Positions 1-32,000 of a stretch of DNA of 32,000 nt are shown here, one piece after another. The DNA lies in assembly GCF_000025685.1 (NCBI RefSeq), contig NC_013966.1, forward strand, positions 510,001 to 542,000, in the 5' to 3' direction. Numbering within the stretch: the stretch's first letter is position 1; every line of letters begins with the position of its first letter. A program made the translations under genes and the position numbers. Below the pieces are notes generated by a model. It was not told the DNA's origin and ran no database searches. It saw only the letters and a list, made by a program, of their open reading frames with translations. The stretch comes from Haloferax volcanii DS2 (GTDB taxonomy: Archaea; Halobacteriota; Halobacteria; Halobacteriales; Haloferacaceae).

Positions 1-371
1 GTCTTAAAAGACAACCCAGAGTAGAGTCACAACGTTTGGAAGTTTGAAATTTTATTGATACGAATTGTCAAAACGAATCCGGGCTGCGACTCCAACTCTG
101 TGTCCGCAATGTGATAGAAATCGTATATTAAATTACTCTTCCCTCGCCAGCCGTATCGGCACCGCAGTGAACCAGTATCACAGCCGGGTTCCTACGAGGA
201 AAGCTTCTTCGAGTCGGGGCGGGACTGAGCAGCGACCCTAACGGGATTGGCCGGTGGCTGATTGGGTTGCGCGTCGAATCACCTCCCGTGGCGGTACGCC
301 AACGCCGCCGCGCCATCACTCGGTCGGCTCCGTCCGTTCGATTTTTATCGCTCGGAGACGGTCACACACGA

Positions 372-1244
372 ATGACCGTATTAGATTGGGTCGACGAGCC
401 GCGCATCATCGACACGCACGCCCACCAACCGACCGCGGAGTTCCTCGAAGACGCCGGCGGGGAGATGATGCGGGACGCGGCGAACAGGTTCGGCGCGGAG
501 ATGGAGACGTGGAGCTACGAGGAGATGATAGCCGAGTACCGCGAGCACGACATCGGGCGGGCGGTGCTGCTCGGGTGGGACGCCGAGACGAACACCGGGA
601 ATCCCCCAGTACCGAACGACTACGTGGCCGAGGTCAGAGACGCACACCCGGAGTTCTTCGTCGGGTTCGGGAGCGTGGACCCGCTGAAAGACGACTGCGT
701 CGAGGAGGCGGTCCGGTGCGTCGAAGACCTCGGTCTCTCGGGGTTCAAGTTCCAGCAAATCGCACAGGGGTTCGACCCGAGCGACGACGAACACAGGGCG
801 CTGTTCGACGCCATCGAGGACCTCGGCGTGCCGGTCGTCTTCCACGGCGGGAACTCCACGCTCGGGGCGTGCTCGCCCGGCGGCCGCGGCCTGAAAATCA
901 AGTACGGCGACCCGATGCTCATCGACGACGTGGCCGCCGAGCACCCGGACCTCCAGATTCTCATCGCCCACCCGGCGTACCCGTGGGAAAAAGAGCAACT
1001 CGCCATCTGCCAGCAGAAGGGCAACGTCTACATGGACCTCTCGGGGTGGCTCCCGAAGTACATCGACGAGCAGGTGCTTCACTACGCCAAGACCGTCTTG
1101 CAGGACAAGGTGATGTTCGGCACCGACTACCCGATGATTCGACCGGGGCGGTGGTTCGAGTCCTTCGAGGAGCACTTCGACGCCTCCGAGGAGGTGAAGC
1201 GAAAACTCCTCTGGGAGAACGCGGAACGGTTCCTCGAGTTATAG
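372..1244 (+). CDS. Amidohydrolase_2-family metal-dependent hydrolase/decarboxylase (ACMSD/LigI-like TIM barrel)
   Basis: ORF 267..1244 trimmed to ATG 372 (MTVLDW...). A TATA-like TTTTTATC at 342-349 lies about 22 nt upstream, as expected for a leaderless transcript. N-terminal IDTHAH (HxH) and C-terminal FGTDYP motifs are typical of this family, which is common in aromatic catabolism. Confidence 0.8.
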   Translation: MTVLDWVDEPRIIDTHAHQPTAEFLEDAGGEMMRDAANRFGAEMETWSYEEMIAEYREHDIGRAVLLGWDAETNTGNPPVPNDYVAEVRDAHPEFFVGFGSVDPLKDDCVEEAVRCVEDLGLSGFKFQQIAQGFDPSDDEHRALFDAIEDLGVPVVFHGGNSTLGACSPGGRGLKIKYGDPMLIDDVAAEHPDLQILIAHPAYPWEKEQLAICQQKGNVYMDLSGWLPKYIDEQVLHYAKTVLQDKVMFGTDYPMIRPGRWFESFEEHFDASEEVKRKLLWENAERFLEL

Positions 1245-1351
1245 ACATGTCGGATGCGCTAGTTCAGTAACACTCAATATGTGTTCCGAACGCGTTTTCG
1301 TATGGGGATTGGGACAGTCAATATTCAGATACAGTATCGTTGGGACGGGCG

Positions 1352-1837
1352 ATGAAGTACGAGAACCGACAGCTTACCGCGAAGCAACAGGCAATTCTCT
1401 ATAAAAAGAGAGACAACCCGAACTGGTCTAACACACGTATAGCAACCGCAGTGGGGTGCTCCGATTCACACGTATCAGAGACGTTGCGTAATTACGACCC
1501 GGACAAACTCAACGACGATGGAACAATCGCGGTACCCGTTAAATCGGAAAAGGAGTCCGCAGGAGGCAGATTGAAATGGGTGGTCGCGAGTCTATGTGTC
1601 CAGTTTTGGGGCATCATGTATGCGTTTGGCGGTCCAAATAGCGGCGCAGTAAGTGGAGACCAAGCAGTACTCGTGTTTCTCTTCGCGTGGATAGTCACGC
1701 CGGTCGTAATCTTCGCTGATGCCCAGTTACAACATGCTGAACAGGTGTCCAACCGGCCAAACAGAGTCGTGTGGCCAATAGCGTCATTTTTCATACCCGT
1801 TGTCGCATCACTGTACTACGTCGTGAAGCGCCTCTAA
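1352..1837 (+). CDS. Hypothetical small HTH plus membrane protein, in a low-GC segment
   Basis: ORF 1340..1837 (TTG) trimmed to ATG 1352. G+C is visibly lower than the flanks. The N-terminal ~50 aa are HTH-like (NTRIATAVGCSDSHVSETL). The C-terminal half has three hydrophobic segments. TATA-like CAATATTC lies about 25 nt upstream. Confidence 0.55.
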   Translation: MKYENRQLTAKQQAILYKKRDNPNWSNTRIATAVGCSDSHVSETLRNYDPDKLNDDGTIAVPVKSEKESAGGRLKWVVASLCVQFWGIMYAFGGPNSGAVSGDQAVLVFLFAWIVTPVVIFADAQLQHAEQVSNRPNRVVWPIASFFIPVVASLYYVVKRL

Positions 1838-1838
1838 G

Positions 1839-2603
1839 CTACTCAAACTCCGGCCGCCGCTTCTCCAAGAACGCGGCGACCCCTTCCTCGTGGGCGTCGG
1901 TGTCGTAGGCGAGTGTCTGTGCGTGCGCCTCGCGTTCGAGGCCGTCGGCCCACGACCGGCCGAGGTTCGCGTGTATCGCTTCCTTCGCCAGCGCGAGCGT
2001 CTCCGTCGGCTGTGCGGCGAGCGTCTCTACCGTCTCGTCTACGGTGGCGTCGAGTTCGGCGGCGGCGACCGCCTCGTTCACGAGGTCGAGTTCGGCGGCG
2101 CGCTCGGCCGAGACGAGTTTCCCGGTGAAGGCGAGTTCCTTCGCGGCCCGGAGGCCGACCAACCGGGGGAGCGTCACCGTCGCGCCCGCGTCGGGGACGA
2201 GACCGACGTTGACGAAGGACGCGCCGAAGCGAGCGTCGCGGGTGGCGTAGGCGAAGTCGCAGGCGGCGACGACGGAGGTCCCCGCGCCCACGGCGTCGCC
2301 GTTGACGCGGGCGACGACCGGCACCGGAGCGGTGAGAATCGCCTCGGCGACGCGGCCGAGGGTGCCGCGGACGCGCTCGTAGGCCTCGCGGGCGGTCTCG
2401 TCGCGCTCTGCCATCGCCTGAATGTCGCCGCCGGCGCTGAAGGCGTCGCCGTCGCCGGTTATCACCGCGGCGTCGAACGCCTCGGGCGTCAGTTCTTCGA
2501 GCGCCGCCGAGAGCTCTCGAGCCACGTCGGCGGTGAACGCGTTTTTCGCCTCGGGTCTGTCGAACGTCACGGTCCGGACGCCGTCGGCGTCGTCGACTCG
2601 CAT
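1839..2603 (-). CDS. Crotonase-fold enoyl-CoA hydratase/isomerase, PaaG-like (candidate 1,2-epoxyphenylacetyl-CoA isomerase)
   Basis: 254-aa ORF with oxyanion motif FSAGGDI. The usual hydratase Glu positions read GAGTSVV and GLVPDAG; Asp in VPD is the PaaG-type pattern. TATA-like CTATTTAC lies about 22 nt upstream of the ATG. Confidence 0.8.
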   Translation of the reverse strand: MRVDDADGVRTVTFDRPEAKNAFTADVARELSAALEELTPEAFDAAVITGDGDAFSAGGDIQAMAERDETAREAYERVRGTLGRVAEAILTAPVPVVARVNGDAVGAGTSVVAACDFAYATRDARFGASFVNVGLVPDAGATVTLPRLVGLRAAKELAFTGKLVSAERAAELDLVNEAVAAAELDATVDETVETLAAQPTETLALAKEAIHANLGRSWADGLEREAHAQTLAYDTDAHEEGVAAFLEKRRPEFE

Positions 2604-2684
2604 ACCCGCGCTACGGGGACGCGGGGTAAATAGCCTCGCCGGCTGACCGCCGGGCGAGTCGAGCGGGTCGACGACGCCCCCGGC

Positions 2685-3323
2685 TCACTCAAGCAGCGCC
2701 CCGAACACCGACTGTTGCGCCCGGCGGAGCCGTTCGAGGAACGCCGACTTGCTGATTCCGAGTTCGTCCGCCACGTCCCGAGCCGTGATGCTCCGGGGGA
2801 GGTCGAAGTACCCCATCTCGACGGCCGCCCGGAGGGCGGCTTCCTGCGCGGGCGTGAGGTCCCACGCTCGACCGATGGGCGATTCCTCGTCCGCCCGAAG
2901 CGGGTAGACGCGCTGGAGTTGGATACCGACGGTGCCGCCGGCCGTCTCCATCACGCCGCGGAGTACGTCGTAGCCGACGACCGCCCCGCGCATCGTCGCG
3001 CCGCCGTCGTCGTACCGCATCGACTCGACGAGGAAGCCGGCGTCGACGAGCTCGTGGACGACGCAGGAGTGTTTCGAGAGACAACGGAAGGTGTACGTGT
3101 CGTCGCCGCGGGTGACGTGGAGGTAGCGGATGGCGTCGTCGTCGTCGAGGGCCTCGGGGAGCCGGTCGTCCGCTGGAGCCGAAAAATGGAGCAGGACGTT
3201 GCCGTCGGCGCGGAGTTGCGGCGCGTTCGCGTCGACCGCGACGGGGACCGCGTCGGTCGCCCGCGCCAGCGGGCAGTCGTCGCCGTCGATGCGAAACTCG
3301 GCCACCAAGCACTCCGCTATCAT
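2685..3323 (-). CDS. HTH-10 (bacterio-opsin-activator-like) family transcription regulator, divergent from paaA
   Basis: ORF 2685..3494 trimmed to ATG 3323 (MIAECLVAEF...). The C-terminal HTH_10 signature is LTPAQEAALRAAVEMGYFDLPRSITARDVADELGISKSAFLERLRRAQ. A strong TATA (TTTTTATATTA, reverse of 3345-3355) lies about 21 nt upstream. Confidence 0.8.
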   Translation of the reverse strand: MIAECLVAEFRIDGDDCPLARATDAVPVAVDANAPQLRADGNVLLHFSAPADDRLPEALDDDDAIRYLHVTRGDDTYTFRCLSKHSCVVHELVDAGFLVESMRYDDGGATMRGAVVGYDVLRGVMETAGGTVGIQLQRVYPLRADEESPIGRAWDLTPAQEAALRAAVEMGYFDLPRSITARDVADELGISKSAFLERLRRAQQSVFGALLE

Positions 3324-3344
3324 CTGCGTGTGGGTACGCGACAG

Positions 3345-3355
3345 TAATATAAAAA
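3345..3355 (-). promoter_or_regulatory. TATA box of the HTH-10 regulator gene; may also serve paaA on the other strand
   Basis: TAATATAAAAA on the plus strand reads TTTTTATATTA on the minus strand. It ends about 21 nt upstream of ATG 3323. It is the only strong A/T block in the 90-bp divergent spacer. Confidence 0.5.
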
Positions 3356-3414
3356 GGCAGGTCATGGACGGGTCAATTCGTAAGTAGTCATAGATGATAG
3401 TTCCTGATAGACCA

Positions 3415-4359
3415 ATGGACCTCGAAACCGTCAAAGAACGGGCGGGCCCGCGGCAGTTCGCTCCGAAGGACGACATGCCAGAGGAGTACCGCAAGGCCGC
3501 GACGCGGATGATTCAGTTCCACGCGAACAGCGAGGTGATGGGCGGGTACCTCGAAAAGCCGTTCATCCGGCAAGCGCCGAGCATCGACCGAAAGCTGGCG
3601 TTCTCGGCGAAGGTGCAGGACGAAATCGGCCACGCGCAACTGCTCTACCGCGCCGCCGAGTCCCTCGGCATCAAGACGCGCGACGAGATGCTGGACGAAC
3701 TCGCCCGCGGCGACGGCAAGTTCCTCAACTGCTTCCACTACCCGATGGAGTCGTGGCACGAGGTGCCGATGATAGCGTTCTTCGTCGACGGCGCGGCCAT
3801 GCACCGGCAGGCGACGCTCAAGAACACGTCGTGGACGCCGTACGCCCACGCGATGGACAAAGTGTGCTTCGAGGAGGGCTTCCACGTCAAACACGGCGAA
3901 TCCATCCTCTCCGAGTTGATGAACGGGTCGAAGGCGACCCAAGAGAAGACGCAGGCCGCCTTCGAGACGTGGTGGCCGCGCATCATCCAGTTCTTCGGCC
4001 CGACCAACGACAAGTCCGTCCACAACGACTTCGCGCAGGAGGTCGGCCTGAAGACGAAGTCCAACGACGAACTTCGCGACACCTTCCTCGACACCTACGT
4101 CCCGAAAGCGGAGAAGTACGGCCTCGTCGTCCCCGAGTACCCGCGCATCGAGTACGACGAGGAACTCGACACCTACCACGTCAACGAGGACGACCTGAAC
4201 TGGGACGAGTTCTGGACCATCGCCAAGAACGCCTCGGACGGGAGTCACGAGCAGATTAACTCCCGCGCAAAGGCGCAGGCGGCGGTCGAGTGGGTGCGCG
4301 AATCGATGCACAGTTGGGAGGGCGCGTCGGGGGCCGAAACCCCGCAGGCGGCGGACTGA
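3415..4359 (+). CDS. paaA: 1,2-phenylacetyl-CoA epoxidase catalytic subunit PaaA
   Basis: Ferritin-like di-iron ExxH motifs (QDEIGHAQ, EEGFHVKH) and the conserved MIQFHANSEVMGGY stretch. First gene of a tightly packed paaABCD set. The start could be ATG 3415 (MDLETVK) or ATG 3394. The 3394 ATG lies inside a recurring GATGATAG promoter motif. Confidence 0.9.
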   Translation: MDLETVKERAGPRQFAPKDDMPEEYRKAATRMIQFHANSEVMGGYLEKPFIRQAPSIDRKLAFSAKVQDEIGHAQLLYRAAESLGIKTRDEMLDELARGDGKFLNCFHYPMESWHEVPMIAFFVDGAAMHRQATLKNTSWTPYAHAMDKVCFEEGFHVKHGESILSELMNGSKATQEKTQAAFETWWPRIIQFFGPTNDKSVHNDFAQEVGLKTKSNDELRDTFLDTYVPKAEKYGLVVPEYPRIEYDEELDTYHVNEDDLNWDEFWTIAKNASDGSHEQINSRAKAQAAVEWVRESMHSWEGASGAETPQAAD

Positions 4360-4364
4360 GAACC

Positions 4365-4685
4365 ATGATTTGGGAAGTGTTCAGACAGGACAAACCGGGA
4401 GCGTACCACAAACACTGCGGCAACGTCCACGCGCCGGACCGCGAGTTGGCGCTCCAGTTCGCGGCCGTCCAGCACGGCCGACGGATGAAGACCCACAGCC
4501 TGTGGGTCGTTCCGCACGACGAAATCGGTGAAATCGACGCCGACGAGACGAGCTTCGGCGGGACGACCGACAAGACCTACCGCTGGGCCACCTCGTACAC
4601 GGACATCGAACCGGCCGCGCCGGAAGTCGCCGAAAGCGAGGCCGAGCAGGCCGACGTGGAGAAATCGCTCGAGGCGGACAGCTAA
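4365..4685 (+). CDS. paaB: 1,2-phenylacetyl-CoA epoxidase subunit PaaB
   Basis: ORF 4290..4685 trimmed to ATG 4365 (MIWEVFRQ...), 5 nt after the paaA stop. The small size and WEVF...H.HCG.VHAPD...AL pattern are typical of PaaB. Confidence 0.88.
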   Translation: MIWEVFRQDKPGAYHKHCGNVHAPDRELALQFAAVQHGRRMKTHSLWVVPHDEIGEIDADETSFGGTTDKTYRWATSYTDIEPAAPEVAESEAEQADVEKSLEADS

Positions 4686-4687
4686 CC

Positions 4688-5506
4688 ATGCCCGACGCCC
4701 TCAATCCCGAAGACCTCGACGCCGAACAGCGCGCCGCGCTCGAAGAGTTGCTGTTCCGCCTCGCGGACGACGAGTACGTCCACGGCGAGCGCCTCATCGA
4801 GTGGCAGATTTACGCGCCGACGCTGGAGTCCGACCTCGCGTTGGCGAACGTCGCACAGGACGAATTCGGCCACGCCCGCCTGTGGTACGACCTGCTCGAA
4901 GAACTCGGCCACACCGAGGCGGAACTCATCTGGGAGCGCCCCGCCGACGAGTTCAGACACGCCACGCTGGTCGAACTCCCGTTCGCGGAGGGCGACTGGG
5001 CCGACGTGGTCCTTCGGAGCTACCTCTACGACGCCGCCGAGCGCCTGCGCCTCGACGCGCTCGTCGACACCAGCTACGCGCCGCTCTCCGACCGCGTCGG
5101 CAAGGTGCTGAGCGAGGAGCGCTACCACCTCGAAAACGCCCAGAGCTGGCTCGACCGCCTCGCCGAGGGCGACAGCCGCGACCGCGTACAGGACGCGCTC
5201 GACCGGCTGTTCCCCCACGCACTCTCGCTTTTCGTCGAGCCCGAATACGAGGACGCAATCGTCGACAACGGCTTCCGGACGATGTCCACCGCCGACCTCC
5301 GCATCGAGTGGCTGGAGACGGTCATTCCGTACCTCGAATCGCTCGGGCTCGACGTGCCCGAACCCGACGAGGTCGAGCGCCCGAGCGCCCGCGGCCGCGA
5401 CGGCACCCACACCGACCACTGGGACGAACTGGCCGCGGAGTTCCGGCGGACGTACGACGAGCTCGAAGCGCCCGAGCCGGCGAGAATCGGCGGGGAGCGT
5501 GTCTGA
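4688..5506 (+). CDS. paaC: 1,2-phenylacetyl-CoA epoxidase structural subunit PaaC
   Basis: 272-aa ferritin-like protein with QDEFGHARLW and SEERYHLEN motifs. It starts 2 nt after the paaB stop. Confidence 0.88.
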   Translation: MPDALNPEDLDAEQRAALEELLFRLADDEYVHGERLIEWQIYAPTLESDLALANVAQDEFGHARLWYDLLEELGHTEAELIWERPADEFRHATLVELPFAEGDWADVVLRSYLYDAAERLRLDALVDTSYAPLSDRVGKVLSEERYHLENAQSWLDRLAEGDSRDRVQDALDRLFPHALSLFVEPEYEDAIVDNGFRTMSTADLRIEWLETVIPYLESLGLDVPEPDEVERPSARGRDGTHTDHWDELAAEFRRTYDELEAPEPARIGGERV

Positions 5507-5942
5507 CGTGAGCGCCGACGACGCGCGCGAGGCGACGGCCTGCGGCTACACGGAGTACGTCGACGGCGAGGTCCCGGAGGGCTTCCCGAAGACGGGCGTC
5601 GGAGCCACGGGCGTCGAAGCCGACATCTGGGACGCCCTCTACGAAATCGAGGACCCCGAGATGCCGGTGAGCATCGTCGACCTCGGCCTCATCTACGACG
5701 TTCGGGTCGTCGAGCGAGAGGGCGAAGACGGCGAGACGAAGACGCTCGGTATCGTCGAGATGACGCTGACGTACACCGGCTGTCCGGCGCGCGACTATCT
5801 CGAAAACGACGTGCAGTGCGCGATTCTGGCGGCCGGCGTCGACGAGGCGTCCGTACGGCTCCGGTTCACGCCGGAGTGGACCGTCGACATGGTGACCGAG
5901 GCGGGCCGCGAGGCCCTCCGCGAGTTCGGGCTGGGGGTGTGA
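5499..5942 (+). CDS. paaD: PaaD N-terminal module (DUF59/MIP18-type domain), ending at an in-frame TGA
   Basis: GTG start overlaps the paaC stop by 8 nt. It carries the DUF59 signature IEDPEMPVSIVDLGLIYDV...TLTYTGCPA. It ends with ...REALREFGLGV, exactly where bacterial PaaD continues into its Zn-ribbon. Confidence 0.8.
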   Translation: MSDVSADDAREATACGYTEYVDGEVPEGFPKTGVGATGVEADIWDALYEIEDPEMPVSIVDLGLIYDVRVVEREGEDGETKTLGIVEMTLTYTGCPARDYLENDVQCAILAAGVDEASVRLRFTPEWTVDMVTEAGREALREFGLGV

Positions 5943-5945
5943 GCG

Positions 5946-6113
5946 ATGCGCCGCTTCGACCCAAGCACCGAGACGACGGGCGAGACATCGGGCGCGGAGT
6001 GCCCGTACTGCGGTGGCACGAACACCGTCCGCGAGCACCCGAAAGGGCCGGGACTGTGCCGGTCGATGCACTTCTGTAACGACTGTCAAGAGCCGTTCCA
6101 GCGGTTCGAATAA
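5946..6113 (+). CDS. PaaD C-terminal Zn-ribbon module as a separate 55-aa ORF (not in the supplied ORF track)
   Basis: My translation: MRRFDPSTETTGETSGAECPYCGGTNTVREHPKGPGLCRSMHFCNDCQEPFQRFE. The pattern CPxCG...C(K/R)x(L/M)xxCxxCxEPFxxF matches the C-terminus of bacterial PaaD. Third-codon G/C is about 84 percent. It is in the same frame as 5499..5942, separated only by TGA-GCG. Confidence 0.65.
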   Translation: MRRFDPSTETTGETSGAECPYCGGTNTVREHPKGPGLCRSMHFCNDCQEPFQRFE

Positions 6114-6141
6114 CGTCGGCGGAGCGACCGGAGAAGAGCGG

Positions 6142-6148
6142 TTTTTTT
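6142..6148 (+). terminator. Oligo-T (T7) candidate archaeal terminator of the paaABCD unit
   Basis: A run of 7 T lies 29 nt after the Zn-ribbon ORF stop, in otherwise very GC-rich sequence. Archaeal termination commonly uses T-tracts. Confidence 0.4.
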
Positions 6149-6275
6149 CGAACGGCGTCCGCGGAGCGCCGAGGCGGTCACTCCGGGGACGGCGGGTTGA
6201 GGGCAGGAGCGTGCAGCGGAGCGCGGGGTGAGGGCCGAGCCGTTCAGCGAGTCGCGGGCCGAAGTCTCGGGCGAA

Positions 6276-7727
6276 TCAGCCGAGGTTGAGGTTCACGTTC
6301 TTCGCCTGCGTGAACTCGCGGACGGCCTCCGCTCCCTGCTCGCGGCCGTGACCGCTCTGTTTCGTGCCGCCGAAGGGCGTCTGCGGGAACGTGACCGGGT
6401 ACTCGTTGACGCTGACCATCCCGTAGTCGAGCGCGTCGGCGACGCCGTGAGCGCGAGAGAGCCCCTCGGTCCAGACGCCGGCGAGAAGCCCGTACGGGGA
6501 GTCGTTGGCGAGTTCGATCGCCTCCGTTCGGTCCGAGAACTCGGTGACGACGAGGACCGGGCCGAATATCTCCTCGCGGGCCACGGTCATGTCGTTCGTC
6601 ACGTCGGCGAGAACCGTCGGCTCCACGAAGTAGCCGGTGTCCTTGTCCTCGGGGACGCCCCCGCCGCAGGCGACGGTCGCGCCCTCCTCGACGCCGAGGG
6701 AGATGTACTCCAACACGTCCCCGCGGTGGGACTCGCTGACGACCGGCCCCATCCGGCCGTCGTCGTCGATGCCGGAGCCGAGCGGGGTCGACTCGGCGCG
6801 CGCGACGACGCGCTCGACGAGGTCGTCGGCCACCTCCTCGTGGACGAGCAGGCGCGACCCGGCCCAGCACATCTGGCCGGCGTTCATGAAGATGCCGTAG
6901 TGGACGCCCTTGGCGGCGGCGTCGAGGTCGGCGTCGGGGAAGACGACGTTGGGGCCCTTCCCGCCGAGTTCGAGCGTGACGCCGGTCACGTTGGCCGCGG
7001 CGTCGGCCATGACGCCTTTACCGACTTCGGTGCTGCCGGTGAAGGTGACGTGCGCCACGTCGGGGTGCGAGGCGAGCGCCGACCCCGCCTCGGACCCGCT
7101 TCCGGGAACCACGTTCACCACGCCGTCGGGGAGGCCGGCTTCCTCGGCCGCGAGGCCGTAGTAGAGCGCCGAAAGTGGCGTCTGGCTGGAGGGCTTTACC
7201 ACCGCCGTGTTGCCGCAGGCGAGCGCCGGCGCGAGACTGCGCCCCGCGAGTTGGAACGGGTAGTTCCACGGGACGATGTGTCCGGTGACGCCGAGCGGTT
7301 CGCGGGTCGTGTAGTTGACGCGCCGGCCGGGGACGGGGTTGTACTCGCCGGTCACCTTGTCGGTCCATCCGGCGTAGTAGCGGAAGGTGTCGACGACCAT
7401 CTGGACCTCCATACCGGCCTCGAACGGCGTCTTGCCGTTATCGTGGGACTCGACGAGCGCTATCTCGTCTTTCCGCGCCTCGATGAAGTCGGCCATCGCG
7501 CGCAGTTTCTCTCCGCGCTCGGCCGCGCTCGTGGTCTCCCACTCGCCGCCGCGAGCGCCCGCCGAGTTCGCCGCCCGCACCGCGGCGTCGACGTCCGCCT
7601 CGCCCGCGCGGGCGACCTCGGCGTACGGCGCTTCGGTCGCCGGGTCGCGCGTCTCGATGGTCTCGTCCGATGCCGCGGCTACCCAGTCCCCGTCGATGTA
7701 GAGACCGGTCGGGCCACTGTATTCCAT
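6276..7727 (-). CDS. NAD(P)-dependent aldehyde dehydrogenase (candidate PaaZ-ALDH equivalent or phenylacetaldehyde dehydrogenase)
   Basis: 483-aa ALDH with general-base motif LELGGKGP and catalytic Cys in FMNAGQMCWAGSRL. It has its own TATA (TTAATATTAT, minus strand, about 22 nt upstream of the ATG). Confidence 0.9.
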   Translation of the reverse strand: MEYSGPTGLYIDGDWVAAASDETIETRDPATEAPYAEVARAGEADVDAAVRAANSAGARGGEWETTSAAERGEKLRAMADFIEARKDEIALVESHDNGKTPFEAGMEVQMVVDTFRYYAGWTDKVTGEYNPVPGRRVNYTTREPLGVTGHIVPWNYPFQLAGRSLAPALACGNTAVVKPSSQTPLSALYYGLAAEEAGLPDGVVNVVPGSGSEAGSALASHPDVAHVTFTGSTEVGKGVMADAAANVTGVTLELGGKGPNVVFPDADLDAAAKGVHYGIFMNAGQMCWAGSRLLVHEEVADDLVERVVARAESTPLGSGIDDDGRMGPVVSESHRGDVLEYISLGVEEGATVACGGGVPEDKDTGYFVEPTVLADVTNDMTVAREEIFGPVLVVTEFSDRTEAIELANDSPYGLLAGVWTEGLSRAHGVADALDYGMVSVNEYPVTFPQTPFGGTKQSGHGREQGAEAVREFTQAKNVNLNLG

Positions 7728-7795
7728 TACGAAATACCCTTTTCGCGCATAATATTAACTATTGTTGATTACTAACTCTGCGGCGGGCGGAGAAC

Positions 7796-8179
7796 TCAAC
7801 CGGTTTTGTAGACTCCCCTCGCGGTCGCCACGTGATTCCCGTCCGTCGCGTACACGTCCACGTCCACGGTTCCCACGTCGCCGCCGAGTCGAACCACGTC
7901 GGCCTCGGCGCGGAGGTCACCGGTCCCCGCGTTGAGATAGTCGATTCGCATATCGATAGTCGGGACGGGCTGGTCGACCTCGCTGACGAGCGCCGCGCCG
8001 CCGACCGTGTCCGCGAGGGTGAACGTCACGCCGCCGTGGGCCATCACCCGGTCGGCGTTCCACGACAGTTCCTCGCGCATCTCGACGCGACCCTCCGCGT
8101 GCCCGTCTGCGACCTCGGTGACTTCGACGCCCAACAGCCGCGCGAACGGCATGCTCTCGAAGAACTCCTCGATGTCCAT
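7796..8179 (-). CDS. PaaI/hotdog-fold acyl-CoA thioesterase (copy 1)
   Basis: ORF 7796..8194 (GTG) trimmed to ATG 8179 (MDIEEFF...). It has the hotdog signature AHGGVTFTLADTVGG. Confidence 0.8.
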   Translation of the reverse strand: MDIEEFFESMPFARLLGVEVTEVADGHAEGRVEMREELSWNADRVMAHGGVTFTLADTVGGAALVSEVDQPVPTIDMRIDYLNAGTGDLRAEADVVRLGGDVGTVDVDVYATDGNHVATARGVYKTG

Positions 8180-8186
8180 GCCACCA

Positions 8187-8210
8187 GTTCGCACAGGTTC
8201 GTTAAGTTCG
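8187..8210. repeat. Three phased GTTCG repeats in the thioesterase upstream region
   Basis: GTTCG occurs at 8187, 8197 and 8206 (spacing 10 and 9 nt), all in one orientation. They flank a weak A/T element directly upstream of ATG 8179. Confidence 0.4.
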
Positions 8211-8258
8211 TTTCGTCGGTCGGCCCCGGCCGGGCGGCCGACGAGACGCCGAGAGCCG

Positions 8259-8876
8259 TCAGTCGGCCATCGAGACGCCGAGGTACCGGTCGAGCACCTC
8301 GTCGGCGGCCGCGCCGTCGTCGTTCAGTTCCTCGATTTTTCGCTGGACCTGCTTGACGACGGCGGGCGCGAGCCCTTCGGTCGGCTCGTCGAGCAACAGG
8401 AGGTCCGGCGCGGAGACGAGCGCGCGGGCGATGGCGAGCATCTGCTGTTCGCCGCCCGAGAGGTTCGCACCCCGGCTGTTCCGGTGGCGCGCGAGGTTCT
8501 CGAACTCGTCGACGATGGCGTCGACGGTCGGTTTTTCGGCGTCTCGACGACCGCCGATGCGGCCGATTTCGACGTTCTCGGAGACGGTCAGGCCGGGGAA
8601 GACGCGGCGCTCCTCGGGGACGAGTGCGATGCCCTCGCGGGCGGTCTTCTCCGGCGACAGCGTCGTGATGTCCGCCCCGTCGAAGGTGATAGTCCCCTCG
8701 GACGGCGGGACGTTCCCGAGGATGCTCCGGAGCGTCGTCGTCTTGCCGACGCCGTTGCGCCCGATGAGCGTGACGACCGACCCGCGAGGCACGTCGAAGT
8801 CGATGCCTTGCAGGACGCGGGTCGACCCGTAGCCCGAGACGAGTCCGCGGACGGACAAGAGCGGGTCGTCGCTCAC
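8259..8876 (-). CDS. livF: LivF-type ABC ATPase, abnormally short (in-frame loss of the switch region)
   Basis: GTG start with GTGA overlap onto livG. Walker A (GRNGVGKTT), signature (LSGGEQQ) and Walker B (LLLLDEPTEGL) are present. The sequence jumps from ...KIEELNDDG directly to AAADEVLDRYLGVSMAD. The protein is 205 aa; typical LivF is about 235-240 aa. Confidence 0.8.
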   Translation of the reverse strand: MSDDPLLSVRGLVSGYGSTRVLQGIDFDVPRGSVVTLIGRNGVGKTTTLRSILGNVPPSEGTITFDGADITTLSPEKTAREGIALVPEERRVFPGLTVSENVEIGRIGGRRDAEKPTVDAIVDEFENLARHRNSRGANLSGGEQQMLAIARALVSAPDLLLLDEPTEGLAPAVVKQVQRKIEELNDDGAAADEVLDRYLGVSMAD

Positions 8877-9637
8877 GTCTCGACACCCCCGAAGTAGGCC
8901 TCGCGGACCTCCGGGTCCTCCGAGACGGCCGCGGGCGTCCCCTCGGCCAGGACCTCGCCGCGGTGGAGGACCGTGATGCGGTCGGACACCCGCATCACGA
9001 GGTCGATATCGTGTTCGATGAGCAGGAGCGTCCGGTCCGACAGCACCTCGTCGATGAGGTCCATCGTGGCCCGCGTCTCCTCGGCGCTCATGCCGGCGGT
9101 CGGCTCGTCCAGAAGCACCATGTCGGGGTCGGTGGCGAGCACGATGGCGATTTCGAGCCGGCGCTTGTCGCCGTAGGCGAGCACGTCCGCGGGTTCGTCG
9201 CCGCGGCCCAAGAGGCCGGAGCGGTCGAGCACGCGGTCGGTGTGTTCGTTCACGTCGTCGAAGGCGTCGCTTCGCCGGAGGTACGCTTCGACCGGCGTGA
9301 AGCCGCCTTCGCGGGCCGCCTGCGCGGCGAGGCGGACGTTCTCGCGGACCGTGAGCCCCGAGAAGACGTTCGTGATTTGGAACGACCGGCCGAGGCCGCG
9401 GCGCACGCGCTCGTGCGGCGGGAGCGCGGTCACGTTCTCGCCGTTGAACGTCACGGTGCCGCGGGTCGGCCGGAGCGCGCCGGTCAGGAGGTTGAACGTG
9501 GTCGTCTTGCCGGCCCCGTTCGGGCCGATGAGGCTCCGGAACTCGCCGCGTTCCACGTCGAGGGTCACGTCGTCGACGGCGACGAGCTTTCCGAACTCCT
9601 TCGTCAGGTTCTCGGTCCGCAGTATCGGGTCACTCAC
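8873..9637 (-). CDS. livG: LivG-type ABC ATPase
   Basis: 254 aa with Walker A GPNGAGKTT, LivG-type signature YGDKRRLEIA, Walker B MVLLDEPTAGM and H-loop LLLIEHD. The GTG start overlaps the permease stop by 8 nt. Confidence 0.9.
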   Translation of the reverse strand: MSDPILRTENLTKEFGKLVAVDDVTLDVERGEFRSLIGPNGAGKTTTFNLLTGALRPTRGTVTFNGENVTALPPHERVRRGLGRSFQITNVFSGLTVRENVRLAAQAAREGGFTPVEAYLRRSDAFDDVNEHTDRVLDRSGLLGRGDEPADVLAYGDKRRLEIAIVLATDPDMVLLDEPTAGMSAEETRATMDLIDEVLSDRTLLLIEHDIDLVMRVSDRITVLHRGEVLAEGTPAAVSEDPEVREAYFGGVET

Positions 9638-11576
9638 GGCGGTCTACCTCCGGGTCGGTGACGCCGGCCTGTTCGCCGACGCGGTCGCGGAACCGGCCGC
9701 CGACGGCCGATTCGAAAAGCGGGTGGTCCGCCACCGTCCGCGAGAGCGACACGAGCCCCCGCGGCACGAAGATGACGAACAGGACGAACAGCACGCCGGT
9801 GACGAGCTGCCACTGGTCGATGTACGACGAGAGCACGTCCTCCGCGGCGACGAAGACGCCCGCGCCGAGCATCGGCCCGTAGAGCGTTCCCATGCCGCCG
9901 AGGACGGTCATCACGATGACCTCGCCCGAGTTTATCCAGTGGAGGAACGACGGCGCGACGTAGCCGTTGTCGGCGGCGAACAGCCCGCCGGCGACCCCCG
10001 CGAGGCCGCCGGAGACGACGAAGGCGCGGCGCTTGTAGGCGGTTACGTCGTAGCCGATGAACGAGGCGCGCTCTTCGCTCTCGCGGATGGACTGCAACAC
10101 CGAGCCGAACGGCGCGCGGATGAGGCGGCGGGCCAGCAGGTACGACCCTACCACGACGGCGAGGAGGAAGTAGTACTGGACGACGCCGCCGTCGTGGACG
10201 AACGGACCCAGCGGGACCGCGAACTCGCCGGGGTCGACGCCGAGGCCGGCGAGACCGTAGAACGCGTCGACGCCGAACAGGCCGTCGGGGCCGCCGGTGA
10301 AGTCGAACTTGAACACGGCGTTGTAGAACAGCTCCGCGAACCCGAGAGTTATCATGGCGAAGAACACCCCGGACACGCGTATCGAGAGGTAGCCGACGCC
10401 CCACGCGATGGCCGCGCAGACGGCGACGGCGACGGCGAGCGCGACGAACACCGACGGCGAGAGGTGCATGAGCGTGAGAACCGAGGCGTACGCGCCGACC
10501 CCGTAAAACAGCGTGTGACCGAGCGAGACGAGGCCCGCGTAGCCGAGCACGAGGTCGAGGCTGAGCGCGAACAGCGCCCAGATGAGGATGTCTTCGAGGA
10601 GCGTCACGGAGTAGGTGACGCCGGTCACCTCCGCGAGAAGCGGGACGACGAGGAGCGCGCCGACGCCGGCGTAGCCGAGTTTCGCGCGGGTCTCCGCGGA
10701 CAGCACGCCGCCGCCGGAGCCGTGGAGGAGCGCGCCGTCGTGGTGGTCGCCCGCGCCGACGCTCGTGCCGAACAGCCCCGTCGGCTTGACGACGAGCACG
10801 GAAATCATGAGCAGGAAGACGATGAGTCCCTCCAGGAACGGCGCGTACGTCCGGGCGAACGTCTGGACGAGACCGACGAACAGACCGCCGACCACGGCCC
10901 CGCGGAACGACCCGAGGCCGCCGAGAACGACGATGACGAACGCCGGGATGATGACCGAACTTCCCATCGTCGGGCTGACGTTCTGGTACGCGCCGAGGAC
11001 GATGCCGGCGACGCCGGCGAGCGCCGCGCCGAACCCGAACGTCAGGGTGTAGTAGCGGTCGATGTCGATGCCGAGGGTGCGGACCATCTCGCGGTCCTCG
11101 GAGCCGGCGCGGATTATCATCCCGAAGCGGGTGCGGTTCAACAGGAGCCACGTGCCGAGCGCCAGCGCCGACCCGAAGACGATGATGCCGTAGTTGTACA
11201 GCGAGTAGTTGAACCCGAACAGCGCGACCGGCTGGTCGAGAATCGGGGGAATCGGAAACGGCTGGGCGGACTTGCCCCACGCCGACGTGATGAGGTCGTT
11301 GACGATGAGGACGAGTCCGAACGTCAGGAGGATGTGGTACAGCGGGTCGCGGCCGTACAGCCGCTTGACGGTGAGCCGCTCGATGCCCATCCCGACGACG
11401 CCGACGAGGAGGGGCGCGACGACGAGCGCGACCCAGAAGCCCGCGCCGCCGAGGGGGCCGGCGATGGCGAACGCGAAGTACGCGCCGAGGGCGAACTGTT
11501 CGCCGTGGGCGAAGTTGATGACGTCCATGACGCCGAAGATAATGGAGAGCCCGGCAGCGAGCAGGACGTACACCAT
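9630..11576 (-). CDS. Fused LivH-LivM branched-chain-amino-acid-type ABC permease
   Basis: 648-aa polytopic protein. The N-terminal half has the LivH signature VINFAHGE. A Gly/His-rich linker (about aa 275-300) precedes a LivM-like half (LGYAGLVSLGH). The N-terminus appears short relative to LivH homologues. Confidence 0.85.
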   Translation of the reverse strand: MVYVLLAAGLSIIFGVMDVINFAHGEQFALGAYFAFAIAGPLGGAGFWVALVVAPLLVGVVGMGIERLTVKRLYGRDPLYHILLTFGLVLIVNDLITSAWGKSAQPFPIPPILDQPVALFGFNYSLYNYGIIVFGSALALGTWLLLNRTRFGMIIRAGSEDREMVRTLGIDIDRYYTLTFGFGAALAGVAGIVLGAYQNVSPTMGSSVIIPAFVIVVLGGLGSFRGAVVGGLFVGLVQTFARTYAPFLEGLIVFLLMISVLVVKPTGLFGTSVGAGDHHDGALLHGSGGGVLSAETRAKLGYAGVGALLVVPLLAEVTGVTYSVTLLEDILIWALFALSLDLVLGYAGLVSLGHTLFYGVGAYASVLTLMHLSPSVFVALAVAVAVCAAIAWGVGYLSIRVSGVFFAMITLGFAELFYNAVFKFDFTGGPDGLFGVDAFYGLAGLGVDPGEFAVPLGPFVHDGGVVQYYFLLAVVVGSYLLARRLIRAPFGSVLQSIRESEERASFIGYDVTAYKRRAFVVSGGLAGVAGGLFAADNGYVAPSFLHWINSGEVIVMTVLGGMGTLYGPMLGAGVFVAAEDVLSSYIDQWQLVTGVLFVLFVIFVPRGLVSLSRTVADHPLFESAVGGRFRDRVGEQAGVTDPEVDRRE

Positions 11577-11625
11577 CCCGACGACGAGAACGTTGCGTTC
11601 GGCCCTGAGCCCCCGGTTCGGTCCC

Positions 11626-12630
11626 TCAGGCGAGTCGCGGTCGGACCTCGTCGCCGAGTCGGCGGACGGACTCGACCATCCGGTCGGTGCCGATGCCGGG
11701 GTAGTAGGTACGGAAGATGAAGTGGATGTCGTCGCCGAGCGCGTCGCGGTAGCGGTCGAGCTCCGCGACCACGTCGTCGGGCGTACCGAAGACGGCCTGT
11801 GCTTTGAGTTCCGCCCGGCGCTCGTCGGACAGTTCGTGGACCTCGTCGCCGGAGAACATCTCGGCGTACCGGCGCTGGAGGTAGAGGTAGCCGTCTCTCA
11901 TCGCGTCCCACGCCTCGGCCTTCGAGTCACCGACGAAACCGTGTTGGAGGACGTATATCGTGAACTCACCGTCGAGTCCCTCGGCCTCCCGGACGCTCCG
12001 AATGTCCTCGACGCGCTTGCGCACGCCGTCGAGGGAGAGCGACGACGGCGCGCACCACGCGTCCGCCGTCCGGGCCGCCCGGCGAACCGCGGGCTTGGCC
12101 GCGCCGCCGAGCATGAGGGGCACGTCGTGTGCCGGCTTGGGCGTCACGTCGACACCGGTCGCACCCTCGTGAAACGGCGACTCGTGCGCTATCGGACCGT
12201 CTGACCACGCGTCGCGGAGGAGGGAGACGGCGTCGGCGAGGCGGTCGACGCGCTCGTCTCGCGGAACGCCGAAGGCGTCGAACTCGCGGGGGTTCGAGCC
12301 GATTGCGAGGCCGAGCGTCGTTCGCCCGCCCGAGATGAGGTCGACCGTCGCCGCGTCCTCCGCGAGCCGAATCGGGTCGTACAGCGGCGCGAGCGCGATA
12401 CACGTCCCGAGTTCGACCGACTCGGTCGCCGCCCCGAGCGCCCCGAGCGCGGGCATCGTCCCCGAGAGGTAGCCGTCCGGCATGAAGTGGTGTTCGGACA
12501 CCCACGCGCTGTCGAGGCCCGCGTCGTCTATCTCCCGCCCGAGCGTCAGCATCTCGTCGTACAGGTCGGCCATCGCCCGGTCGTCGTCCGGCCGCCGCTG
12601 GCAGGTGAACAGTCCCGTCCCGAGTTTCAT
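11626..12630 (-). CDS. LLM-class (luciferase-like) flavin-dependent oxidoreductase
   Basis: 334 aa with the SAWVSEHHF motif and TIM-barrel LLM architecture. It is the first gene of the minus-strand unit that continues into the ABC transporter. Confidence 0.85.
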   Translation of the reverse strand: MKLGTGLFTCQRRPDDDRAMADLYDEMLTLGREIDDAGLDSAWVSEHHFMPDGYLSGTMPALGALGAATESVELGTCIALAPLYDPIRLAEDAATVDLISGGRTTLGLAIGSNPREFDAFGVPRDERVDRLADAVSLLRDAWSDGPIAHESPFHEGATGVDVTPKPAHDVPLMLGGAAKPAVRRAARTADAWCAPSSLSLDGVRKRVEDIRSVREAEGLDGEFTIYVLQHGFVGDSKAEAWDAMRDGYLYLQRRYAEMFSGDEVHELSDERRAELKAQAVFGTPDDVVAELDRYRDALGDDIHFIFRTYYPGIGTDRMVESVRRLGDEVRPRLA

Positions 12631-12651
12631 GACTCTGAGTTCGTACCTTAG

Positions 12652-12661
12652 CTATTAATAG
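12652..12661. promoter_or_regulatory. Perfect palindromic TATA element CTATTAATAG, candidate bidirectional promoter
   Basis: 10-bp perfect palindrome centred about 26 nt from ATG 12630 (minus) and about 29 nt from ATG 12686 (plus). It is flanked by direct GAGTTCGT repeats at 12637-12644 and 12673-12680. Confidence 0.5.
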
Positions 12662-12685
12662 TTAGGAACACCGAGTTCGTCGGAG

Positions 12686-12925
12686 ATGAGTCCCGACGAC
12701 TCGGCACCCTCGGATTCGACGACTGCGACCGCGACCGCGACGGAGCCAGCGCCGCCGGCCGCGCGCGTCGTGGGGCGCGCGGTGGAAGACGGCTGGACCG
12801 AGGCGTTCGTCTCGCCGCGAAGCCCGACCGGCGCGCTCTTTCAGTTGATGGAGTACCACGACGACTACGGTGAGAAGGGAGCCGACGACGCGTTGTTCGT
12901 CCGCGGCGAGCGGTTGGATTCGTGA
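12686..12925 (+). CDS. Short ORF resembling only the C-terminal strand set of a VOC/glyoxalase (methylmalonyl-CoA-epimerase-like) protein; possible gene remnant
   Basis: 79 aa. GWTEAFVSPRSPTGALFQLMEY resembles the VOC C-terminal motif (AF..P....G.L.EL.E). The N-terminus is low-complexity (TTATATATEPAPPAA). Third-codon G/C is about 86 percent and promoter spacing is good, which argues it is or recently was coding. Confidence 0.45.
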   Translation: MSPDDSAPSDSTTATATATEPAPPAARVVGRAVEDGWTEAFVSPRSPTGALFQLMEYHDDYGEKGADDALFVRGERLDS

Positions 12926-12945
12926 GTCGCCGGTCGGGGAGCCGC

Positions 12946-13416
12946 TTACTCCGCGGCCGACTTCGTCTTGATGAGGAACTTCATGTCGCCTTCGAGGACG
13001 ACCGTGCCGTCCTGCTTCGTCATCTCGATTTCGAGGACGACCAAGCCGGCGTCGTCGCGGCTCCCGAGGTCCTTCCGCTCCGAGACGACCATCGTCTGCG
13101 AGAGCGTGTCACCGATGAACACCGGGTTCGGCAGGTCCATGTAGTTCATCCCGAGGAAGGCGATGGCGGTGCGCTCGACGATGCCCGACCGGTACACGAA
13201 GCCGGTCGACTGGACGAACGTCATCGGCCCGTGGGCGATTCGCTGGCCGAACTGGGTGTCTTCCGCGTACTCGCTGTTCGTGTGGAGTTCGGTCCAGTCG
13301 CCCGACAGCGCGGAGTGCATCATGAAGTCCGCCTCGGTGACGGTGCGACCGACGCTCTGGAACTCCTTGCCCTCCTCGAAGTCCTCGAAGTAGTGCGGTT
13401 CGTAGCTGTATGCCAT
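12946..13416 (-). CDS. MaoC-like (R)-specific enoyl-CoA hydratase, hotdog fold (candidate PaaZ-hydratase equivalent)
   Basis: 156 aa with a MaoC dehydratase pattern (...FGQRIAHGPMTF...). TATA-like TTTATC lies about 21 nt upstream on the minus strand. Confidence 0.82.
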   Translation of the reverse strand: MAYSYEPHYFEDFEEGKEFQSVGRTVTEADFMMHSALSGDWTELHTNSEYAEDTQFGQRIAHGPMTFVQSTGFVYRSGIVERTAIAFLGMNYMDLPNPVFIGDTLSQTMVVSERKDLGSRDDAGLVVLEIEMTKQDGTVVLEGDMKFLIKTKSAAE

Positions 13417-13512
13417 ACCTCACCGTCACCGCCATCAGATAAAGTAGTTTACATACCTATCTTTCCTGACAGTCGGTGGCTACTTGGGGAGCGCAGGACG
13501 ACGTGTGGTCGC

Positions 13513-13923
13513 ATGTCGGAGCAAGACGACTACGCGGAGATACGGGAGCGCGCCTCGAACGACCCCTACTGCGGGCGCGTCGGCATCGACCTCGCCGAGG
13601 TCGGTGACGGGTACGCGGAGACGACGCTGACCGTGGCCGAAGACCACCTGAACTTCCACGGGACGCCCCACGGAGGCGCGGTGTACAGCCTCGCGGACGC
13701 GGCCTTCGCGGCCGCCTCGAACAGCCACGGCGACGCCGCGTTCGCGCTGGAGACGAACATCTCGTACCTCGCGGCCGCCGAGGTGGGCGAGACGCTCCGC
13801 GCGGTCGCCCGGGAGACGCACCTCGGGCGACGGACCGCGGAGTACGAGGTCGTCGTCTCCGGCGGGGACGGCGAGCGAATCGCGACCTTTCGGGGGCGCG
13901 TCTACAAGCCCGGCGGTCGCTGA
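13513..13923 (+). CDS. paaI: PaaI-type phenylacetyl-CoA-family thioesterase (copy 2)
   Basis: ATG 13513 within ORF 12922..13923 (the upstream part is antisense shadow of maoC). It has the hotdog motif HGTPHGGAVYSLADAAF. It is convergent with, and 9 nt from, paaK. Confidence 0.85.
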   Translation: MSEQDDYAEIRERASNDPYCGRVGIDLAEVGDGYAETTLTVAEDHLNFHGTPHGGAVYSLADAAFAAASNSHGDAAFALETNISYLAAAEVGETLRAVARETHLGRRTAEYEVVVSGGDGERIATFRGRVYKPGGR

Positions 13924-13932
13924 CGACGCGCG

Positions 13933-15222
13933 TTACTGGCCGCGGTGGTCGTAGACGCGCTGGACCTTTCCGACCTCGGTGCGCGCGATGTCGCCGTACT
14001 CGACGAGGTGCAGTTCGTCGGGCGTAAACGAGAGCACGTTCGAGAGTCGCTTTTGAATCCGCCCTTCGAGGTCCGACAGCGACCCGCCGAACTCCTCGAC
14101 CAGTTCGACCGTGATTTCGACCCGGTCGAGGCTCCCCTCGCGGCGGAGGTCGATGCGGTAGTGCGGCGCGATTTCGTCGAACTCGAGGACGACCGACTCG
14201 ACCTCGCTCGGGTAGAAGTTCACGCCGCGGACGATTATCAGGTCGTCCGACCGGCCCGTGATGTTGTCCATGCGGACGCAGGTTCGGCCGCACTCGCAGG
14301 TGTCGTAGTCCAGCGTGGTCAGGTCGCCCGTCCGATACCGGAGGACAGGCAGCGCGTCCTTCGCGAGGGTCGTCAACACGAGTTCGCCCTCCTCGCCCTC
14401 CTCGACGGGGTCGCCCGTGTTCGGGTCGACCACCTCGGGGTAGAAGTAGTCCTCCCAGATGTGCAGGCCGTCCTGCGCTTCGCACTCGACGGAGACGCCG
14501 GGGCCGACGATTTCCGAGAGGCCGTAGATGTCGATGCCGGTCACGCCGAGTCGCTCTTCGATTTCGTTTCGCATCGGTTCGGTGCAGGGTTCCGCGCCGA
14601 AGATGACCGTCCGAAGCGGCAGGTCGCGGATGTCGGTTCCCATGTCGTCTGCGACCTCGGCGAGATAGAGCGCGTACGACGGGGTACACGCGATGACGTC
14701 GCTTCCGAGGTCGGAGAGCAGTTCCACCTGTCTTTGGGTGTTGCCGCCGCCGATGGGGATGACCGTCGCGCCGAGTTCCTCGACGCCCTGGTGGAGGCCG
14801 AGACCGCCGGTGAACAGACCGTAGCCGTAGGCGTTCTGGACCACGTCGTCCGAACCGACGCCGGCCGCGACGAGACACCGCGCGACCGCCTTGCTCCACA
14901 CGTCGAGGTCCTCGCGGGTGTAGCCGACGATTTTGGGCTTGCCGGTCGTGCCCGACGACGCGTGGACGCGAATCACGTCGTCCATGTCGACCGCGAACAT
15001 CCCCGTGGGGTAGTGGTCGCGGAAGTCCTCCTTCGTCGTGAACGGCAGTTTCGACAGGTCTTCGACGCTCTCGATGTCAGCGGGCGAGAGCCCGGCCGCG
15101 TCGAACGTCTCGCGGTAGAACTCGACGTTCTCGTACGCGTTCCGAACCGTCTCCCGCAGGCGACCGTCCTGCACCTCGCGGAGCTCCTCCCGCGAGGCGG
15201 TCTCCGTGCTATCGAATACCAT
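13933..15222 (-). CDS. paaK: Phenylacetate-CoA ligase PaaK
   Basis: ORF 13933..15279 trimmed to ATG 15222 (MVFDSTETASREEL...). It has the AMP-binding loop SSGTTGKPK and a PaaK-type N-terminus (LRETVRNAYENVEFYRETF). TATA TTTTTATCAC (reverse of 15248-15257) lies about 25 nt upstream. Confidence 0.92.
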   Translation of the reverse strand: MVFDSTETASREELREVQDGRLRETVRNAYENVEFYRETFDAAGLSPADIESVEDLSKLPFTTKEDFRDHYPTGMFAVDMDDVIRVHASSGTTGKPKIVGYTREDLDVWSKAVARCLVAAGVGSDDVVQNAYGYGLFTGGLGLHQGVEELGATVIPIGGGNTQRQVELLSDLGSDVIACTPSYALYLAEVADDMGTDIRDLPLRTVIFGAEPCTEPMRNEIEERLGVTGIDIYGLSEIVGPGVSVECEAQDGLHIWEDYFYPEVVDPNTGDPVEEGEEGELVLTTLAKDALPVLRYRTGDLTTLDYDTCECGRTCVRMDNITGRSDDLIIVRGVNFYPSEVESVVLEFDEIAPHYRIDLRREGSLDRVEITVELVEEFGGSLSDLEGRIQKRLSNVLSFTPDELHLVEYGDIARTEVGKVQRVYDHRGQ

Positions 15223-15322
15223 ATACGTTTGAACCCGATGATAGAATGTGATAAAAATGATGCGGTCGCCCGACCGCACTGCGGGGCGAACCTATTTCGC
15301 GAGGGATACGTAATCGACTATC

Positions 15323-16486
15323 ATGCGAGACGCATACATCGTCGGAGCGGGCCAATCGAAGTACGGCGCGTTTCCGGACGAGAGCTATCGGTCGCTGTTC
15401 GCGACCGCGTTCGAGGAGGCACTGGGGAGCGCCGGCGGTGTCGAGGCGGCCGATATCGACGAGGCCGTCGTCGGGTCGCTCGGCGTCGGCGGTCGGCAAC
15501 TCGGCTTATCGGGACCGGCCGTGACGGAGCACGTCGGCCTCCACGGCGTCCCCTGTTCCCGAATCGAAAACGCCTGCGCAGCGAGCGGCTACGCGGTCAG
15601 ACAGGCGGTGCAGGCGGTCAAAAGCGGGATGGCGGACGTGGCCCTCGCGGGGGGCTACGAGGTCATGACCGACACGAGCGGCGACGTGGCGAAGTACTGG
15701 CTCGGCGTCAGCGGCGAGACGGAGTGGGAGCGTCTCACCGGGACGACGTTCGCGGGCGTCTACGCCCAGATTGCCTCGGCGTATCTCGACGCCTACGACG
15801 CCTCGCCGGACCACTTCTCGAAGGTCGCGGTGAAGAACCACGCGAACGGCGCGAAGAACCCGAAGGCGCACCTCGGCTTCGAGTGCTCGCTCGACGACGC
15901 GCGGAGCGCGCCCGTCGTGGCCGACCCGCTGAATCTCTATCACTGCTGTCCGACCTCCGACGGCGCGGCCGCGGTTCTCGTCGCCAGCGAGGGCGTTGCC
16001 AACGCGTGCGACGACGCGGTCCGCGTCGCGGGCGTGGGTGCCGCCTCCGAGCGCGTCGGCCTCTTCCAGCGCGACAGCTACACCGCCGTCGAATCGTCCG
16101 AGCGGGCCGCCGCGGCCGCCTACGAGATGGCCGGTCTCGGCCCCGACGACGTGGACTTCGCGGAGGTCCACGACTGCTTCGCCATCGCCGAGTTGCTGGC
16201 GTACGAGGACCTCGGCTTCTGCGAGCGCGGACACGCGCCCGAACTGGTCGACTCGGGAGCGACCGAACTCGGCGGCGACCTGCCCGTCAACCCCTCCGGC
16301 GGCCTGAAATCGAAGGGCCACCCCATCGGCGCGACGGGCGCGGGGCAGGTCGTCGAGGCGTTCAAACAACTCACCGGGCGGGCCGGTGATCGGCAAGTCG
16401 CGGGCGCGAGCGTCGGCCTCACCCACAACGTCGGCGGGTCGGGCGGGGCCGCCGTCGTCCACGTCCTCGAAGGGGGTGCGCTATGA
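15323..16486 (+). CDS. SCP-x/archaeal-type thiolase (candidate 3-oxoadipyl-CoA / 3-oxo-5,6-dehydrosuberyl-CoA thiolase, PaaJ role)
   Basis: 387 aa with nucleophile Cys in IENACAASG, the VHDCF motif and GGLKSKGHPIGATG. Its stop overlaps the next start (ATGA at 16483-16486). Confidence 0.88.
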   Translation: MRDAYIVGAGQSKYGAFPDESYRSLFATAFEEALGSAGGVEAADIDEAVVGSLGVGGRQLGLSGPAVTEHVGLHGVPCSRIENACAASGYAVRQAVQAVKSGMADVALAGGYEVMTDTSGDVAKYWLGVSGETEWERLTGTTFAGVYAQIASAYLDAYDASPDHFSKVAVKNHANGAKNPKAHLGFECSLDDARSAPVVADPLNLYHCCPTSDGAAAVLVASEGVANACDDAVRVAGVGAASERVGLFQRDSYTAVESSERAAAAAYEMAGLGPDDVDFAEVHDCFAIAELLAYEDLGFCERGHAPELVDSGATELGGDLPVNPSGGLKSKGHPIGATGAGQVVEAFKQLTGRAGDRQVAGASVGLTHNVGGSGGAAVVHVLEGGAL

Positions 16487-18051
16487 GCGCCGACGACCCG
16501 GCCCGAGCGACCCTCGGAATCGCCGGGGTCGGCGCGTACGTTCCTCGGCTGTACCTCCCCGCGTCGGCCTACCGCGAGGCGTGGGGCAAGGGCGGCGCGC
16601 CGGGCGTCGACCGGGTCGCCGTCGCCGACGCCGACGAAGACACCCTGACGATGGCGACCGAGGCGGGCCGGCGCGCACTCCGCGCGGCCGGGGTTGACGC
16701 CGGCGACATCGACCACCTCGCCCTTGCGACCACGACGCCGCCGAACGACGAGGAGGAAATCGCGGTTCGGCTGGCCTCGCTCCTCGGCGTCGACCCGTCG
16801 GTTCCGACCCGGCAGTTCGGCGGGAGTACCCGCGCCGGCGCGGTGGCGCTGGCGGCGACGGTCGAGGCGACACAGAACGTGGGTGACGGCGCGAGCAGTC
16901 CGAGGCTCGTCGTCGTCACCGACAGCCCGCGAGGAGCGCCCGAAAGCGACGAGGCGGCCGGTGCCGGGGCGGGGGCGACCGCGCTCGTCCTCGCCGAAGA
17001 CGGACCGCTCGTCGTCGACGCCGTGGGCGAGTTCGGTGACCCCGCACCCGGTGCGCGGTTCCGAGGGTTCGGGAGCGCCGAGACGGAGTCCATCGGCGTC
17101 ACGCAGTACGAACGCGACGCCTACACGCGGGCGGTCGTCGGGGCGGTCGAGGCCCTCGGCATCGACACGGCCGAACTGGATCCCGACGCCGTGGCCCTCA
17201 CCGCGCCGGACGGGAAACTCCCGTACCGCGCGGCCAACGCGCTCGACGTCGAACCGGCGCGAATCGCGGCCGGGACCGTCGTCTCGCGAACCGGTGACGC
17301 CGGGGCCGCCGGGCCGGTTCTCGGACTCGCGTCGGCGCTCGACTCCGCGGGCGACGCGGGAGCCGACGAGTCGGACGGCCGGTCCCCCGCGACCTCGGTA
17401 CTCCTCGTCGGCTACGGCGGCGGCGCGGGGGCGACCGCGCTCGCGCTCAGCACAGAGGCGACAGACACCAACGCCGCCGCCAGTTCCGTCGTCCCGGTCG
17501 AGGCGGTCCTCGACGGCGACGTGGAACTCTCGTACGCGGAGGCGCTCCGGCGGCGCGGGACCATCACCGGCGGGGAGCCGGCTGGCGGCGGTGCGTACGT
17601 CAGCGTGCCGACGTGGAAGCGGACGATTCCGCAGCGACACCGCCTCGTCGCCGGCGAGTGCACCGAGTGCGGGGCGCTCTCGTTCCCGCCGGAAGGGGCG
17701 TGTGCCGACTGCGGGTCGCTCGCGGGCTACGACGACGTGACGCTGCCCGGAACGGGAACCGTCGAGGCCGCGACCGCCATCGGACAGGGGGGCGCGCCGC
17801 CGGAGTTCGTCGAGCAACAGCAGCGGGCCGGGTCGTTCCCGGTCGCCGTCGTCGCCTTCGACGGGCCGGGCGGCGAGGGCGGCGAGACCGACGAGCGAAC
17901 CGTGAGCGCGCCCGCACAGGTCGTCCACTCGCCCGCCGGAACGCCCGCAATCGGCGACCGCGTCGAGGCCGTCCCGCGCCGCATCTACGAGCAGGAGGGC
18001 GTCGTCAGGTACGGCTTCAAGGTCGTCCCGACCGAGGCGCGGCGGGAGTAA
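16483..18051 (+). CDS. Fusion protein: HMG-CoA-synthase-like (condensing-enzyme fold) domain lacking catalytic Cys/Glu, plus a DUF35 Zn-ribbon/OB-fold domain
   Basis: The N-terminus (GIAGVGAYVPRLYLPASAYREAWGK...DEDTLTMATEAGRRAL) resembles archaeal HMGCS. The only four Cys in 522 aa are C393/C396/C407/C410 (C-x2-C-x10-C-x2-C, nt 17659-17712). This ribbon is followed by an OB-like C-terminus, which is the DUF35 layout. Confidence 0.8.
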   Translation: MSADDPARATLGIAGVGAYVPRLYLPASAYREAWGKGGAPGVDRVAVADADEDTLTMATEAGRRALRAAGVDAGDIDHLALATTTPPNDEEEIAVRLASLLGVDPSVPTRQFGGSTRAGAVALAATVEATQNVGDGASSPRLVVVTDSPRGAPESDEAAGAGAGATALVLAEDGPLVVDAVGEFGDPAPGARFRGFGSAETESIGVTQYERDAYTRAVVGAVEALGIDTAELDPDAVALTAPDGKLPYRAANALDVEPARIAAGTVVSRTGDAGAAGPVLGLASALDSAGDAGADESDGRSPATSVLLVGYGGGAGATALALSTEATDTNAAASSVVPVEAVLDGDVELSYAEALRRRGTITGGEPAGGGAYVSVPTWKRTIPQRHRLVAGECTECGALSFPPEGACADCGSLAGYDDVTLPGTGTVEAATAIGQGGAPPEFVEQQQRAGSFPVAVVAFDGPGGEGGETDERTVSAPAQVVHSPAGTPAIGDRVEAVPRRIYEQEGVVRYGFKVVPTEARRE

Positions 18052-18110
18052 TCGGTCGGGGGCGCGGGAGCAGAACCGGGTCATCGACACCGAAGCGAGG
18101 GCAAACGATT

Positions 18111-19022
18111 ATGATGGTTCCCGAACCCCTTTCGGTGATGCAAGTGAGTGTACTCGGCGCGGGAACCATGGGTCACGGCATCGCGCAGGTGGCCGCGATG
18201 GCCGGTCACGAGGTGACGATGCGTGACATCGAAGCGGCGTACGTCGACGATGGACTGGACGCCATCGAGTCGAACCTCCGGGGCGGCGTCGACCGCGACA
18301 AGGTGACGCCCGACGAGATGGCGGCGACGCTCGATCGACTCTCGGGGACGACCTCGCTGGAGGCGGCCGTCACCGACGCCGACCTCGTCGTCGAGGCGGT
18401 TCCCGAGGATATGGAACTCAAGCGCGAGACGGTCGCGGAGGTCGAATCCCTCGTCGACGACGACGCCGTCATCGCGTCGAACACGTCGTCGCTCTCCGTG
18501 ACCCAGATACTGAGCGCCCTCGAACGTCCGGAGCGCGGCCTCGGACTCCACTTCTTCAACCCGGTCCACATCATGGGGCTCGTCGAGGTCGTCGTCGCGG
18601 AACAGACGAGCGAATCGACGCTGGCGTTCGCCACCGAGTTCGTCGAGGGCATCGACAAGACCGCCGTCGAGGTCGGTGACTCGCCCGGCTTCGCCTCCTC
18701 GCGGCTCGGCGTCGCCCTCGGCGTCGAGGCCATGCGCATGGTGCAGGAGGGCGTCGCGTCGCCCGCGGACGTCGACACCGCGATGGAGCTCGGGTACAAC
18801 CACCCGATGGGGCCACTCGAACTCGGAGACGCGGTCGGCCTCGACGTTCGCCTCGACATCCTCGAATACCTACGCGAGGAACTGGGCGAGCGCTTCCGCC
18901 CGCCGCAGATTCTCAAGCGAAAGGTCCGCGCCGGCAAGCTCGGCAAGAAGACCGGTGAGGGCTTCTACGTCTGGGAGGACGGCGAAATCGTCGGCGCGCC
19001 CGAGGACGTGATGGACCGATGA
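18111..19022 (+). CDS. 3-hydroxyacyl-CoA dehydrogenase (PaaH-like)
   Basis: ATG 18111 (or ATG 18138, MQVSVLGAGTMG) within ORF 17613..19022. It has the Rossmann motif VLGAGTMGHGIA, NTSSLS, HFFNP and C-terminal dimerisation domain motifs. Confidence 0.9.
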   Translation: MMVPEPLSVMQVSVLGAGTMGHGIAQVAAMAGHEVTMRDIEAAYVDDGLDAIESNLRGGVDRDKVTPDEMAATLDRLSGTTSLEAAVTDADLVVEAVPEDMELKRETVAEVESLVDDDAVIASNTSSLSVTQILSALERPERGLGLHFFNPVHIMGLVEVVVAEQTSESTLAFATEFVEGIDKTAVEVGDSPGFASSRLGVALGVEAMRMVQEGVASPADVDTAMELGYNHPMGPLELGDAVGLDVRLDILEYLREELGERFRPPQILKRKVRAGKLGKKTGEGFYVWEDGEIVGAPEDVMDR

Positions 19023-19900
19023 GCGGTGACGAGCCGAGCGCCGATGACTCGCAGACAGACGACCTCCGCACCGACGGAGGGGAATCGACCGTCGAGTCGG
19101 TCGCCGCCGAGTGCGAGACGGTCGACGCCGTCGTCGACGACCGCGTCGAAGGCGTCGTCACCGTGACGCTGAACCGCCCCGACGCGCGGAACGCGCTCAA
19201 CGCGACGCTCCGGGCTGAACTCAAGCGCGTCCTCGACGCCATCGAAGCGAGCAGCGCCCGCGTCGTCGTCCTCACCGGCTCCGACGAGGCGAAGGCGTTC
19301 GTCGCCGGCGCGGACGTAACGGAGCTCCGCGAGCGCGATATGCTCGAACAGCGCGAGGCGAGCAAGCGACCGCGAGTGTACGAACGCGTCGACGACCTCC
19401 GACAGCCGGTCATCGCCCGCGTAAACGGCCACGCCCTCGGCGGCGGCTGCGAACTGATGCAGGCCTGCGACGTTCGCATCGCCCACGAGCGGTCGAAACT
19501 CGGCCAACCCGAAATCAATCTCGGCATCATGCCCGGCGGGGGCGGCACCCAGCGACTCGCGCGTCTCGTCGGCGAGGGACACGCCATGCGACTCGTCCTG
19601 ACGGGCGAGCTCATCTCCGCCGAGGAGGCCGCGGACATCGGCCTCGTGGAGGAGGTCCACGGCGACGAGACCTTCGACGAGCGGGTGTACGAACTCGCAG
19701 AGCTGATGGCGACGAAGAGCCCCGTGGCCCTGGAGTTCGCCAAGAAAGCGGTCAAGGCCGCCTCGCGGACAGACCTCGAACAGGGCATCGAGTACGAGGC
19801 GGAGCTGTTCGCCCAACTGTTCGGGTCGCCAGACAAGGACGAGGGTATCGACGCGTTCTTCGAGGACCGCGAACCCGAATGGCACGAGCGCGAGCGATAG
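19019..19900 (+). CDS. Enoyl-CoA hydratase (crotonase, PaaF-like)
   Basis: ATGA overlap with the dehydrogenase gene. Both catalytic Glu contexts are present (GGGCELMQACD and QPEINLGIMPGGGGTQRL). It has an acidic N-terminal extension of about 40 aa. Confidence 0.9.
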   Translation: MSGDEPSADDSQTDDLRTDGGESTVESVAAECETVDAVVDDRVEGVVTVTLNRPDARNALNATLRAELKRVLDAIEASSARVVVLTGSDEAKAFVAGADVTELRERDMLEQREASKRPRVYERVDDLRQPVIARVNGHALGGGCELMQACDVRIAHERSKLGQPEINLGIMPGGGGTQRLARLVGEGHAMRLVLTGELISAEEAADIGLVEEVHGDETFDERVYELAELMATKSPVALEFAKKAVKAASRTDLEQGIEYEAELFAQLFGSPDKDEGIDAFFEDREPEWHERER

Positions 19901-20454
19901 ACTCCTCAACCACGCCGTTCGAACTACTCGAACGGCTTCGAAACCGCCGCGACCGTCCGGCGAGAACTCGCAGCGCAGGCGCGAGCGCTAGTTTCACGCC
20001 GTGAACACGACACCGGGAGCGGCCCGCCCGCGAGCGAGTCCGAAATCGGGGGCGCGCCGGTGGAGGACCGGGCATTCTGTCCTTTCGAACGCGAGTCCGT
20101 ACTCGAGCGACGCCGCCGTATCGGCAGTCGCTATCGATGACCGTCTCGCGCGCGAACCGAACACCGAGTCTCGAATGACGGGGATACGGCGGTTTCGGGG
20201 CGAACGAGACCCAGCAACGATGCGGCCGGCCCACAGGACGGCAGCCGGACGGTTCGTCTCCCACGCCACAATCCGTGACAGGTGTAATTCTGTAATTGCT
20301 CGCGTCCTGCCGCGTTAATCTACAATAGTATAATAAGAATATAACCACATTATGTTCGAGTGGTTCGAACAGTAATCGTCGCAACCGAATCGTCGTCTCA
20401 GCTCCTCGAAAGCGTGATTCTCCGGCTTCGAACGGGAGAGTACTCCCTGAATGA

Positions 20455-20471
20455 GTTCGAACAGTTCGAAC
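20455..20471. promoter_or_regulatory. Tandem palindrome GTTCGAAC-A-GTTCGAAC (copy downstream of iclR)
   Basis: Exact 17-mer, identical to 21314-21330. Each 8-mer is a perfect palindrome. It lies about 42 nt beyond the iclR stop. Confidence 0.5.
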
Positions 20472-20512
20472 CGTTCCGCAGCTTCGGTTCGCCGGCGGGA
20501 CGAGACACCGGG

Positions 20513-21283
20513 TCAGGAGAAGTTGAGGTTGATTTCGACCTCGTTGGCCGCGCCGAGGAGGAGGTCCGCGAGGTCGCCGGTCATTCGGTCGCCCCGAAGC
20601 CGGTTCGAGGGCCCCGAGATGCTTATCGCTCCGACGGGGCGGCCCTCGTTGTCGGTGACGGCGACGCCGACGGCGTGGAGTTTCGGGACGATTTCCTCGC
20701 GGTTGAGCGCGAACCCGCGCTCGCGAATCGTCGCCAGCTCCTCGAAGAGCGCGTCGGGGTCGGTTATCGTCTGCGGCGTCTTCGCCGGGAGGCCGTGTCG
20801 GTCGACGATGTCGCGGACGCGCTCGTCCGGGAACGCCGACAGGATGGCCTTGCCGGCGGCGAGTTGGTGGAGGTACGAGCGCGTCCCCTCCCGCGCTGGC
20901 GTCCGCACCGAGTGCGCGCCGGCCGCGCCGTAGAGGTGGAACCCGCGGCCCTGCTCTTCCGTGACGCACCACACTTTCTCGCCGGTCTGCTCGGCGAGTT
21001 CGTCCAGTTTCGGCTTGGCCACCTCGTACAGTTGGTGCTGGTCGCGCGCGTAGATGCCGAAGTCGAGGAGCCGAAGGCCGACCCGGTAGCCGTCGTCGTC
21101 GGGGACGACGAACCCCTCGCGTTCGAGCGTCTTCAGATGCCGGTGGACCGTGCTCTTGGCCAATCCGAGCTCCGAGGCGAGCCCCGTCGGCCCCATCGGT
21201 CCCCCCGATTTGAGCTGTTCGAGGATACCGAGCGACGTGGCGGCCGTCGTCACCGGTCGGCGCTGTTCGTCGTCTGTCATCAC
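20513..21283 (-). CDS. IclR-family transcription regulator
   Basis: 256 aa with an N-terminal winged HTH (LASELGLAKSTVHRHLKTLEREGFV) and a C-terminal IclR effector domain. TATA TTTATCAC (reverse of 21303-21310) lies about 24 nt upstream of the ATG. Confidence 0.9.
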   Translation of the reverse strand: MMTDDEQRRPVTTAATSLGILEQLKSGGPMGPTGLASELGLAKSTVHRHLKTLEREGFVVPDDDGYRVGLRLLDFGIYARDQHQLYEVAKPKLDELAEQTGEKVWCVTEEQGRGFHLYGAAGAHSVRTPAREGTRSYLHQLAAGKAILSAFPDERVRDIVDRHGLPAKTPQTITDPDALFEELATIRERGFALNREEIVPKLHAVGVAVTDNEGRPVGAISISGPSNRLRGDRMTGDLADLLLGAANEVEINLNFS

Positions 21284-21313
21284 TTATCGTCGGTGTTCAT
21301 TCGTGATAAATCT

Positions 21314-21330
21314 GTTCGAACAGTTCGAAC
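21314..21330. promoter_or_regulatory. Tandem palindrome GTTCGAAC-A-GTTCGAAC abutting the iclR TATA box (candidate IclR autoregulatory operator)
   Basis: Exact 17-mer, immediately upstream (BRE side) of the iclR TATA. It is followed by CTCGAAC half-sites at 21345-21351 and 21366-21372 with roughly helical spacing. It sits in the iclR / ethD divergent spacer. Confidence 0.55.
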
Positions 21331-21422
21331 GTCAGTTCCACCCACTCGAACGCCCTCGACGGCCGCTCGAACCGCGAGTCAGCGATAGAGCAAAGTAACG
21401 TCGGATTGGATCGCAGACGTGC

Positions 21423-21743
21423 ATGATTAAATTGGTGAATATGCTCGTCCGGGACGACGACTACACGCACGAGGAGTTCGTCGAGCGGTGGCGGGGGAGC
21501 CACGCGGAACTCGCGAGGGAGTTTCCGGGGCTCGTGAAGTACGCGACGAGCGTCCCGACCGACCCCGAACGGTCCGAGTACGACGGTATCGTCGAACTCT
21601 ACTTCGAGGACATGGCCGCTCTGAAGGCGGCGTTCGACTCCGAGGTCGGTCAGCGCGTGAACGCCGACGCGGCGGCGTTCACCGACATGGAACGGGGACC
21701 GACGCTCTACGTCGAGGAGACGGTTCACCTCGACAGGTCCTGA
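21423..21743 (+). CDS. EthD-domain protein (dimeric alpha/beta-barrel family)
   Basis: 106 aa. PGLVKYATSVPTDPERSEYDGIVELYFEDMAAL closely parallels both repeats of the protein at 25853..26575. Confidence 0.78.
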   Translation: MIKLVNMLVRDDDYTHEEFVERWRGSHAELAREFPGLVKYATSVPTDPERSEYDGIVELYFEDMAALKAAFDSEVGQRVNADAAAFTDMERGPTLYVEETVHLDRS

Positions 21744-21747
21744 ATCT

Positions 21748-23442
21748 ATGAACACGAGCGAACGACTCGTCGAGAGCCTCGAACGGCTCGGCGTCGAGCG
21801 AATCTTCGGCTACCCCGGCGGCCGCGTCATCGAACTGTTCGACCTGCTGCCCGAGTCGGACATCGACCTCGTGCGCCCCCGCGACGAGCGCGAGGCGAGC
21901 GTCATGGCCGAGATGCACGGTCGGTTGACGGGCGAACCGGGCGTCCTCGCCGGGCAGGGACCGTGGATAGGAAGCCTCGGCCTCATCGGACAGATGGAGG
22001 CGCGCCTCGCCTCGTCGCCGGTGGTCACCATCACCGAGGCCTCCGAGCGCGGGGCCTACTCGACGCTCGCGCCCTACCAGCAGTCCCGCGGCGACTACGG
22101 CGGCCTCGAACTCCCGAAGATTCTCGACGCCGTGACGAAGGAACACTGGTTCCCGCGGACCCCGACCGAGACGGTTCGGAGCCTCCAACTCGCGTTCAAA
22201 CACGCCGTCGCGGGTCGACCCGGCCCGACGGCGGTCATCCTCGACGGCGACGCCGTCACCGAACCGTTCCCGGACGAGTCCGTACCGGCGGTCTGGGACG
22301 ACGAAACGCAGACCAGAACGTGGACCGCCGCGCCGACGGCGCGCGACATCGCCGCCGCCGCCGAGGCGCTCGACGCGGCCGAGCGACCGGTCATCGTCTC
22401 GGGCAACGGCGTCCACGCGTCGGGCGCGTACGACGAACTCGCGGCGGTCGCCGAGGCCTACGAAGCCGCGGTCGTCACCTCCTACCTCGGGAAATCGACG
22501 TTTCCCGAGACGCACCGCCTCGCCGGCGGCGTCATCGGCTCGTTCGGTCACGAGGGCGCGAACCGACTCGTCAGCGAGGCCGACGCGCTCCTCGTCGTCG
22601 GCTGTCGCATGAACCCGATGGACACCAACTGGCAGGCCCCCGACTTCATCCGCCCCGACGAGCAGACGATTATCCACGCCGACATCGACCCGCGGAACGC
22701 CGGATGGGTCTACCCCGCCGACGTGGGGCTCATCGGTGACGCGTCCGAATCGCTGCGCGAACTCGCGGCCGCCGGCGGCACCGACAACGACTGGGCAGAA
22801 GACCGAGCGCGGGAGGCCCGCGAGTCGTTTTACGCGCCCGAGTGCGGGTCGGACGCCGCGCCAATCCTCCCCCAGCGGGCCGTCAAGGAAATCGAGCGCG
22901 TCGTCGACGAGGACACCGTCGTCACCGCCGACTCGGGGAACAACCGCTTTTGGCTGCTCAACTACCTCCAGGTGCCCGCCGTGCAGACGTACTACGGTTC
23001 GGGCGGCGTCGGCGGCATGGGGTGGGCGACGCCCGCCGCGGTGTCGGCCGCGCTGGCGACCGACAAACACGTCGTCGGCGTCGCGGGCGACGGCGGCTTC
23101 GCCATGACGATGACGAGCGTCGAGACGGCGGTCGAACACGGCGTCGCGCCGACGTTCGTCGTCCTCAACGACACCAGCCTCGGGATGGTCAGACAGATGC
23201 AGCACGTGCCCGACGACATCGCGGGCGTCGAGTTCCACGACACGGACTTCGCGCGGGTCGCGGAGGCGTTCGGCGCGACGGGCGTCCGCGTCGAGACGCC
23301 GGGCGAACTCGGCGACGCGCTCGCCGACGCGAAGACGCACGGCCTCCCGGCGGTCATCGACGCCCGTATCGACCGCAGTCAGGACATGGCCGCGACGCTC
23401 CAGTCGTCGTTCTACGCGTCGGTCGGGGGGCTCCACGAATAG
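21748..23442 (+). CDS. Thiamine-diphosphate-dependent enzyme (acetolactate-synthase / 2-ketoacid-decarboxylase superfamily)
   Basis: 564 aa with the PYR-domain motif IFGYPGG, catalytic Glu context RDEREASVMAEMHGR and the ThDP/Mg motif GDG-x24-ND (VAGDGGF...VVLNDTS). It starts 4 nt after the ethD stop. Confidence 0.88.
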   Translation: MNTSERLVESLERLGVERIFGYPGGRVIELFDLLPESDIDLVRPRDEREASVMAEMHGRLTGEPGVLAGQGPWIGSLGLIGQMEARLASSPVVTITEASERGAYSTLAPYQQSRGDYGGLELPKILDAVTKEHWFPRTPTETVRSLQLAFKHAVAGRPGPTAVILDGDAVTEPFPDESVPAVWDDETQTRTWTAAPTARDIAAAAEALDAAERPVIVSGNGVHASGAYDELAAVAEAYEAAVVTSYLGKSTFPETHRLAGGVIGSFGHEGANRLVSEADALLVVGCRMNPMDTNWQAPDFIRPDEQTIIHADIDPRNAGWVYPADVGLIGDASESLRELAAAGGTDNDWAEDRAREARESFYAPECGSDAAPILPQRAVKEIERVVDEDTVVTADSGNNRFWLLNYLQVPAVQTYYGSGGVGGMGWATPAAVSAALATDKHVVGVAGDGGFAMTMTSVETAVEHGVAPTFVVLNDTSLGMVRQMQHVPDDIAGVEFHDTDFARVAEAFGATGVRVETPGELGDALADAKTHGLPAVIDARIDRSQDMAATLQSSFYASVGGLHE

Positions 23443-23531
23443 CGCGCGGTGACGAGTCGGCCGTCTCGGCCGCGCTCGGTGGTCCGCGTTCGGGAAACAC
23501 TTTTCTCGCGCGCAGGGAGAACTACGATACC

Positions 23532-24494
23532 ATGTCATCATCGACCGTGATGGTTACGGGCGGGACCGGTTTCATCGGCTCGTACGTCGCGTCGGACCTC
23601 GTCGCGGCCGGCCACGACGTGGTCGCCTACGACCGCTCGACCGACCCGCGCATCCTCGACAGACTCGGCGTCGCCGACGACGTGACGATACGCCGCGGCG
23701 ACGTGACCGACCCGACCGACGTGTTCCGGGCGGTGCGAGAGATCGGCGCGACGCACATCGTCCACCTCGCGGCGCTCCTGACGACGACGGCGCGGGAGAA
23801 CCCGCGGGCCGCGCTCGACGTGAACGTCCAAGGGACGAACAACGTCTTCGAGACCGCGCGCGCCCTCCCCGAGCAGGTCGAGCGCGTCGCGTGGGCGTCG
23901 TCGGCGGCGGTGTACGCCCCGCCCGCGAACTACGGCGGCGACTTCGTGACCGAGTCCGACCTCGTCTACCCCGATACGCTCTACGGGGCGACAAAGGAGT
24001 ACAACGAGCATCAGGCCCGAGTCTACTACGAGGACTTCGGCGTCTCGCACGTCGCGCTCCGACCGACGGTCGCCTACGGCCCGTACCGCGAGACCGGCGG
24101 GTCCGCGTTCCTCGCGAACATCGTCGAGAAACCGGCGCTCGGCGAGCCGTTCAGCGTCGACTACGGCGACCAGGTCATCGACTGGCAACACGTCCGCGAC
24201 ATCGCGCAGGCGTTCCGCAAGGCGACGTTCGTGCCCGAAGACGACCTCTCCCAACGCGTCTACAACGTCCGCGGGGAGTTGGCGACGATTCGCGAGGCCG
24301 CGGAGACGGTACGGCGGCTCCTCCCCGACGCCGACCTCACGGTCTCCGGCGAGGGCGAACTCCCGTGGACCCAAGAACTCGACGTGACGCAGGCGCAAGC
24401 CGACCTCGGCTACGACCCGGAGTACGACCTCGAAGCCGGGTTCCGCGACTACGTCAACGTGCTTCGGAAGGAACACGGGTTGGAGCCAGTCTGA
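23532..24494 (+). CDS. NAD-dependent epimerase/dehydratase (extended SDR)
   Basis: ATG 23532 within ORF 22842..24494. It has the Rossmann motif VTGGTGFIGS and catalytic YGATK (YxxxK). Confidence 0.88.
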   Translation: MSSSTVMVTGGTGFIGSYVASDLVAAGHDVVAYDRSTDPRILDRLGVADDVTIRRGDVTDPTDVFRAVREIGATHIVHLAALLTTTARENPRAALDVNVQGTNNVFETARALPEQVERVAWASSAAVYAPPANYGGDFVTESDLVYPDTLYGATKEYNEHQARVYYEDFGVSHVALRPTVAYGPYRETGGSAFLANIVEKPALGEPFSVDYGDQVIDWQHVRDIAQAFRKATFVPEDDLSQRVYNVRGELATIREAAETVRRLLPDADLTVSGEGELPWTQELDVTQAQADLGYDPEYDLEAGFRDYVNVLRKEHGLEPV

Positions 24495-24533
24495 GCCGAG
24501 AGCCGACGGGCCGAAACGTCGCCGTGGAGTCGG

Positions 24534-24743
24534 TCACGGCCGCCGAGCGTCGTCGGCGCCCTCGGTCTCGGGACCGTCCAGCAGGTCGCGGATATCGTCG
24601 GGCGACAGCAGGTCGACGAGGCTCTCGCCCGAGTCGTAGCGCTCGCGCTCGTCGGGCGTGAGATAGTCCGCGAGGTCGCGTTCTGTGAGCAGTTCCTCGA
24701 GTCTGTCGTCGAGGTCGTCCGGGTCGTAACCGGGGATGACCAT
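24534..24743 (-). CDS. Small highly acidic hypothetical protein (69 aa)
   Basis: Complete ORF with a halophile-like acidic composition. TATA-like TTATAA lies about 24 nt upstream of the ATG on the minus strand. No recognisable domain. Confidence 0.45.
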   Translation of the reverse strand: MVIPGYDPDDLDDRLEELLTERDLADYLTPDERERYDSGESLVDLLSPDDIRDLLDGPETEGADDARRP

Positions 24744-24821
24744 ATCACCGGATTGTCGCGAGCGCCCTTATAACACGGCACGCGTCGCGTTTCCGACGAG
24801 TTCGGAGGGCGAGCCGCCCGC

Positions 24822-25193
24822 TCACCCCACGACGACGCCGTCGTCCTTCGCGTTCGGCGCGCCGACGACGAACACCTCGCCCGCCTCGACACAGCGCAGT
24901 TGCCGAACCTCGTCGGGCGAGACGACCACGAAGTCGCCCGGTTCGAGGTCGAGGGCCTCGGTCTCCTCGCCGTCGTCGCCGGCGAAGGCGAGTTCGAACG
25001 CGCCGGAGAGGACGTGATACAGTTCCTCTTGTTCGCGCTGGTAGTGCATCGGTCCCGACCCGCCCGCATCGAACGACCAGACCGACGGGCGCATCTTCCG
25101 CGGGCGAAGCTCGTAGCCGACGGCCTTGACTCGGGCGTCGGCGTTCTCCACGTCGTGCGGTTCGAGGTCGGCGAGGTTGACGTGTTCGTACAT
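24822..25193 (-). CDS. Cupin-fold protein with a degenerate metal motif
   Basis: 123 aa. Cupin motif 1 reads GPMHYQREQEELYHVLSG (HxH becomes HxQ). Motif 2 reads PGDFVVVSPDEVRQL, with no His at the usual position. TATA-like CTATAAT lies about 23 nt upstream. Confidence 0.72.
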   Translation of the reverse strand: MYEHVNLADLEPHDVENADARVKAVGYELRPRKMRPSVWSFDAGGSGPMHYQREQEELYHVLSGAFELAFAGDDGEETEALDLEPGDFVVVSPDEVRQLRCVEAGEVFVVGAPNAKDDGVVVG

Positions 25194-25258
25194 CGGCGCG
25201 AGCTACGAAGGGCGGGATTATAGCTGTGGTGACGATTGCCGTGGGAACTGCTGTCGCG

Positions 25259-25849
25259 CTACTGCGTCTGGGAGTACTCTTCGACCCACTCCTGTAAGCT
25301 GATTCCCATCGCGGCCTGCGTGATGGCGTTCGAGGACGCCGAGTTCGCGCTCTTGACGAGTTCGGCTTCGAGCGTCCGGGTCGGAATCTCACCGATAAAG
25401 TGGGGAATGGCGCGCTGGACCGCGAGCGGGCAGCCGACCTCGTGGGCGAGGGCGTAGCCCGAAAGCGAGTGCGGAATCTCCCCGCTGGCGTACTCCGGGT
25501 CGGGGTCGTCGAGTCTGTCGTCGTCCACGAAGTCGACGTACTCGTAGCACTTGCCCACGTCGTGGAGGAGGCAGGCCGCGCGGACCACGTCGAAATCCGG
25601 GTCCGCGCCGTGGAAGTCCCGCTGTTCCTCGGCGGCGCGGACGGCGATGCGGGTCACGCCGCGGACGTGCTCGACGTTCGTCACCTCGTGGATGTTCCAC
25701 GCGTAGGGGATGTCTGCGATGTCTCGCCAACCGCCGCGGGCGAGACCGAGACACCAGGCTTCTCTGACCCTGTCGCGGAGGCCGTCGTCCTCGATGTCGT
25801 CGAGTTCGGGGAAGGCGACCTCGACCTGCGCGCGGTAGTCGTGCGACAT
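25259..25849 (-). CDS. HD-domain metal-dependent protein
   Basis: 196 aa with the HD dyad in ACLLHDVGK and further His at about aa 54, 61, 127, 136 and 150. It starts 3 nt after the stop of the double-EthD gene, so the two are probably co-transcribed. Confidence 0.78.
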   Translation of the reverse strand: MSHDYRAQVEVAFPELDDIEDDGLRDRVREAWCLGLARGGWRDIADIPYAWNIHEVTNVEHVRGVTRIAVRAAEEQRDFHGADPDFDVVRAACLLHDVGKCYEYVDFVDDDRLDDPDPEYASGEIPHSLSGYALAHEVGCPLAVQRAIPHFIGEIPTRTLEAELVKSANSASSNAITQAAMGISLQEWVEEYSQTQ

Positions 25850-25852
25850 CGC

Positions 25853-26575
25853 TCAGCCCCCGCTCGCGTCTTTCTGAACCGTCTCGCGGCCGACGAACCG
25901 CGGACGGTCACCGATGGAGAGGAAGTTGTCGACATCTTCGCGGGGCGCGTTCGCCTTCGGGTGGTCGGGGTCGTAGTCGCGCGAGGACTCGTGGCCGAGG
26001 CCCGCCCGGAGCGCGTCGAGGCTCTCGAAGTAGAGTTCTGCGACGCCGTCGAACTCGGCGCGTTCGGGGTCGGTCGGGACGACGCGGGCGTACCGGACCA
26101 CGCCGGGAATCTCGCGGGCGAGGGGGACGTGGGTGTTCGCCCAGTGGTCGAGGAACTCGTCGTGGCTCATCCCGTCTTTGCGGACGAGAAACGCCGAGTG
26201 CTTGTAGAGGCCCGTCGTGTCGCCGCCGGTCTCGTCTTTCTCGACGACCTCCTCGCCGATGATTCGAGGGCGTCGCTCGACGTCGAGGAAGTTGTCCACG
26301 TCGGCTCTCGCTTCTCTCGCCGTCCCCTTCGCCGGGTCGTAGTCGCGCGAGCCCCCGCCGCCGAGCGCGTCGTGGAGGGCGTCGAGGTCGTCGAAGTAGA
26401 GTTCCGCGAGACCGTCGAACTCGGAGGCCTCGGCGTCGACGGGGAGGACCGTCTGGTAGCGGACGACGCCCTCGATGTCGCGGGCGATGGGCGTGTGGTT
26501 GTCCTGCCAGTACGTGACGAACTCGTCGTGACTCATCCCCGCCTTGCGGACAGGCAGGGCTACGTGCTTGTACAT
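25853..26575 (-). CDS. Tandem double EthD-domain protein
   Basis: ORF 25853..26845 trimmed to ATG 26575 (MYKHVALPVRKAGMSHDEF...). Two ~120-aa halves are clearly homologous (MYKHVALPVRKAGMSHDEF / LYKHSAFLVRKDGMSHDEF; FDGLAELYFDDLDAL / FDGVAELYFESLDAL). TATA TTTATTTT lies about 27 nt upstream. Confidence 0.8.
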   Translation of the reverse strand: MYKHVALPVRKAGMSHDEFVTYWQDNHTPIARDIEGVVRYQTVLPVDAEASEFDGLAELYFDDLDALHDALGGGGSRDYDPAKGTAREARADVDNFLDVERRPRIIGEEVVEKDETGGDTTGLYKHSAFLVRKDGMSHDEFLDHWANTHVPLAREIPGVVRYARVVPTDPERAEFDGVAELYFESLDALRAGLGHESSRDYDPDHPKANAPREDVDNFLSIGDRPRFVGRETVQKDASGG

Positions 26576-26675
26576 GCGTACACCTGCCGATTCGCGTATG
26601 AGAAAATAAATCATGAGGTGTGTTCGCAACGCCCATCTACAACAAATTAATGTGATAGTCACGAGTGGTGGGCGT

Positions 26676-27950
26676 ATGCCTTTCCACGAGCGGGGGTTCA
26701 TGAGCGGGACCCGCGGGACGATGGCCGTCGACTGGGAACAGCGCATCGACGTAAAGCGGATGCGCGAGGAGCGGAAGGACCGCGCCCTCTCGCGGATGCG
26801 CGATGCGGGTCTCGGGAGTATGCTCCTCATCGACGACCCGAACATCCGGTACGTGACCGGGTTGGCGATGACCGGCGGGTCGGGCGCGGACCACTACTCG
26901 CTGCTTCTGGAAGACGGCACGGTCGTCCACTGGGACACCGCCGACCACGCGAGCAATCAGCGGTACAACTGCCCGTGGCTGACCGACGTTCGCTACGGCT
27001 GTCCCGGACTGGGGAACGTCCCGCGGGCGTCCGGCCGCGACTCGGCCCGGTCGTTCCTCCTCGACAAGATGGCCCAGACCGTCGTCGACGCCCTCGACGA
27101 GTACGGCCTCGCGAACGAGGCGATGGGCATCGACACCGGCCACGCGGGGCTGCTCGACGCCTTCGAATCGAAGGGCATCGACGCCCGGCCGGCCGAGTGC
27201 GCGGCGGTGATGGAAGACGCCCGAAAGACCAAGACCGAAGACGAAATCGAATGTCTGCGACAGGTCGCGGCCATCTGCGAGGCGGGCTTTCAGACCATCG
27301 CGGAGAACGCGAAACCGGGCGCGCGGGAGTCGGAGGTGTGGGGCGACGCCGTCCGCGAACTCTGGCGGCACGGCGCGATGGCGCAGGGCGGCTACCTCAC
27401 GTCGGGGCCGAACACGTGGCCGAAGCACCAAGCGAACACGACGGACCGGCTGATTCGCCCCGGCGATCTCGTCTACGCCGACTTCTACAACGTCGGCTAC
27501 CTCGGCTACCGGTCGTGTTACTACCGGACCTTCTCGATGGGCGAGCCGACCGACGAACAGCGCGACGCCTACGAGACGGCCCGCGACAACCTCTACGCCG
27601 TCCTCGACGAAATCGAGCCGGGGAAGACCACCGACGAAATCGCGGCGGCGTTCCCGGACATGGCGGGCGAACACGCCGACTGGTACGGCGCGGACGACCA
27701 CTGGCAGCTGACGACCAACCACTGGGCCCACGGCCTCGGCCTCCAACTGTACGAGGTGCCGCTCATCTGGCGCGGCCTCTCGCCGGACCATCCCATAGAA
27801 ATCGAGGCGGGGATGACGATGGCCGTCGAGACCCAGGAACCGGCGGGGAGACAGGGCGTCCGCGTCGAGGAGATGGTCGTCGTCCGCGACGACGGCGTCG
27901 AACTCCTCAGCCAGTGGCCCGTCGAGGAGATAACGACTATCGAGTACTGA
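26676..27950 (+). CDS. M24-family (creatinase / Xaa-Pro peptidase fold) protein with an altered metal site
   Basis: ATG 26676 is chosen because TATA AAATTAAT ends about 24 nt upstream; ATG 26700 and 26721 are alternatives. It has a Creatinase_N-like N-domain and a pita-bread C-domain. The ligand positions read D (YADF), C (GYRSC), H (AHGLGL), E (AVETQ) and E (VRVEEM). Confidence 0.85.
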   Translation: MPFHERGFMSGTRGTMAVDWEQRIDVKRMREERKDRALSRMRDAGLGSMLLIDDPNIRYVTGLAMTGGSGADHYSLLLEDGTVVHWDTADHASNQRYNCPWLTDVRYGCPGLGNVPRASGRDSARSFLLDKMAQTVVDALDEYGLANEAMGIDTGHAGLLDAFESKGIDARPAECAAVMEDARKTKTEDEIECLRQVAAICEAGFQTIAENAKPGARESEVWGDAVRELWRHGAMAQGGYLTSGPNTWPKHQANTTDRLIRPGDLVYADFYNVGYLGYRSCYYRTFSMGEPTDEQRDAYETARDNLYAVLDEIEPGKTTDEIAAAFPDMAGEHADWYGADDHWQLTTNHWAHGLGLQLYEVPLIWRGLSPDHPIEIEAGMTMAVETQEPAGRQGVRVEEMVVVRDDGVELLSQWPVEEITTIEY

Positions 27951-28171
27951 TTTCTGACACGGCAGAGGAACAGTTCACAAATTTTGAAACTTGTGGAATT
28001 TGTTTCCTACATTCGTCTGAGAACAGTTTCAACAGACATCAGCTCGTCAGGAGAGATTACGGTTCGGAATATCGAACGAATAGTCAGTAGTATAGAATAT
28101 CTATAACGGCTGGATACGGCGGGCGAGGATTCCCCGTGTCCCCGAGCCAGCGCCCAGCAGACCGGCCGACG

Positions 28172-29779
28172 CTACTCCGCCTTGCCGTCCTCGCGGTCCC
28201 GGCGGCGTGCGTCGGCGTCGCGGTCGTCGGGGTCGCCGTAGCCGCCGCCGCCCGGCGTCCGAACCGTGACAGTCGTCCCCGCGGGCACGTCGCGGGTCGT
28301 CTTCGACGGGACCGCCTCGCCGTCGACGAGATTCTGTCCCGTCGCCCCGTCCTCGCCGCCGGCGATGCCGCGGGGCGCGACCCGCCGGCGCTCGGTGAGA
28401 AGCGAGACGGTCGCGTCGGCCTCGACCGTGACCGACCGGACGATGCCGAGGCCGCCGCGGAACTCGCCGCGGCCGCCGCTTCCCTCGCGGAGGCCGTACG
28501 CCTCGACGAAAAGCGGGTACTCGGCTTCCAGCGCCTCGACCGGCGTGTTGAGCGTGTTGGTCATCCCGACCTGCACGCCGCCCATACCGTCGCCGCCGGC
28601 GCGGCCGCCGAAGCCGCCGCCGATGGTCTCGTAGTAGGTGAAGCCGTCCGAACCGCCGACGCGACTGCCGATGGTCAGGTTGTTCATCGTCCCCTGTCCC
28701 TGCGCGGGGACGCGCTCGGGGGCCGCGTCGGCGAGCGCCGCGAAGACCACGTCGGTCACGCGCTGGCTGGTCTCGACGTTGCCGCCGACGACCGCCGCGG
28801 GGGCGTCGGGGTTGAGGAGTGAGCCGTCGGGGACCTCGACCGAGATGGGGTCGTAACAGCCCTGGTTCGGCGGTATTTCGGGGTCGGTGACGCAGCGAAC
28901 GACGAAGTACACCGCGCTCTTGGCGACCGCGAGCGGCGCGTTGACGTTGCCGGCGACCTGGTCGGCCGTGCCGTCGAAGTCGAACGCGACGGTGTCGCCG
29001 TCGACCGTCGCGGTCACCTCGACTGGGATGTCGTCGTCGGTCACGCCGTCGCCTTCGAGCACGTCGCGGGCGCGGTACTCGCCGTCGGGCAGGTCGCGCA
29101 GTTCCGCGGTGACGCGGTTCCGGGAGTAGTCCATCACGGCGTCGAACGCCGCGAGAACGCGGGACCGACCGTGTTCCCCGACGAGGTCGGCCAGTCGCTC
29201 CTCGGCGCGCTCGTTCGCCGCGAGTTGCGCGCGGATGTCGGCGCGGCGCTCGCCGGGGTTGCGGACGTTGGCGAGGAGGAGCGACAGCACGTCGTCGTTG
29301 GTCTCGCCGCCGGCGACGAGTCTGACCGGCGGGAGTCTGAGCCCCTCCTGATAGATTTCGCGCGCGCCGGCGGGCATGCTGCCGGGCGTCATCCCGCCCA
29401 CGTCGGCGTGGTGCGCCCGCGAGACGGCGTAGCCGAGCACCTCGCCGTCGACCGAAAGCGGCGAGACCATCGTCACGTCGGGCAGGTGCGTCCCGCCCTC
29501 GAAGGGGTCGTTGAGGACGAACACGTCGCCCGGTTCCGGGCCGTAGTCGAGGACCGTGTCGACGGCCTCGGGCATCGCGCCGAGGTGGACCGGGATGTGT
29601 TCGGCCTGCGCGACGAGGCGGCCGTCGGCGTCGAACAGCGCCGTCGAGCAGTCGCGGCGCTCCTTGATGTTCGGCGAGTACGACGAGGTGATGAGCACCT
29701 GTCCCATCTCCTCGGCGACGCTCTCGAACTGGTTGCGCATGATTTCGAGCGTCACGGGGTCGACCTCGCGGTCGCTCAT
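28172..29779 (-). CDS. Hydantoinase B / oxoprolinase-family subunit (HyuB-like)
   Basis: 535 aa with an N-terminus (DPVTLEIMRNQFESVAEEMG...SPNIKERRDCSTALFD) typical of HyuB, N-methylhydantoinase B and acetone/acetophenone carboxylase alpha-type subunits. ATGA overlap with the upstream HyuA gene. Confidence 0.9.
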   Translation of the reverse strand: MSDREVDPVTLEIMRNQFESVAEEMGQVLITSSYSPNIKERRDCSTALFDADGRLVAQAEHIPVHLGAMPEAVDTVLDYGPEPGDVFVLNDPFEGGTHLPDVTMVSPLSVDGEVLGYAVSRAHHADVGGMTPGSMPAGAREIYQEGLRLPPVRLVAGGETNDDVLSLLLANVRNPGERRADIRAQLAANERAEERLADLVGEHGRSRVLAAFDAVMDYSRNRVTAELRDLPDGEYRARDVLEGDGVTDDDIPVEVTATVDGDTVAFDFDGTADQVAGNVNAPLAVAKSAVYFVVRCVTDPEIPPNQGCYDPISVEVPDGSLLNPDAPAAVVGGNVETSQRVTDVVFAALADAAPERVPAQGQGTMNNLTIGSRVGGSDGFTYYETIGGGFGGRAGGDGMGGVQVGMTNTLNTPVEALEAEYPLFVEAYGLREGSGGRGEFRGGLGIVRSVTVEADATVSLLTERRRVAPRGIAGGEDGATGQNLVDGEAVPSKTTRDVPAGTTVTVRTPGGGGYGDPDDRDADARRRDREDGKAE

Positions 29780-31791
29780 TCGCCGTCACCCCCGCTTGTC
29801 AGGACGAGCGTCCCGTCGGCTCCGACCGTCCCGCCCCACGCCGGAGGCACGACGACGGTGCTCTCGTGCTGTTCGAGGATGGCCGGCCCCTCGACGGTCG
29901 TCCTCGCGCCGAGGCCGTCGCGGTCGTAGACGGGCGTCTCGCGGAACTCGCCGTCGAAGAAGGCCTCGCGGGTGTCCTTGCGGGCGTCGCCGCCGCCGCG
30001 GTAGGTCACGTCGAGCGGGTCGCGCTCGACCACGGCGGTCGCCCGGACGTTGACGAGTTCGACCGGGTCGTCGAGGCGGTAGCCGTAGGCGCTCTCGTGA
30101 GCCTCGTGGAACCGCGCTTCGACCGCCTCGGCGTCGAACGTCTCGCCGACGGGGACGGTCAGTTCGAAGCTCTGACCGACGTACCGGAGGTCGGCGGCGC
30201 GCCGGACCGCCGCGTCGTCGGGGTCGGTCACGTCGTCGAGCGTGTCGGCTTCGAGGTCGGCGTAGGCGGATTCGACCGCTTCTGCGTCGAGGCCGGAAAG
30301 CGGTCGGCGGAGCGTCCGCACCGAGTCGTGTTTCTGGTCGGCCGCGAGCAGGCCGTACGCCGAGAGGACGCCGCAGGCCCGCGGGACCGCCACGGTCTCG
30401 ATGTCGAGGCTCTCGGCGAGGGCGGCGGCGTGCATCGGCCCGGCACCGCCGAAGGCGACGAGGCCGAACTGCCGCGGGTCGCGGCCGCGCTCGACCGTCA
30501 CGGCCCGAATCGCCCGCGTCATGTTGGCGTTGGCGACGCGGTAGACGCCGCGAGCGGCCGCGAGCGCGTCGTCCAGTCCGGCGTCGGCGGCGAGGCCGGA
30601 GAGCGCGTCGCGGGCGGCGTCCACGTCGAGCGAGAGTTCGCCGCCGAGGGCGGAACTGCCGCCGATGTAGCCGAGGACGACGTTCGCGTCGGTCACGGTC
30701 GGTTCGGTCCCGCCGCGGCCGTAGCAGGCCGGACCGGGGTTCGCCCCCGACGAGCGCGGCCCGACCCGGAGCGCGTTGCCCGAGTCGACCCACGCGATGG
30801 ACCCGCCGCCCGCGCCGACGGTGTTCACGTCCACCATCGGCGTCTTGATGGGCCGGCCGTTGATTTCGGCGTCGGTGGTCCGCTCGACCTCGCCGTCGCG
30901 GACGAGGCTCACGTCGCTGGAGGTGCCGCCCATGTCGAAGGTGACGAGGCCGGCGAGGTCGCCGCCGGAGCCGGTCGCGGTCTCCGCCGCGCCGACGACG
31001 CCCGCGGCCGGCCCGGACATCGTGGTCGTCACGGCGTGCTCGCGCACGGTCGACGCCGGGGCGATACCGCCGTTGGCCTGCATTATCTGAGGGACCGGGA
31101 CGCCGAGGTCCGCGGCCCGCGATTCGAGGCGGCCGAGGTAGCTGTCGATGGCCGGCGTCACGTAGGCGTCGACCGCGGTGGTCGAGGTGCGCTCGAACTC
31201 GCGGAACTCGGCGAGCACCTCGTGGGACGCGGAGACCGGCGCGTCGAGTTCCTCGCGGAGCACGTCGGCGACGACGCGCTCGTTTTCGGGGTGCCGGTAG
31301 GCGTGCAGCAGCGAGACGGCGACGCTCTCCGCGCCGGCGTCGCGGATGTCGTCTGCGAGCGCCCGGACCTCCGACTCGTCGACTTCGGTCTGGATGCCCT
31401 CGACGGTCGCCCGCTCCGTCACCTCGAACCGGCGGCGGCGCGGGACGAGCGGGGCGGGCTTGTCCGCGGTCACGTCGTAGAGGTCGGGTCGGGCCTGTCG
31501 GCCGATTTCGAGCACGTCGCGGAACCCCTCGGTGGTGACGAGCGCGGTCGTCGCGCCGTCGTCTTCGAGGAGGGCGTTGACCGAGACGGTCATCGCGTGG
31601 GTGAACGCGTCGACCTCGGCCGGGTCGATGCCGGCGTCGTCGCAGGCCCTCTCGATGCCGCGGACGACGCCGACGCTCTGGTCGTCCGTGCTCGGGACCT
31701 TCGCGGTGACGAGGCGGCCCTCGGGAGTCAGAAGCGCCACGTCGGTGAACGTGCCGCCGACGTCGACGCCGATTCGCGTCTCTGTGTCCAT
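29776..31791 (-). CDS. Hydantoinase A / oxoprolinase-family ATP-binding subunit (HyuA-like)
   Basis: 671 aa with the ASKHA-type phosphate-1 motif IGVDVGGTFTDV and a second DMGGTSSDV motif. Confidence 0.9.
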   Translation of the reverse strand: MDTETRIGVDVGGTFTDVALLTPEGRLVTAKVPSTDDQSVGVVRGIERACDDAGIDPAEVDAFTHAMTVSVNALLEDDGATTALVTTEGFRDVLEIGRQARPDLYDVTADKPAPLVPRRRRFEVTERATVEGIQTEVDESEVRALADDIRDAGAESVAVSLLHAYRHPENERVVADVLREELDAPVSASHEVLAEFREFERTSTTAVDAYVTPAIDSYLGRLESRAADLGVPVPQIMQANGGIAPASTVREHAVTTTMSGPAAGVVGAAETATGSGGDLAGLVTFDMGGTSSDVSLVRDGEVERTTDAEINGRPIKTPMVDVNTVGAGGGSIAWVDSGNALRVGPRSSGANPGPACYGRGGTEPTVTDANVVLGYIGGSSALGGELSLDVDAARDALSGLAADAGLDDALAAARGVYRVANANMTRAIRAVTVERGRDPRQFGLVAFGGAGPMHAAALAESLDIETVAVPRACGVLSAYGLLAADQKHDSVRTLRRPLSGLDAEAVESAYADLEADTLDDVTDPDDAAVRRAADLRYVGQSFELTVPVGETFDAEAVEARFHEAHESAYGYRLDDPVELVNVRATAVVERDPLDVTYRGGGDARKDTREAFFDGEFRETPVYDRDGLGARTTVEGPAILEQHESTVVVPPAWGGTVGADGTLVLTSGGDGE

Positions 31792-32000
31792 CAGAACACC
31801 CCCATATCGGTCGCGACCGTATAGAGCGTTCGGAGGCCGAGCCAGACGACGACGAGCGTCACCAGCCCGCCGACGACGTTCTGGAGCGTGGAGTTGGCGT
31901 ACGACCCGAGGATGTCGCGGTCGTTCATCACGTAGATGAGGAAGACGGCGACGATGGGAAGCAGGACGCCGTTGGCGACCTGCGCGAAGACGATGGCCTG
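31791..32000 (-). CDS. C-terminal 69 aa of an Nramp/MntH-family divalent-metal transporter (partial, runs off the window)
   Basis: My translation of the minus strand: QAIVFAQVANGVLLPIVAVFLIYVMNDRDILGSYANSTLQNVVGGLVTLVVVWLGLRTLYTVATDMGVF*. The pattern QV.NG.LLP....FL....ND...(M/L)G...N is Nramp-like. The TGA stop shares its A with the hyuA ATG (TGATG). It is not in the ORF track because no start lies in the window. Confidence 0.6.
   Translation of the reverse strand, partial: QAIVFAQVANGVLLPIVAVFLIYVMNDRDILGSYANSTLQNVVGGLVTLVVVWLGLRTLYTVATDMGVF

What the first reader, a model, noticed from the sequence alone, without database searches (positions are those of the whole stretch)
5499..6113. PaaD is interrupted by a single in-frame TGA; the Zn-ribbon half is an unlisted 55-aa ORF
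Seen in sequence: the DUF59-type ORF ends ...REALREFGLGV-TGA (5940-5942). GCG-ATG follows in the same reading frame, then a 55-aa ORF (5946-6113). Its CPYCG...CRSMHFCNDCQEPFQRFE pattern matches the C-terminal Zn-ribbon of bacterial PaaD (CPxCGS...CKALYRCxxCxEPFDYFK). Similarity to fused PaaD therefore runs collinearly across the stop codon. Both halves keep strong third-position G/C bias. Three explanations are possible: a lineage-conserved split into two translationally coupled cistrons, a recent nonsense mutation, or low-level stop read-through giving a full-length protein. The short ORF is below the ORF-track cutoff and is easy to miss in annotation.
Basis: partly seen in the sequence, partly recalled or inferred. 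Interest (0 to 1): 0.65.

Follow-up and report, generated by a model that had tools for sequence, protein, structure and literature searches.

The report
Haloarchaeal PaaD split into two genes
The stop codon inside "PaaD" is not damage: haloarchaea normally encode this accessory protein of the phenylacetate-degrading oxygenase as two adjacent, tightly packed genes, and public databases already annotate both, so the finding is real but ordinary.

Summary
A 147-aa DUF59 ORF (5499-5942) ends in TGA. After GCG, an in-frame ATG (5946) opens a 55-aa ORF (5946-6113) that matches Pfam Zn_ribbon_PaaD (E = 8e-21).

- **Split is conserved.** All 80 haloarchaeal species loci fetched have a stop at the same codon, right after FGL[S/G][V/I]. 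The ribbon ORF follows immediately in every one.
- **Read-through is not conserved.** The ribbon ORF is in frame with the DUF59 ORF in only 7 of 81 loci. The ATGA overlap is the commonest form (41/81).
- **Not a recent nonsense mutation.** The ribbon ORF is under strong purifying selection within Haloferax (dN/dS 0.04-0.09).
- **Layout fits coupling.** In the window the gap is 3 nt, with an SD-like GGGGGTG 6 nt before the ATG. This suits termination-reinitiation coupling.

It is already known. NCBIfam has the equivalog models paad_haloarch and paae_haloarch. RefSeq annotates both genes in a 99.5% identical Haloferax lucentense plasmid. The exact 55-aa protein is a called gene in many assemblies.

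One point is worth flagging. The public name "PaaE" for the ribbon is misleading, because the ribbon is homologous to the C-terminus of bacterial PaaD and not to the PaaE reductase.

The parts
3415..4359 (+). paaA, catalytic subunit of 1,2-phenylacetyl-CoA epoxidase and first gene of the operon. The mechanical ORF starts at 3394; the RefSeq start in the 99.5% identical plasmid maps to 3415.
   Evidence: PF05138 at E = 2.5e-72. TIGR02156 at 287.9 bits against a cutoff of 280. RefSeq coordinates.
4365..4685 (+). paaB, starting 5 nt after the paaA stop.
   Evidence: NF041867 paab_haloarch at 179.9 bits against a cutoff of 150. RefSeq coordinates.
4688..5506 (+). paaC, starting 2 nt after the paaB stop. 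Its TGA at 5504-5506 overlaps the start of the next gene by 8 nt.
   Evidence: PF05138 at E = 1.4e-62. TIGR02158 at 172.1 bits against a cutoff of 133.
5499..5942 (+). paaD, haloarchaeal form: a 147-aa protein with the DUF59/MIP18 domain only. It corresponds to the N-terminal two thirds of bacterial PaaD and ends FGLGV-TGA.
   Evidence: PF01883 at E = 5.5e-12. NF041868 paad_haloarch at 183.8 bits against a cutoff of 180. The 120 best homologues are all 130-173 aa with PF01883 only. The C-terminus FGL[S/G]V is invariant in position.
5933..5939 (+). Shine-Dalgarno-like GGGGGTG inside the last codons of paaD, 6 nt upstream of ATG 5946.
   Evidence: Read and scored. It is a 7-nt match to GGAGGTG allowing one G:U pair. 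L001-L006 share the motif: 6 nt before the ATG in L001-L004, 4 nt in L005 and 10 nt in L006. It is inferred to help reinitiation; this was not tested.
5940..5945 (+). Junction: TGA stop of paaD (5940-5942) plus GCG. The intergenic distance is +3 nt and the two ORFs are in the same frame.
   Evidence: The junction is identical in L001-L004 (Haloferax sp. Q22, H. massiliensis, H. gibbonsii, H. prahovense). Frame and spacing differ elsewhere.
5946..6113 (+). 55-aa PaaD-type zinc-ribbon protein, named 'paaE' in RefSeq. It corresponds to the C-terminal third of bacterial PaaD and has five conserved Cys (CPYC...C...CxxC).
   Evidence: PF23451 at E = 8.3e-21. NF041869 paae_haloarch at 112 bits against a cutoff of 100. 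Homologues are all 46-61 aa stand-alone proteins. dN/dS is 0.035-0.085 within Haloferax. It is a called gene in public assemblies.
6126..6148 (+). Weak hairpin followed by a T7 run (6142-6148), 13-35 nt after the ribbon ORF. Probable end of the paaABCD-ribbon transcript.
   Evidence: Terminator-like site and sequence. Function is inferred, resting on my own knowledge that haloarchaeal terminators are oligo-T runs.

Best explanation
Throughout the class Halobacteria, the protein that bacteria make as one chain (PaaD: DUF59 domain, linker, C-terminal zinc ribbon) is encoded as two adjacent genes. The break lies exactly at the start of the interdomain linker.

In this window they are the last two cistrons of a tightly packed paaA-paaB-paaC-paaD-ribbon operon. 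The gaps between successive genes are +5, +2, -8 and +3 nt.

The ribosome that terminates at the paaD TGA most likely reinitiates 3 nt downstream at ATG 5946 (termination-reinitiation). An SD-like GGGGGTG 6 nt upstream probably helps. This would make the 147-aa and 55-aa products in matched amounts, and they would then associate non-covalently to do what fused PaaD does. That role is an accessory or maturation role for the PaaABC di-iron oxygenase, not catalysis.

**Shown here:** the split, its conservation, the variable frame, purifying selection on both halves, the spacing and the public annotation.

**Inferred:** the coupling mechanism, the physical association of the two products and their function.

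The in-frame relation of the two ORFs in this window is a coincidence of one Haloferax clade.

The confidence of 0.9 applies to the conserved two-gene split. The coupling mechanism and the association of the two products are less certain, at roughly 0.6-0.7.
For: - **Domains and collinearity.** The two ORFs carry the two domains of fused PaaD in the right order.
- **Curated haloarchaeal models.** Both halves pass NCBIfam equivalog cutoffs: NF041868 at 183.8 against 180, and NF041869 at 112 against 100.
- **Homologue lengths.** The 120 best homologues of the first half are 130-173 aa and carry PF01883 only. All homologues of the second half are 46-61 aa. In the 1.84-billion-protein representative library, every hit above 70 bits is 52-58 aa.
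- **Junctions.** All 80 species loci plus the window have a stop directly after FGL[S/G][V/I/L], except L075, which is 4 codons longer. The ribbon ORF lies immediately downstream in every one.
- **Junction classes.** ATGA overlap in 41 loci and TGATG in 6. The distance is +6 nt or less in 75 of 81. The relative frame is 2 in 68 loci, 0 in 7 and 1 in 6.
- **Selection.** dN/dS of the ribbon ORF is 0.035-0.085 within Haloferax, similar to the DUF59 half at 0.03-0.14.
- **Public annotation.** RefSeq annotates paaD (147 aa) and the 55-aa gene separately in Haloferax lucentense pSVX82-2, 99.5% identical to the window. It does the same in H. alexandrinus, H. gibbonsii and H. mediterranei plasmids.
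- **Published experiments.** In H. volcanii, reinitiation is efficient for overlaps and very short gaps. It falls by 40-60% at +13/14 nt and to about zero at +22/23 nt. Such closely spaced pairs are enriched for subunits of heteromeric complexes (PMC10666635).
Against: - Nothing here measures translation, so coupling is inferred from spacing alone.
- The SD-like motif is confined to L001-L006 and the window. Six loci have gaps of +7 to +29 nt, where coupling should be weak.
- No evidence was obtained that the two products bind each other.
- No solved structure contains the PaaD ribbon.
- The biochemical role of PaaD itself is unknown.
Confidence: 0.9

Rival explanations
1. Low-level read-through of the in-frame TGA, by a near-cognate tRNA, yields a full-length bacterial-type PaaD in this Haloferax clade. 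That fused protein is the functional, or an additional functional, form.
For: In the window and in L001-L004 the two ORFs are in frame, separated only by TGA-GCG. The artificial fusion passes the bacterial PaaD model TIGR02159 at 112.6 bits against a cutoff of 108.15.
Against: - In-frame arrangement occurs in only 7 of 81 loci, below the one third expected by chance. Other Haloferax species sit in frame +1 (L005, L006) or frame 2 (L007, L008), so it is not selected.
- The ribbon ORF always keeps its own start codon, ATG in 76 of 81 loci, close to the stop.
- No recoding signal was looked for or seen.
- From my own knowledge, haloarchaea are not known to decode UGA as selenocysteine.
Confidence: 0.04
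2. A recent nonsense mutation or a sequencing error has truncated a once-fused PaaD. The downstream ORF is a decaying remnant.
For: Only the superficial appearance: a single stop inside a region collinear with fused PaaD.
Against: - The stop is at the same codon in all 81 loci across many genera.
- The identical junction is present in independent assemblies.
- The remnant would not show dN/dS of 0.035-0.085 with dS up to about 1.
- It would not keep an invariant CPYC...REHPKGP.LCRS...C..C..PF core.
Confidence: 0.01
3. The 55-aa ribbon is an independent subunit with a role of its own, as its public name 'PaaE' implies. One possibility is a rubredoxin-like metal centre that passes electrons to PaaA, replacing the FNR-type PaaE reductase that is missing from the cluster.
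For: - No ORF with FAD_binding_6, NAD_binding_1 or Fer2 domains was found among the roughly 34 ORFs scanned in the 32-kb window.
- The ribbon has a CxxC...CxxC arrangement plus a fifth conserved Cys.
- NCBIfam names it PaaE.
Against: - The ribbon is homologous to the C-terminus of bacterial PaaD: PF23451, and TIGR02159 positions 102-143. Bacterial PaaD coexists with a true PaaE reductase and has no effect on the in vitro reaction.
- Pfam classifies it as a zinc ribbon.
- No paper supporting an electron-transfer role was found.
Confidence: 0.05

Closest known systems
Haloarchaeal PaaD / 'PaaE' gene pair (NCBIfam NF041868 paad_haloarch and NF041869 paae_haloarch; RefSeq WP_004040861.1 and WP_004040862.1)
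   Same: Both window ORFs pass the curated equivalog cutoffs. A 99.5% identical Haloferax lucentense plasmid carries the same two annotated genes with the same coordinates relative to paaC. This is the same thing.
   Different: Nothing of substance. The window's 55-aa protein differs by two residues from the Haloferax MULTISPECIES cluster representative.
Bacterial fused PaaD (TIGR02159 PA_CoA_Oxy4; DUF59 plus Zn_ribbon_PaaD in one chain of about 160-180 aa)
   Same: Same two domains in the same order and the same operon position after paaC. Identity is 36-41% across both halves.
   Different: - It is one polypeptide in bacteria and two here, broken right after the FG(L/V/Y) motif at the start of the linker.
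- The haloarchaeal DUF59 half also carries a conserved N-terminal extension of about 35 residues (ACxYTxY...PKTG) that is absent from the fused proteins.
Bacterial PaaE (FNR-type reductase of the epoxidase: FAD_binding_6, NAD_binding_1 and a 2Fe-2S ferredoxin domain)
   Same: Only the name that RefSeq and NCBIfam give to the 55-aa protein.
   Different: There is no domain in common. The 55-aa ORF hits only zinc-ribbon families. The domain content of true PaaE is as stated in PMC13186573.
Translationally coupled overlapping or closely spaced gene pairs in Haloferax volcanii (termination-reinitiation; Huber et al. 2019 and 2023)
   Same: Spacing is within the -8 to +6 nt class that allows efficient reinitiation. 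The ATGA and TGATG forms dominate among orthologous loci. The products plausibly form a heteromeric complex.
   Different: Coupling of this particular pair has not been measured.

Membership tests
Haloarchaeal PaaD (NF041868) | Whole-protein score at or above the curated equivalog cutoff (180 bits) | tested here: met
   183.8 bits, covering profile positions 1-127 of 127.
Haloarchaeal PaaD (NF041868) | DUF59-only protein ending at FGL[S/G]V, encoded directly after paaC | tested here: met
Haloarchaeal 'PaaE' zinc-ribbon protein (NF041869) | Whole-protein score at or above the curated equivalog cutoff (100 bits) | tested here: met
   112 bits, covering profile positions 1-56 of 56.
Haloarchaeal 'PaaE' zinc-ribbon protein (NF041869) | Stand-alone ORF of about 55 aa immediately downstream of the DUF59 gene, with the Cys pattern conserved | tested here: met
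   All 81 loci have it, at 53-69 aa. C19, C22, C38, C44 and C47 are invariant.
Bacterial fused PaaD (TIGR02159) | DUF59 domain and PaaD zinc ribbon on one polypeptide that scores above 108.15 bits | tested here: not met
   The halves score 73.8 and 34.7 bits. Only an artificial fusion reaches 112.6. A stop separates them.
Bacterial fused PaaD (TIGR02159) | Encoded in the paaABC(D) oxygenase operon | tested here: met
   paaA, paaB and paaC lie directly upstream.
Bacterial PaaE reductase | FAD/NAD(P)-binding FNR-like domains plus a 2Fe-2S ferredoxin domain | tested here: not met
   The 55-aa ORF has no such hits; it hits only zinc-ribbon families.
Programmed stop-codon read-through or recoding | Downstream ORF kept in frame with the upstream ORF across relatives | tested here: not met
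   In frame in 7 of 81 loci; frame 2 in 68 and frame 1 in 6.
Programmed stop-codon read-through or recoding | Read-through product detectable | not testable with these tools
   This needs proteomics or ribosome profiling.
Pseudogene from a nonsense mutation | Sense codon at this position in relatives, and relaxed selection downstream | tested here: not met
   A stop is present in 81 of 81 loci. dN/dS is 0.035-0.085 within Haloferax.
Termination-reinitiation coupled gene pair | Overlap or intergenic distance within about -8 to +6 nt | tested here: met
   +3 nt in the window. The distance is +6 nt or less in 75 of 81 loci. The criterion is from PMC10666635.
Termination-reinitiation coupled gene pair | Downstream translation depends on upstream translation reaching the stop | not testable with these tools
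   This needs reporter constructs with premature stops.

The most novel reading that the evidence does not exclude
The separated 55-aa ribbon has acquired, or reveals, a function of its own. It could be a rubredoxin-like metal centre that links a haloarchaeal ferredoxin or reductase to the PaaABC di-iron oxygenase. That would compensate for the FNR-type PaaE reductase absent from the cluster, and would hint at what the enigmatic PaaD ribbon does in bacteria too.
Probability: 0.05. Interest if true: 0.5.

Novelty: already known. Interest (0 to 1): 0.1.

Why it matters
It matters little for discovery. The split is the standard haloarchaeal arrangement and is already captured by NCBIfam, Pfam and RefSeq. 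Three practical points remain.

1. The stop at 5940-5942 should not be flagged as a pseudogene, frameshift or recoding site.
2. The RefSeq/NCBIfam label "PaaE" for the 55-aa protein invites confusion with the bacterial PaaE reductase. The protein is really the detached C-terminal ribbon of PaaD. Pathway reconstructions that count "PaaE present" in haloarchaea on the strength of this name would be wrong about the electron donor.
3. The pair is a clean natural example of a domain fission held together by translational coupling. Across relatives it shows a range of junction types: ATGA, TGATG, and +1 to +29 nt.

Tried and rejected
- **Origin of the 'PaaE' name.** Literature searches for a paper describing the haloarchaeal split or explaining the name found nothing. 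The 2026 survey of the PAA pathway treats PaaD only as a PF01883 protein and does not mention the ribbon or a split.
- **Solved structures.** A PDB sequence search with the artificial fusion found only DUF59 structures (5ird, 2cu6, 3lno, 1uwd). None covers the ribbon, so no structural argument could be made.
- **Representative-library search.** The search with the ribbon profile gave 480 hits, but the library has no taxonomy. Many short hits outside the haloarchaeal type are probably fragments of fused proteins on contigs of about 1 kb. I therefore make no claim about stand-alone ribbons in bacteria.
- **Structure prediction.** I did not predict a structure of the fusion.
- **Selenocysteine.** This reading of the TGA was considered and dropped, because the frame is not conserved.
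- **First junction script.** The first junction script used strict regular expressions and missed many loci. A first tblastn-based rewrite stopped on an indexing error. The corrected version found the junction in all 81 loci.

Full report
**1. The observation**

A 147-codon ORF (GTG 5499 to TGA 5940-5942) ends ...REALREFGLGV. It is followed by GCG and then, in the same frame, by ATG 5946, which opens a 55-codon ORF ending in TAA at 6111-6113.

- The 55-aa ORF matches Pfam PF23451 (PaaD zinc beta ribbon) at E = 8.3e-21 over 50 of 53 profile positions.
- The upstream ORF matches PF01883 (DUF59/FeS_assembly_P) at E = 5.5e-12.
- Against the bacterial PaaD equivalog TIGR02159, the first ORF covers profile positions 1-88 and the second covers 102-143. 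Neither half reaches the cutoff of 108.15 bits (73.8 and 34.7), but an artificial fusion does (112.6 bits).
- Fused PaaD-type proteins from the representative library align collinearly across the stop at 36-41% identity. The break falls right after the FG(L/V/Y) motif, where the interdomain linker starts.

Third-position G+C is 0.91 and 0.84 for the two ORFs, like paaA and paaC.

**2. Context**

The two ORFs are the last cistrons of a compact operon.

| Gene | Coordinates |
|---|---|
| paaA | 3415-4359 |
| paaB | 4365-4685 |
| paaC | 4688-5506 |
| DUF59 ORF | 5499-5942 |
| Ribbon ORF | 5946-6113 |

- The gaps between successive genes are +5, +2, -8 and +3 nt.
- A weak hairpin and a T7 run (6126-6148) follow the ribbon ORF.
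- An HTH_10/BAT regulator is divergent upstream, at 2685-3476 on the minus strand.
- The rest of the window carries further phenylacetate-pathway-type genes: an aldehyde dehydrogenase, a PaaI-type thioesterase, an ABC transporter, a MaoC dehydratase, a PaaK-like ligase, a thiolase, a 3-hydroxyacyl-CoA dehydrogenase and enoyl-CoA hydratases.
- The window is 99.5% identical over 1.6 kb to plasmid pSVX82-2 of Haloferax lucentense.

**3. Is the split conserved?**

Yes, completely, as far as I could see.
- The 120 best database homologues of the DUF59 half are all 130-173 aa and carry PF01883 only. They come from Haloferax, Halolamina, Halobaculum, Halogranum, Halobacterium, Haloprofundus, Halorarum and other genera. 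In an alignment of 20 of them, every sequence ends at the same position with FGL[S/G]V.
- The homologues of the ribbon ORF are all stand-alone proteins of 46-61 aa.
- A profile of the ribbon ORFs was searched against 1.84 billion representative proteins. It found only proteins of 52-58 aa above 70 bits. Fused proteins appear only at lower scores and carry a different signature (LENPFGPTLCR rather than REHPKGPxLCR).

I then fetched 80 loci from 80 haloarchaeal species genomes and located the junction in each with tblastn.
- Every locus has a stop directly after the FGL.. motif. One locus, L075, extends 4 codons further.
- Every locus has the ribbon ORF immediately downstream.
- None is fused.

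**4. Which of the three explanations?**

Junction statistics over 81 loci, including the window:

| Feature | Counts |
|---|---|
| Stop codon | TGA 74, TAA 6, TAG 1 |
| Ribbon start codon | ATG 76, GTG 5 |
| ATGA overlap | 41 |
| TGATG overlap | 6 |
| Gap of +1 to +6 nt | 28 |
| Gap of +7 to +29 nt | 6 |
| Ribbon frame relative to DUF59 ORF | frame 2 in 68, frame 0 in 7, frame 1 in 6 |

*Read-through.* The in-frame state is seen only in the window, in four close Haloferax relatives (L001-L004, with identical TGAgcgATG junctions), and independently in L011 and L017. Other Haloferax species are out of frame: TGAgATG in H. marisrubri, TGAtgcggtgATG in H. mucosum, and gtATGATG in L007 and L008. 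In-frame is therefore rarer than the one third expected by chance and is not conserved. This removes read-through as a selected mechanism.

*Nonsense mutation.* The conservation of the stop excludes a recent nonsense mutation, and so does selection. Within Haloferax, the ribbon ORF has dN/dS of 0.035-0.085 at dS of 0.19-1.1. The last 100 codons of the DUF59 ORF give 0.03-0.14.

*Conserved split.* The remaining explanation, two conserved and closely packed cistrons, fits all the data.

**5. How it most likely works**

This section is inference. The dominant ATGA and TGATG junctions, and the +3 nt gap in the window, fall in the -8 to +6 nt class.
- Huber et al. found this class to be the common one in H. 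volcanii.
- For three native H. volcanii gene pairs they showed that reinitiation falls by 40-60% at +13/14 nt and to about zero at +22/23 nt.
- Such pairs are enriched for subunits of heteromeric complexes (PMC10666635).

In the window, GGGGGTG (5933-5939) lies 6 nt before the ATG. It forms the Gly-Val codons that replace the Ser-Val of most other genera. The match is to the Shine-Dalgarno consensus with one G:U pair. L001-L006 share the motif, all of them with a non-overlapping junction. The spacing is 6 nt in L001-L004, 4 nt in L005 and 10 nt in L006.

I therefore propose the following.
- The ribosome finishing the DUF59 protein reinitiates on the ribbon ORF.
- The two products are made in matched amounts and assemble into the non-covalent equivalent of bacterial PaaD.

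What PaaD does is itself unsettled. In E. coli it is dispensable for the in vitro reaction but required in vivo, and a role in maturation of the oxygenase has been suggested (PMC9493321). No solved structure contains the ribbon.

**6. Comparison with what is known, and novelty**

This is not new.
- NCBIfam holds curated equivalog models for exactly these two proteins: NF041868 paad_haloarch and NF041869 paae_haloarch. Both window ORFs pass the cutoffs.
- RefSeq annotates both genes in plasmids of H. lucentense, H. alexandrinus, H. gibbonsii and H. mediterranei. The proteins are WP_004040861.1 (147 aa) and WP_004040862.1 (55 aa).
- The exact 55-aa protein is a called gene in 228 blocks of the assembly collection.
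- UniRef calls relatives 'PaaD zinc beta ribbon domain-containing protein'.

The one thing I would flag is the name. RefSeq and NCBIfam call the ribbon 'PaaE'. [quoted passage not shown] It is instead the detached C-terminus of PaaD. None of the roughly 34 ORFs I scanned in the 32-kb window has FNR-type domains. The electron donor of the haloarchaeal epoxidase is therefore not identified by this cluster.

**7. Verdict**

- The domain assignment is confirmed.
- Of the three proposed explanations, the conserved split is right and the other two are rejected.
- The feature is the ordinary, already annotated haloarchaeal arrangement, so interest is low.
- The only speculative reading left open is that the free ribbon has a role of its own, such as a redox-active metal site substituting for the missing reductase. 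I rate this at about 5%.

Noticed in passing
window 5946-6113 (+); L085 4259-4426: [quoted passage not shown] It is homologous to the C-terminal ribbon of bacterial PaaD and has no FNR or ferredoxin domain. The name is probably a positional label (fifth gene of the operon) and could mislead pathway reconstruction.
   Followed up: partly
window 1-32000: No FNR-type PaaE reductase (FAD_binding_6, NAD_binding_1 or Fer2 domains) was found among about 34 high-GC3 ORFs scanned in the window. The cluster therefore does not reveal the electron donor of the haloarchaeal PaaABC oxygenase.
   Followed up: partly
window 6276-7727 (-) and 12946-13416 (-): A second apparent domain fission in the same pathway. 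An aldehyde dehydrogenase (482 aa) and a MaoC-like dehydratase (155 aa) are separate genes about 5 kb apart. From my own knowledge, bacterial PaaZ is a fusion of these two domain types.
   Followed up: no
window 5499-5620 (+), residues 13-40 of the DUF59 protein: Haloarchaeal PaaD carries a conserved N-terminal extension (A-C-x-Y-T-x-Y-x-x-G ... P-K-T-G-x-x-x-x-G) with an invariant Cys. It is absent from the fused bacterial-type proteins aligned, and its function is unknown.
   Followed up: no
P0133 (Natronobeatus ordinarius) and P0138 (Natribaculum luteum); More divergent stand-alone PaaD-like zinc-ribbon proteins of 52-63 aa, with the signature VENxRGPxxCRT, exist in other haloarchaea. They are annotated 'hypothetical protein'. 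Their genomic context was not examined.
   Followed up: no
window 16483-18051 (+), next to the thiolase at 15323-16486 (+): A 522-aa mechanical ORF has only a zf-ChsH2 rubredoxin-like zinc-ribbon hit, at residues 382-412. It overlaps the 3-hydroxyacyl-CoA dehydrogenase ORF (17613-19022). The real gene is probably a short DUF35-like thiolase partner with a later start.
   Followed up: no
window 8259-11576 (-): A branched-chain-amino-acid-type ABC transporter is embedded in the paa cluster between the PaaI thioesterase and a luciferase-like monooxygenase. It comprises two ATPase genes and one 648-aa permease ORF with two BPD_transp_2 stretches.
   Followed up: no
L001-L008 junctions: Within the single genus Haloferax the paaD/ribbon junction takes four forms: TGAgcgATG, TGAgATG, TGAtgcggtgATG and gtATGATG. 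The Ser-to-Gly change that creates the SD-like GGGGGTG occurs in L001-L006, all of which have a non-overlapping junction.
   Followed up: partly

Follow-up and report, generated by a model that had tools for sequence, protein, structure and literature searches.

Background

In the archaeal thiolase/HMGCS/DUF35 complex (6ESQ, 2018), an HMG-CoA synthase (HMGCS) that is active through the residues E82/C114/H238/N270 and a separate DUF35 protein of 130 aa take part in the anabolic channelling of acetoacetyl-CoA to HMG-CoA, and the subunits are insoluble or inactive when isolated. Replacement of the tetrad kills HMG-CoA synthesis by the archaeal enzyme (PMC12960953). PhlACB (PpATase) and MucABC (SmaATase) consist of three separate polypeptides, belong to secondary-metabolite clusters and acetylate phenolic or tetramate acceptors. 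In the first of these, the HMGCS-like subunit PhlA, known from its structure, lacks the catalytic Cys and Glu (C83/G115; Gln and Asp also replace the His and the Asn). It is non-catalytic and is held to the thiolase-like subunit by the DUF35 protein PhlB (PMC6392133). Neither PhlA nor MucA makes contact with the substrate. The loss of HDxF in PhlC and MucB is the signature of their neofunctionalisation (PMC12960953). From Pseudomonas fluorescens, the PfACAT/HMGS-DUF35 complex has been purified and performs thiolysis only: no HMG-CoA or acetoacetyl-CoA is made, acetoacetyl-CoA, the sole substrate tested, is cleaved, the H294Y substitution abolishes activity, and its authors describe the complex as still outside any defined pathway (Liao et al., Nat Commun 2026; PMC12960953).

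SCP2-type thiolase-fold subunits that need a zinc-ribbon/OB DUF35 partner are also represented by S. acidocaldarius KT/DUF35, BbsAB and Ltp2-ChsH2(DUF35), in which there is no HMGCS-like module and DUF35 is free-standing or hydratase-fused. Haloarchaeal PhaA/BktB alpha-beta ketothiolases (Hou et al. 2013) are reportedly DUF35-dependent thiolase-fold enzymes as well. The E. coli-type PaaJ of lower phenylacetate thiolysis is a homotetrameric class I/II thiolase without partner proteins. Surveys call archaeal phenylacetate pathways 'incomplete' (PMC13186573).

Results

In the window (the whole stretch of 32,000 nucleotides of Haloferax volcanii DS2 analysed here), ORF calls together with profile and PDB matches identified a thiolase gene at 15323..16486 (+), whose 387-aa product is of the SCP2/archaeal type and is the proposed catalytic subunit. 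The fusion gene at 16483..18051 (+) encodes 522 aa, in which a tetrad-less HMGCS-like domain is followed by a linker and DUF35. The stop and start codons of the two genes overlap in an ATGA read directly from the sequence at 16483..16486 (+), which implies translational coupling. Within the fusion gene, on the same strand, the HMGCS/PhlA-like thiolase-fold domain covers 16513..17565 (aa 11-361; supported by PRK04262, Foldseek and the tetrad mapping), the flexible linker 17566..17625 (about aa 362-381; AF2 pLDDT <50 for residues 367-384), the rubredoxin-like zinc ribbon of DUF35 17626..17718 (aa 382-412) and the OB-fold part of DUF35 17719..18033 (aa 413-517). Thus, adjacent genes encode an SCP2/archaeal-type thiolase, an HMGS-like domain and a DUF35 zinc-ribbon/OB module. 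RefSeq names the 522-aa protein 'zinc ribbon domain-containing protein'.

The thiolase motifs, which the first-pass annotation had read as intact, were found at aa 83 (NACAASG, with Cys85), aa 283 (HDCF) and aa 332 (GHPIGATG). HDCF is kept in 79 of the 80 thiolase sequences extracted from related loci and ENACA[AS][SG]G in 70/80, where the sequences missing a motif include truncated ones at contig ends. The best profile models are SCP2/archaeal-type, namely, PRK06064 (419.7 bits) and the archaeal acetyl-CoA acetyltransferase model NF053570 (373 bits), and in the PDB the closest match is the archaeal-complex thiolase 6esq_A (E=6.6e-80); BbsB (7pxp_C, 1.8e-48) and Ltp2 (6ok1_A) were also matched. 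In the PDB sequence search, the thiolase is far closer to the archaeal thiolase than to PhlC (272 vs 99.6 bits). Among the best 25 families for the window thiolase, pcaF of the class I/II (PaaJ/PcaF) type (TIGR02430/PRK09050) was absent. Orthology with PaaJ/PcaF was therefore rejected, since the best models are SCP2/archaeal-type and not class I/II.

The N-terminal domain of the 522-aa protein matches the archaeal HMGCS family PRK04262 (E=1e-39, profile positions 3-344 of 347), with a score of 136.6 bits, below the 244-bit family cut-off. Its PDB sequence matches are PhlA (5m3k_A, 1.6e-16, the best) and HMGCS (6esq_I, 8.8e-16). The single-chain AF2 model of the protein (pLDDT 84.8, pTM 0.88) has a predicted HMGCS-like thiolase fold (alpha-beta-alpha-beta-alpha), and its closest structure in Foldseek is 6esq_I (E=6.8e-25, TM 0.81), followed by PhlA (TM 0.79) and MucA. 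Judged by profiles and the predicted fold, the HMGCS-like assignment, made by eye in the first-pass annotation, is far beyond chance.

In this domain the Glu-Cys-His-Asn tetrad, mapped through reference fragments with verified numbering, is fully replaced (6ESQ numbering to window protein: E82 to T84, C114 to T116, H238 to T240 and N270 to D272). This mapping agrees with the earlier reading of ATTT at the Glu site and FGGSTRAG at the Cys site, and adds the His and Asn positions. All four residues are also missing in every haloarchaeal homolog examined, with T/S, T, Q/T and D at the respective positions family-wide, so that the predicted catalytic death of the module, proposed in the same annotation, agrees with the alignments. 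The protein falls short of the TIGR00748 equivalog cut-off (61.9 bits vs 353) and of that of the haloarchaeal HMGCS model NF041302 (16.4 bits vs 800). A competent archaeal-type HMG-CoA synthase was rejected as an identity for it, given the missing tetrad and the scores below equivalog cut-offs.

The replacement of the nucleophile by Thr is non-random: Thr occupies this position in 81/81 proteins extracted from genome loci, and Asp272 is present in 80/81. Strongly conserved motifs in the domain include TTTPP, GSTRAG, APDGKLPYR and GDTGAA. A purely scaffolding role leaves the invariant Thr and the conserved flanking motifs unexplained. Nevertheless, two haloarchaeal homologs carry Ala at the nucleophile position, and in the wider family the position is variable (T, L, P, A, S and others), so Thr is no family-wide requirement.

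The C-terminal module, described from the outset as a covalently fused DUF35, matches Pfam zf-ChsH2 (PF12172) at aa 382-412 (33.6 bits vs a 23.2-bit cut-off) and the DUF35 protein 6esq_E at aa 376-517 (E=2.3e-6); ChsH2-DUF35 (6ok1_B) is also among the PDB matches, beta strands are predicted at 416-516 by AF2, and PF01796 is precomputed for many homologs. The only four Cys of the 522-aa protein form the ribbon, as had been noted (C393, C396, C407 and C410; C-x2-C-x10-C-x2-C), and these zinc-ribbon Cys are invariant in 81/81 homologs. The HMGS-N/DUF35-C order in one polypeptide recurs in approximately 75 of the best 150 representatives of 50%-identity clusters. All modules are under purifying selection, with dN/dS (omega) of 0.06-0.08 for the thiolase, 0.12-0.15 for the OB-fold part and 0.17-0.41 for the HMGCS-like domain, in which selection is relaxed 3-5x relative to the thiolase.

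The survey of other genomes revealed that the pair occurs throughout Halobacteria (80/80 loci) and is present in Thermoplasmatota as well, where the same pairing was found on one contig. The thiolase gene lies directly upstream of the fusion gene in 77/80 haloarchaeal loci, the three exceptions being at contig ends, and the ATGA overlap recurs in 55/79 related loci. PaaK was found within 10 kb in only 27/80 loci, and about half of the loci are not paa-linked. In approximately 35-40 loci, the pair stands alone amid unrelated genes (a large Natrialbaceae clade, on chromosomes, and Halovenus; likewise in Thermoplasmatota), which indicates that it is not intrinsically a paa enzyme. Where the pair is paa-linked, a canonical FadA/PcaF-like thiolase adjoins it in 16 of 27 loci (most islands of other genera), and the island thiolase of H. 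mediterranei resembles FadA/PcaF.

The window pair belongs to a phenylacetate island carried on a megaplasmid. This island includes the ring 1,2-epoxidase genes paaABCDE (3415..6113, +) and, from profile matches and RefSeq mapping, a MaoC/PaaZ-C-terminal hydratase (12946-13416, -) and a PaaI-type hotdog thioesterase (13513-13923, +). The phenylacetate-CoA ligase gene paaK (13933..15222, -, RefSeq coordinates; NF041878 paak_haloarch, 797.7 bits vs a 700-bit cut-off) is transcribed divergently from the thiolase gene. Directly 3' of the fusion gene is a PaaH-like 3-hydroxyacyl-CoA dehydrogenase (18138..19022, +), followed by an enoyl-CoA hydratase (19019..19900, +) whose best NCBIfam match is PaaF (2,3-dehydroadipyl-CoA hydratase; 269 bits, below the cut-off). 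The order of divergent paaK, thiolase, fusion gene and the dehydrogenase and hydratase genes (HCDH-ECH) recurs in Haloferacaceae, Natrialbaceae, Haloarculaceae and Halorubrum-group genomes, and the paa-linked N. zhouii paralog shares 70% identity with the paa-linked Haloarcula copy but 58% with its own chromosomal paralog.

Every paa step but PaaJ has another candidate gene within the window, in which there is no second thiolase; a search limited to the H. volcanii-group plasmids gave no canonical FadA/PcaF-type thiolase ortholog. From this context, the pair most likely fills the only empty pathway slot in the window, PaaJ. In H. alexandrinus, whose plasmid is 98.7% identical to the window region, a stretch of genes in which the fusion is labelled 'pksG' and the thiolase 'paaJ', matched to the window by gene order and not by sequence, is co-induced with paaABCD and paaK, the trigger being silver stress and not phenylacetate (PMC10694973).

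Discussion

Is the architecture, of which the first-pass annotation knew no description in this role, a new one? With a bacterial complex of the same fused layout reported in 2026, the answer is no: PhlA (PMC6392133) and MucA are already tetrad-less, and the fused P. fluorescens HMGS-DUF35 is already thiolytic-only (PMC12960953). The window pair adds to this known kind a case from archaea that is embedded in a pathway. On the published description of PfACAT/HMGS-DUF35, the window pair shares with it the two-gene organisation, a tetrad-less HMGS-N/DUF35-C single polypeptide and a partner thiolase that keeps Cys, HDxF and GHx (here NACAASG, HDCF and GHPIGATG); the former is bacterial, whereas the window pair is archaeal, lies inside a paa catabolic island and has the family pattern T-T-(Q/T)-D. 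With the 6ESQ complex it shares three homologous modules (6.6e-80, 8.8e-16 and 2.3e-6) and the operon arrangement, but its tetrad is gone, its DUF35 is fused and its context is catabolic. Like PhlACB and MucABC, it has an HMGCS-like structural partner without catalytic Cys and Glu and a DUF35 bridge, although HDxF is lost in those systems, and with E. coli-type PaaJ/PcaF it shares only the proposed pathway position and the PaaH-like and PaaF-like neighbours, its thiolase not being an ortholog. New relative to the literature are the Halobacteria-wide occurrence of the pair, its presence in Thermoplasmatota and the one paralog travelling with the paa island.

We consider it probable that the two genes encode one heteromeric thiolase with a non-catalytic partner, which most likely supplies PaaJ thiolysis in the paa island. 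By analogy with the solved complexes, the two products would form a physical complex in which the 387-aa thiolase performs CoA-dependent 3-oxoacyl-CoA thiolysis through Cys85, the His of HDCF and GHP, while the 522-aa protein would act as the non-catalytic partner. The HMGCS-like domain of the latter, presumably a descendant or a relative of the archaeal complex's HMGCS subunit, has lost its tetrad and is joined by a flexible linker to the DUF35 zinc-ribbon/OB module. As it does in the solved complexes, DUF35 would bridge and clamp the thiolase and HMGCS-like dimers and help to form a shared CoA-binding chamber, as suggested by homology to 6ESQ, 5M3K and 9VBO together with the translational coupling. 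As happens in the archaeal, PhlACB, MucABC and P. fluorescens complexes, the thiolase may still depend on its partner to fold, to stay soluble or to bind CoA, and this need would explain why a dead domain remains under purifying selection. In the island, the putative substrates are 3-oxo-5,6-dehydrosuberyl-CoA and/or 3-oxoadipyl-CoA, and the pair would act alongside the products of the next two genes downstream, the PaaH-like dehydrogenase and the PaaF-like hydratase. The reading of the HMGCS module as a dead domain, fused to DUF35 and serving a thiolytic thiolase structurally, is well supported.

The specific PaaJ assignment, also suggested by the first-pass annotation, has fared less evenly: the empty slot and the co-induction speak for it, and it is weakened by the paa-free loci and the adjacent canonical thiolases, which could be the real PaaJ in the 16 of 27 paa-linked loci having one. 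The pair might instead be a general acetoacetyl-CoA or short-chain 3-ketoacyl-CoA thiolase, serving beta-oxidation or mevalonate/PHA supply, with an adjacent or more distant FadA/PcaF thiolase as PaaJ. Its solitary occurrence in Natrialbaceae chromosomes, Halovenus and Thermoplasmatota, the NF053570 score and the acetoacetyl-CoA cleavage by the P. fluorescens homolog point that way. We regard this as unlikely for the window copy, however, which is a distinct paralog that moves with the island between families and sits on an accessory megaplasmid. In four haloarchaeal families it lies divergent from paaK, with PaaH-like and PaaF-like genes downstream of it; its induction accompanies that of paaABCD and paaK, and neither a competing thiolase in the window nor a canonical ortholog on the H. 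volcanii-group plasmids was found.

Ser-nucleophile thiolase-fold enzymes exist, e.g., DpsC. The conservation of Thr116, Asp272 and the four motifs, together with purifying selection, could likewise reflect a live non-canonical site (e.g., Thr116 plus Asp272) for condensation, hydrolysis or acyl transfer; this is quite improbable in view of the replacement of all four tetrad residues, the variable nucleophile position with Ala in two haloarchaeal homologs, the loss of archaeal HMG-CoA synthesis upon such replacement, the failure of the fused P. fluorescens complex to condense acetyl-CoA, the lack of substrate contact in PhlA and MucA, and the other candidate gene available for each paa step. 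A CoA-independent Friedel-Crafts C-acyltransferase of the PhlACB/MucABC type with an aromatic acceptor would fit PhlA as the best PDB sequence match of the N-domain, the Asp that PhlA likewise has at the Asn position (with Gln at the His position) and the aromatic-metabolism context, but it is hardly credible for a pair whose thiolase keeps, as HDCF, the HDxF motif absent from PhlC and MucB, scores far higher against the archaeal thiolase than against PhlC and has no PKS or NRPS gene nearby.

As a doubtful but possible evolutionary background to the preferred heteromeric thiolase, Halobacteria, and probably Thermoplasmatota, may keep the ancestral thiolase/HMGCS/DUF35 operon as a fossil, a duplicate of which was captured by a mobile paa island, replacing or sharing the work of PaaJ. 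A bacterial-type HMG-CoA synthase would have taken over haloarchaeal mevalonate synthesis, after which the original HMGCS would have lost its tetrad and fused to DUF35; the dead HMGCS would not have been discarded because of the structural dependence of the thiolase on it, i.e., a constructive-neutral-evolution ratchet. If true, this would be the first defined metabolic role for a large family of tetrad-less HMGS-DUF35 complexes. A thiolase step done by a non-orthologous two-gene module may be one reason why archaeal phenylacetate pathways appear 'incomplete'. The proposed pseudo-enzyme partner identity of the 522-aa protein would correct a widespread mis-annotation and close the PaaJ gap in the island, it would place the tetrad-less HMGS-DUF35/thiolase family in a physiological setting that can be tested in Haloferax, a host amenable to genetics, and it offers a clean case for asking why a thiolase keeps a dead partner. 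Automated labels for the fusion/thiolase module include 'zinc ribbon protein', 'ACP synthase', 'pksG' and even 'HMG-CoA synthase'.

Gene pair and domain structure of the fusion protein

In the window, the thiolase ORF (387 aa; 15323-16486, forward strand) and the fusion ORF (522 aa; 16483-18051, forward strand) are joined by an ATGA overlap, as the first-pass annotation had described. The thiolase carries Thiolase_N and Thiolase_C_1 domains (Pfam) and is of the SCP2/archaeal type (NCBIfam PRK06064, 419.7 bits); its nearest solved relative is chain 6esq_A of the Methanothermococcus thiolase/HMGCS/DUF35 complex (E=6.6e-80). The three motifs that had been read as intact, NACAASG (aa 83), HDCF (aa 283) and GHPIGATG (aa 332), were all found, and the Cys motif was present in 70 of 80 extracted thiolases, those without it including truncated sequences. 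The ATGA overlap was counted in 55 of 79 loci, which is a lower bound, because the automatic choice of start codons made some 20 fusion ORFs too long. The fusion ORF was lost in a crude GC2/GC3 gene filter on account of its Ala/Gly-rich composition, but homology, RefSeq annotation and expression data establish it as a genuine gene.

Both halves of the fusion protein, previously assigned from the sequence alone, were recovered by profile and structure comparisons. The archaeal HMG-CoA synthase model PRK04262 aligns over its whole length with residues 11-361 (E=1e-39), at a score of 136.6 bits, well under the 244-bit family cut-off. Residues 382-412 form a ChsH2/DUF35 zinc ribbon, above the model cut-off, and aa 376-517 align with the DUF35 subunit 6esq_E. 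The protein contains exactly four cysteines (393, 396, 407 and 410), all located in this C-terminal C-x2-C-x10-C-x2-C ribbon. The AlphaFold2 model, for which 67 homologs were used, has high confidence (pLDDT 84.8, pTM 0.88) and shows the linker at 367-384 as disordered; the structures closest to it are the HMGCS chain 6esq_I (TM 0.81), followed by PhlA, a Chromobacterium ATase subunit and MucA. Low-complexity Ala/Gly/Asp-rich inserts (aa ~289-303, 325-336 and 463-472) are modeled with low confidence; they are restricted to the H. volcanii group and absent from other genera. They provide a simpler cause than foreign DNA for the local GC peak of 0.75 at 16-18 kb of the window.

Loss of the catalytic tetrad

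Fragments of 6esq_I and PhlA were rebuilt from HMMER alignments and then aligned with the window protein and 80 locus-derived homologs; their residue numbering agrees with that published (E82, C114, H238 and N270 in HMGCS; C83 and G115 in PhlA) (PMC6392133, PMC12960953). All four tetrad positions are replaced in the window protein. E82 corresponds to T84 (T in 64, S in 16 and A in 1 member of the family), C114 to T116 (T in 81/81), H238 to T240 (Q in 70, T in 10, H in 1) and N270 to D272 (D in 80, N in 1); Gln and Asp at the last two positions are shared with PhlA. The placement of T116 at the nucleophile elbow is concordant among HMMER, MAFFT and the model (strand 109-112, helix 118-132), so there is no mis-aligned nucleophilic Cys, which, along with condensing activity, would have overturned the earlier reading. 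These replacements suggest that the HMGCS module is catalytically dead, as proposed in the first-pass annotation. In comparisons with four Haloferax orthologs, dN/dS was lowest in the thiolase (0.06-0.08), intermediate in DUF35 (0.12-0.15) and highest in the HMGS-like domain (0.17-0.41). The HMGS-like domain is constrained yet relaxed, as expected for a non-catalytic but required module.

Distribution and known relatives

A word-indexed search with the fusion protein returned 762 relatives at E<1e-5. The best 120 of these have full length (468-532 aa), and all that are named come from Halobacteria, including Haloferax, Halorubrum, Natronococcus, Halovenus, Halogeometricum, Haladaptatus and others. 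Their annotations vary among "zinc ribbon domain-containing protein", "ACP synthase" and "hydroxymethylglutaryl-CoA synthase". An exhaustive search of 50%-identity cluster representatives returned 1,280 clusters at E<1e-3; the best 150 comprise ~75 fused proteins, with the zinc ribbon at roughly residues 340-380, and ~50 unfused HMGS-like proteins of ~340 aa, and E-C-H-N is missing in essentially all of them. The single intact tetrad among these 150 belongs to a 506-aa protein of a Lokiarchaeota MAG (P0227 / P0278), in which the domain order is reversed relative to the window protein (N-terminal DUF35, then HMGCS) and which is presumably an active enzyme.

Named distant fused members belong to Thermoplasmatota and Chloroflexota. 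On a Thermoplasmatota contig (L084, 6030-8637), a 404-aa thiolase is directly followed by a 463-aa fused HMGS-DUF35 protein whose tetrad positions read S-R-A-D; the genes around this pair are unrelated to it, and the two-gene module is thus not confined to Halobacteria.

Is such an architecture new? The first-pass annotation knew of no description of it in such a role, but the premise that it is undescribed does not hold. PhlA is an HMGCS-like subunit without the Cys and the Glu; among the PhlACB subunits, only PhlC touches the substrate, and the DUF35 protein PhlB holds the dimers of PhlA and PhlC together in a dodecamer mirroring 6ESQ (Pavkov-Keller et al., PMC6392133). Liao et al. (PMC12960953) solved the MucABC structure and mined 1,030 HMGS/ACAT/DUF35 loci, restricting the search to bacteria. 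They also purified a P. fluorescens complex with the same architecture as the window pair, consisting of a fused HMGS-DUF35 protein without E-C-H-N and an ACAT with Cys, HDxF and GHx. This complex made neither HMG-CoA nor acetoacetyl-CoA and cleaved acetoacetyl-CoA, an activity abolished by H294Y in the HDxF of the ACAT (PMC12960953). The fused pseudo-enzyme architecture and its thiolytic behavior are therefore already known. What is new is that the module is archaeal, pervasive in Halobacteria and also present in Thermoplasmatota; that annotation of the fusion is widely wrong; and that one paralog lies within a defined catabolic island, moves with it and would fill its PaaJ gap.

Association with phenylacetate degradation

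The window is a phenylacetate island. Its paaABCD genes are accompanied by a very small haloarchaeal PaaE; an aldehyde dehydrogenase together with a MaoC domain protein makes up a split PaaZ; and there are two thioesterases of the PaaI type and one crotonase resembling PaaG. PaaK is divergent from the thiolase, downstream of which come the fusion and then the genes for a PaaH-like dehydrogenase and a PaaF-like hydratase. The pair apart, a candidate gene is present for every step of the pathway but PaaJ, and no second thiolase was found within the 32 kb. Searches of the haloarchaeal literature yielded nothing specific on the fusion protein apart from a transcriptome table for H. alexandrinus, in which a consecutive run of genes is co-induced: ECH, paaH, "pksG HMG-CoA synthase", "paaJ", paaK, paaI ... 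paaD, paaC, paaB, paaA, the inducer being silver, not phenylacetate (PMC10694973). Matched by gene order, this run corresponds exactly to the plasmid annotation, which identifies "pksG" as the fusion and "paaJ" as the thiolase.

The phyletic survey proposed earlier covered 80 haloarchaeal loci with 10-kb flanks. The thiolase lies directly upstream of the fusion in 77 of them, the three misses falling at contig ends. Near the pair, PaaK was found in 27 loci, HCDH in 38, ECH in 41 and PaaA in 15. In a tree of concatenated thiolase and fusion sequences, paa-linked pairs (PaaK within 10 kb) occur in several clades and four families; in Halovenus and throughout a large clade of Natrialbaceae the pair occurs alone, with unrelated neighbors (e.g., ABC transporter, HSP20, PHO4, OCD). 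Natrinema zhouii possesses both a stand-alone chromosomal pair (L055) and a plasmid paa island (L083) organized like the window, and Saliphagus likewise has one paa-linked and one stand-alone pair (L010 and L016). The N. zhouii plasmid fusion shares 70% identity with the paa-linked Haloarcula japonica copy vs. 58% with its own chromosomal paralog; the paa-linked pair is thus a distinct paralog that travels with the island, and this speaks for a function there. These identities also point to island transfer between families.

A canonical thiolase of the FadA/PcaF-like type (TIGR01930, 424 bits; pcaF, 358 bits, below cut-off) lies immediately downstream of the fusion, on the opposite strand, in 16 of the 27 paa-linked loci and in 21 loci overall. 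Outside the H. volcanii group, most paa islands have it between the fusion gene and HCDH, and two paa-less Halovenus loci also have it near the pair (H. mediterranei pHM500, L081 13019-14164, reverse strand; also L004-L008, L010, L011, L020, L023, L025, L026, L029, L031, L038, L042, L057, L060 and L083). It is absent from the islands of the H. volcanii group, including the window, and a search of the group's plasmids found no ortholog on them.

Proposed role of the pair

We propose that the pair encodes a heteromeric degradative thiolase. Catalysis would reside in the thiolase subunit (Cys85, the HDCF His and GHP), and the fused pseudo-HMGS/DUF35 protein would serve as a quaternary scaffold and probably as part of the CoA-binding chamber. 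This would follow what is known of 6ESQ, PhlACB, MucABC and the complex of P. fluorescens, whose isolated subunits are insoluble or inactive, and we consider the complex and its scaffold highly probable. In the window, the complex would most plausibly perform PaaJ-type thiolysis, a reading that we favor modestly. The PaaJ role suggested in the first-pass annotation gains support insofar as this is the only empty slot in the window; the presence of PaaK in only a third of the loci weighs against it, and the canonical thiolase beside so many paa-linked pairs speaks against simply equating the pair with PaaJ. That enzyme could be the main PaaJ where present. E. coli PaaJ catalyses two thiolytic steps, so the pair and the canonical thiolase could divide the labor.

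The stand-alone pairs would also suit a housekeeping acetoacetyl-CoA thiolase that merely neighbors paa genes, a rather unlikely reading given the distinct paralog that travels with the island. The invariant Thr116 and the strong conservation of TTTPP, GSTRAG, APDGKLPYR and GDTGAA around the former site complicate a simple picture of decay, and an HMGS-like domain with a new catalysis based on Thr116 might be imagined. This we regard as improbable: Ala replaces Thr116 in two homologs outside the 81 locus-derived proteins, and the position is occupied by T, L, P, A or S in the wider family, which argues for a structural or ligand-contact role over a nucleophilic one. A Friedel-Crafts acyltransferase, contradicted by the HDCF motif retained in the thiolase, is the least probable of all.

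The haloarchaeal pair may be a fossil of the ancestral mevalonate complex, inactivated once a bacterial-type HMGCS took over, the dead partner being kept because the thiolase may be unable to function without it. The H. volcanii HMGCS is of the bacterial type, and haloarchaeal HMGCS has a dedicated NCBIfam model (NF041302), which the window protein barely matches (16.4 bits); together, these point to bacterial-type HMGCS in haloarchaea.

Other features of the island

Bacterial PaaE is a ferredoxin-NADPH reductase of ~350 aa; the haloarchaeal "PaaE" (5946-6113, forward strand; NF041869, 112 bits) is a Cys-rich peptide of 55 aa, so the electron donor of the epoxidase must differ. The paa genes are followed by genes for an IclR regulator, an EthD protein and a TPP-dependent acetolactate synthase-like enzyme (20513-23442), a trio that recurs after the islands of N. 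zhouii and H. mediterranei. In combination with a StyD-like aldehyde dehydrogenase (6276-7727), it may give phenylpyruvate or phenylacetaldehyde an entry to the pathway. The H. mediterranei pHM500 island has two paaK genes (L081 248-1540 and 9004-10293), one on each side of an ABC transporter block, vs. one in the window.

Megaplasmids of Haloferax lucentense and H. alexandrinus share 98-99% identity with the window. Relative to H. lucentense plasmid pSVX82-2, the window shows three differences (8259-8876, 11576-11626 and 12686-12925): it lacks the ABC substrate-binding-protein gene (~1.2 kb) that separates the permease from the LLM oxidoreductase, a VOC-family gene has a ~265-nt internal deletion, and one ABC ATPase gene has a ~95-nt internal deletion. 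These differences reflect either erosion of the island uptake system in this strain or imperfect assembly.

Follow-up and report, generated by a model that had tools for sequence, protein, structure and literature searches.

Conserved 17-bp dyads on both sides of a haloarchaeal iclR gene are probable operators of the regulator that it encodes

Regulators of the IclR family recognise promoter-overlapping inverted repeats (PMC5814911). For both Pseudomonas putida PcaR, whose operator GTTCGATAATCGCAC has arms GTTCGA/TCGxAC (PMC12455658), and S. coelicolor PobR (PMC5814911), the inverted repeat is built around a single central base and overlaps core promoter elements, either of the gene for the regulator itself or of a catabolic neighbour, with an activating or repressing role that is set by site position. 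Haloarchaea possess the IclR-like proteins XacR, GacR, RhcR and MscR, which are activators of sugar and sugar-alcohol catabolism (PMC11519228, PMC10838023). The literature, as far as its text was accessible, contains no operator sequence for an IclR-type regulator of haloarchaea, these four included, and a search for the dyad motif reported here returned no description of it. Auxiliary operators that allow looping are familiar from LacI (O1/O2/O3), GalR, DeoR and the two E. coli IclR boxes at aceB.

The window, i.e. the whole 32,000-nt stretch of DNA that was analysed, encodes an IclR protein that is 97% identical to a Haloferax IclR and nearer to Thermotoga TM0065 (1mkm, E = 9e-30), its closest match of solved structure, than to PcaR (8eju, E = 1e-14). 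As with XacR, GacR, RhcR and MscR, which are of the same family and from the same class of organisms and are each encoded within the cluster that they control, the gene lies inside a catabolic cluster (PMC11519228, PMC10838023); unlike theirs, this cluster is of the phenylacetate type and the promoter site looks repressive. Surrounding iclR are six dyads and one half-site, every one in non-coding DNA (Table 1). Their recognition unit is not the 8-mer GTTCGAAC but a 17-bp dyad, GTTCGAAC-N-GTTCGAAC (8-1-8), with the consensus GTTCGAAY-N-RTTCGAAC and the looser, minimal form GTTC-N9-GAAC; its length falls within the ~15-19 bp of inverted-repeat operators of the family. The dyad has the single central base and the core promoter overlap of the PcaR and PobR operators (PMC12455658, PMC5814911), with a role that would likewise depend on position, and its arms GTTCGA...TCGAAC nearly match GTTCGA...TCGCAC of PcaR. 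Although the arms are shared, the site is not a box of the PcaR/PobR type (GTTCGAT-N-ATCGxAC, 7-1-7, with a PcaR-like protein): PcaR recognises 15 bp, so that the spacer here is 2 bp longer, the promoter is archaeal (TATA/BRE) and not sigma-70, and four additional sites lie past iclR.

Table 1. Positions of the iclR locus features within the window.
Feature	Sequence	Position	Strand	Remarks
Dyad D	GTTCGAACTACTCGAAC	19917..19933	.	16 nt past the enoyl-CoA hydratase stop codon (19898-19900)
Dyad C (weak)	ATTCTGTCCTTTCGAAC on +; GTTCGAAAGGACAGAAT on -	20074..20090	.	
pal2	GTGACAGGTGTAATTCTGTAAT	20275..20296	.	one mismatch from ATTACA-N4-TA-N4-TGTAAT
AT-rich TATA-like stretch		20316..20350	.	adjoins dyad B
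Dyad B	GTTCGAGTGGTTCGAAC	20354..20370	.	kept in all six Haloferax loci
Dyad A	GTTCGAACAGTTCGAAC	20455..20471	.	41 nt past the iclR stop codon
iclR gene		20513..21283	-	256 aa; IclR HTH and IclR_C domains (PF09339, PF01614)
iclR TATA box	TTTATC on -	21304..21309	-	24 nt before ATG; spacing kept in orthologues
Dyad 1	GTTCGAACAGTTCGAAC	21314..21330	.	3-4 nt from the iclR TATA box, over the BRE position
Dyad 2	GTTCCACCCACTCGAAC	21335..21351	.	21 nt from dyad 1
Half-site	CTCGAAC (GTTCGAG on -)	21366..21372	.	~10 nt from the presumed ethD promoter block
ethD block (17 nt)	GGCGATAGAGCAAAGTA (GCGATAGAGCAAAGTAA in the window)	21382..21398	+	25-41 nt before the ethD ATG
ethD (divergent)		21423 or 21441 to 21743	+	span with thiamine-pyrophosphate enzyme gene 21423..23442
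Thiamine-pyrophosphate (TPP) enzyme gene		21748-23442	+	downstream of ethD

Within the window GTTCGAAC occurs seven times against 1.5 expected, a number that none of 100 shuffles attained. Six of these copies (19917, 20363, 20455, 20464, 21314 and 21323) had been placed exactly in an earlier note on this DNA, which missed the seventh, at 24992 within the coding region of a cupin gene; this one, like a match to the position weight matrix at 6095 (end of the paaE coding sequence), is judged a chance copy. GTTC-N9-GAAC is found six times where 0.9 would be expected, again beyond all 100 shuffles, and five of the six flank iclR. TTCGAA, which the note had put at about 9 of about 15 hexamers in the cluster, numbers 15 upon recount, with nine inside 19918-21329; the near-copies that it listed at 20084, 20426, 19937, 21345 and 21366 are all present, and the 17-mer that it saw on both flanks of iclR, GTTCGAACAGTTCGAAC, indeed has the same letters at 20455-20471 and 21314-21330 and is a perfect dyad at both. 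Clustering is thus far above the shuffled background. The roughly helical spacings of 9, 10 and 10 nt are the internal structure of the dyads, whose true distance from one another is 21 nt.

The same concentration is seen at the scale of a replicon, counted on the 98.5%-identical plasmid pSVX82-2 (285,035 nt): six of its 31 copies of GTTCGAAC fall within the 1.46-kb iclR region (Poisson P = 6e-9), and its four dyads of at least 25 bits all flank iclR. Short palindromes can spread as repeats, and the remaining 25 copies of GTTCGAAC lie elsewhere on the plasmid; nevertheless, it is exceedingly improbable that the cluster arose by chance or is what is left, without function, of a repeat or mobile element, for the shuffles never reached the observed counts, and position relative to iclR is kept across genera whereas the surrounding sequence is not. 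Comparative data have, effectively, already refuted this reading.

The comparison covered 38 loci with iclR orthologues, drawn from several genera of haloarchaea, and 42 paralogous loci, with a site defined as a dyad of at least 18 bits located at most 170 nt upstream of iclR or at most 250 nt past its stop codon. An upstream dyad adjoining the iclR TATA box is found in 26/38 orthologues and 0/42 paralogs, and one past the stop codon in 22/38 and 0/42, against a background rate of 0.0045 such dyads per 250 nt; because the scoring matrix was derived from matches in the orthologous loci, scores within that group are partly circular, but the positional concentration and the paralog zero are not. 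The bracketing of iclR by sites, to which the note had drawn attention, is itself a conserved arrangement; 19 of the 38 orthologues have dyads at both places. The dyad keeps its two positions in orthologues of Haloferax, Halogranum, Natronorubrum, Natrialba, Natronococcus, Natrarchaeobius and further genera. Twelve orthologues have no upstream site of at least 18 bits, and in some of these it has diverged, e.g. to ATTCAAGCTACTCGAAC in Haloarcula. Several genera have in common a dyad 3-4 nt from the TATA box, itself ~24 nt from the ATG, and the second dyad lies 21 nt off in Haloferax and 30-31 nt off in Natronorubrum, Natronococcus pandeyae and Natrarchaeobius. Alignments of the Haloferax gap and spacer show as conserved blocks essentially just the dyads, pal2 and promoter elements. 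As the dyad keeps its places beside iclR across many haloarchaea, it is probably the binding site of IclR itself.

In many paralogs the corresponding promoter position is occupied by a 17-bp dyad of another sequence (e.g. GTCCAGTATTACTGGAC, GTTTCCTAATAGGGAAC and GTCCGAATAGCTTGGAC), so that the site both co-occurs with the orthologues and differs in the paralogs, and the type of dyad arm tracks the variant of the recognition helix: AKSTVHRHLKTL is associated with GTTCGAA, ARSTIHRHLLTL with xTCC...GGAx and SKSSVHKHLRSL with TTTC...GAAA. These comparative data support the proposal of the note that the sites are IclR operators and mediate autoregulation, and from the counts, positions and conservation of the motif and its co-variation with the regulator we infer, with considerable though not full confidence, that the 17-bp dyads are bound as operators by the IclR encoded at 20513-21283. 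A different transcription factor, with iclR as its target, might bind them instead, given that the case for IclR is a comparative one and that a second HTH regulator is encoded in the window beside paaA; this is improbable, however, because the dyad travels with iclR across differing neighbourhoods, no other regulator gene was found near iclR in loci such as L009 and L025, many paralogs' own dyads follow their recognition helices from the same position, and dyads of at least 25 bits occur at no other place on the replicon. As operators of IclR, the dyads are ordinary in kind; it is their location past the gene that is unusual.

At the core promoter of iclR, where the orthologues are alike, the right arm of dyad 1 covers the BRE by virtue of its distance from the TATA box, whose own distance from the ATG implies a leaderless mRNA. 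Occupancy of dyad 1 would hinder TFB binding and repress iclR, so that a dyad over the BRE suggests autorepression; the sign of regulation, like any effector of the protein, is inferred here, the former from position only, seeing that the characterised haloarchaeal IclR regulators are activators. The tandem dyads of the iclR/ethD spacer would be bound by IclR dimers or a tetramer, and their spacings of 21 nt, or 30-31 nt in other genera, fit such oligomeric binding.

On the far side of the spacer, the 17-nt block that presumably constitutes the ethD promoter is invariant in six Haloferax loci and occurs once on the replicon, and related copies are present in Halogranum and other genera. The half-site close to it sits in a 20-nt insertion restricted to the window, L001 and L002, and in L003-L005 its position is occupied by dyad 2 itself. 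Lying ~10 nt upstream of the block in Haloferax, the distal dyad or half-site might exert positive or negative control over the ethD-TPP operon. The control of divergent ethD proposed in the note is accordingly plausible within Haloferax, where GTTCGA keeps this distance, but it is not kept in Natronorubrum, whose ethD-TPP operon is located elsewhere and has no dyad of at least 14 bits before it.

Past iclR, a non-coding gap of 612 nt separates it from the convergent enoyl-CoA hydratase gene and holds dyads A-D. Dyad D is kept at the hydratase end of the gap in each of the six Haloferax loci, and a weak inverted dyad is found at the same end in Natrialbaceae; dyad C is among the few conserved blocks of the Haloferax gap alignment (TTCGAA...GAAC), and its counterpart on pSVX82-2 is GTTCGAAAGGGCGGAAC. 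In most non-Haloferax orthologues with a downstream dyad (1-70 nt past the stop codon), this is the strongest of the locus, at 27-30 bits. A regulator's own putative operator is repeated past the stop codon in the iclR orthologue group, in two pSVX82-2 paralogs and in L052 and L067, and own upstream/downstream pairs reach at least 14/15 identities in 7% of cases versus 1.6% for mismatched pairs, a modest excess. The signal of this pair matching arises mainly from the iclR orthologue group.

Since dyads A and D stand directly past stop codons and each is able to form a 7-9-bp stem, the sites could be RNA hairpins with a role in termination or transcript stability at the 3' ends of iclR and the hydratase operon. 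We regard this as very unlikely: the same sequence is found in the spacer, upstream of the iclR and the ethD TATA box alike, where it would be transcribed by neither gene, so that the pattern of an intrinsic terminator (GC-rich stem plus T-run, at 3' ends only) is absent; the stems have no T-run, and a scan for bacterial-type terminators was empty; the arms are conserved as sequence, without compensating changes; and folding z-scores are modest (-2.2 to +0.1). The hairpin of 8 bp that had been described at 19915-19935 does fold, with a stem of 9 bp at 19914-19936 (-17.5 kcal/mol for 60 nt, z = -2.1), but this is a trivial consequence of the symmetry of dyad D.

A further alternative concerns the role of the downstream sites alone and not the identity of the protein bound: together with the AT-rich stretch and pal2, the gap dyads would form the IclR-regulated promoter of an unannotated, fast-evolving transcript, either a small RNA or an antisense to iclR or the hydratase operon. 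The TATA-like stretch after dyad B may be a promoter in either direction; the sequence past dyad B in L004 and L005 (GAACAGATTTTAG and GAACAGATTTGTG, respectively) copies the iclR promoter layout (GAACAGATTTATC), as in GAACAGATTT...; L006 has a dyad, a TAAAAG box and pal2 in close succession; and the strength of the downstream dyad outside Haloferax points the same way. Conversely, nothing is conserved between the sites in Haloferax or Natrialbaceae, with neither an RNA nor an ORF emerging from alignments of the Haloferax gap and of the Natrialbaceae sequences after pal2; several Natrialbaceae gaps have no TATA-like box past the dyad, and no AT-rich box was found at a fixed distance from pal2. 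Rfam, searched at the gathering score over 144 kb of the replicon, gave no match, and at an E-value threshold over 19700-21600 it gave only a sub-threshold chance match. No conserved small ORF was found: the gap ORFs of at least 20 aa are arginine-rich, unlike acidic halophile proteins, and the two largest have no Pfam match. On balance such a transcript is possible, but we hold it to be doubtful. A 17-codon ORF in Natronorubrum (M..PFP*) was discarded because its conserved end is the dyad itself, and a scan limited to promoters and terminators of the bacterial type reported no site.

The second element of the gap, pal2, is a more novel lead than the dyads. Its pattern TTACA-N4-TA-N4-TGTAA, in which the central TA is nearly invariant, occurs near IclR-family genes in general and downstream oftener than upstream; this association is drawn from IclR-centred sampling, and the one complete replicon tested argues against an artefact. 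An RNA hairpin was rejected because the inner positions of pal2 show no covariation, and the CsmR motif, TATCA-N4-TGATA, is different. When the small ORFs around 62 pal2 sites were compared with one another by BLAST, the conserved ones proved to be known flanking genes or antisense iclR frames. In the same search, an RdfA-family gene was observed near three distant pal2 copies. Tentatively, IclR genes of Halobacteria might carry a conserved 3'-flank module in which the repeated own operator is combined with a family-generic, 20-bp tripartite pal2 bound by a common factor. The two together would build either an autoregulatory unit that is looped or insulated, or a checkpoint where convergent transcription units meet. 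Such a layout of operator and palindrome in the 3' flank is not known from any transcription-factor family.

Our best guess is that gap dyads A-D are bound by the same IclR protein; they might then interact with the promoter sites, so that iclR is looped out, or, alternatively, be roadblocks between the two convergent transcription units. We know of no standard role within the IclR family for sites between convergent 3' ends. Looping is compatible with the layout, which resembles the auxiliary-operator systems in having a repeated operator with one copy at the promoter and others hundreds of bp off, as well as an oligomeric regulator; it differs in that the remote copies are placed past the 3' end of iclR, between convergent genes and at ~0.8-1.4 kb from its promoter, and because site distances vary between species, no fixed helical phasing is kept.

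In summary, the dyad provides a predicted operator for a haloarchaeal IclR-type regulator that is open to test, and makes this IclR a candidate for the control of part of a phenylacetate-type catabolic island that Haloferax megaplasmids carry. The comparative rule that emerges, namely that a 17-bp dyad precedes the TATA box of the regulator gene by 2-4 nt, may predict the operators of many paralogs. Conserved operators together with a family-wide palindrome past the gene, between convergent genes, are unexplained by standard models of the IclR family, and this 3'-flank layout might shed light on the way in which small regulatory units are insulated or looped in archaea.

Clustering of the palindrome GTTCGAAC around iclR, as described in the earlier note, is borne out: all six positions reported for it are correct, a seventh copy (24992) lies within a coding region, and in the proposed recount against a shuffled background the seven window copies compare with 1.5 expected, and none of 100 shuffles yields as many as seven. 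Likewise, 9 of the 15 TTCGAA hexamers of the window fall between 19918 and 21329, and the exact 17-mer repeat claimed for the two flanks of iclR is present. As recovered by a repeat finder, the true unit is this 17-bp dyad, GTTCGAACAGTTCGAAC, with further degenerate or weak copies nearby (table); the 32-kb window has six copies of GTTC-N9-GAAC (0.9 expected), five of which flank iclR, and the 17-mer has six window matches at up to three mismatches (0.26 expected). The wider count suggested in the note was run on the whole of pSVX82-2, a Haloferax lucentense plasmid 98.5% identical to the window over the 4.5 kb tested (285,035 nt assembled), and found 31 copies of GTTCGAAC on this one replicon, of which the 1.46-kb iclR region contains six (Poisson P = 6e-9, given the density elsewhere on the plasmid). 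All four pSVX82-2 dyads of at least 25 bits, scored with a matrix built from orthologous loci, are at the iclR locus. The hairpin noted earlier (stem at 19914-19936) is real, but any dyad copy is able to fold likewise, and an RNA role cannot account for the site family because promoter copies stand upstream of both TATA boxes. A seven-codon ORF (20352-20375; ATG TTC GAG TGG TTC GAA CAG TAA), directly after an AT-rich stretch, overlaps dyad B and is probably a mere by-product of the dyad sequence.

Features of the catabolic island and of the sites flanking iclR (window coordinates)
Feature	Position	Details
paa core and CoA ligase		paaABCDE, paaK
Beta-oxidation genes	19019-19900 (enoyl-CoA hydratase)	thiolase, DUF35 protein, 3-hydroxyacyl-CoA dehydrogenase, enoyl-CoA hydratase
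Non-coding gap	19901-20512	612 nt
Dyad D	19917	degenerate copy, GTTCGAACTACTCGAAC (repeat finder)
Dyad C	20074-20090	
pal2	20276-20295 (20275-20296 with one outer nt per side)	TTACA-N4-TA-N4-TGTAA, one mismatch
Dyad B	20354	degenerate copy, GTTCGAGTGGTTCGAAC (repeat finder)
Dyad A	20455-20471	exact 17-mer
iclR	20513-21283	regulator, minus strand
Dyad 1	21314-21330	exact 17-mer
Dyad 2	21335	weak copy (repeat finder)
17-nt block	21382-21398	GGCGATAGAGCAAAGTA on ethD strand, 25-41 nt before ethD ATG; invariant in six Haloferax loci
Genes divergent from iclR		ethD, thiamine-pyrophosphate (TPP) enzyme, oxidoreductase
Further genes		EthD, HD-domain, cupin, M24 peptidase, hydantoinase

The window is high-GC haloarchaeal DNA bearing a phenylacetate-type catabolic island. 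In several genera and in varying gene orders, orthologous iclR is repeatedly linked with genes (window 21423-31998) for EthD, TPP enzyme, oxidoreductase, HD-domain, double-EthD, M24 (creatinase-like) peptidase, LLM oxidoreductase and amidohydrolase; this set beside the paa genes looks like a conserved, uncharacterised catabolic module. The stretch that separates the LLM oxidoreductase gene from the MaoC gene is about 286 nt shorter in the window than in pSVX82-2 (12631-12945, against 13346-13946 of the plasmid stretch L081); on the plasmid it includes a VOC-family gene, which is therefore absent or truncated in the window. The DUF35/zinc-ribbon (ChsH2-type) gene (16483-18051) has ~75% GC against ~67% in its surroundings, and only ~30 residues of its 522-aa product match the zinc-ribbon domain.

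Conservation was assessed in 80 loci from GTDB species genomes, retrieved via alignment of IclR orthologues, of which 38 were chosen as orthologous, guided by synteny (ethD, TPP enzyme, HD-domain gene, M24 peptidase, LLM oxidoreductase, amidohydrolase, hydratase) and ~51% or higher identity to the window IclR. A dyad of at least 18 bits lies within 170 nt upstream of iclR in 26 of these, within 250 nt after its stop codon in 22 and at both places in 19, while the 42 paralogs have none at either, against a background rate of 0.0045 matches per 250 nt; scores at the orthologous loci are partly circular, the matrix having been trained on matches there, but the positions and the zero paralog count are not. 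In orthologous loci the upstream dyad is always 3-4 nt from a TATA-like box, itself ~24 nt before the iclR ATG (GTTCGAACTGTTCGAAC-aga-TTTATC in Haloferax, GTTCGAATAGCGGGAAC-aggc-TTTTG in Natrialbaceae), a spacing implying that iclR mRNA is leaderless and that the predicted site covers the BRE. Haloferax has a second dyad 21 nt upstream of the first; in Natronorubrum, Natronococcus pandeyae and Natrarchaeobius this distance is 30-31 nt.

At the corresponding place in their promoters, many IclR paralogs have a 17-bp dyad of another sequence (for example GTCCAGTATTACTGGAC, GTTTCCTAATAGGGAAC, GTTCGGCCATGCGGAAC and GTCCGAATAGCTTGGAC), and the arm type tracks the recognition helix: AKSTVHRHLKTL goes with GTTCGAA, ARSTIHRHLLTL with xTCC...GGAx and SKSSVHKHLRSL with TTTC...GAAA. 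Such a pattern is expected if each IclR protein binds the dyad adjoining its own gene, and no other evidence argues as strongly that GTTCGAAC would be read by the adjacent IclR rather than by another factor. Comparative evidence gives good support to the earlier reading of the dyads as predicted IclR operators with autoregulation. Inverted repeats overlapping the promoter are the usual targets of IclR-family repressors (PMC5814911), and the predicted operator is ordinary in kind, of bacterial type. GTTCGATAATCGCAC, the operator of PcaR, almost matches the window dyad in its arms and has a spacer shorter by 2 bp (PMC12455658). The window IclR is not especially PcaR-like (E = 1e-14); among solved structures it is closest to Thermotoga TM0065 (E = 9e-30). 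Haloarchaeal IclR regulators characterised to date activate sugar catabolism (PMC11519228, PMC10838023), and no description of their operators was found in the literature consulted.

On the ethD side, alignment of the spacer from six Haloferax loci leaves as conserved the ethD 5' end, a 17-nt block, both dyads and the iclR TATA box. The block, conserved beyond what a TATA box by itself would require, is unique on pSVX82-2, and similar copies are present in Halogranum and further genera. In every species of the alignment a GTTCGA element stands ~10 nt from it (dyad 2 in the Haloferax loci L003-L005; in the window group, an additional half-site carried by a 20-nt insertion), which makes the control of the divergent ethD operon proposed earlier plausible in Haloferax. 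In Natronorubrum, however, the ethD-TPP operon stands apart and no dyad of at least 14 bits precedes it, so that the predicted targets that stay conserved are iclR itself, together with the region 3' of it.

Within that region, the sole blocks conserved among Haloferax species are four dyads (A-D) and one further palindrome. The Natrialbaceae gap is shorter and keeps the order of elements: iclR stop codon, strong dyad (27-30 bits, scoring highest at its locus), palindrome, 55-100 non-conserved nt, weak dyad in inverted orientation and stop codon of the convergent gene. Since the next called gene is convergent in most loci, these sites are in no annotated gene's promoter; they may pair with the promoter sites to form a loop, or may act as a roadblock between convergent transcription units. 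A third possible role, controlling an unannotated, fast-evolving transcript, has some support, as dyad B and a TATA-like box mimic the iclR promoter layout in L004 and L005; a search of the gap found no conserved ORF, Rfam match or conserved RNA-like sequence.

The second palindrome, pal2, is tripartite and 20 bp long; it was not among the note's claims, and no description of it was found in the literature. With A/G and C/T variants allowed, its pattern has 65 matches in ~690 kb of sequence centred on IclR loci, the spacer being 10 nt in each of them (for the exact form, a rough base-composition estimate expects ~0.06). The central TA, absent from the search pattern, is nearly invariant (61 and 62 of 63) and the inner positions show no covariation, which favours a protein-binding site over a hairpin. 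Of 62 pal2 copies, 52 have an IclR-family gene no more than 600 nt away, and these genes include paralogs with less than 45% identity; pal2 is more often downstream than upstream of IclR-family genes. As an unbiased test, pSVX82-2, where copies lie at 46725, 192140, 204037 and 208480, has four strict copies and the one-mismatch copy at iclR: pal2 follows the stop codon of all four of its IclR-family genes by 110-470 nt, and the remaining copy lies after a tyrosine recombinase gene. Three copies distant from iclR lie ~140-180 nt upstream of RdfA (rod-determining factor A) family genes (L006 7020-7613 (-), L007 near 7914, L015 5099-5728 (+); Pfam E = 1e-64 to 1e-72).

Two pSVX82-2 IclR paralogs also have their own promoter dyad again just past the stop codon, as do loci L052 and L067. 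Both (191162-193079 and 202754-204484; 13291-15208 and 24883-26613 of the plasmid stretch L085) have an unannotated gap of 0.9-1.1 kb behind them, and the repeated dyads, GTTAACAACT and GTTCAC...GAGAAC, bracket the genes in the same way as at the window iclR.

In summary, what is unusual here is the conserved cluster of predicted operators 3' of iclR and the family-wide pal2, and both merit experimental follow-up.

Follow-up and report, generated by a model that had tools for sequence, protein, structure and literature searches.

Which pathway is served by the genes that lie beside iclR on plasmid pHV4 of Haloferax volcanii DS2, and do all of them belong together? In the window, by which we mean the whole stretch of 32,000 nt that was analysed, a sequence-only reading had joined these genes, encoding EthD-domain, ThDP-dependent, SDR, cupin, HD, M24, HyuA/B and Nramp proteins, into a single cluster. 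This interval holds two unrelated parts, a module (HVO_A0527-A0535) and a cassette (HVO_A0536-A0539). The module is composed of iclR, ethD1-ThDP-SDR, double-EthD-HD (with cupin and DUF8027) and M24, and is conserved among Halobacteria as a part of the phenylacetyl-CoA (paa) catabolic island, with which it is expressed. We read it as a branch at the periphery of the phenylacetyl-CoA catabolon of haloarchaea, and the Hyu/Nramp genes as an independent cassette, and we put the chance that this reading is right as a whole at about even.

Genes and proteins of the module

By means of a codon-position GC gene caller and Pfam and NCBIfam scans of the window, all the genes listed earlier were recovered at their positions, with locus tags HVO_A0527-A0538 of pHV4 spanning iclR through Nramp; the encoded proteins match H. 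volcanii DS2 pHV4 entries at 100% identity. The IclR-family regulator HVO_A0527 (20513-21283, minus strand; Pfam IclR_C and HTH_IclR) is divergent from three plus-strand genes, encoding the single-domain EthD protein HVO_A0528 (ethD1, 21423-21743; 106 aa), the AHAS-like ThDP enzyme HVO_A0529, annotated as ilvB2 (21748-23442; 564 aa with N, M and C TPP domains), and the extended SDR or epimerase-type protein HVO_A0530 (23532-24494, alternative start 23550; PF01370, 147 bits), in which TGxxGxxG and YxxxK are conserved. The minus strand carries the genes of the small acidic DUF8027 protein HVO_A0531 (24534-24743; 69 aa, pI 4.05; coding signal and precomputed Pfam PF26070), the Cupin_2 protein HVO_A0532 (24822-25193; PF07883, 34.9 bits), the divergent HD-domain protein HVO_A0533 (25259-25849; PF01966, 42.7 bits) and the double-EthD protein HVO_A0534 (25853-26575; 240 aa; UniProt D4GRJ6, which like D4GRJ7 is one of the identical pHV4 entries). 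The M24 protein HVO_A0535, recognised by Pfam together with Creatinase_N, is encoded on the plus strand (26676-27950, alternative start 26700). TATA-like elements, found by inspection about 25-30 nt upstream of the cupin, DUF8027, double-EthD and M24 starts, fit the several short transcription units proposed earlier; ethD1 ends 4 nt ahead of the ThDP gene, and the HD gene starts 3 nt past the double-EthD stop.

The divergent iclR/ethD1 promoter contains a 17-bp near-palindrome, GTTCGAACAGTTCGAAC (21314-21330), with the architecture GTTCGAAC-N-GTTCGAAC, directly upstream of the TATA-like TTTATC element of iclR. An exact copy is found at 20455-20471 and degenerate ones at 20354-20370 and 19917-19933; the motif has 9 matches at up to 3 mismatches, versus 0.21 expected, and at orthologous loci in at least six genera it is likewise kept next to iclR. 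It is probably the operator of IclR, which through this site would control at least iclR itself and the ethD1-ThDP-SDR operon.

The three EthD domains reported for this short interval are present, one in HVO_A0528 (TIGR02118, 59.8 bits; PF07110, 59 bits; both above the cut-offs) and two in HVO_A0534 (PF07110 twice, 93 bits in total). The halves of the latter are 58% identical to each other and each shares 39-41% identity with the single domain; the three are paralogues. The double-EthD protein, 65-95% identical across genera, is a fused pair of ferredoxin-like alpha+beta barrel halves; its AF2 model (pLDDT 92.8) is matched by Foldseek to tandem ABM monooxygenases, bacterial chalcone isomerase and Cld-like folds (TM 0.5-0.6). 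The HD protein shows 83% mean column identity across genera, with H61, H96-D97, H127, H136 and H150 invariant in the alignment, and its AF2 model (pLDDT 87.9) gives only weak, generic HD matches. Structure searches of the predicted models returned a characterised relative for neither of these two proteins, and in the NCBIfam scan no module protein reached an equivalog cut-off, in agreement with the earlier statement that this combination of genes fits no described pathway.

The altered metal sites noticed in the cupin and M24 proteins are also real, and they are invariant among orthologues. In M24, a Cys takes the place of the second metal-binding Asp (RSCYYRT versus SDITRT or VDISRT), and all the orthologues share this change. 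In the cupin, H-x-Q replaces HxH and Arg replaces the motif-2 His, with H50-x-Q52...E56 and R97 conserved in 17 orthologues.

Gene neighbourhoods across haloarchaea

For the synteny survey, the double-EthD gene, which is present in 177 species of the genome collection, served as the anchor, and 80 loci of other haloarchaeal species were compared, with neighbours within 10 kb included. The HD gene is present in 68 loci, in 56 of which it is adjacent to and co-oriented with double-EthD; M24 occurs in 57 (median identity 78%; a divergent neighbour of double-EthD in 25), SDR in 45, ThDP in 41 (median identity 76%), an IclR homologue in 27, DUF8027 in 18 and the cupin in 16, and the single-domain ethD gene precedes the ThDP gene in 21 loci. 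With synteny kept across many genera and expression coordinated, the grouping is not a chance juxtaposition. The boundaries first drawn around it need changing, as they left out recurrent partners; in other genera the module includes LLM, a Liv-type ABC transporter (25-26 of the 80 loci), a methylmalonyl-CoA-epimerase-like VOC protein (19) and PaaK (18) and PaaI (16) paralogues. The luciferase-like (F420/FMN-type) oxidoreductase LLM, found in 35 loci and mostly as LLM-M24, is represented in the window by HVO_A0517 (11626-12630, minus strand; PF00296, 195 bits; TIGR03619-like, 149 bits, below the cut-off of 167). In the window the island seems to have decayed in part, with a truncated VOC gene and no ABC binding protein.

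At a distance of up to 10 kb, about 45% of the loci have one or more paa genes (PaaK, PaaI, hydratase, dehydrogenase), as do 33 of 75 (44%) with the closest-relative group left out; about half of the loci, for example that of Halorussus halophilus, are without a paa gene at this distance. The double-EthD gene resides on 12 of 17 PaaA-bearing haloarchaeal plasmids, and three more organisms with a plasmid-borne PaaA have it on another replicon. The paa genes of the window itself are bona fide by their scores (PaaK 798, cut-off 700; PaaA 288, cut-off 280). Other neighbours indicate a chemistry of amino acids, 2-oxo acids and CoA: Natrinema has RidA, an FAD oxidase, a Na+/solute symporter, a penicillin-acylase-family gene and a second paaK, Natrialba has E1 alpha/beta together with a sodium-dependent transporter, and in Halorussus the ThDP gene stands next to a CaiB-type CoA-transferase and a thioesterase.

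The last genes of the window, all on the minus strand, are hyuB1 (HVO_A0536, 28172-29779; Pfam Hydantoinase_B, 697 bits), hyuA1 (HVO_A0537, 29776-31791; Pfam Hydantoinase_A, 309 bits) and the Nramp gene mntH2 (HVO_A0538). The placement of the latter in this interval holds for its 3' end (31791-32000; the last 69 codons, with a stop overlapping the hyuA start), but most of the gene lies beyond the window end, the full gene on the source contig encoding 405 aa with PF01566. HyuA/B were found in 5 of the 80 loci and Nramp in 4, belonging to the closest Haloferax relatives (L005-L009, at least 92% identity), and the cassette adjoins the module only in the H. volcanii/H. gibbonsii clade. In Haloarcula marismortui and Hfx. 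mediterranei, a self-contained RHH-Nramp-HyuA-HyuB cassette occurs in unrelated surroundings without the module. HVO_A0536-A0539 is an independent cassette of this type, which does not belong to the cluster as had been proposed, and its predicted product is a lactam- or hydantoin-type hydrolase that depends on ATP, accompanied by a divalent-metal importer and a regulator of its own; the best NCBIfam match of HyuAB is caprolactamase CapA/CapB, at half of the cut-offs or less.

Expression and rival explanations

Protein levels in early versus late growth of H. volcanii were taken from Table S1 of PMC12240190, in rows that do not include the HD, EthD1, cupin and DUF8027 proteins. In the rows compared, ThDP (+1.57), SDR (+1.58), double-EthD (+2.22) and M24 (+2.15) rise with LLM (+1.35) and with the Paa proteins (+1.2 to +2.8), but PaaC moves the opposite way; HyuB (+0.52), HyuA (+0.44) and Nramp (-0.07) barely follow, and many other pHV4 proteins rise too. 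Furthermore, RNA-seq of Hfx. alexandrinus under silver showed induction of M24, SDR and ThDP with paaABCDHIJK, LLM and ALDH, and at 0.5 mM Ag also of hyuAB and mntH (PMC10694973). Because other pHV4 proteins go up and PaaC goes the opposite way in these rows, and Hyu/Nramp respond to Ag, the co-expression could reflect how pHV4 responds in general to late growth or stress. The link with the neighbouring paa pathway, suggested from the sequence as one of two hypotheses, finds real support in synteny, same-replicon co-occurrence and co-expression; the arylpyruvate decarboxylase role that this hypothesis gives to the ThDP enzyme is a putative one.

The second of these hypotheses, a cyclic-amide route joining HyuAB and M24, loses its basis because the Hyu/Nramp unit is separate from the module. 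A cyclic-amide or ketone route of HyuAB, M24 and Nramp (hydantoin, creatinine, lactam or acetophenone type) would account for the adjacency of these genes in the window, the Creatinase_N domain of M24, the relationship of HyuAB to caprolactamase and acetophenone carboxylase and the induction of hyuAB and mntH with the rest of the island at 0.5 mM Ag (PMC10694973); however, HyuAB/Nramp accompany the module in only 4-5 loci of the closest relatives, the cassette exists elsewhere without M24, whose partner in other genera is LLM and not Hyu, and the protein changes in the Table S1 rows are 0.4-0.5 for Hyu and -0.07 for Nramp versus about 2 for M24. Synteny largely refutes this route, which we consider highly improbable. 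An improbable reading, too, is that HVO_A0533 is the haloarchaeal MptB (7,8-dihydroneopterin 2',3'-cyclic phosphate phosphodiesterase, EC 3.1.4.56) of folate biosynthesis, for which it has been named in print as a candidate on the basis of 27% identity to MJ0837 (Pfeiffer and Dyall-Smith, 2021; PMC8305020); the HD/double-EthD pair would then serve cofactor biosynthesis instead of catabolism. The invariant H...HD...H...H residues are compatible with a metal-dependent HD hydrolase, and a housekeeping role would agree with the very high conservation. Yet HVO_A0533 reaches 21 bits, over the H...HD core only, against TIGR00295 (cut-off 172), which we take to be the MptB family; in addition, the gene is plasmid-borne, translationally coupled to an EthD gene whose product occurs in only 177 species of the genome collection, and embedded in aromatic/CoA catabolic islands (68 of 80 loci), so that neither context nor scores support the proposal.

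Two further explanations concern the module as a whole. It might serve an unrelated pathway, such as compatible-solute, amino-acid-derivative or peptide catabolism, hitch-hiking on megaplasmid islands, with paa linkage and co-expression being incidental; we regard this as a minor but distinct possibility, in line with the half or so of the loci that are without paa genes within 10 kb, the location of many loci on megaplasmids, the affinities of M24 and the many unrelated pHV4 proteins that are also up in the Table S1 rows. Against it, a paa gene would be expected in a 20-kb window in about 1% of cases, as estimated from genome size, versus the 44% observed, nearly all organisms with a plasmid-borne PaaA also have the double-EthD gene, and in the same rows the module follows the Paa proteins, unlike the Hyu genes, which are just as close by. 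On a rather unlikely reading, the module does not feed the paa pathway but is a side branch that detoxifies or salvages reactive by-products of ring-1,2-epoxyphenylacetyl-CoA or oxepin-CoA, e.g., 2-hydroxyphenylacetate and tropone-type dead-end CoA esters; the enzymes at work would be thioesterases, the VOC protein, EthD-fold isomerases and the ThDP enzyme. Synteny and co-expression with paa support it too, PaaI-type thioesterases and the epimerase-like VOC protein lie close to the module, and methylmuconolactone isomerase and ABM proteins, which act on ring-derived intermediates, have folds related to that of EthD; on the other hand, transporters, RidA, FAD oxidase and symporters fit better with uptake of an external substrate, and the module is also found without nearby paa genes.

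Predicted chemistry and likeness to known enzymes

If the module is a peripheral branch of the phenylacetyl-CoA catabolon, as we prefer, its substrate would most likely be an aromatic 2-oxo or 2-hydroxy acid of the phenylalanine type, or the CoA ester of such an acid, and its product phenylacetate or phenylacetyl-CoA. The ThDP enzyme would decarboxylate or cleave the substrate, the carbonyl product may pass to the SDR or to the StyD-like aldehyde dehydrogenase (6276-7727), and the EthD-fold proteins could be cofactor-free tautomerase-, decarboxylase- or oxygenase-type enzymes acting on enolisable aromatic intermediates. M24, LLM, HD, cupin and DUF8027 have no part in such a feeder scheme, against which also stand the resemblance of the ThDP enzyme to acetolactate synthases and carboligases and the occurrence of about half of the loci without nearby paa genes.

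The only decarboxylase among the 25 best NCBIfam matches of the ThDP enzyme is 5-guanidino-2-oxopentanoate decarboxylase (211 bits, cut-off 500); its best match is acetolactate synthase (330 bits, cut-off 538) and its best PDB match is BbmA (8x3x, E 1e-61), so that its likeness is to acetolactate synthases and carboligases. The M24 protein is closest to DddP, its best NCBIfam match (97 bits, cut-off 600), and to ectoine hydrolase and prolidases.

Gene content and conservation of the module

The DNA of the window is high-GC and haloarchaeal, and a clean gene map was recovered with a caller based on codon-position GC (log-odds), which also found the SDR, cupin and double-EthD genes that a simple GC3 filter had missed. 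All of the genes listed in an earlier reading made from the sequence alone are present, each backed by Pfam or NCBIfam, and the window proteins match the entries of H. volcanii DS2 pHV4 at 100% (in UniProt, D4GRJ6 is the double-EthD and D4GRJ7 the M24 protein). The locus tags are set by three papers, which give HVO_A0527 for IclR, HVO_A0535 for the M24 protein and A0528-A0534 for the genes between them. These nine genes are here called the module (iclR, ethD1, ThDP enzyme, SDR, DUF8027, cupin, HD, double-EthD and M24); hyuB1, hyuA1 and mntH2 (the Nramp transporter) are published as HVO_A0536-A0538. The end of ethD1 lies 4 nt before the ThDP gene and the stop codon of the double-EthD gene 3 nt before the HD start, and a scan of 19000-32000 against Rfam gave no match.

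With a double-EthD profile, the genome collection yielded relatives from 177 species; of their loci the 80 best, haloarchaeal regions of other species, were taken with 10-kb flanks and analysed in two ways, by tblastn with the window proteins and by independent ORF clustering. The HD gene occurs in 68 of the 80 loci, adjoining the double-EthD gene in the same orientation in 56, and the M24 gene in 57, as a divergent neighbour in 25; SDR (45/80), ThDP (41/80), IclR (27/80), DUF8027 (18/80) and cupin (16/80) genes follow. For EthD1 the tblastn figure of 53 loci was inflated by double-EthD cross-hits and the overlap-resolved count of 21 was used. Further partners are a luciferase-like oxidoreductase (LLM, HVO_A0517; 35 loci, mostly right beside the M24 gene), a Liv-type ABC transporter (25-26 loci), an epimerase-like VOC protein (19), PaaK (18) and PaaI (16). 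Identities of the module proteins between haloarchaeal families are 70-90%, with medians of 73-81%, unusually high at that distance. Given these partner counts and identities, the core is a conserved unit, and the module is conserved across Halobacteria. The cluster recognized in the sequence-only reading thus holds as to its core, and loses the HyuA, HyuB and Nramp genes, confined to four or five loci among the closest relatives; its limits were also drawn too narrowly, since the LLM gene (11626-12630) and the ABC transporter (8259-11576), both true partners, lie outside them.

In fact, HyuA and HyuB were found in 5/80 loci only, L005-L009, which are the loci closest to the window (≥92% identity), and Nramp in four loci of that same group. 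A tblastn search with the full-length Nramp protein against haloarchaeal plasmids returned homologues in 28 records, and in the two inspected, Haloarcula marismortui pHMA411 and Hfx. mediterranei pHME505, the order is CopG/RHH, Nramp, HyuA, HyuB in unrelated surroundings and with no module gene; on the source contig, too, this RHH gene stands ahead of Nramp. The Hyu/Nramp genes are therefore a separate, independent cassette. This cassette (28172-32000 in the window, 8048-13620 in locus L001, and also in loci L087 and L088) recurs in conserved form among haloarchaea, its stop and start codons overlapping, and the hard-wiring of an Nramp transporter to an ATP-dependent enzyme of the hydantoinase/oxoprolinase type is unusual. 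Nramp could supply the enzyme with metal, or could itself have a non-metal substrate; the coupling is a second oddity, set apart from the module and meriting a study of its own.

Amino-acid, 2-oxo-acid and CoA-thioester chemistry recurs as a theme in the annotated loci. The neighbours include RidA, an FAD oxidase, a Na+/solute symporter, a penicillin-acylase-family gene and a second paaK in Natrinema, E1 alpha/beta and a sodium-dependent transporter in Natrialba, and, in Halorussus, a CaiB-type CoA-transferase and a thioesterase beside the ThDP gene; USP, GNAT, MFS, GatD-like and HTH proteins are sporadic and uninformative in the loci examined. On a Natrinema zhouii plasmid (locus L085, 22088-28444) the LLM gene is directly followed by a second paaK, then by a PaaI thioesterase and a penicillin-acylase-family gene adjoining the HD and double-EthD genes. 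In several genera the PaaK copy beside double-EthD shares no more than 63-70% identity with the PaaK of the window, which suggests a distinct PaaK2 paralogue tied to the module.

Some features of the H. volcanii copy stand apart. The VOC (methylmalonyl-CoA-epimerase-like) gene at 12764-12925 (+) keeps only its C-terminal third, about 52 of 160 residues, and the Liv-type ABC operon (within 8259-12630) is without the substrate-binding-protein gene known in other genera, whose place is taken by the LLM gene; because of this gene remnant and this missing gene, the island copy looks partly decayed. Between the amidohydrolase and crotonase genes, a stretch of low GC (1245-1838; about 56% versus 65-75% around) carries an ORF of 188 aa with atypical codon composition, an HTH-like N-terminus and hydrophobic C-terminal segments, and may be a foreign insertion.

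Linkage to the phenylacetyl-CoA genes, expression and regulation

To our knowledge, the archaeal phenylacetyl-CoA pathway has hardly been studied. The rest of the window encodes this pathway in nearly complete form: PaaA (3415-4359; 288 versus a cut-off of 280) and PaaK (13933-15222; 797.9 versus 700 for the haloarchaeal PaaK model) pass the equivalog thresholds and are accompanied by PaaB, PaaC, PaaD, two PaaI-type thioesterases, a thiolase with an HMGS/DUF35-like partner, a 3-hydroxyacyl-CoA dehydrogenase, two crotonases and an HTH-10 regulator, while an aldehyde dehydrogenase and a MaoC hydratase, split, stand in the place of PaaZ. No gene for a PaaE-type reductase was found anywhere in the 32-kb window (PaaA-D lie at 3415-5942). 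The module was considered as the source of this reductase and rejected, as its Pfam and NCBIfam matches include no redox-cofactor domain of that type. The thiolase is joined by a stop/start overlap (15323-18051) to a 522-aa protein made of an HMG-CoA-synthase-like region and a ChsH2/DUF35 zinc ribbon, annotated as UPF0219 (HVO_A0523) and co-regulated with the paa genes; here a paralogue of the archaeal thiolase/HMGS/DUF35 complex may have been recruited as PaaJ.

The conservation of gene neighbourhoods across Halobacteria, which the sequence-only reading had proposed as a check, showed that the module genes co-travel and that at least one paa gene lies within 10 kb of double-EthD in 33 of the 75 loci outside the closest-relative group, compared with a chance expectation of about 1% by our own estimate. 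Moreover, double-EthD is present on 12 of the 17 haloarchaeal plasmid replicons that carry PaaA, and three more organisms have it on another replicon.

Expression was followed in two published data sets, neither of which had been analysed for this question, and the two agree. In the wild-type proteome of H. volcanii (early versus late growth, log2 fold change; PMC12240190, Table S1), ThDP (+1.57), SDR (+1.58), double-EthD (+2.22) and M24 (+2.15) change together with PaaA, PaaB, PaaK, PaaI, the thiolase, the dehydrogenase, the hydratases, ALDH and LLM (+1.2 to +2.8), PaaC being the exception (-2.4); the values for HyuB, HyuA and Nramp are +0.52, +0.44 and -0.07. PaaC thus moves opposite to PaaA and PaaB (+1.4), and it was also among the proteins most lowered by conditioned medium in the quorum-sensing study. 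In Hfx. alexandrinus, whose locus is 98% identical to that of the window, silver stress raised pepQ (M24), galE (SDR) and ilvB (ThDP) along with paaABCDHIJK, LLM and ALDH, and hyuAB and mntH were induced mainly at the highest silver dose (PMC10694973); the cds numbers of that study were matched to window genes by their names and their order, which agrees exactly. The module is therefore both linked to and co-expressed with the paa genes.

A 17-bp near-palindrome, GTTCGAACAGTTCGAAC, lies in the divergent region between iclR and ethD1 (21314-21330), beside a TATA-like element of iclR, with a second exact copy at 20455-20471 and degenerate copies at 20354 and 19917 (nine matches versus 0.21 expected). 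Copies flank iclR in the orthologous loci of Haloferax, Salinigranum, Halogranum, Halobium, Natrarchaeobius and Natronococcus, and the element is likely to be an operator of IclR, a candidate put forward from its sequence and placement. The adjacent gap of 612 bp (19901-20512), between the convergent hydratase (HVO_A0525) and iclR genes, has no coding signal and no Rfam hit. Conservation across it is poor overall, but three operator-like GTTCGA-N5-TCGAAC sites persist, as do a conserved GTNACA..GTA..GTAAT element (20276-20303) and a TATA-like stretch rich in AT (20320-20345). In the series of locus tags A0526 is unused at this place, and a small regulated transcript, possibly running antisense to iclR, may be encoded in the gap.

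Properties of the module proteins and competing explanations

The EthD family is named after EthD of the ether-degradation cluster of Rhodococcus, and we know of no established chemistry for any of its members. The three EthD domains of the module are paralogues, with 58% identity between the halves of double-EthD and 39-41% between EthD1 and these halves; they belong to the family by PF07110 (59 and 93 bits, cut-off 22) and TIGR02118 (59.8 and 92.1, cut-off 30.5). The AF2 model of double-EthD (pLDDT 92.8) is a fused pair of ferredoxin-like barrel halves and matches tandem ABM monooxygenases, bacterial chalcone isomerase and Cld-type proteins (TM 0.5-0.6), as well as MmlI-type folds, and the methylmuconolactone-isomerase Pfam family is also matched by some orthologues; the only match of the double-EthD profile in the PDB is the structural-genomics protein BH0200. 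Fungal EthD members of anthraquinone clusters are putative decarboxylases of aromatic polyketides (PMC4591646). Neither a P450 nor a polyketide synthase is among the genes identified in the window or in the examined loci.

The ThDP enzyme is AHAS-like and stays under every equivalog cut-off; it falls short of the best acetolactate synthase model (TIGR00118, 330 bits versus 538), as of all the other AHAS models. No decarboxylase model of the PDC/IPDC type is among the best 25 of its 54 NCBIfam matches, and its proposed role as an arylpyruvate decarboxylase draws on genomic context. The closest solved relative is BbmA (8X3X), for which no relevant literature was found, so that the likeness gave no substrate prediction. 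A sulfoacetaldehyde route of the Xsc type, prompted by a sulfite-oxidase-like neighbour in a Halorussus locus, was rejected, the Xsc models scoring 222-239 bits versus cut-offs of 620-676; the neighbour is lineage-specific. The SDR has an intact NAD motif and the YxxxK motif.

The altered metal sites that the sequence-only reading had noticed in the M24 and cupin proteins are real. The M24 protein combines Creatinase_N with the M24 fold and retains four of the five metal ligands of the D, D, H, E, E set (D, H, E, E), the second Asp being Cys throughout, in the window protein as in each of the 46 aligned orthologues. It scores far below the thresholds of DddP (97 versus 600 bits) and of the DoeA-type models (69 versus 575, 42 versus 613), and reaches the creatinase of the PDB with an E-value of only 3.5e-5. 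The cupin departs from the canonical motifs, G(X)5HXH(X)3-4E and PXG(X)2H(X)3N, by lacking two His residues: it reads H50-Y-Q52...E56, with R97 in place of the motif-2 His, and the same holds in its orthologues.

The HD protein shows a mean column identity of 83% across genera, with H61, H96-D97, H127, H136 and H150 invariant and no invariant Asp beyond residue 97; the ligand set of the HD-domain dinuclear oxygenases (MIOX, PhnZ, TmpB) is H...HD...H...H...D. The protein has no significant solved relative by sequence or fold, neither MIOX nor PhnZ being among its best 50 Foldseek hits in the PDB (top E-value 1.5e-3). Against TIGR00295, which we take to be the family model containing MJ0837 (MptB), it scores 21.2 bits versus a cut-off of 172.35, in an alignment that covers residues 58-102 only. 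On the strength of 27% identity to MJ0837, Pfeiffer and Dyall-Smith have named HVO_A0533 as a candidate enzyme for the MptB step, which is missing from folate synthesis (PMC8305020). The model score, the location of the gene on a plasmid and its tight coupling to the double-EthD gene within catabolic islands argue against the assignment; the module bears on the published issue of whether HVO_A0533 fills the haloarchaeal MptB gap.

The system is a catabolic-island module made of enzyme families without assigned chemistry. We infer that it is a peripheral branch of the phenylacetyl-CoA catabolon, most likely processing an aromatic 2-oxo or 2-hydroxy acid, or a CoA ester thereof, in which the C-C chemistry would fall to the ThDP enzyme, with the EthD-fold proteins as cofactor-free helpers. 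In its boldest form, the proposal is that HVO_A0528-A0535 and LLM constitute an undescribed, haloarchaea-specific branch of aromatic catabolism, pairing EthD-fold enzymes with an AHAS-like ThDP lyase/decarboxylase, a Cys-liganded M24 protein and a structurally orphan HD metalloenzyme, and acting on 2-oxo-acid/CoA-thioester intermediates that feed or flank the phenylacetyl-CoA pathway; we advance it tentatively, as a possibility that is less likely than not. If true, it would give the EthD family its first assigned chemistry.

The linkage and co-expression with the paa genes would also be found if the module were, as seems less likely, a branch salvaging by-products of that pathway. It could instead, again less probably, belong to an unrelated pathway hitch-hiking with the paa genes; the proximity of paa genes far above chance and the shared expression are to be set beside this. 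By Pfam and NCBIfam, the genes of the cluster as first drawn fall into the EthD, TPP enzyme, epimerase, cupin, HD, M24 and hydantoinase families, none of which is a Paa family. As for the cyclic-amide route that the sequence-only reading had built by joining HyuAB to the M24 protein, both Hyu subunits and a creatinase-type fold do exist here; with the cassette independent, the route is largely refuted. That reading was thus right in its observation and in part in its interpretation, the conserved cluster and the paa linkage being borne out. The function of the module is directly testable through deletions and substrates, because its expression reaches the protein level and its host, H. volcanii, is the genetic model archaeon.

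Comparison with known systems

Like the bacterial phenylacetyl-CoA catabolon, with its paaABCDE-FGHIJK-Z core and feeder routes, the window contains PaaK, PaaA-D, thiolase, hydratase, dehydrogenase and PaaI, and the linked, co-expressed module is what is expected of a peripheral route. Unlike it, no PaaE gene lies in the window, the EthD, ThDP, SDR, HD, M24, LLM and cupin proteins are without counterpart among the Paa proteins, and regulation appears, from the genes present, to involve IclR and HTH-10 regulators rather than PaaX.

HyuA and HyuB are full length, match their Pfam families strongly and have stop and start codons that overlap. They resemble the two-subunit ATP-dependent enzymes of the hydantoinase/oxoprolinase type, and are set apart by their unique coupling to a CopG/RHH regulator and an Nramp transporter. 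They differ from the caprolactamase CapAB (CapA 505.6 and CapB 268.4, versus cut-offs of 1000) and from acetophenone carboxylase, whose Apc models are far from reached (1250-1500) and whose third carboxylase-type subunit has no equivalent among the two subunits present. The M24 protein shares Creatinase_N and the M24 fold with the pita-bread enzymes (prolidase/aminopeptidase P, DddP, ectoine hydrolase, creatinase), but the substrate-binding His of prolidase is Tyr in A0535. With MptB (MJ0837), an Fe(II)-dependent HD cyclic phosphodiesterase of pterin biosynthesis, HVO_A0533 shares the HD domain and several conserved His residues, in a context of aromatic and CoA catabolism rather than of folate genes.

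A0529 has the three-domain architecture of the AHAS large subunit and BbmA, its sequence carries the catalytic Glu and the GDG...N ThDP motif, and its best PDB E-values are with AHAS-like carboligases (1e-61 for BbmA, 8x3x; 1e-50 for AHAS); unlike biosynthetic AHAS, it is without an adjacent gene for a regulatory small subunit and its genomic context is catabolic. Finally, all three EthD domains lie above the family cut-offs and have the predicted fold of a dimeric alpha+beta barrel, but here two domains are fused as a pseudo-dimer and the third copy is coupled to a ThDP enzyme.
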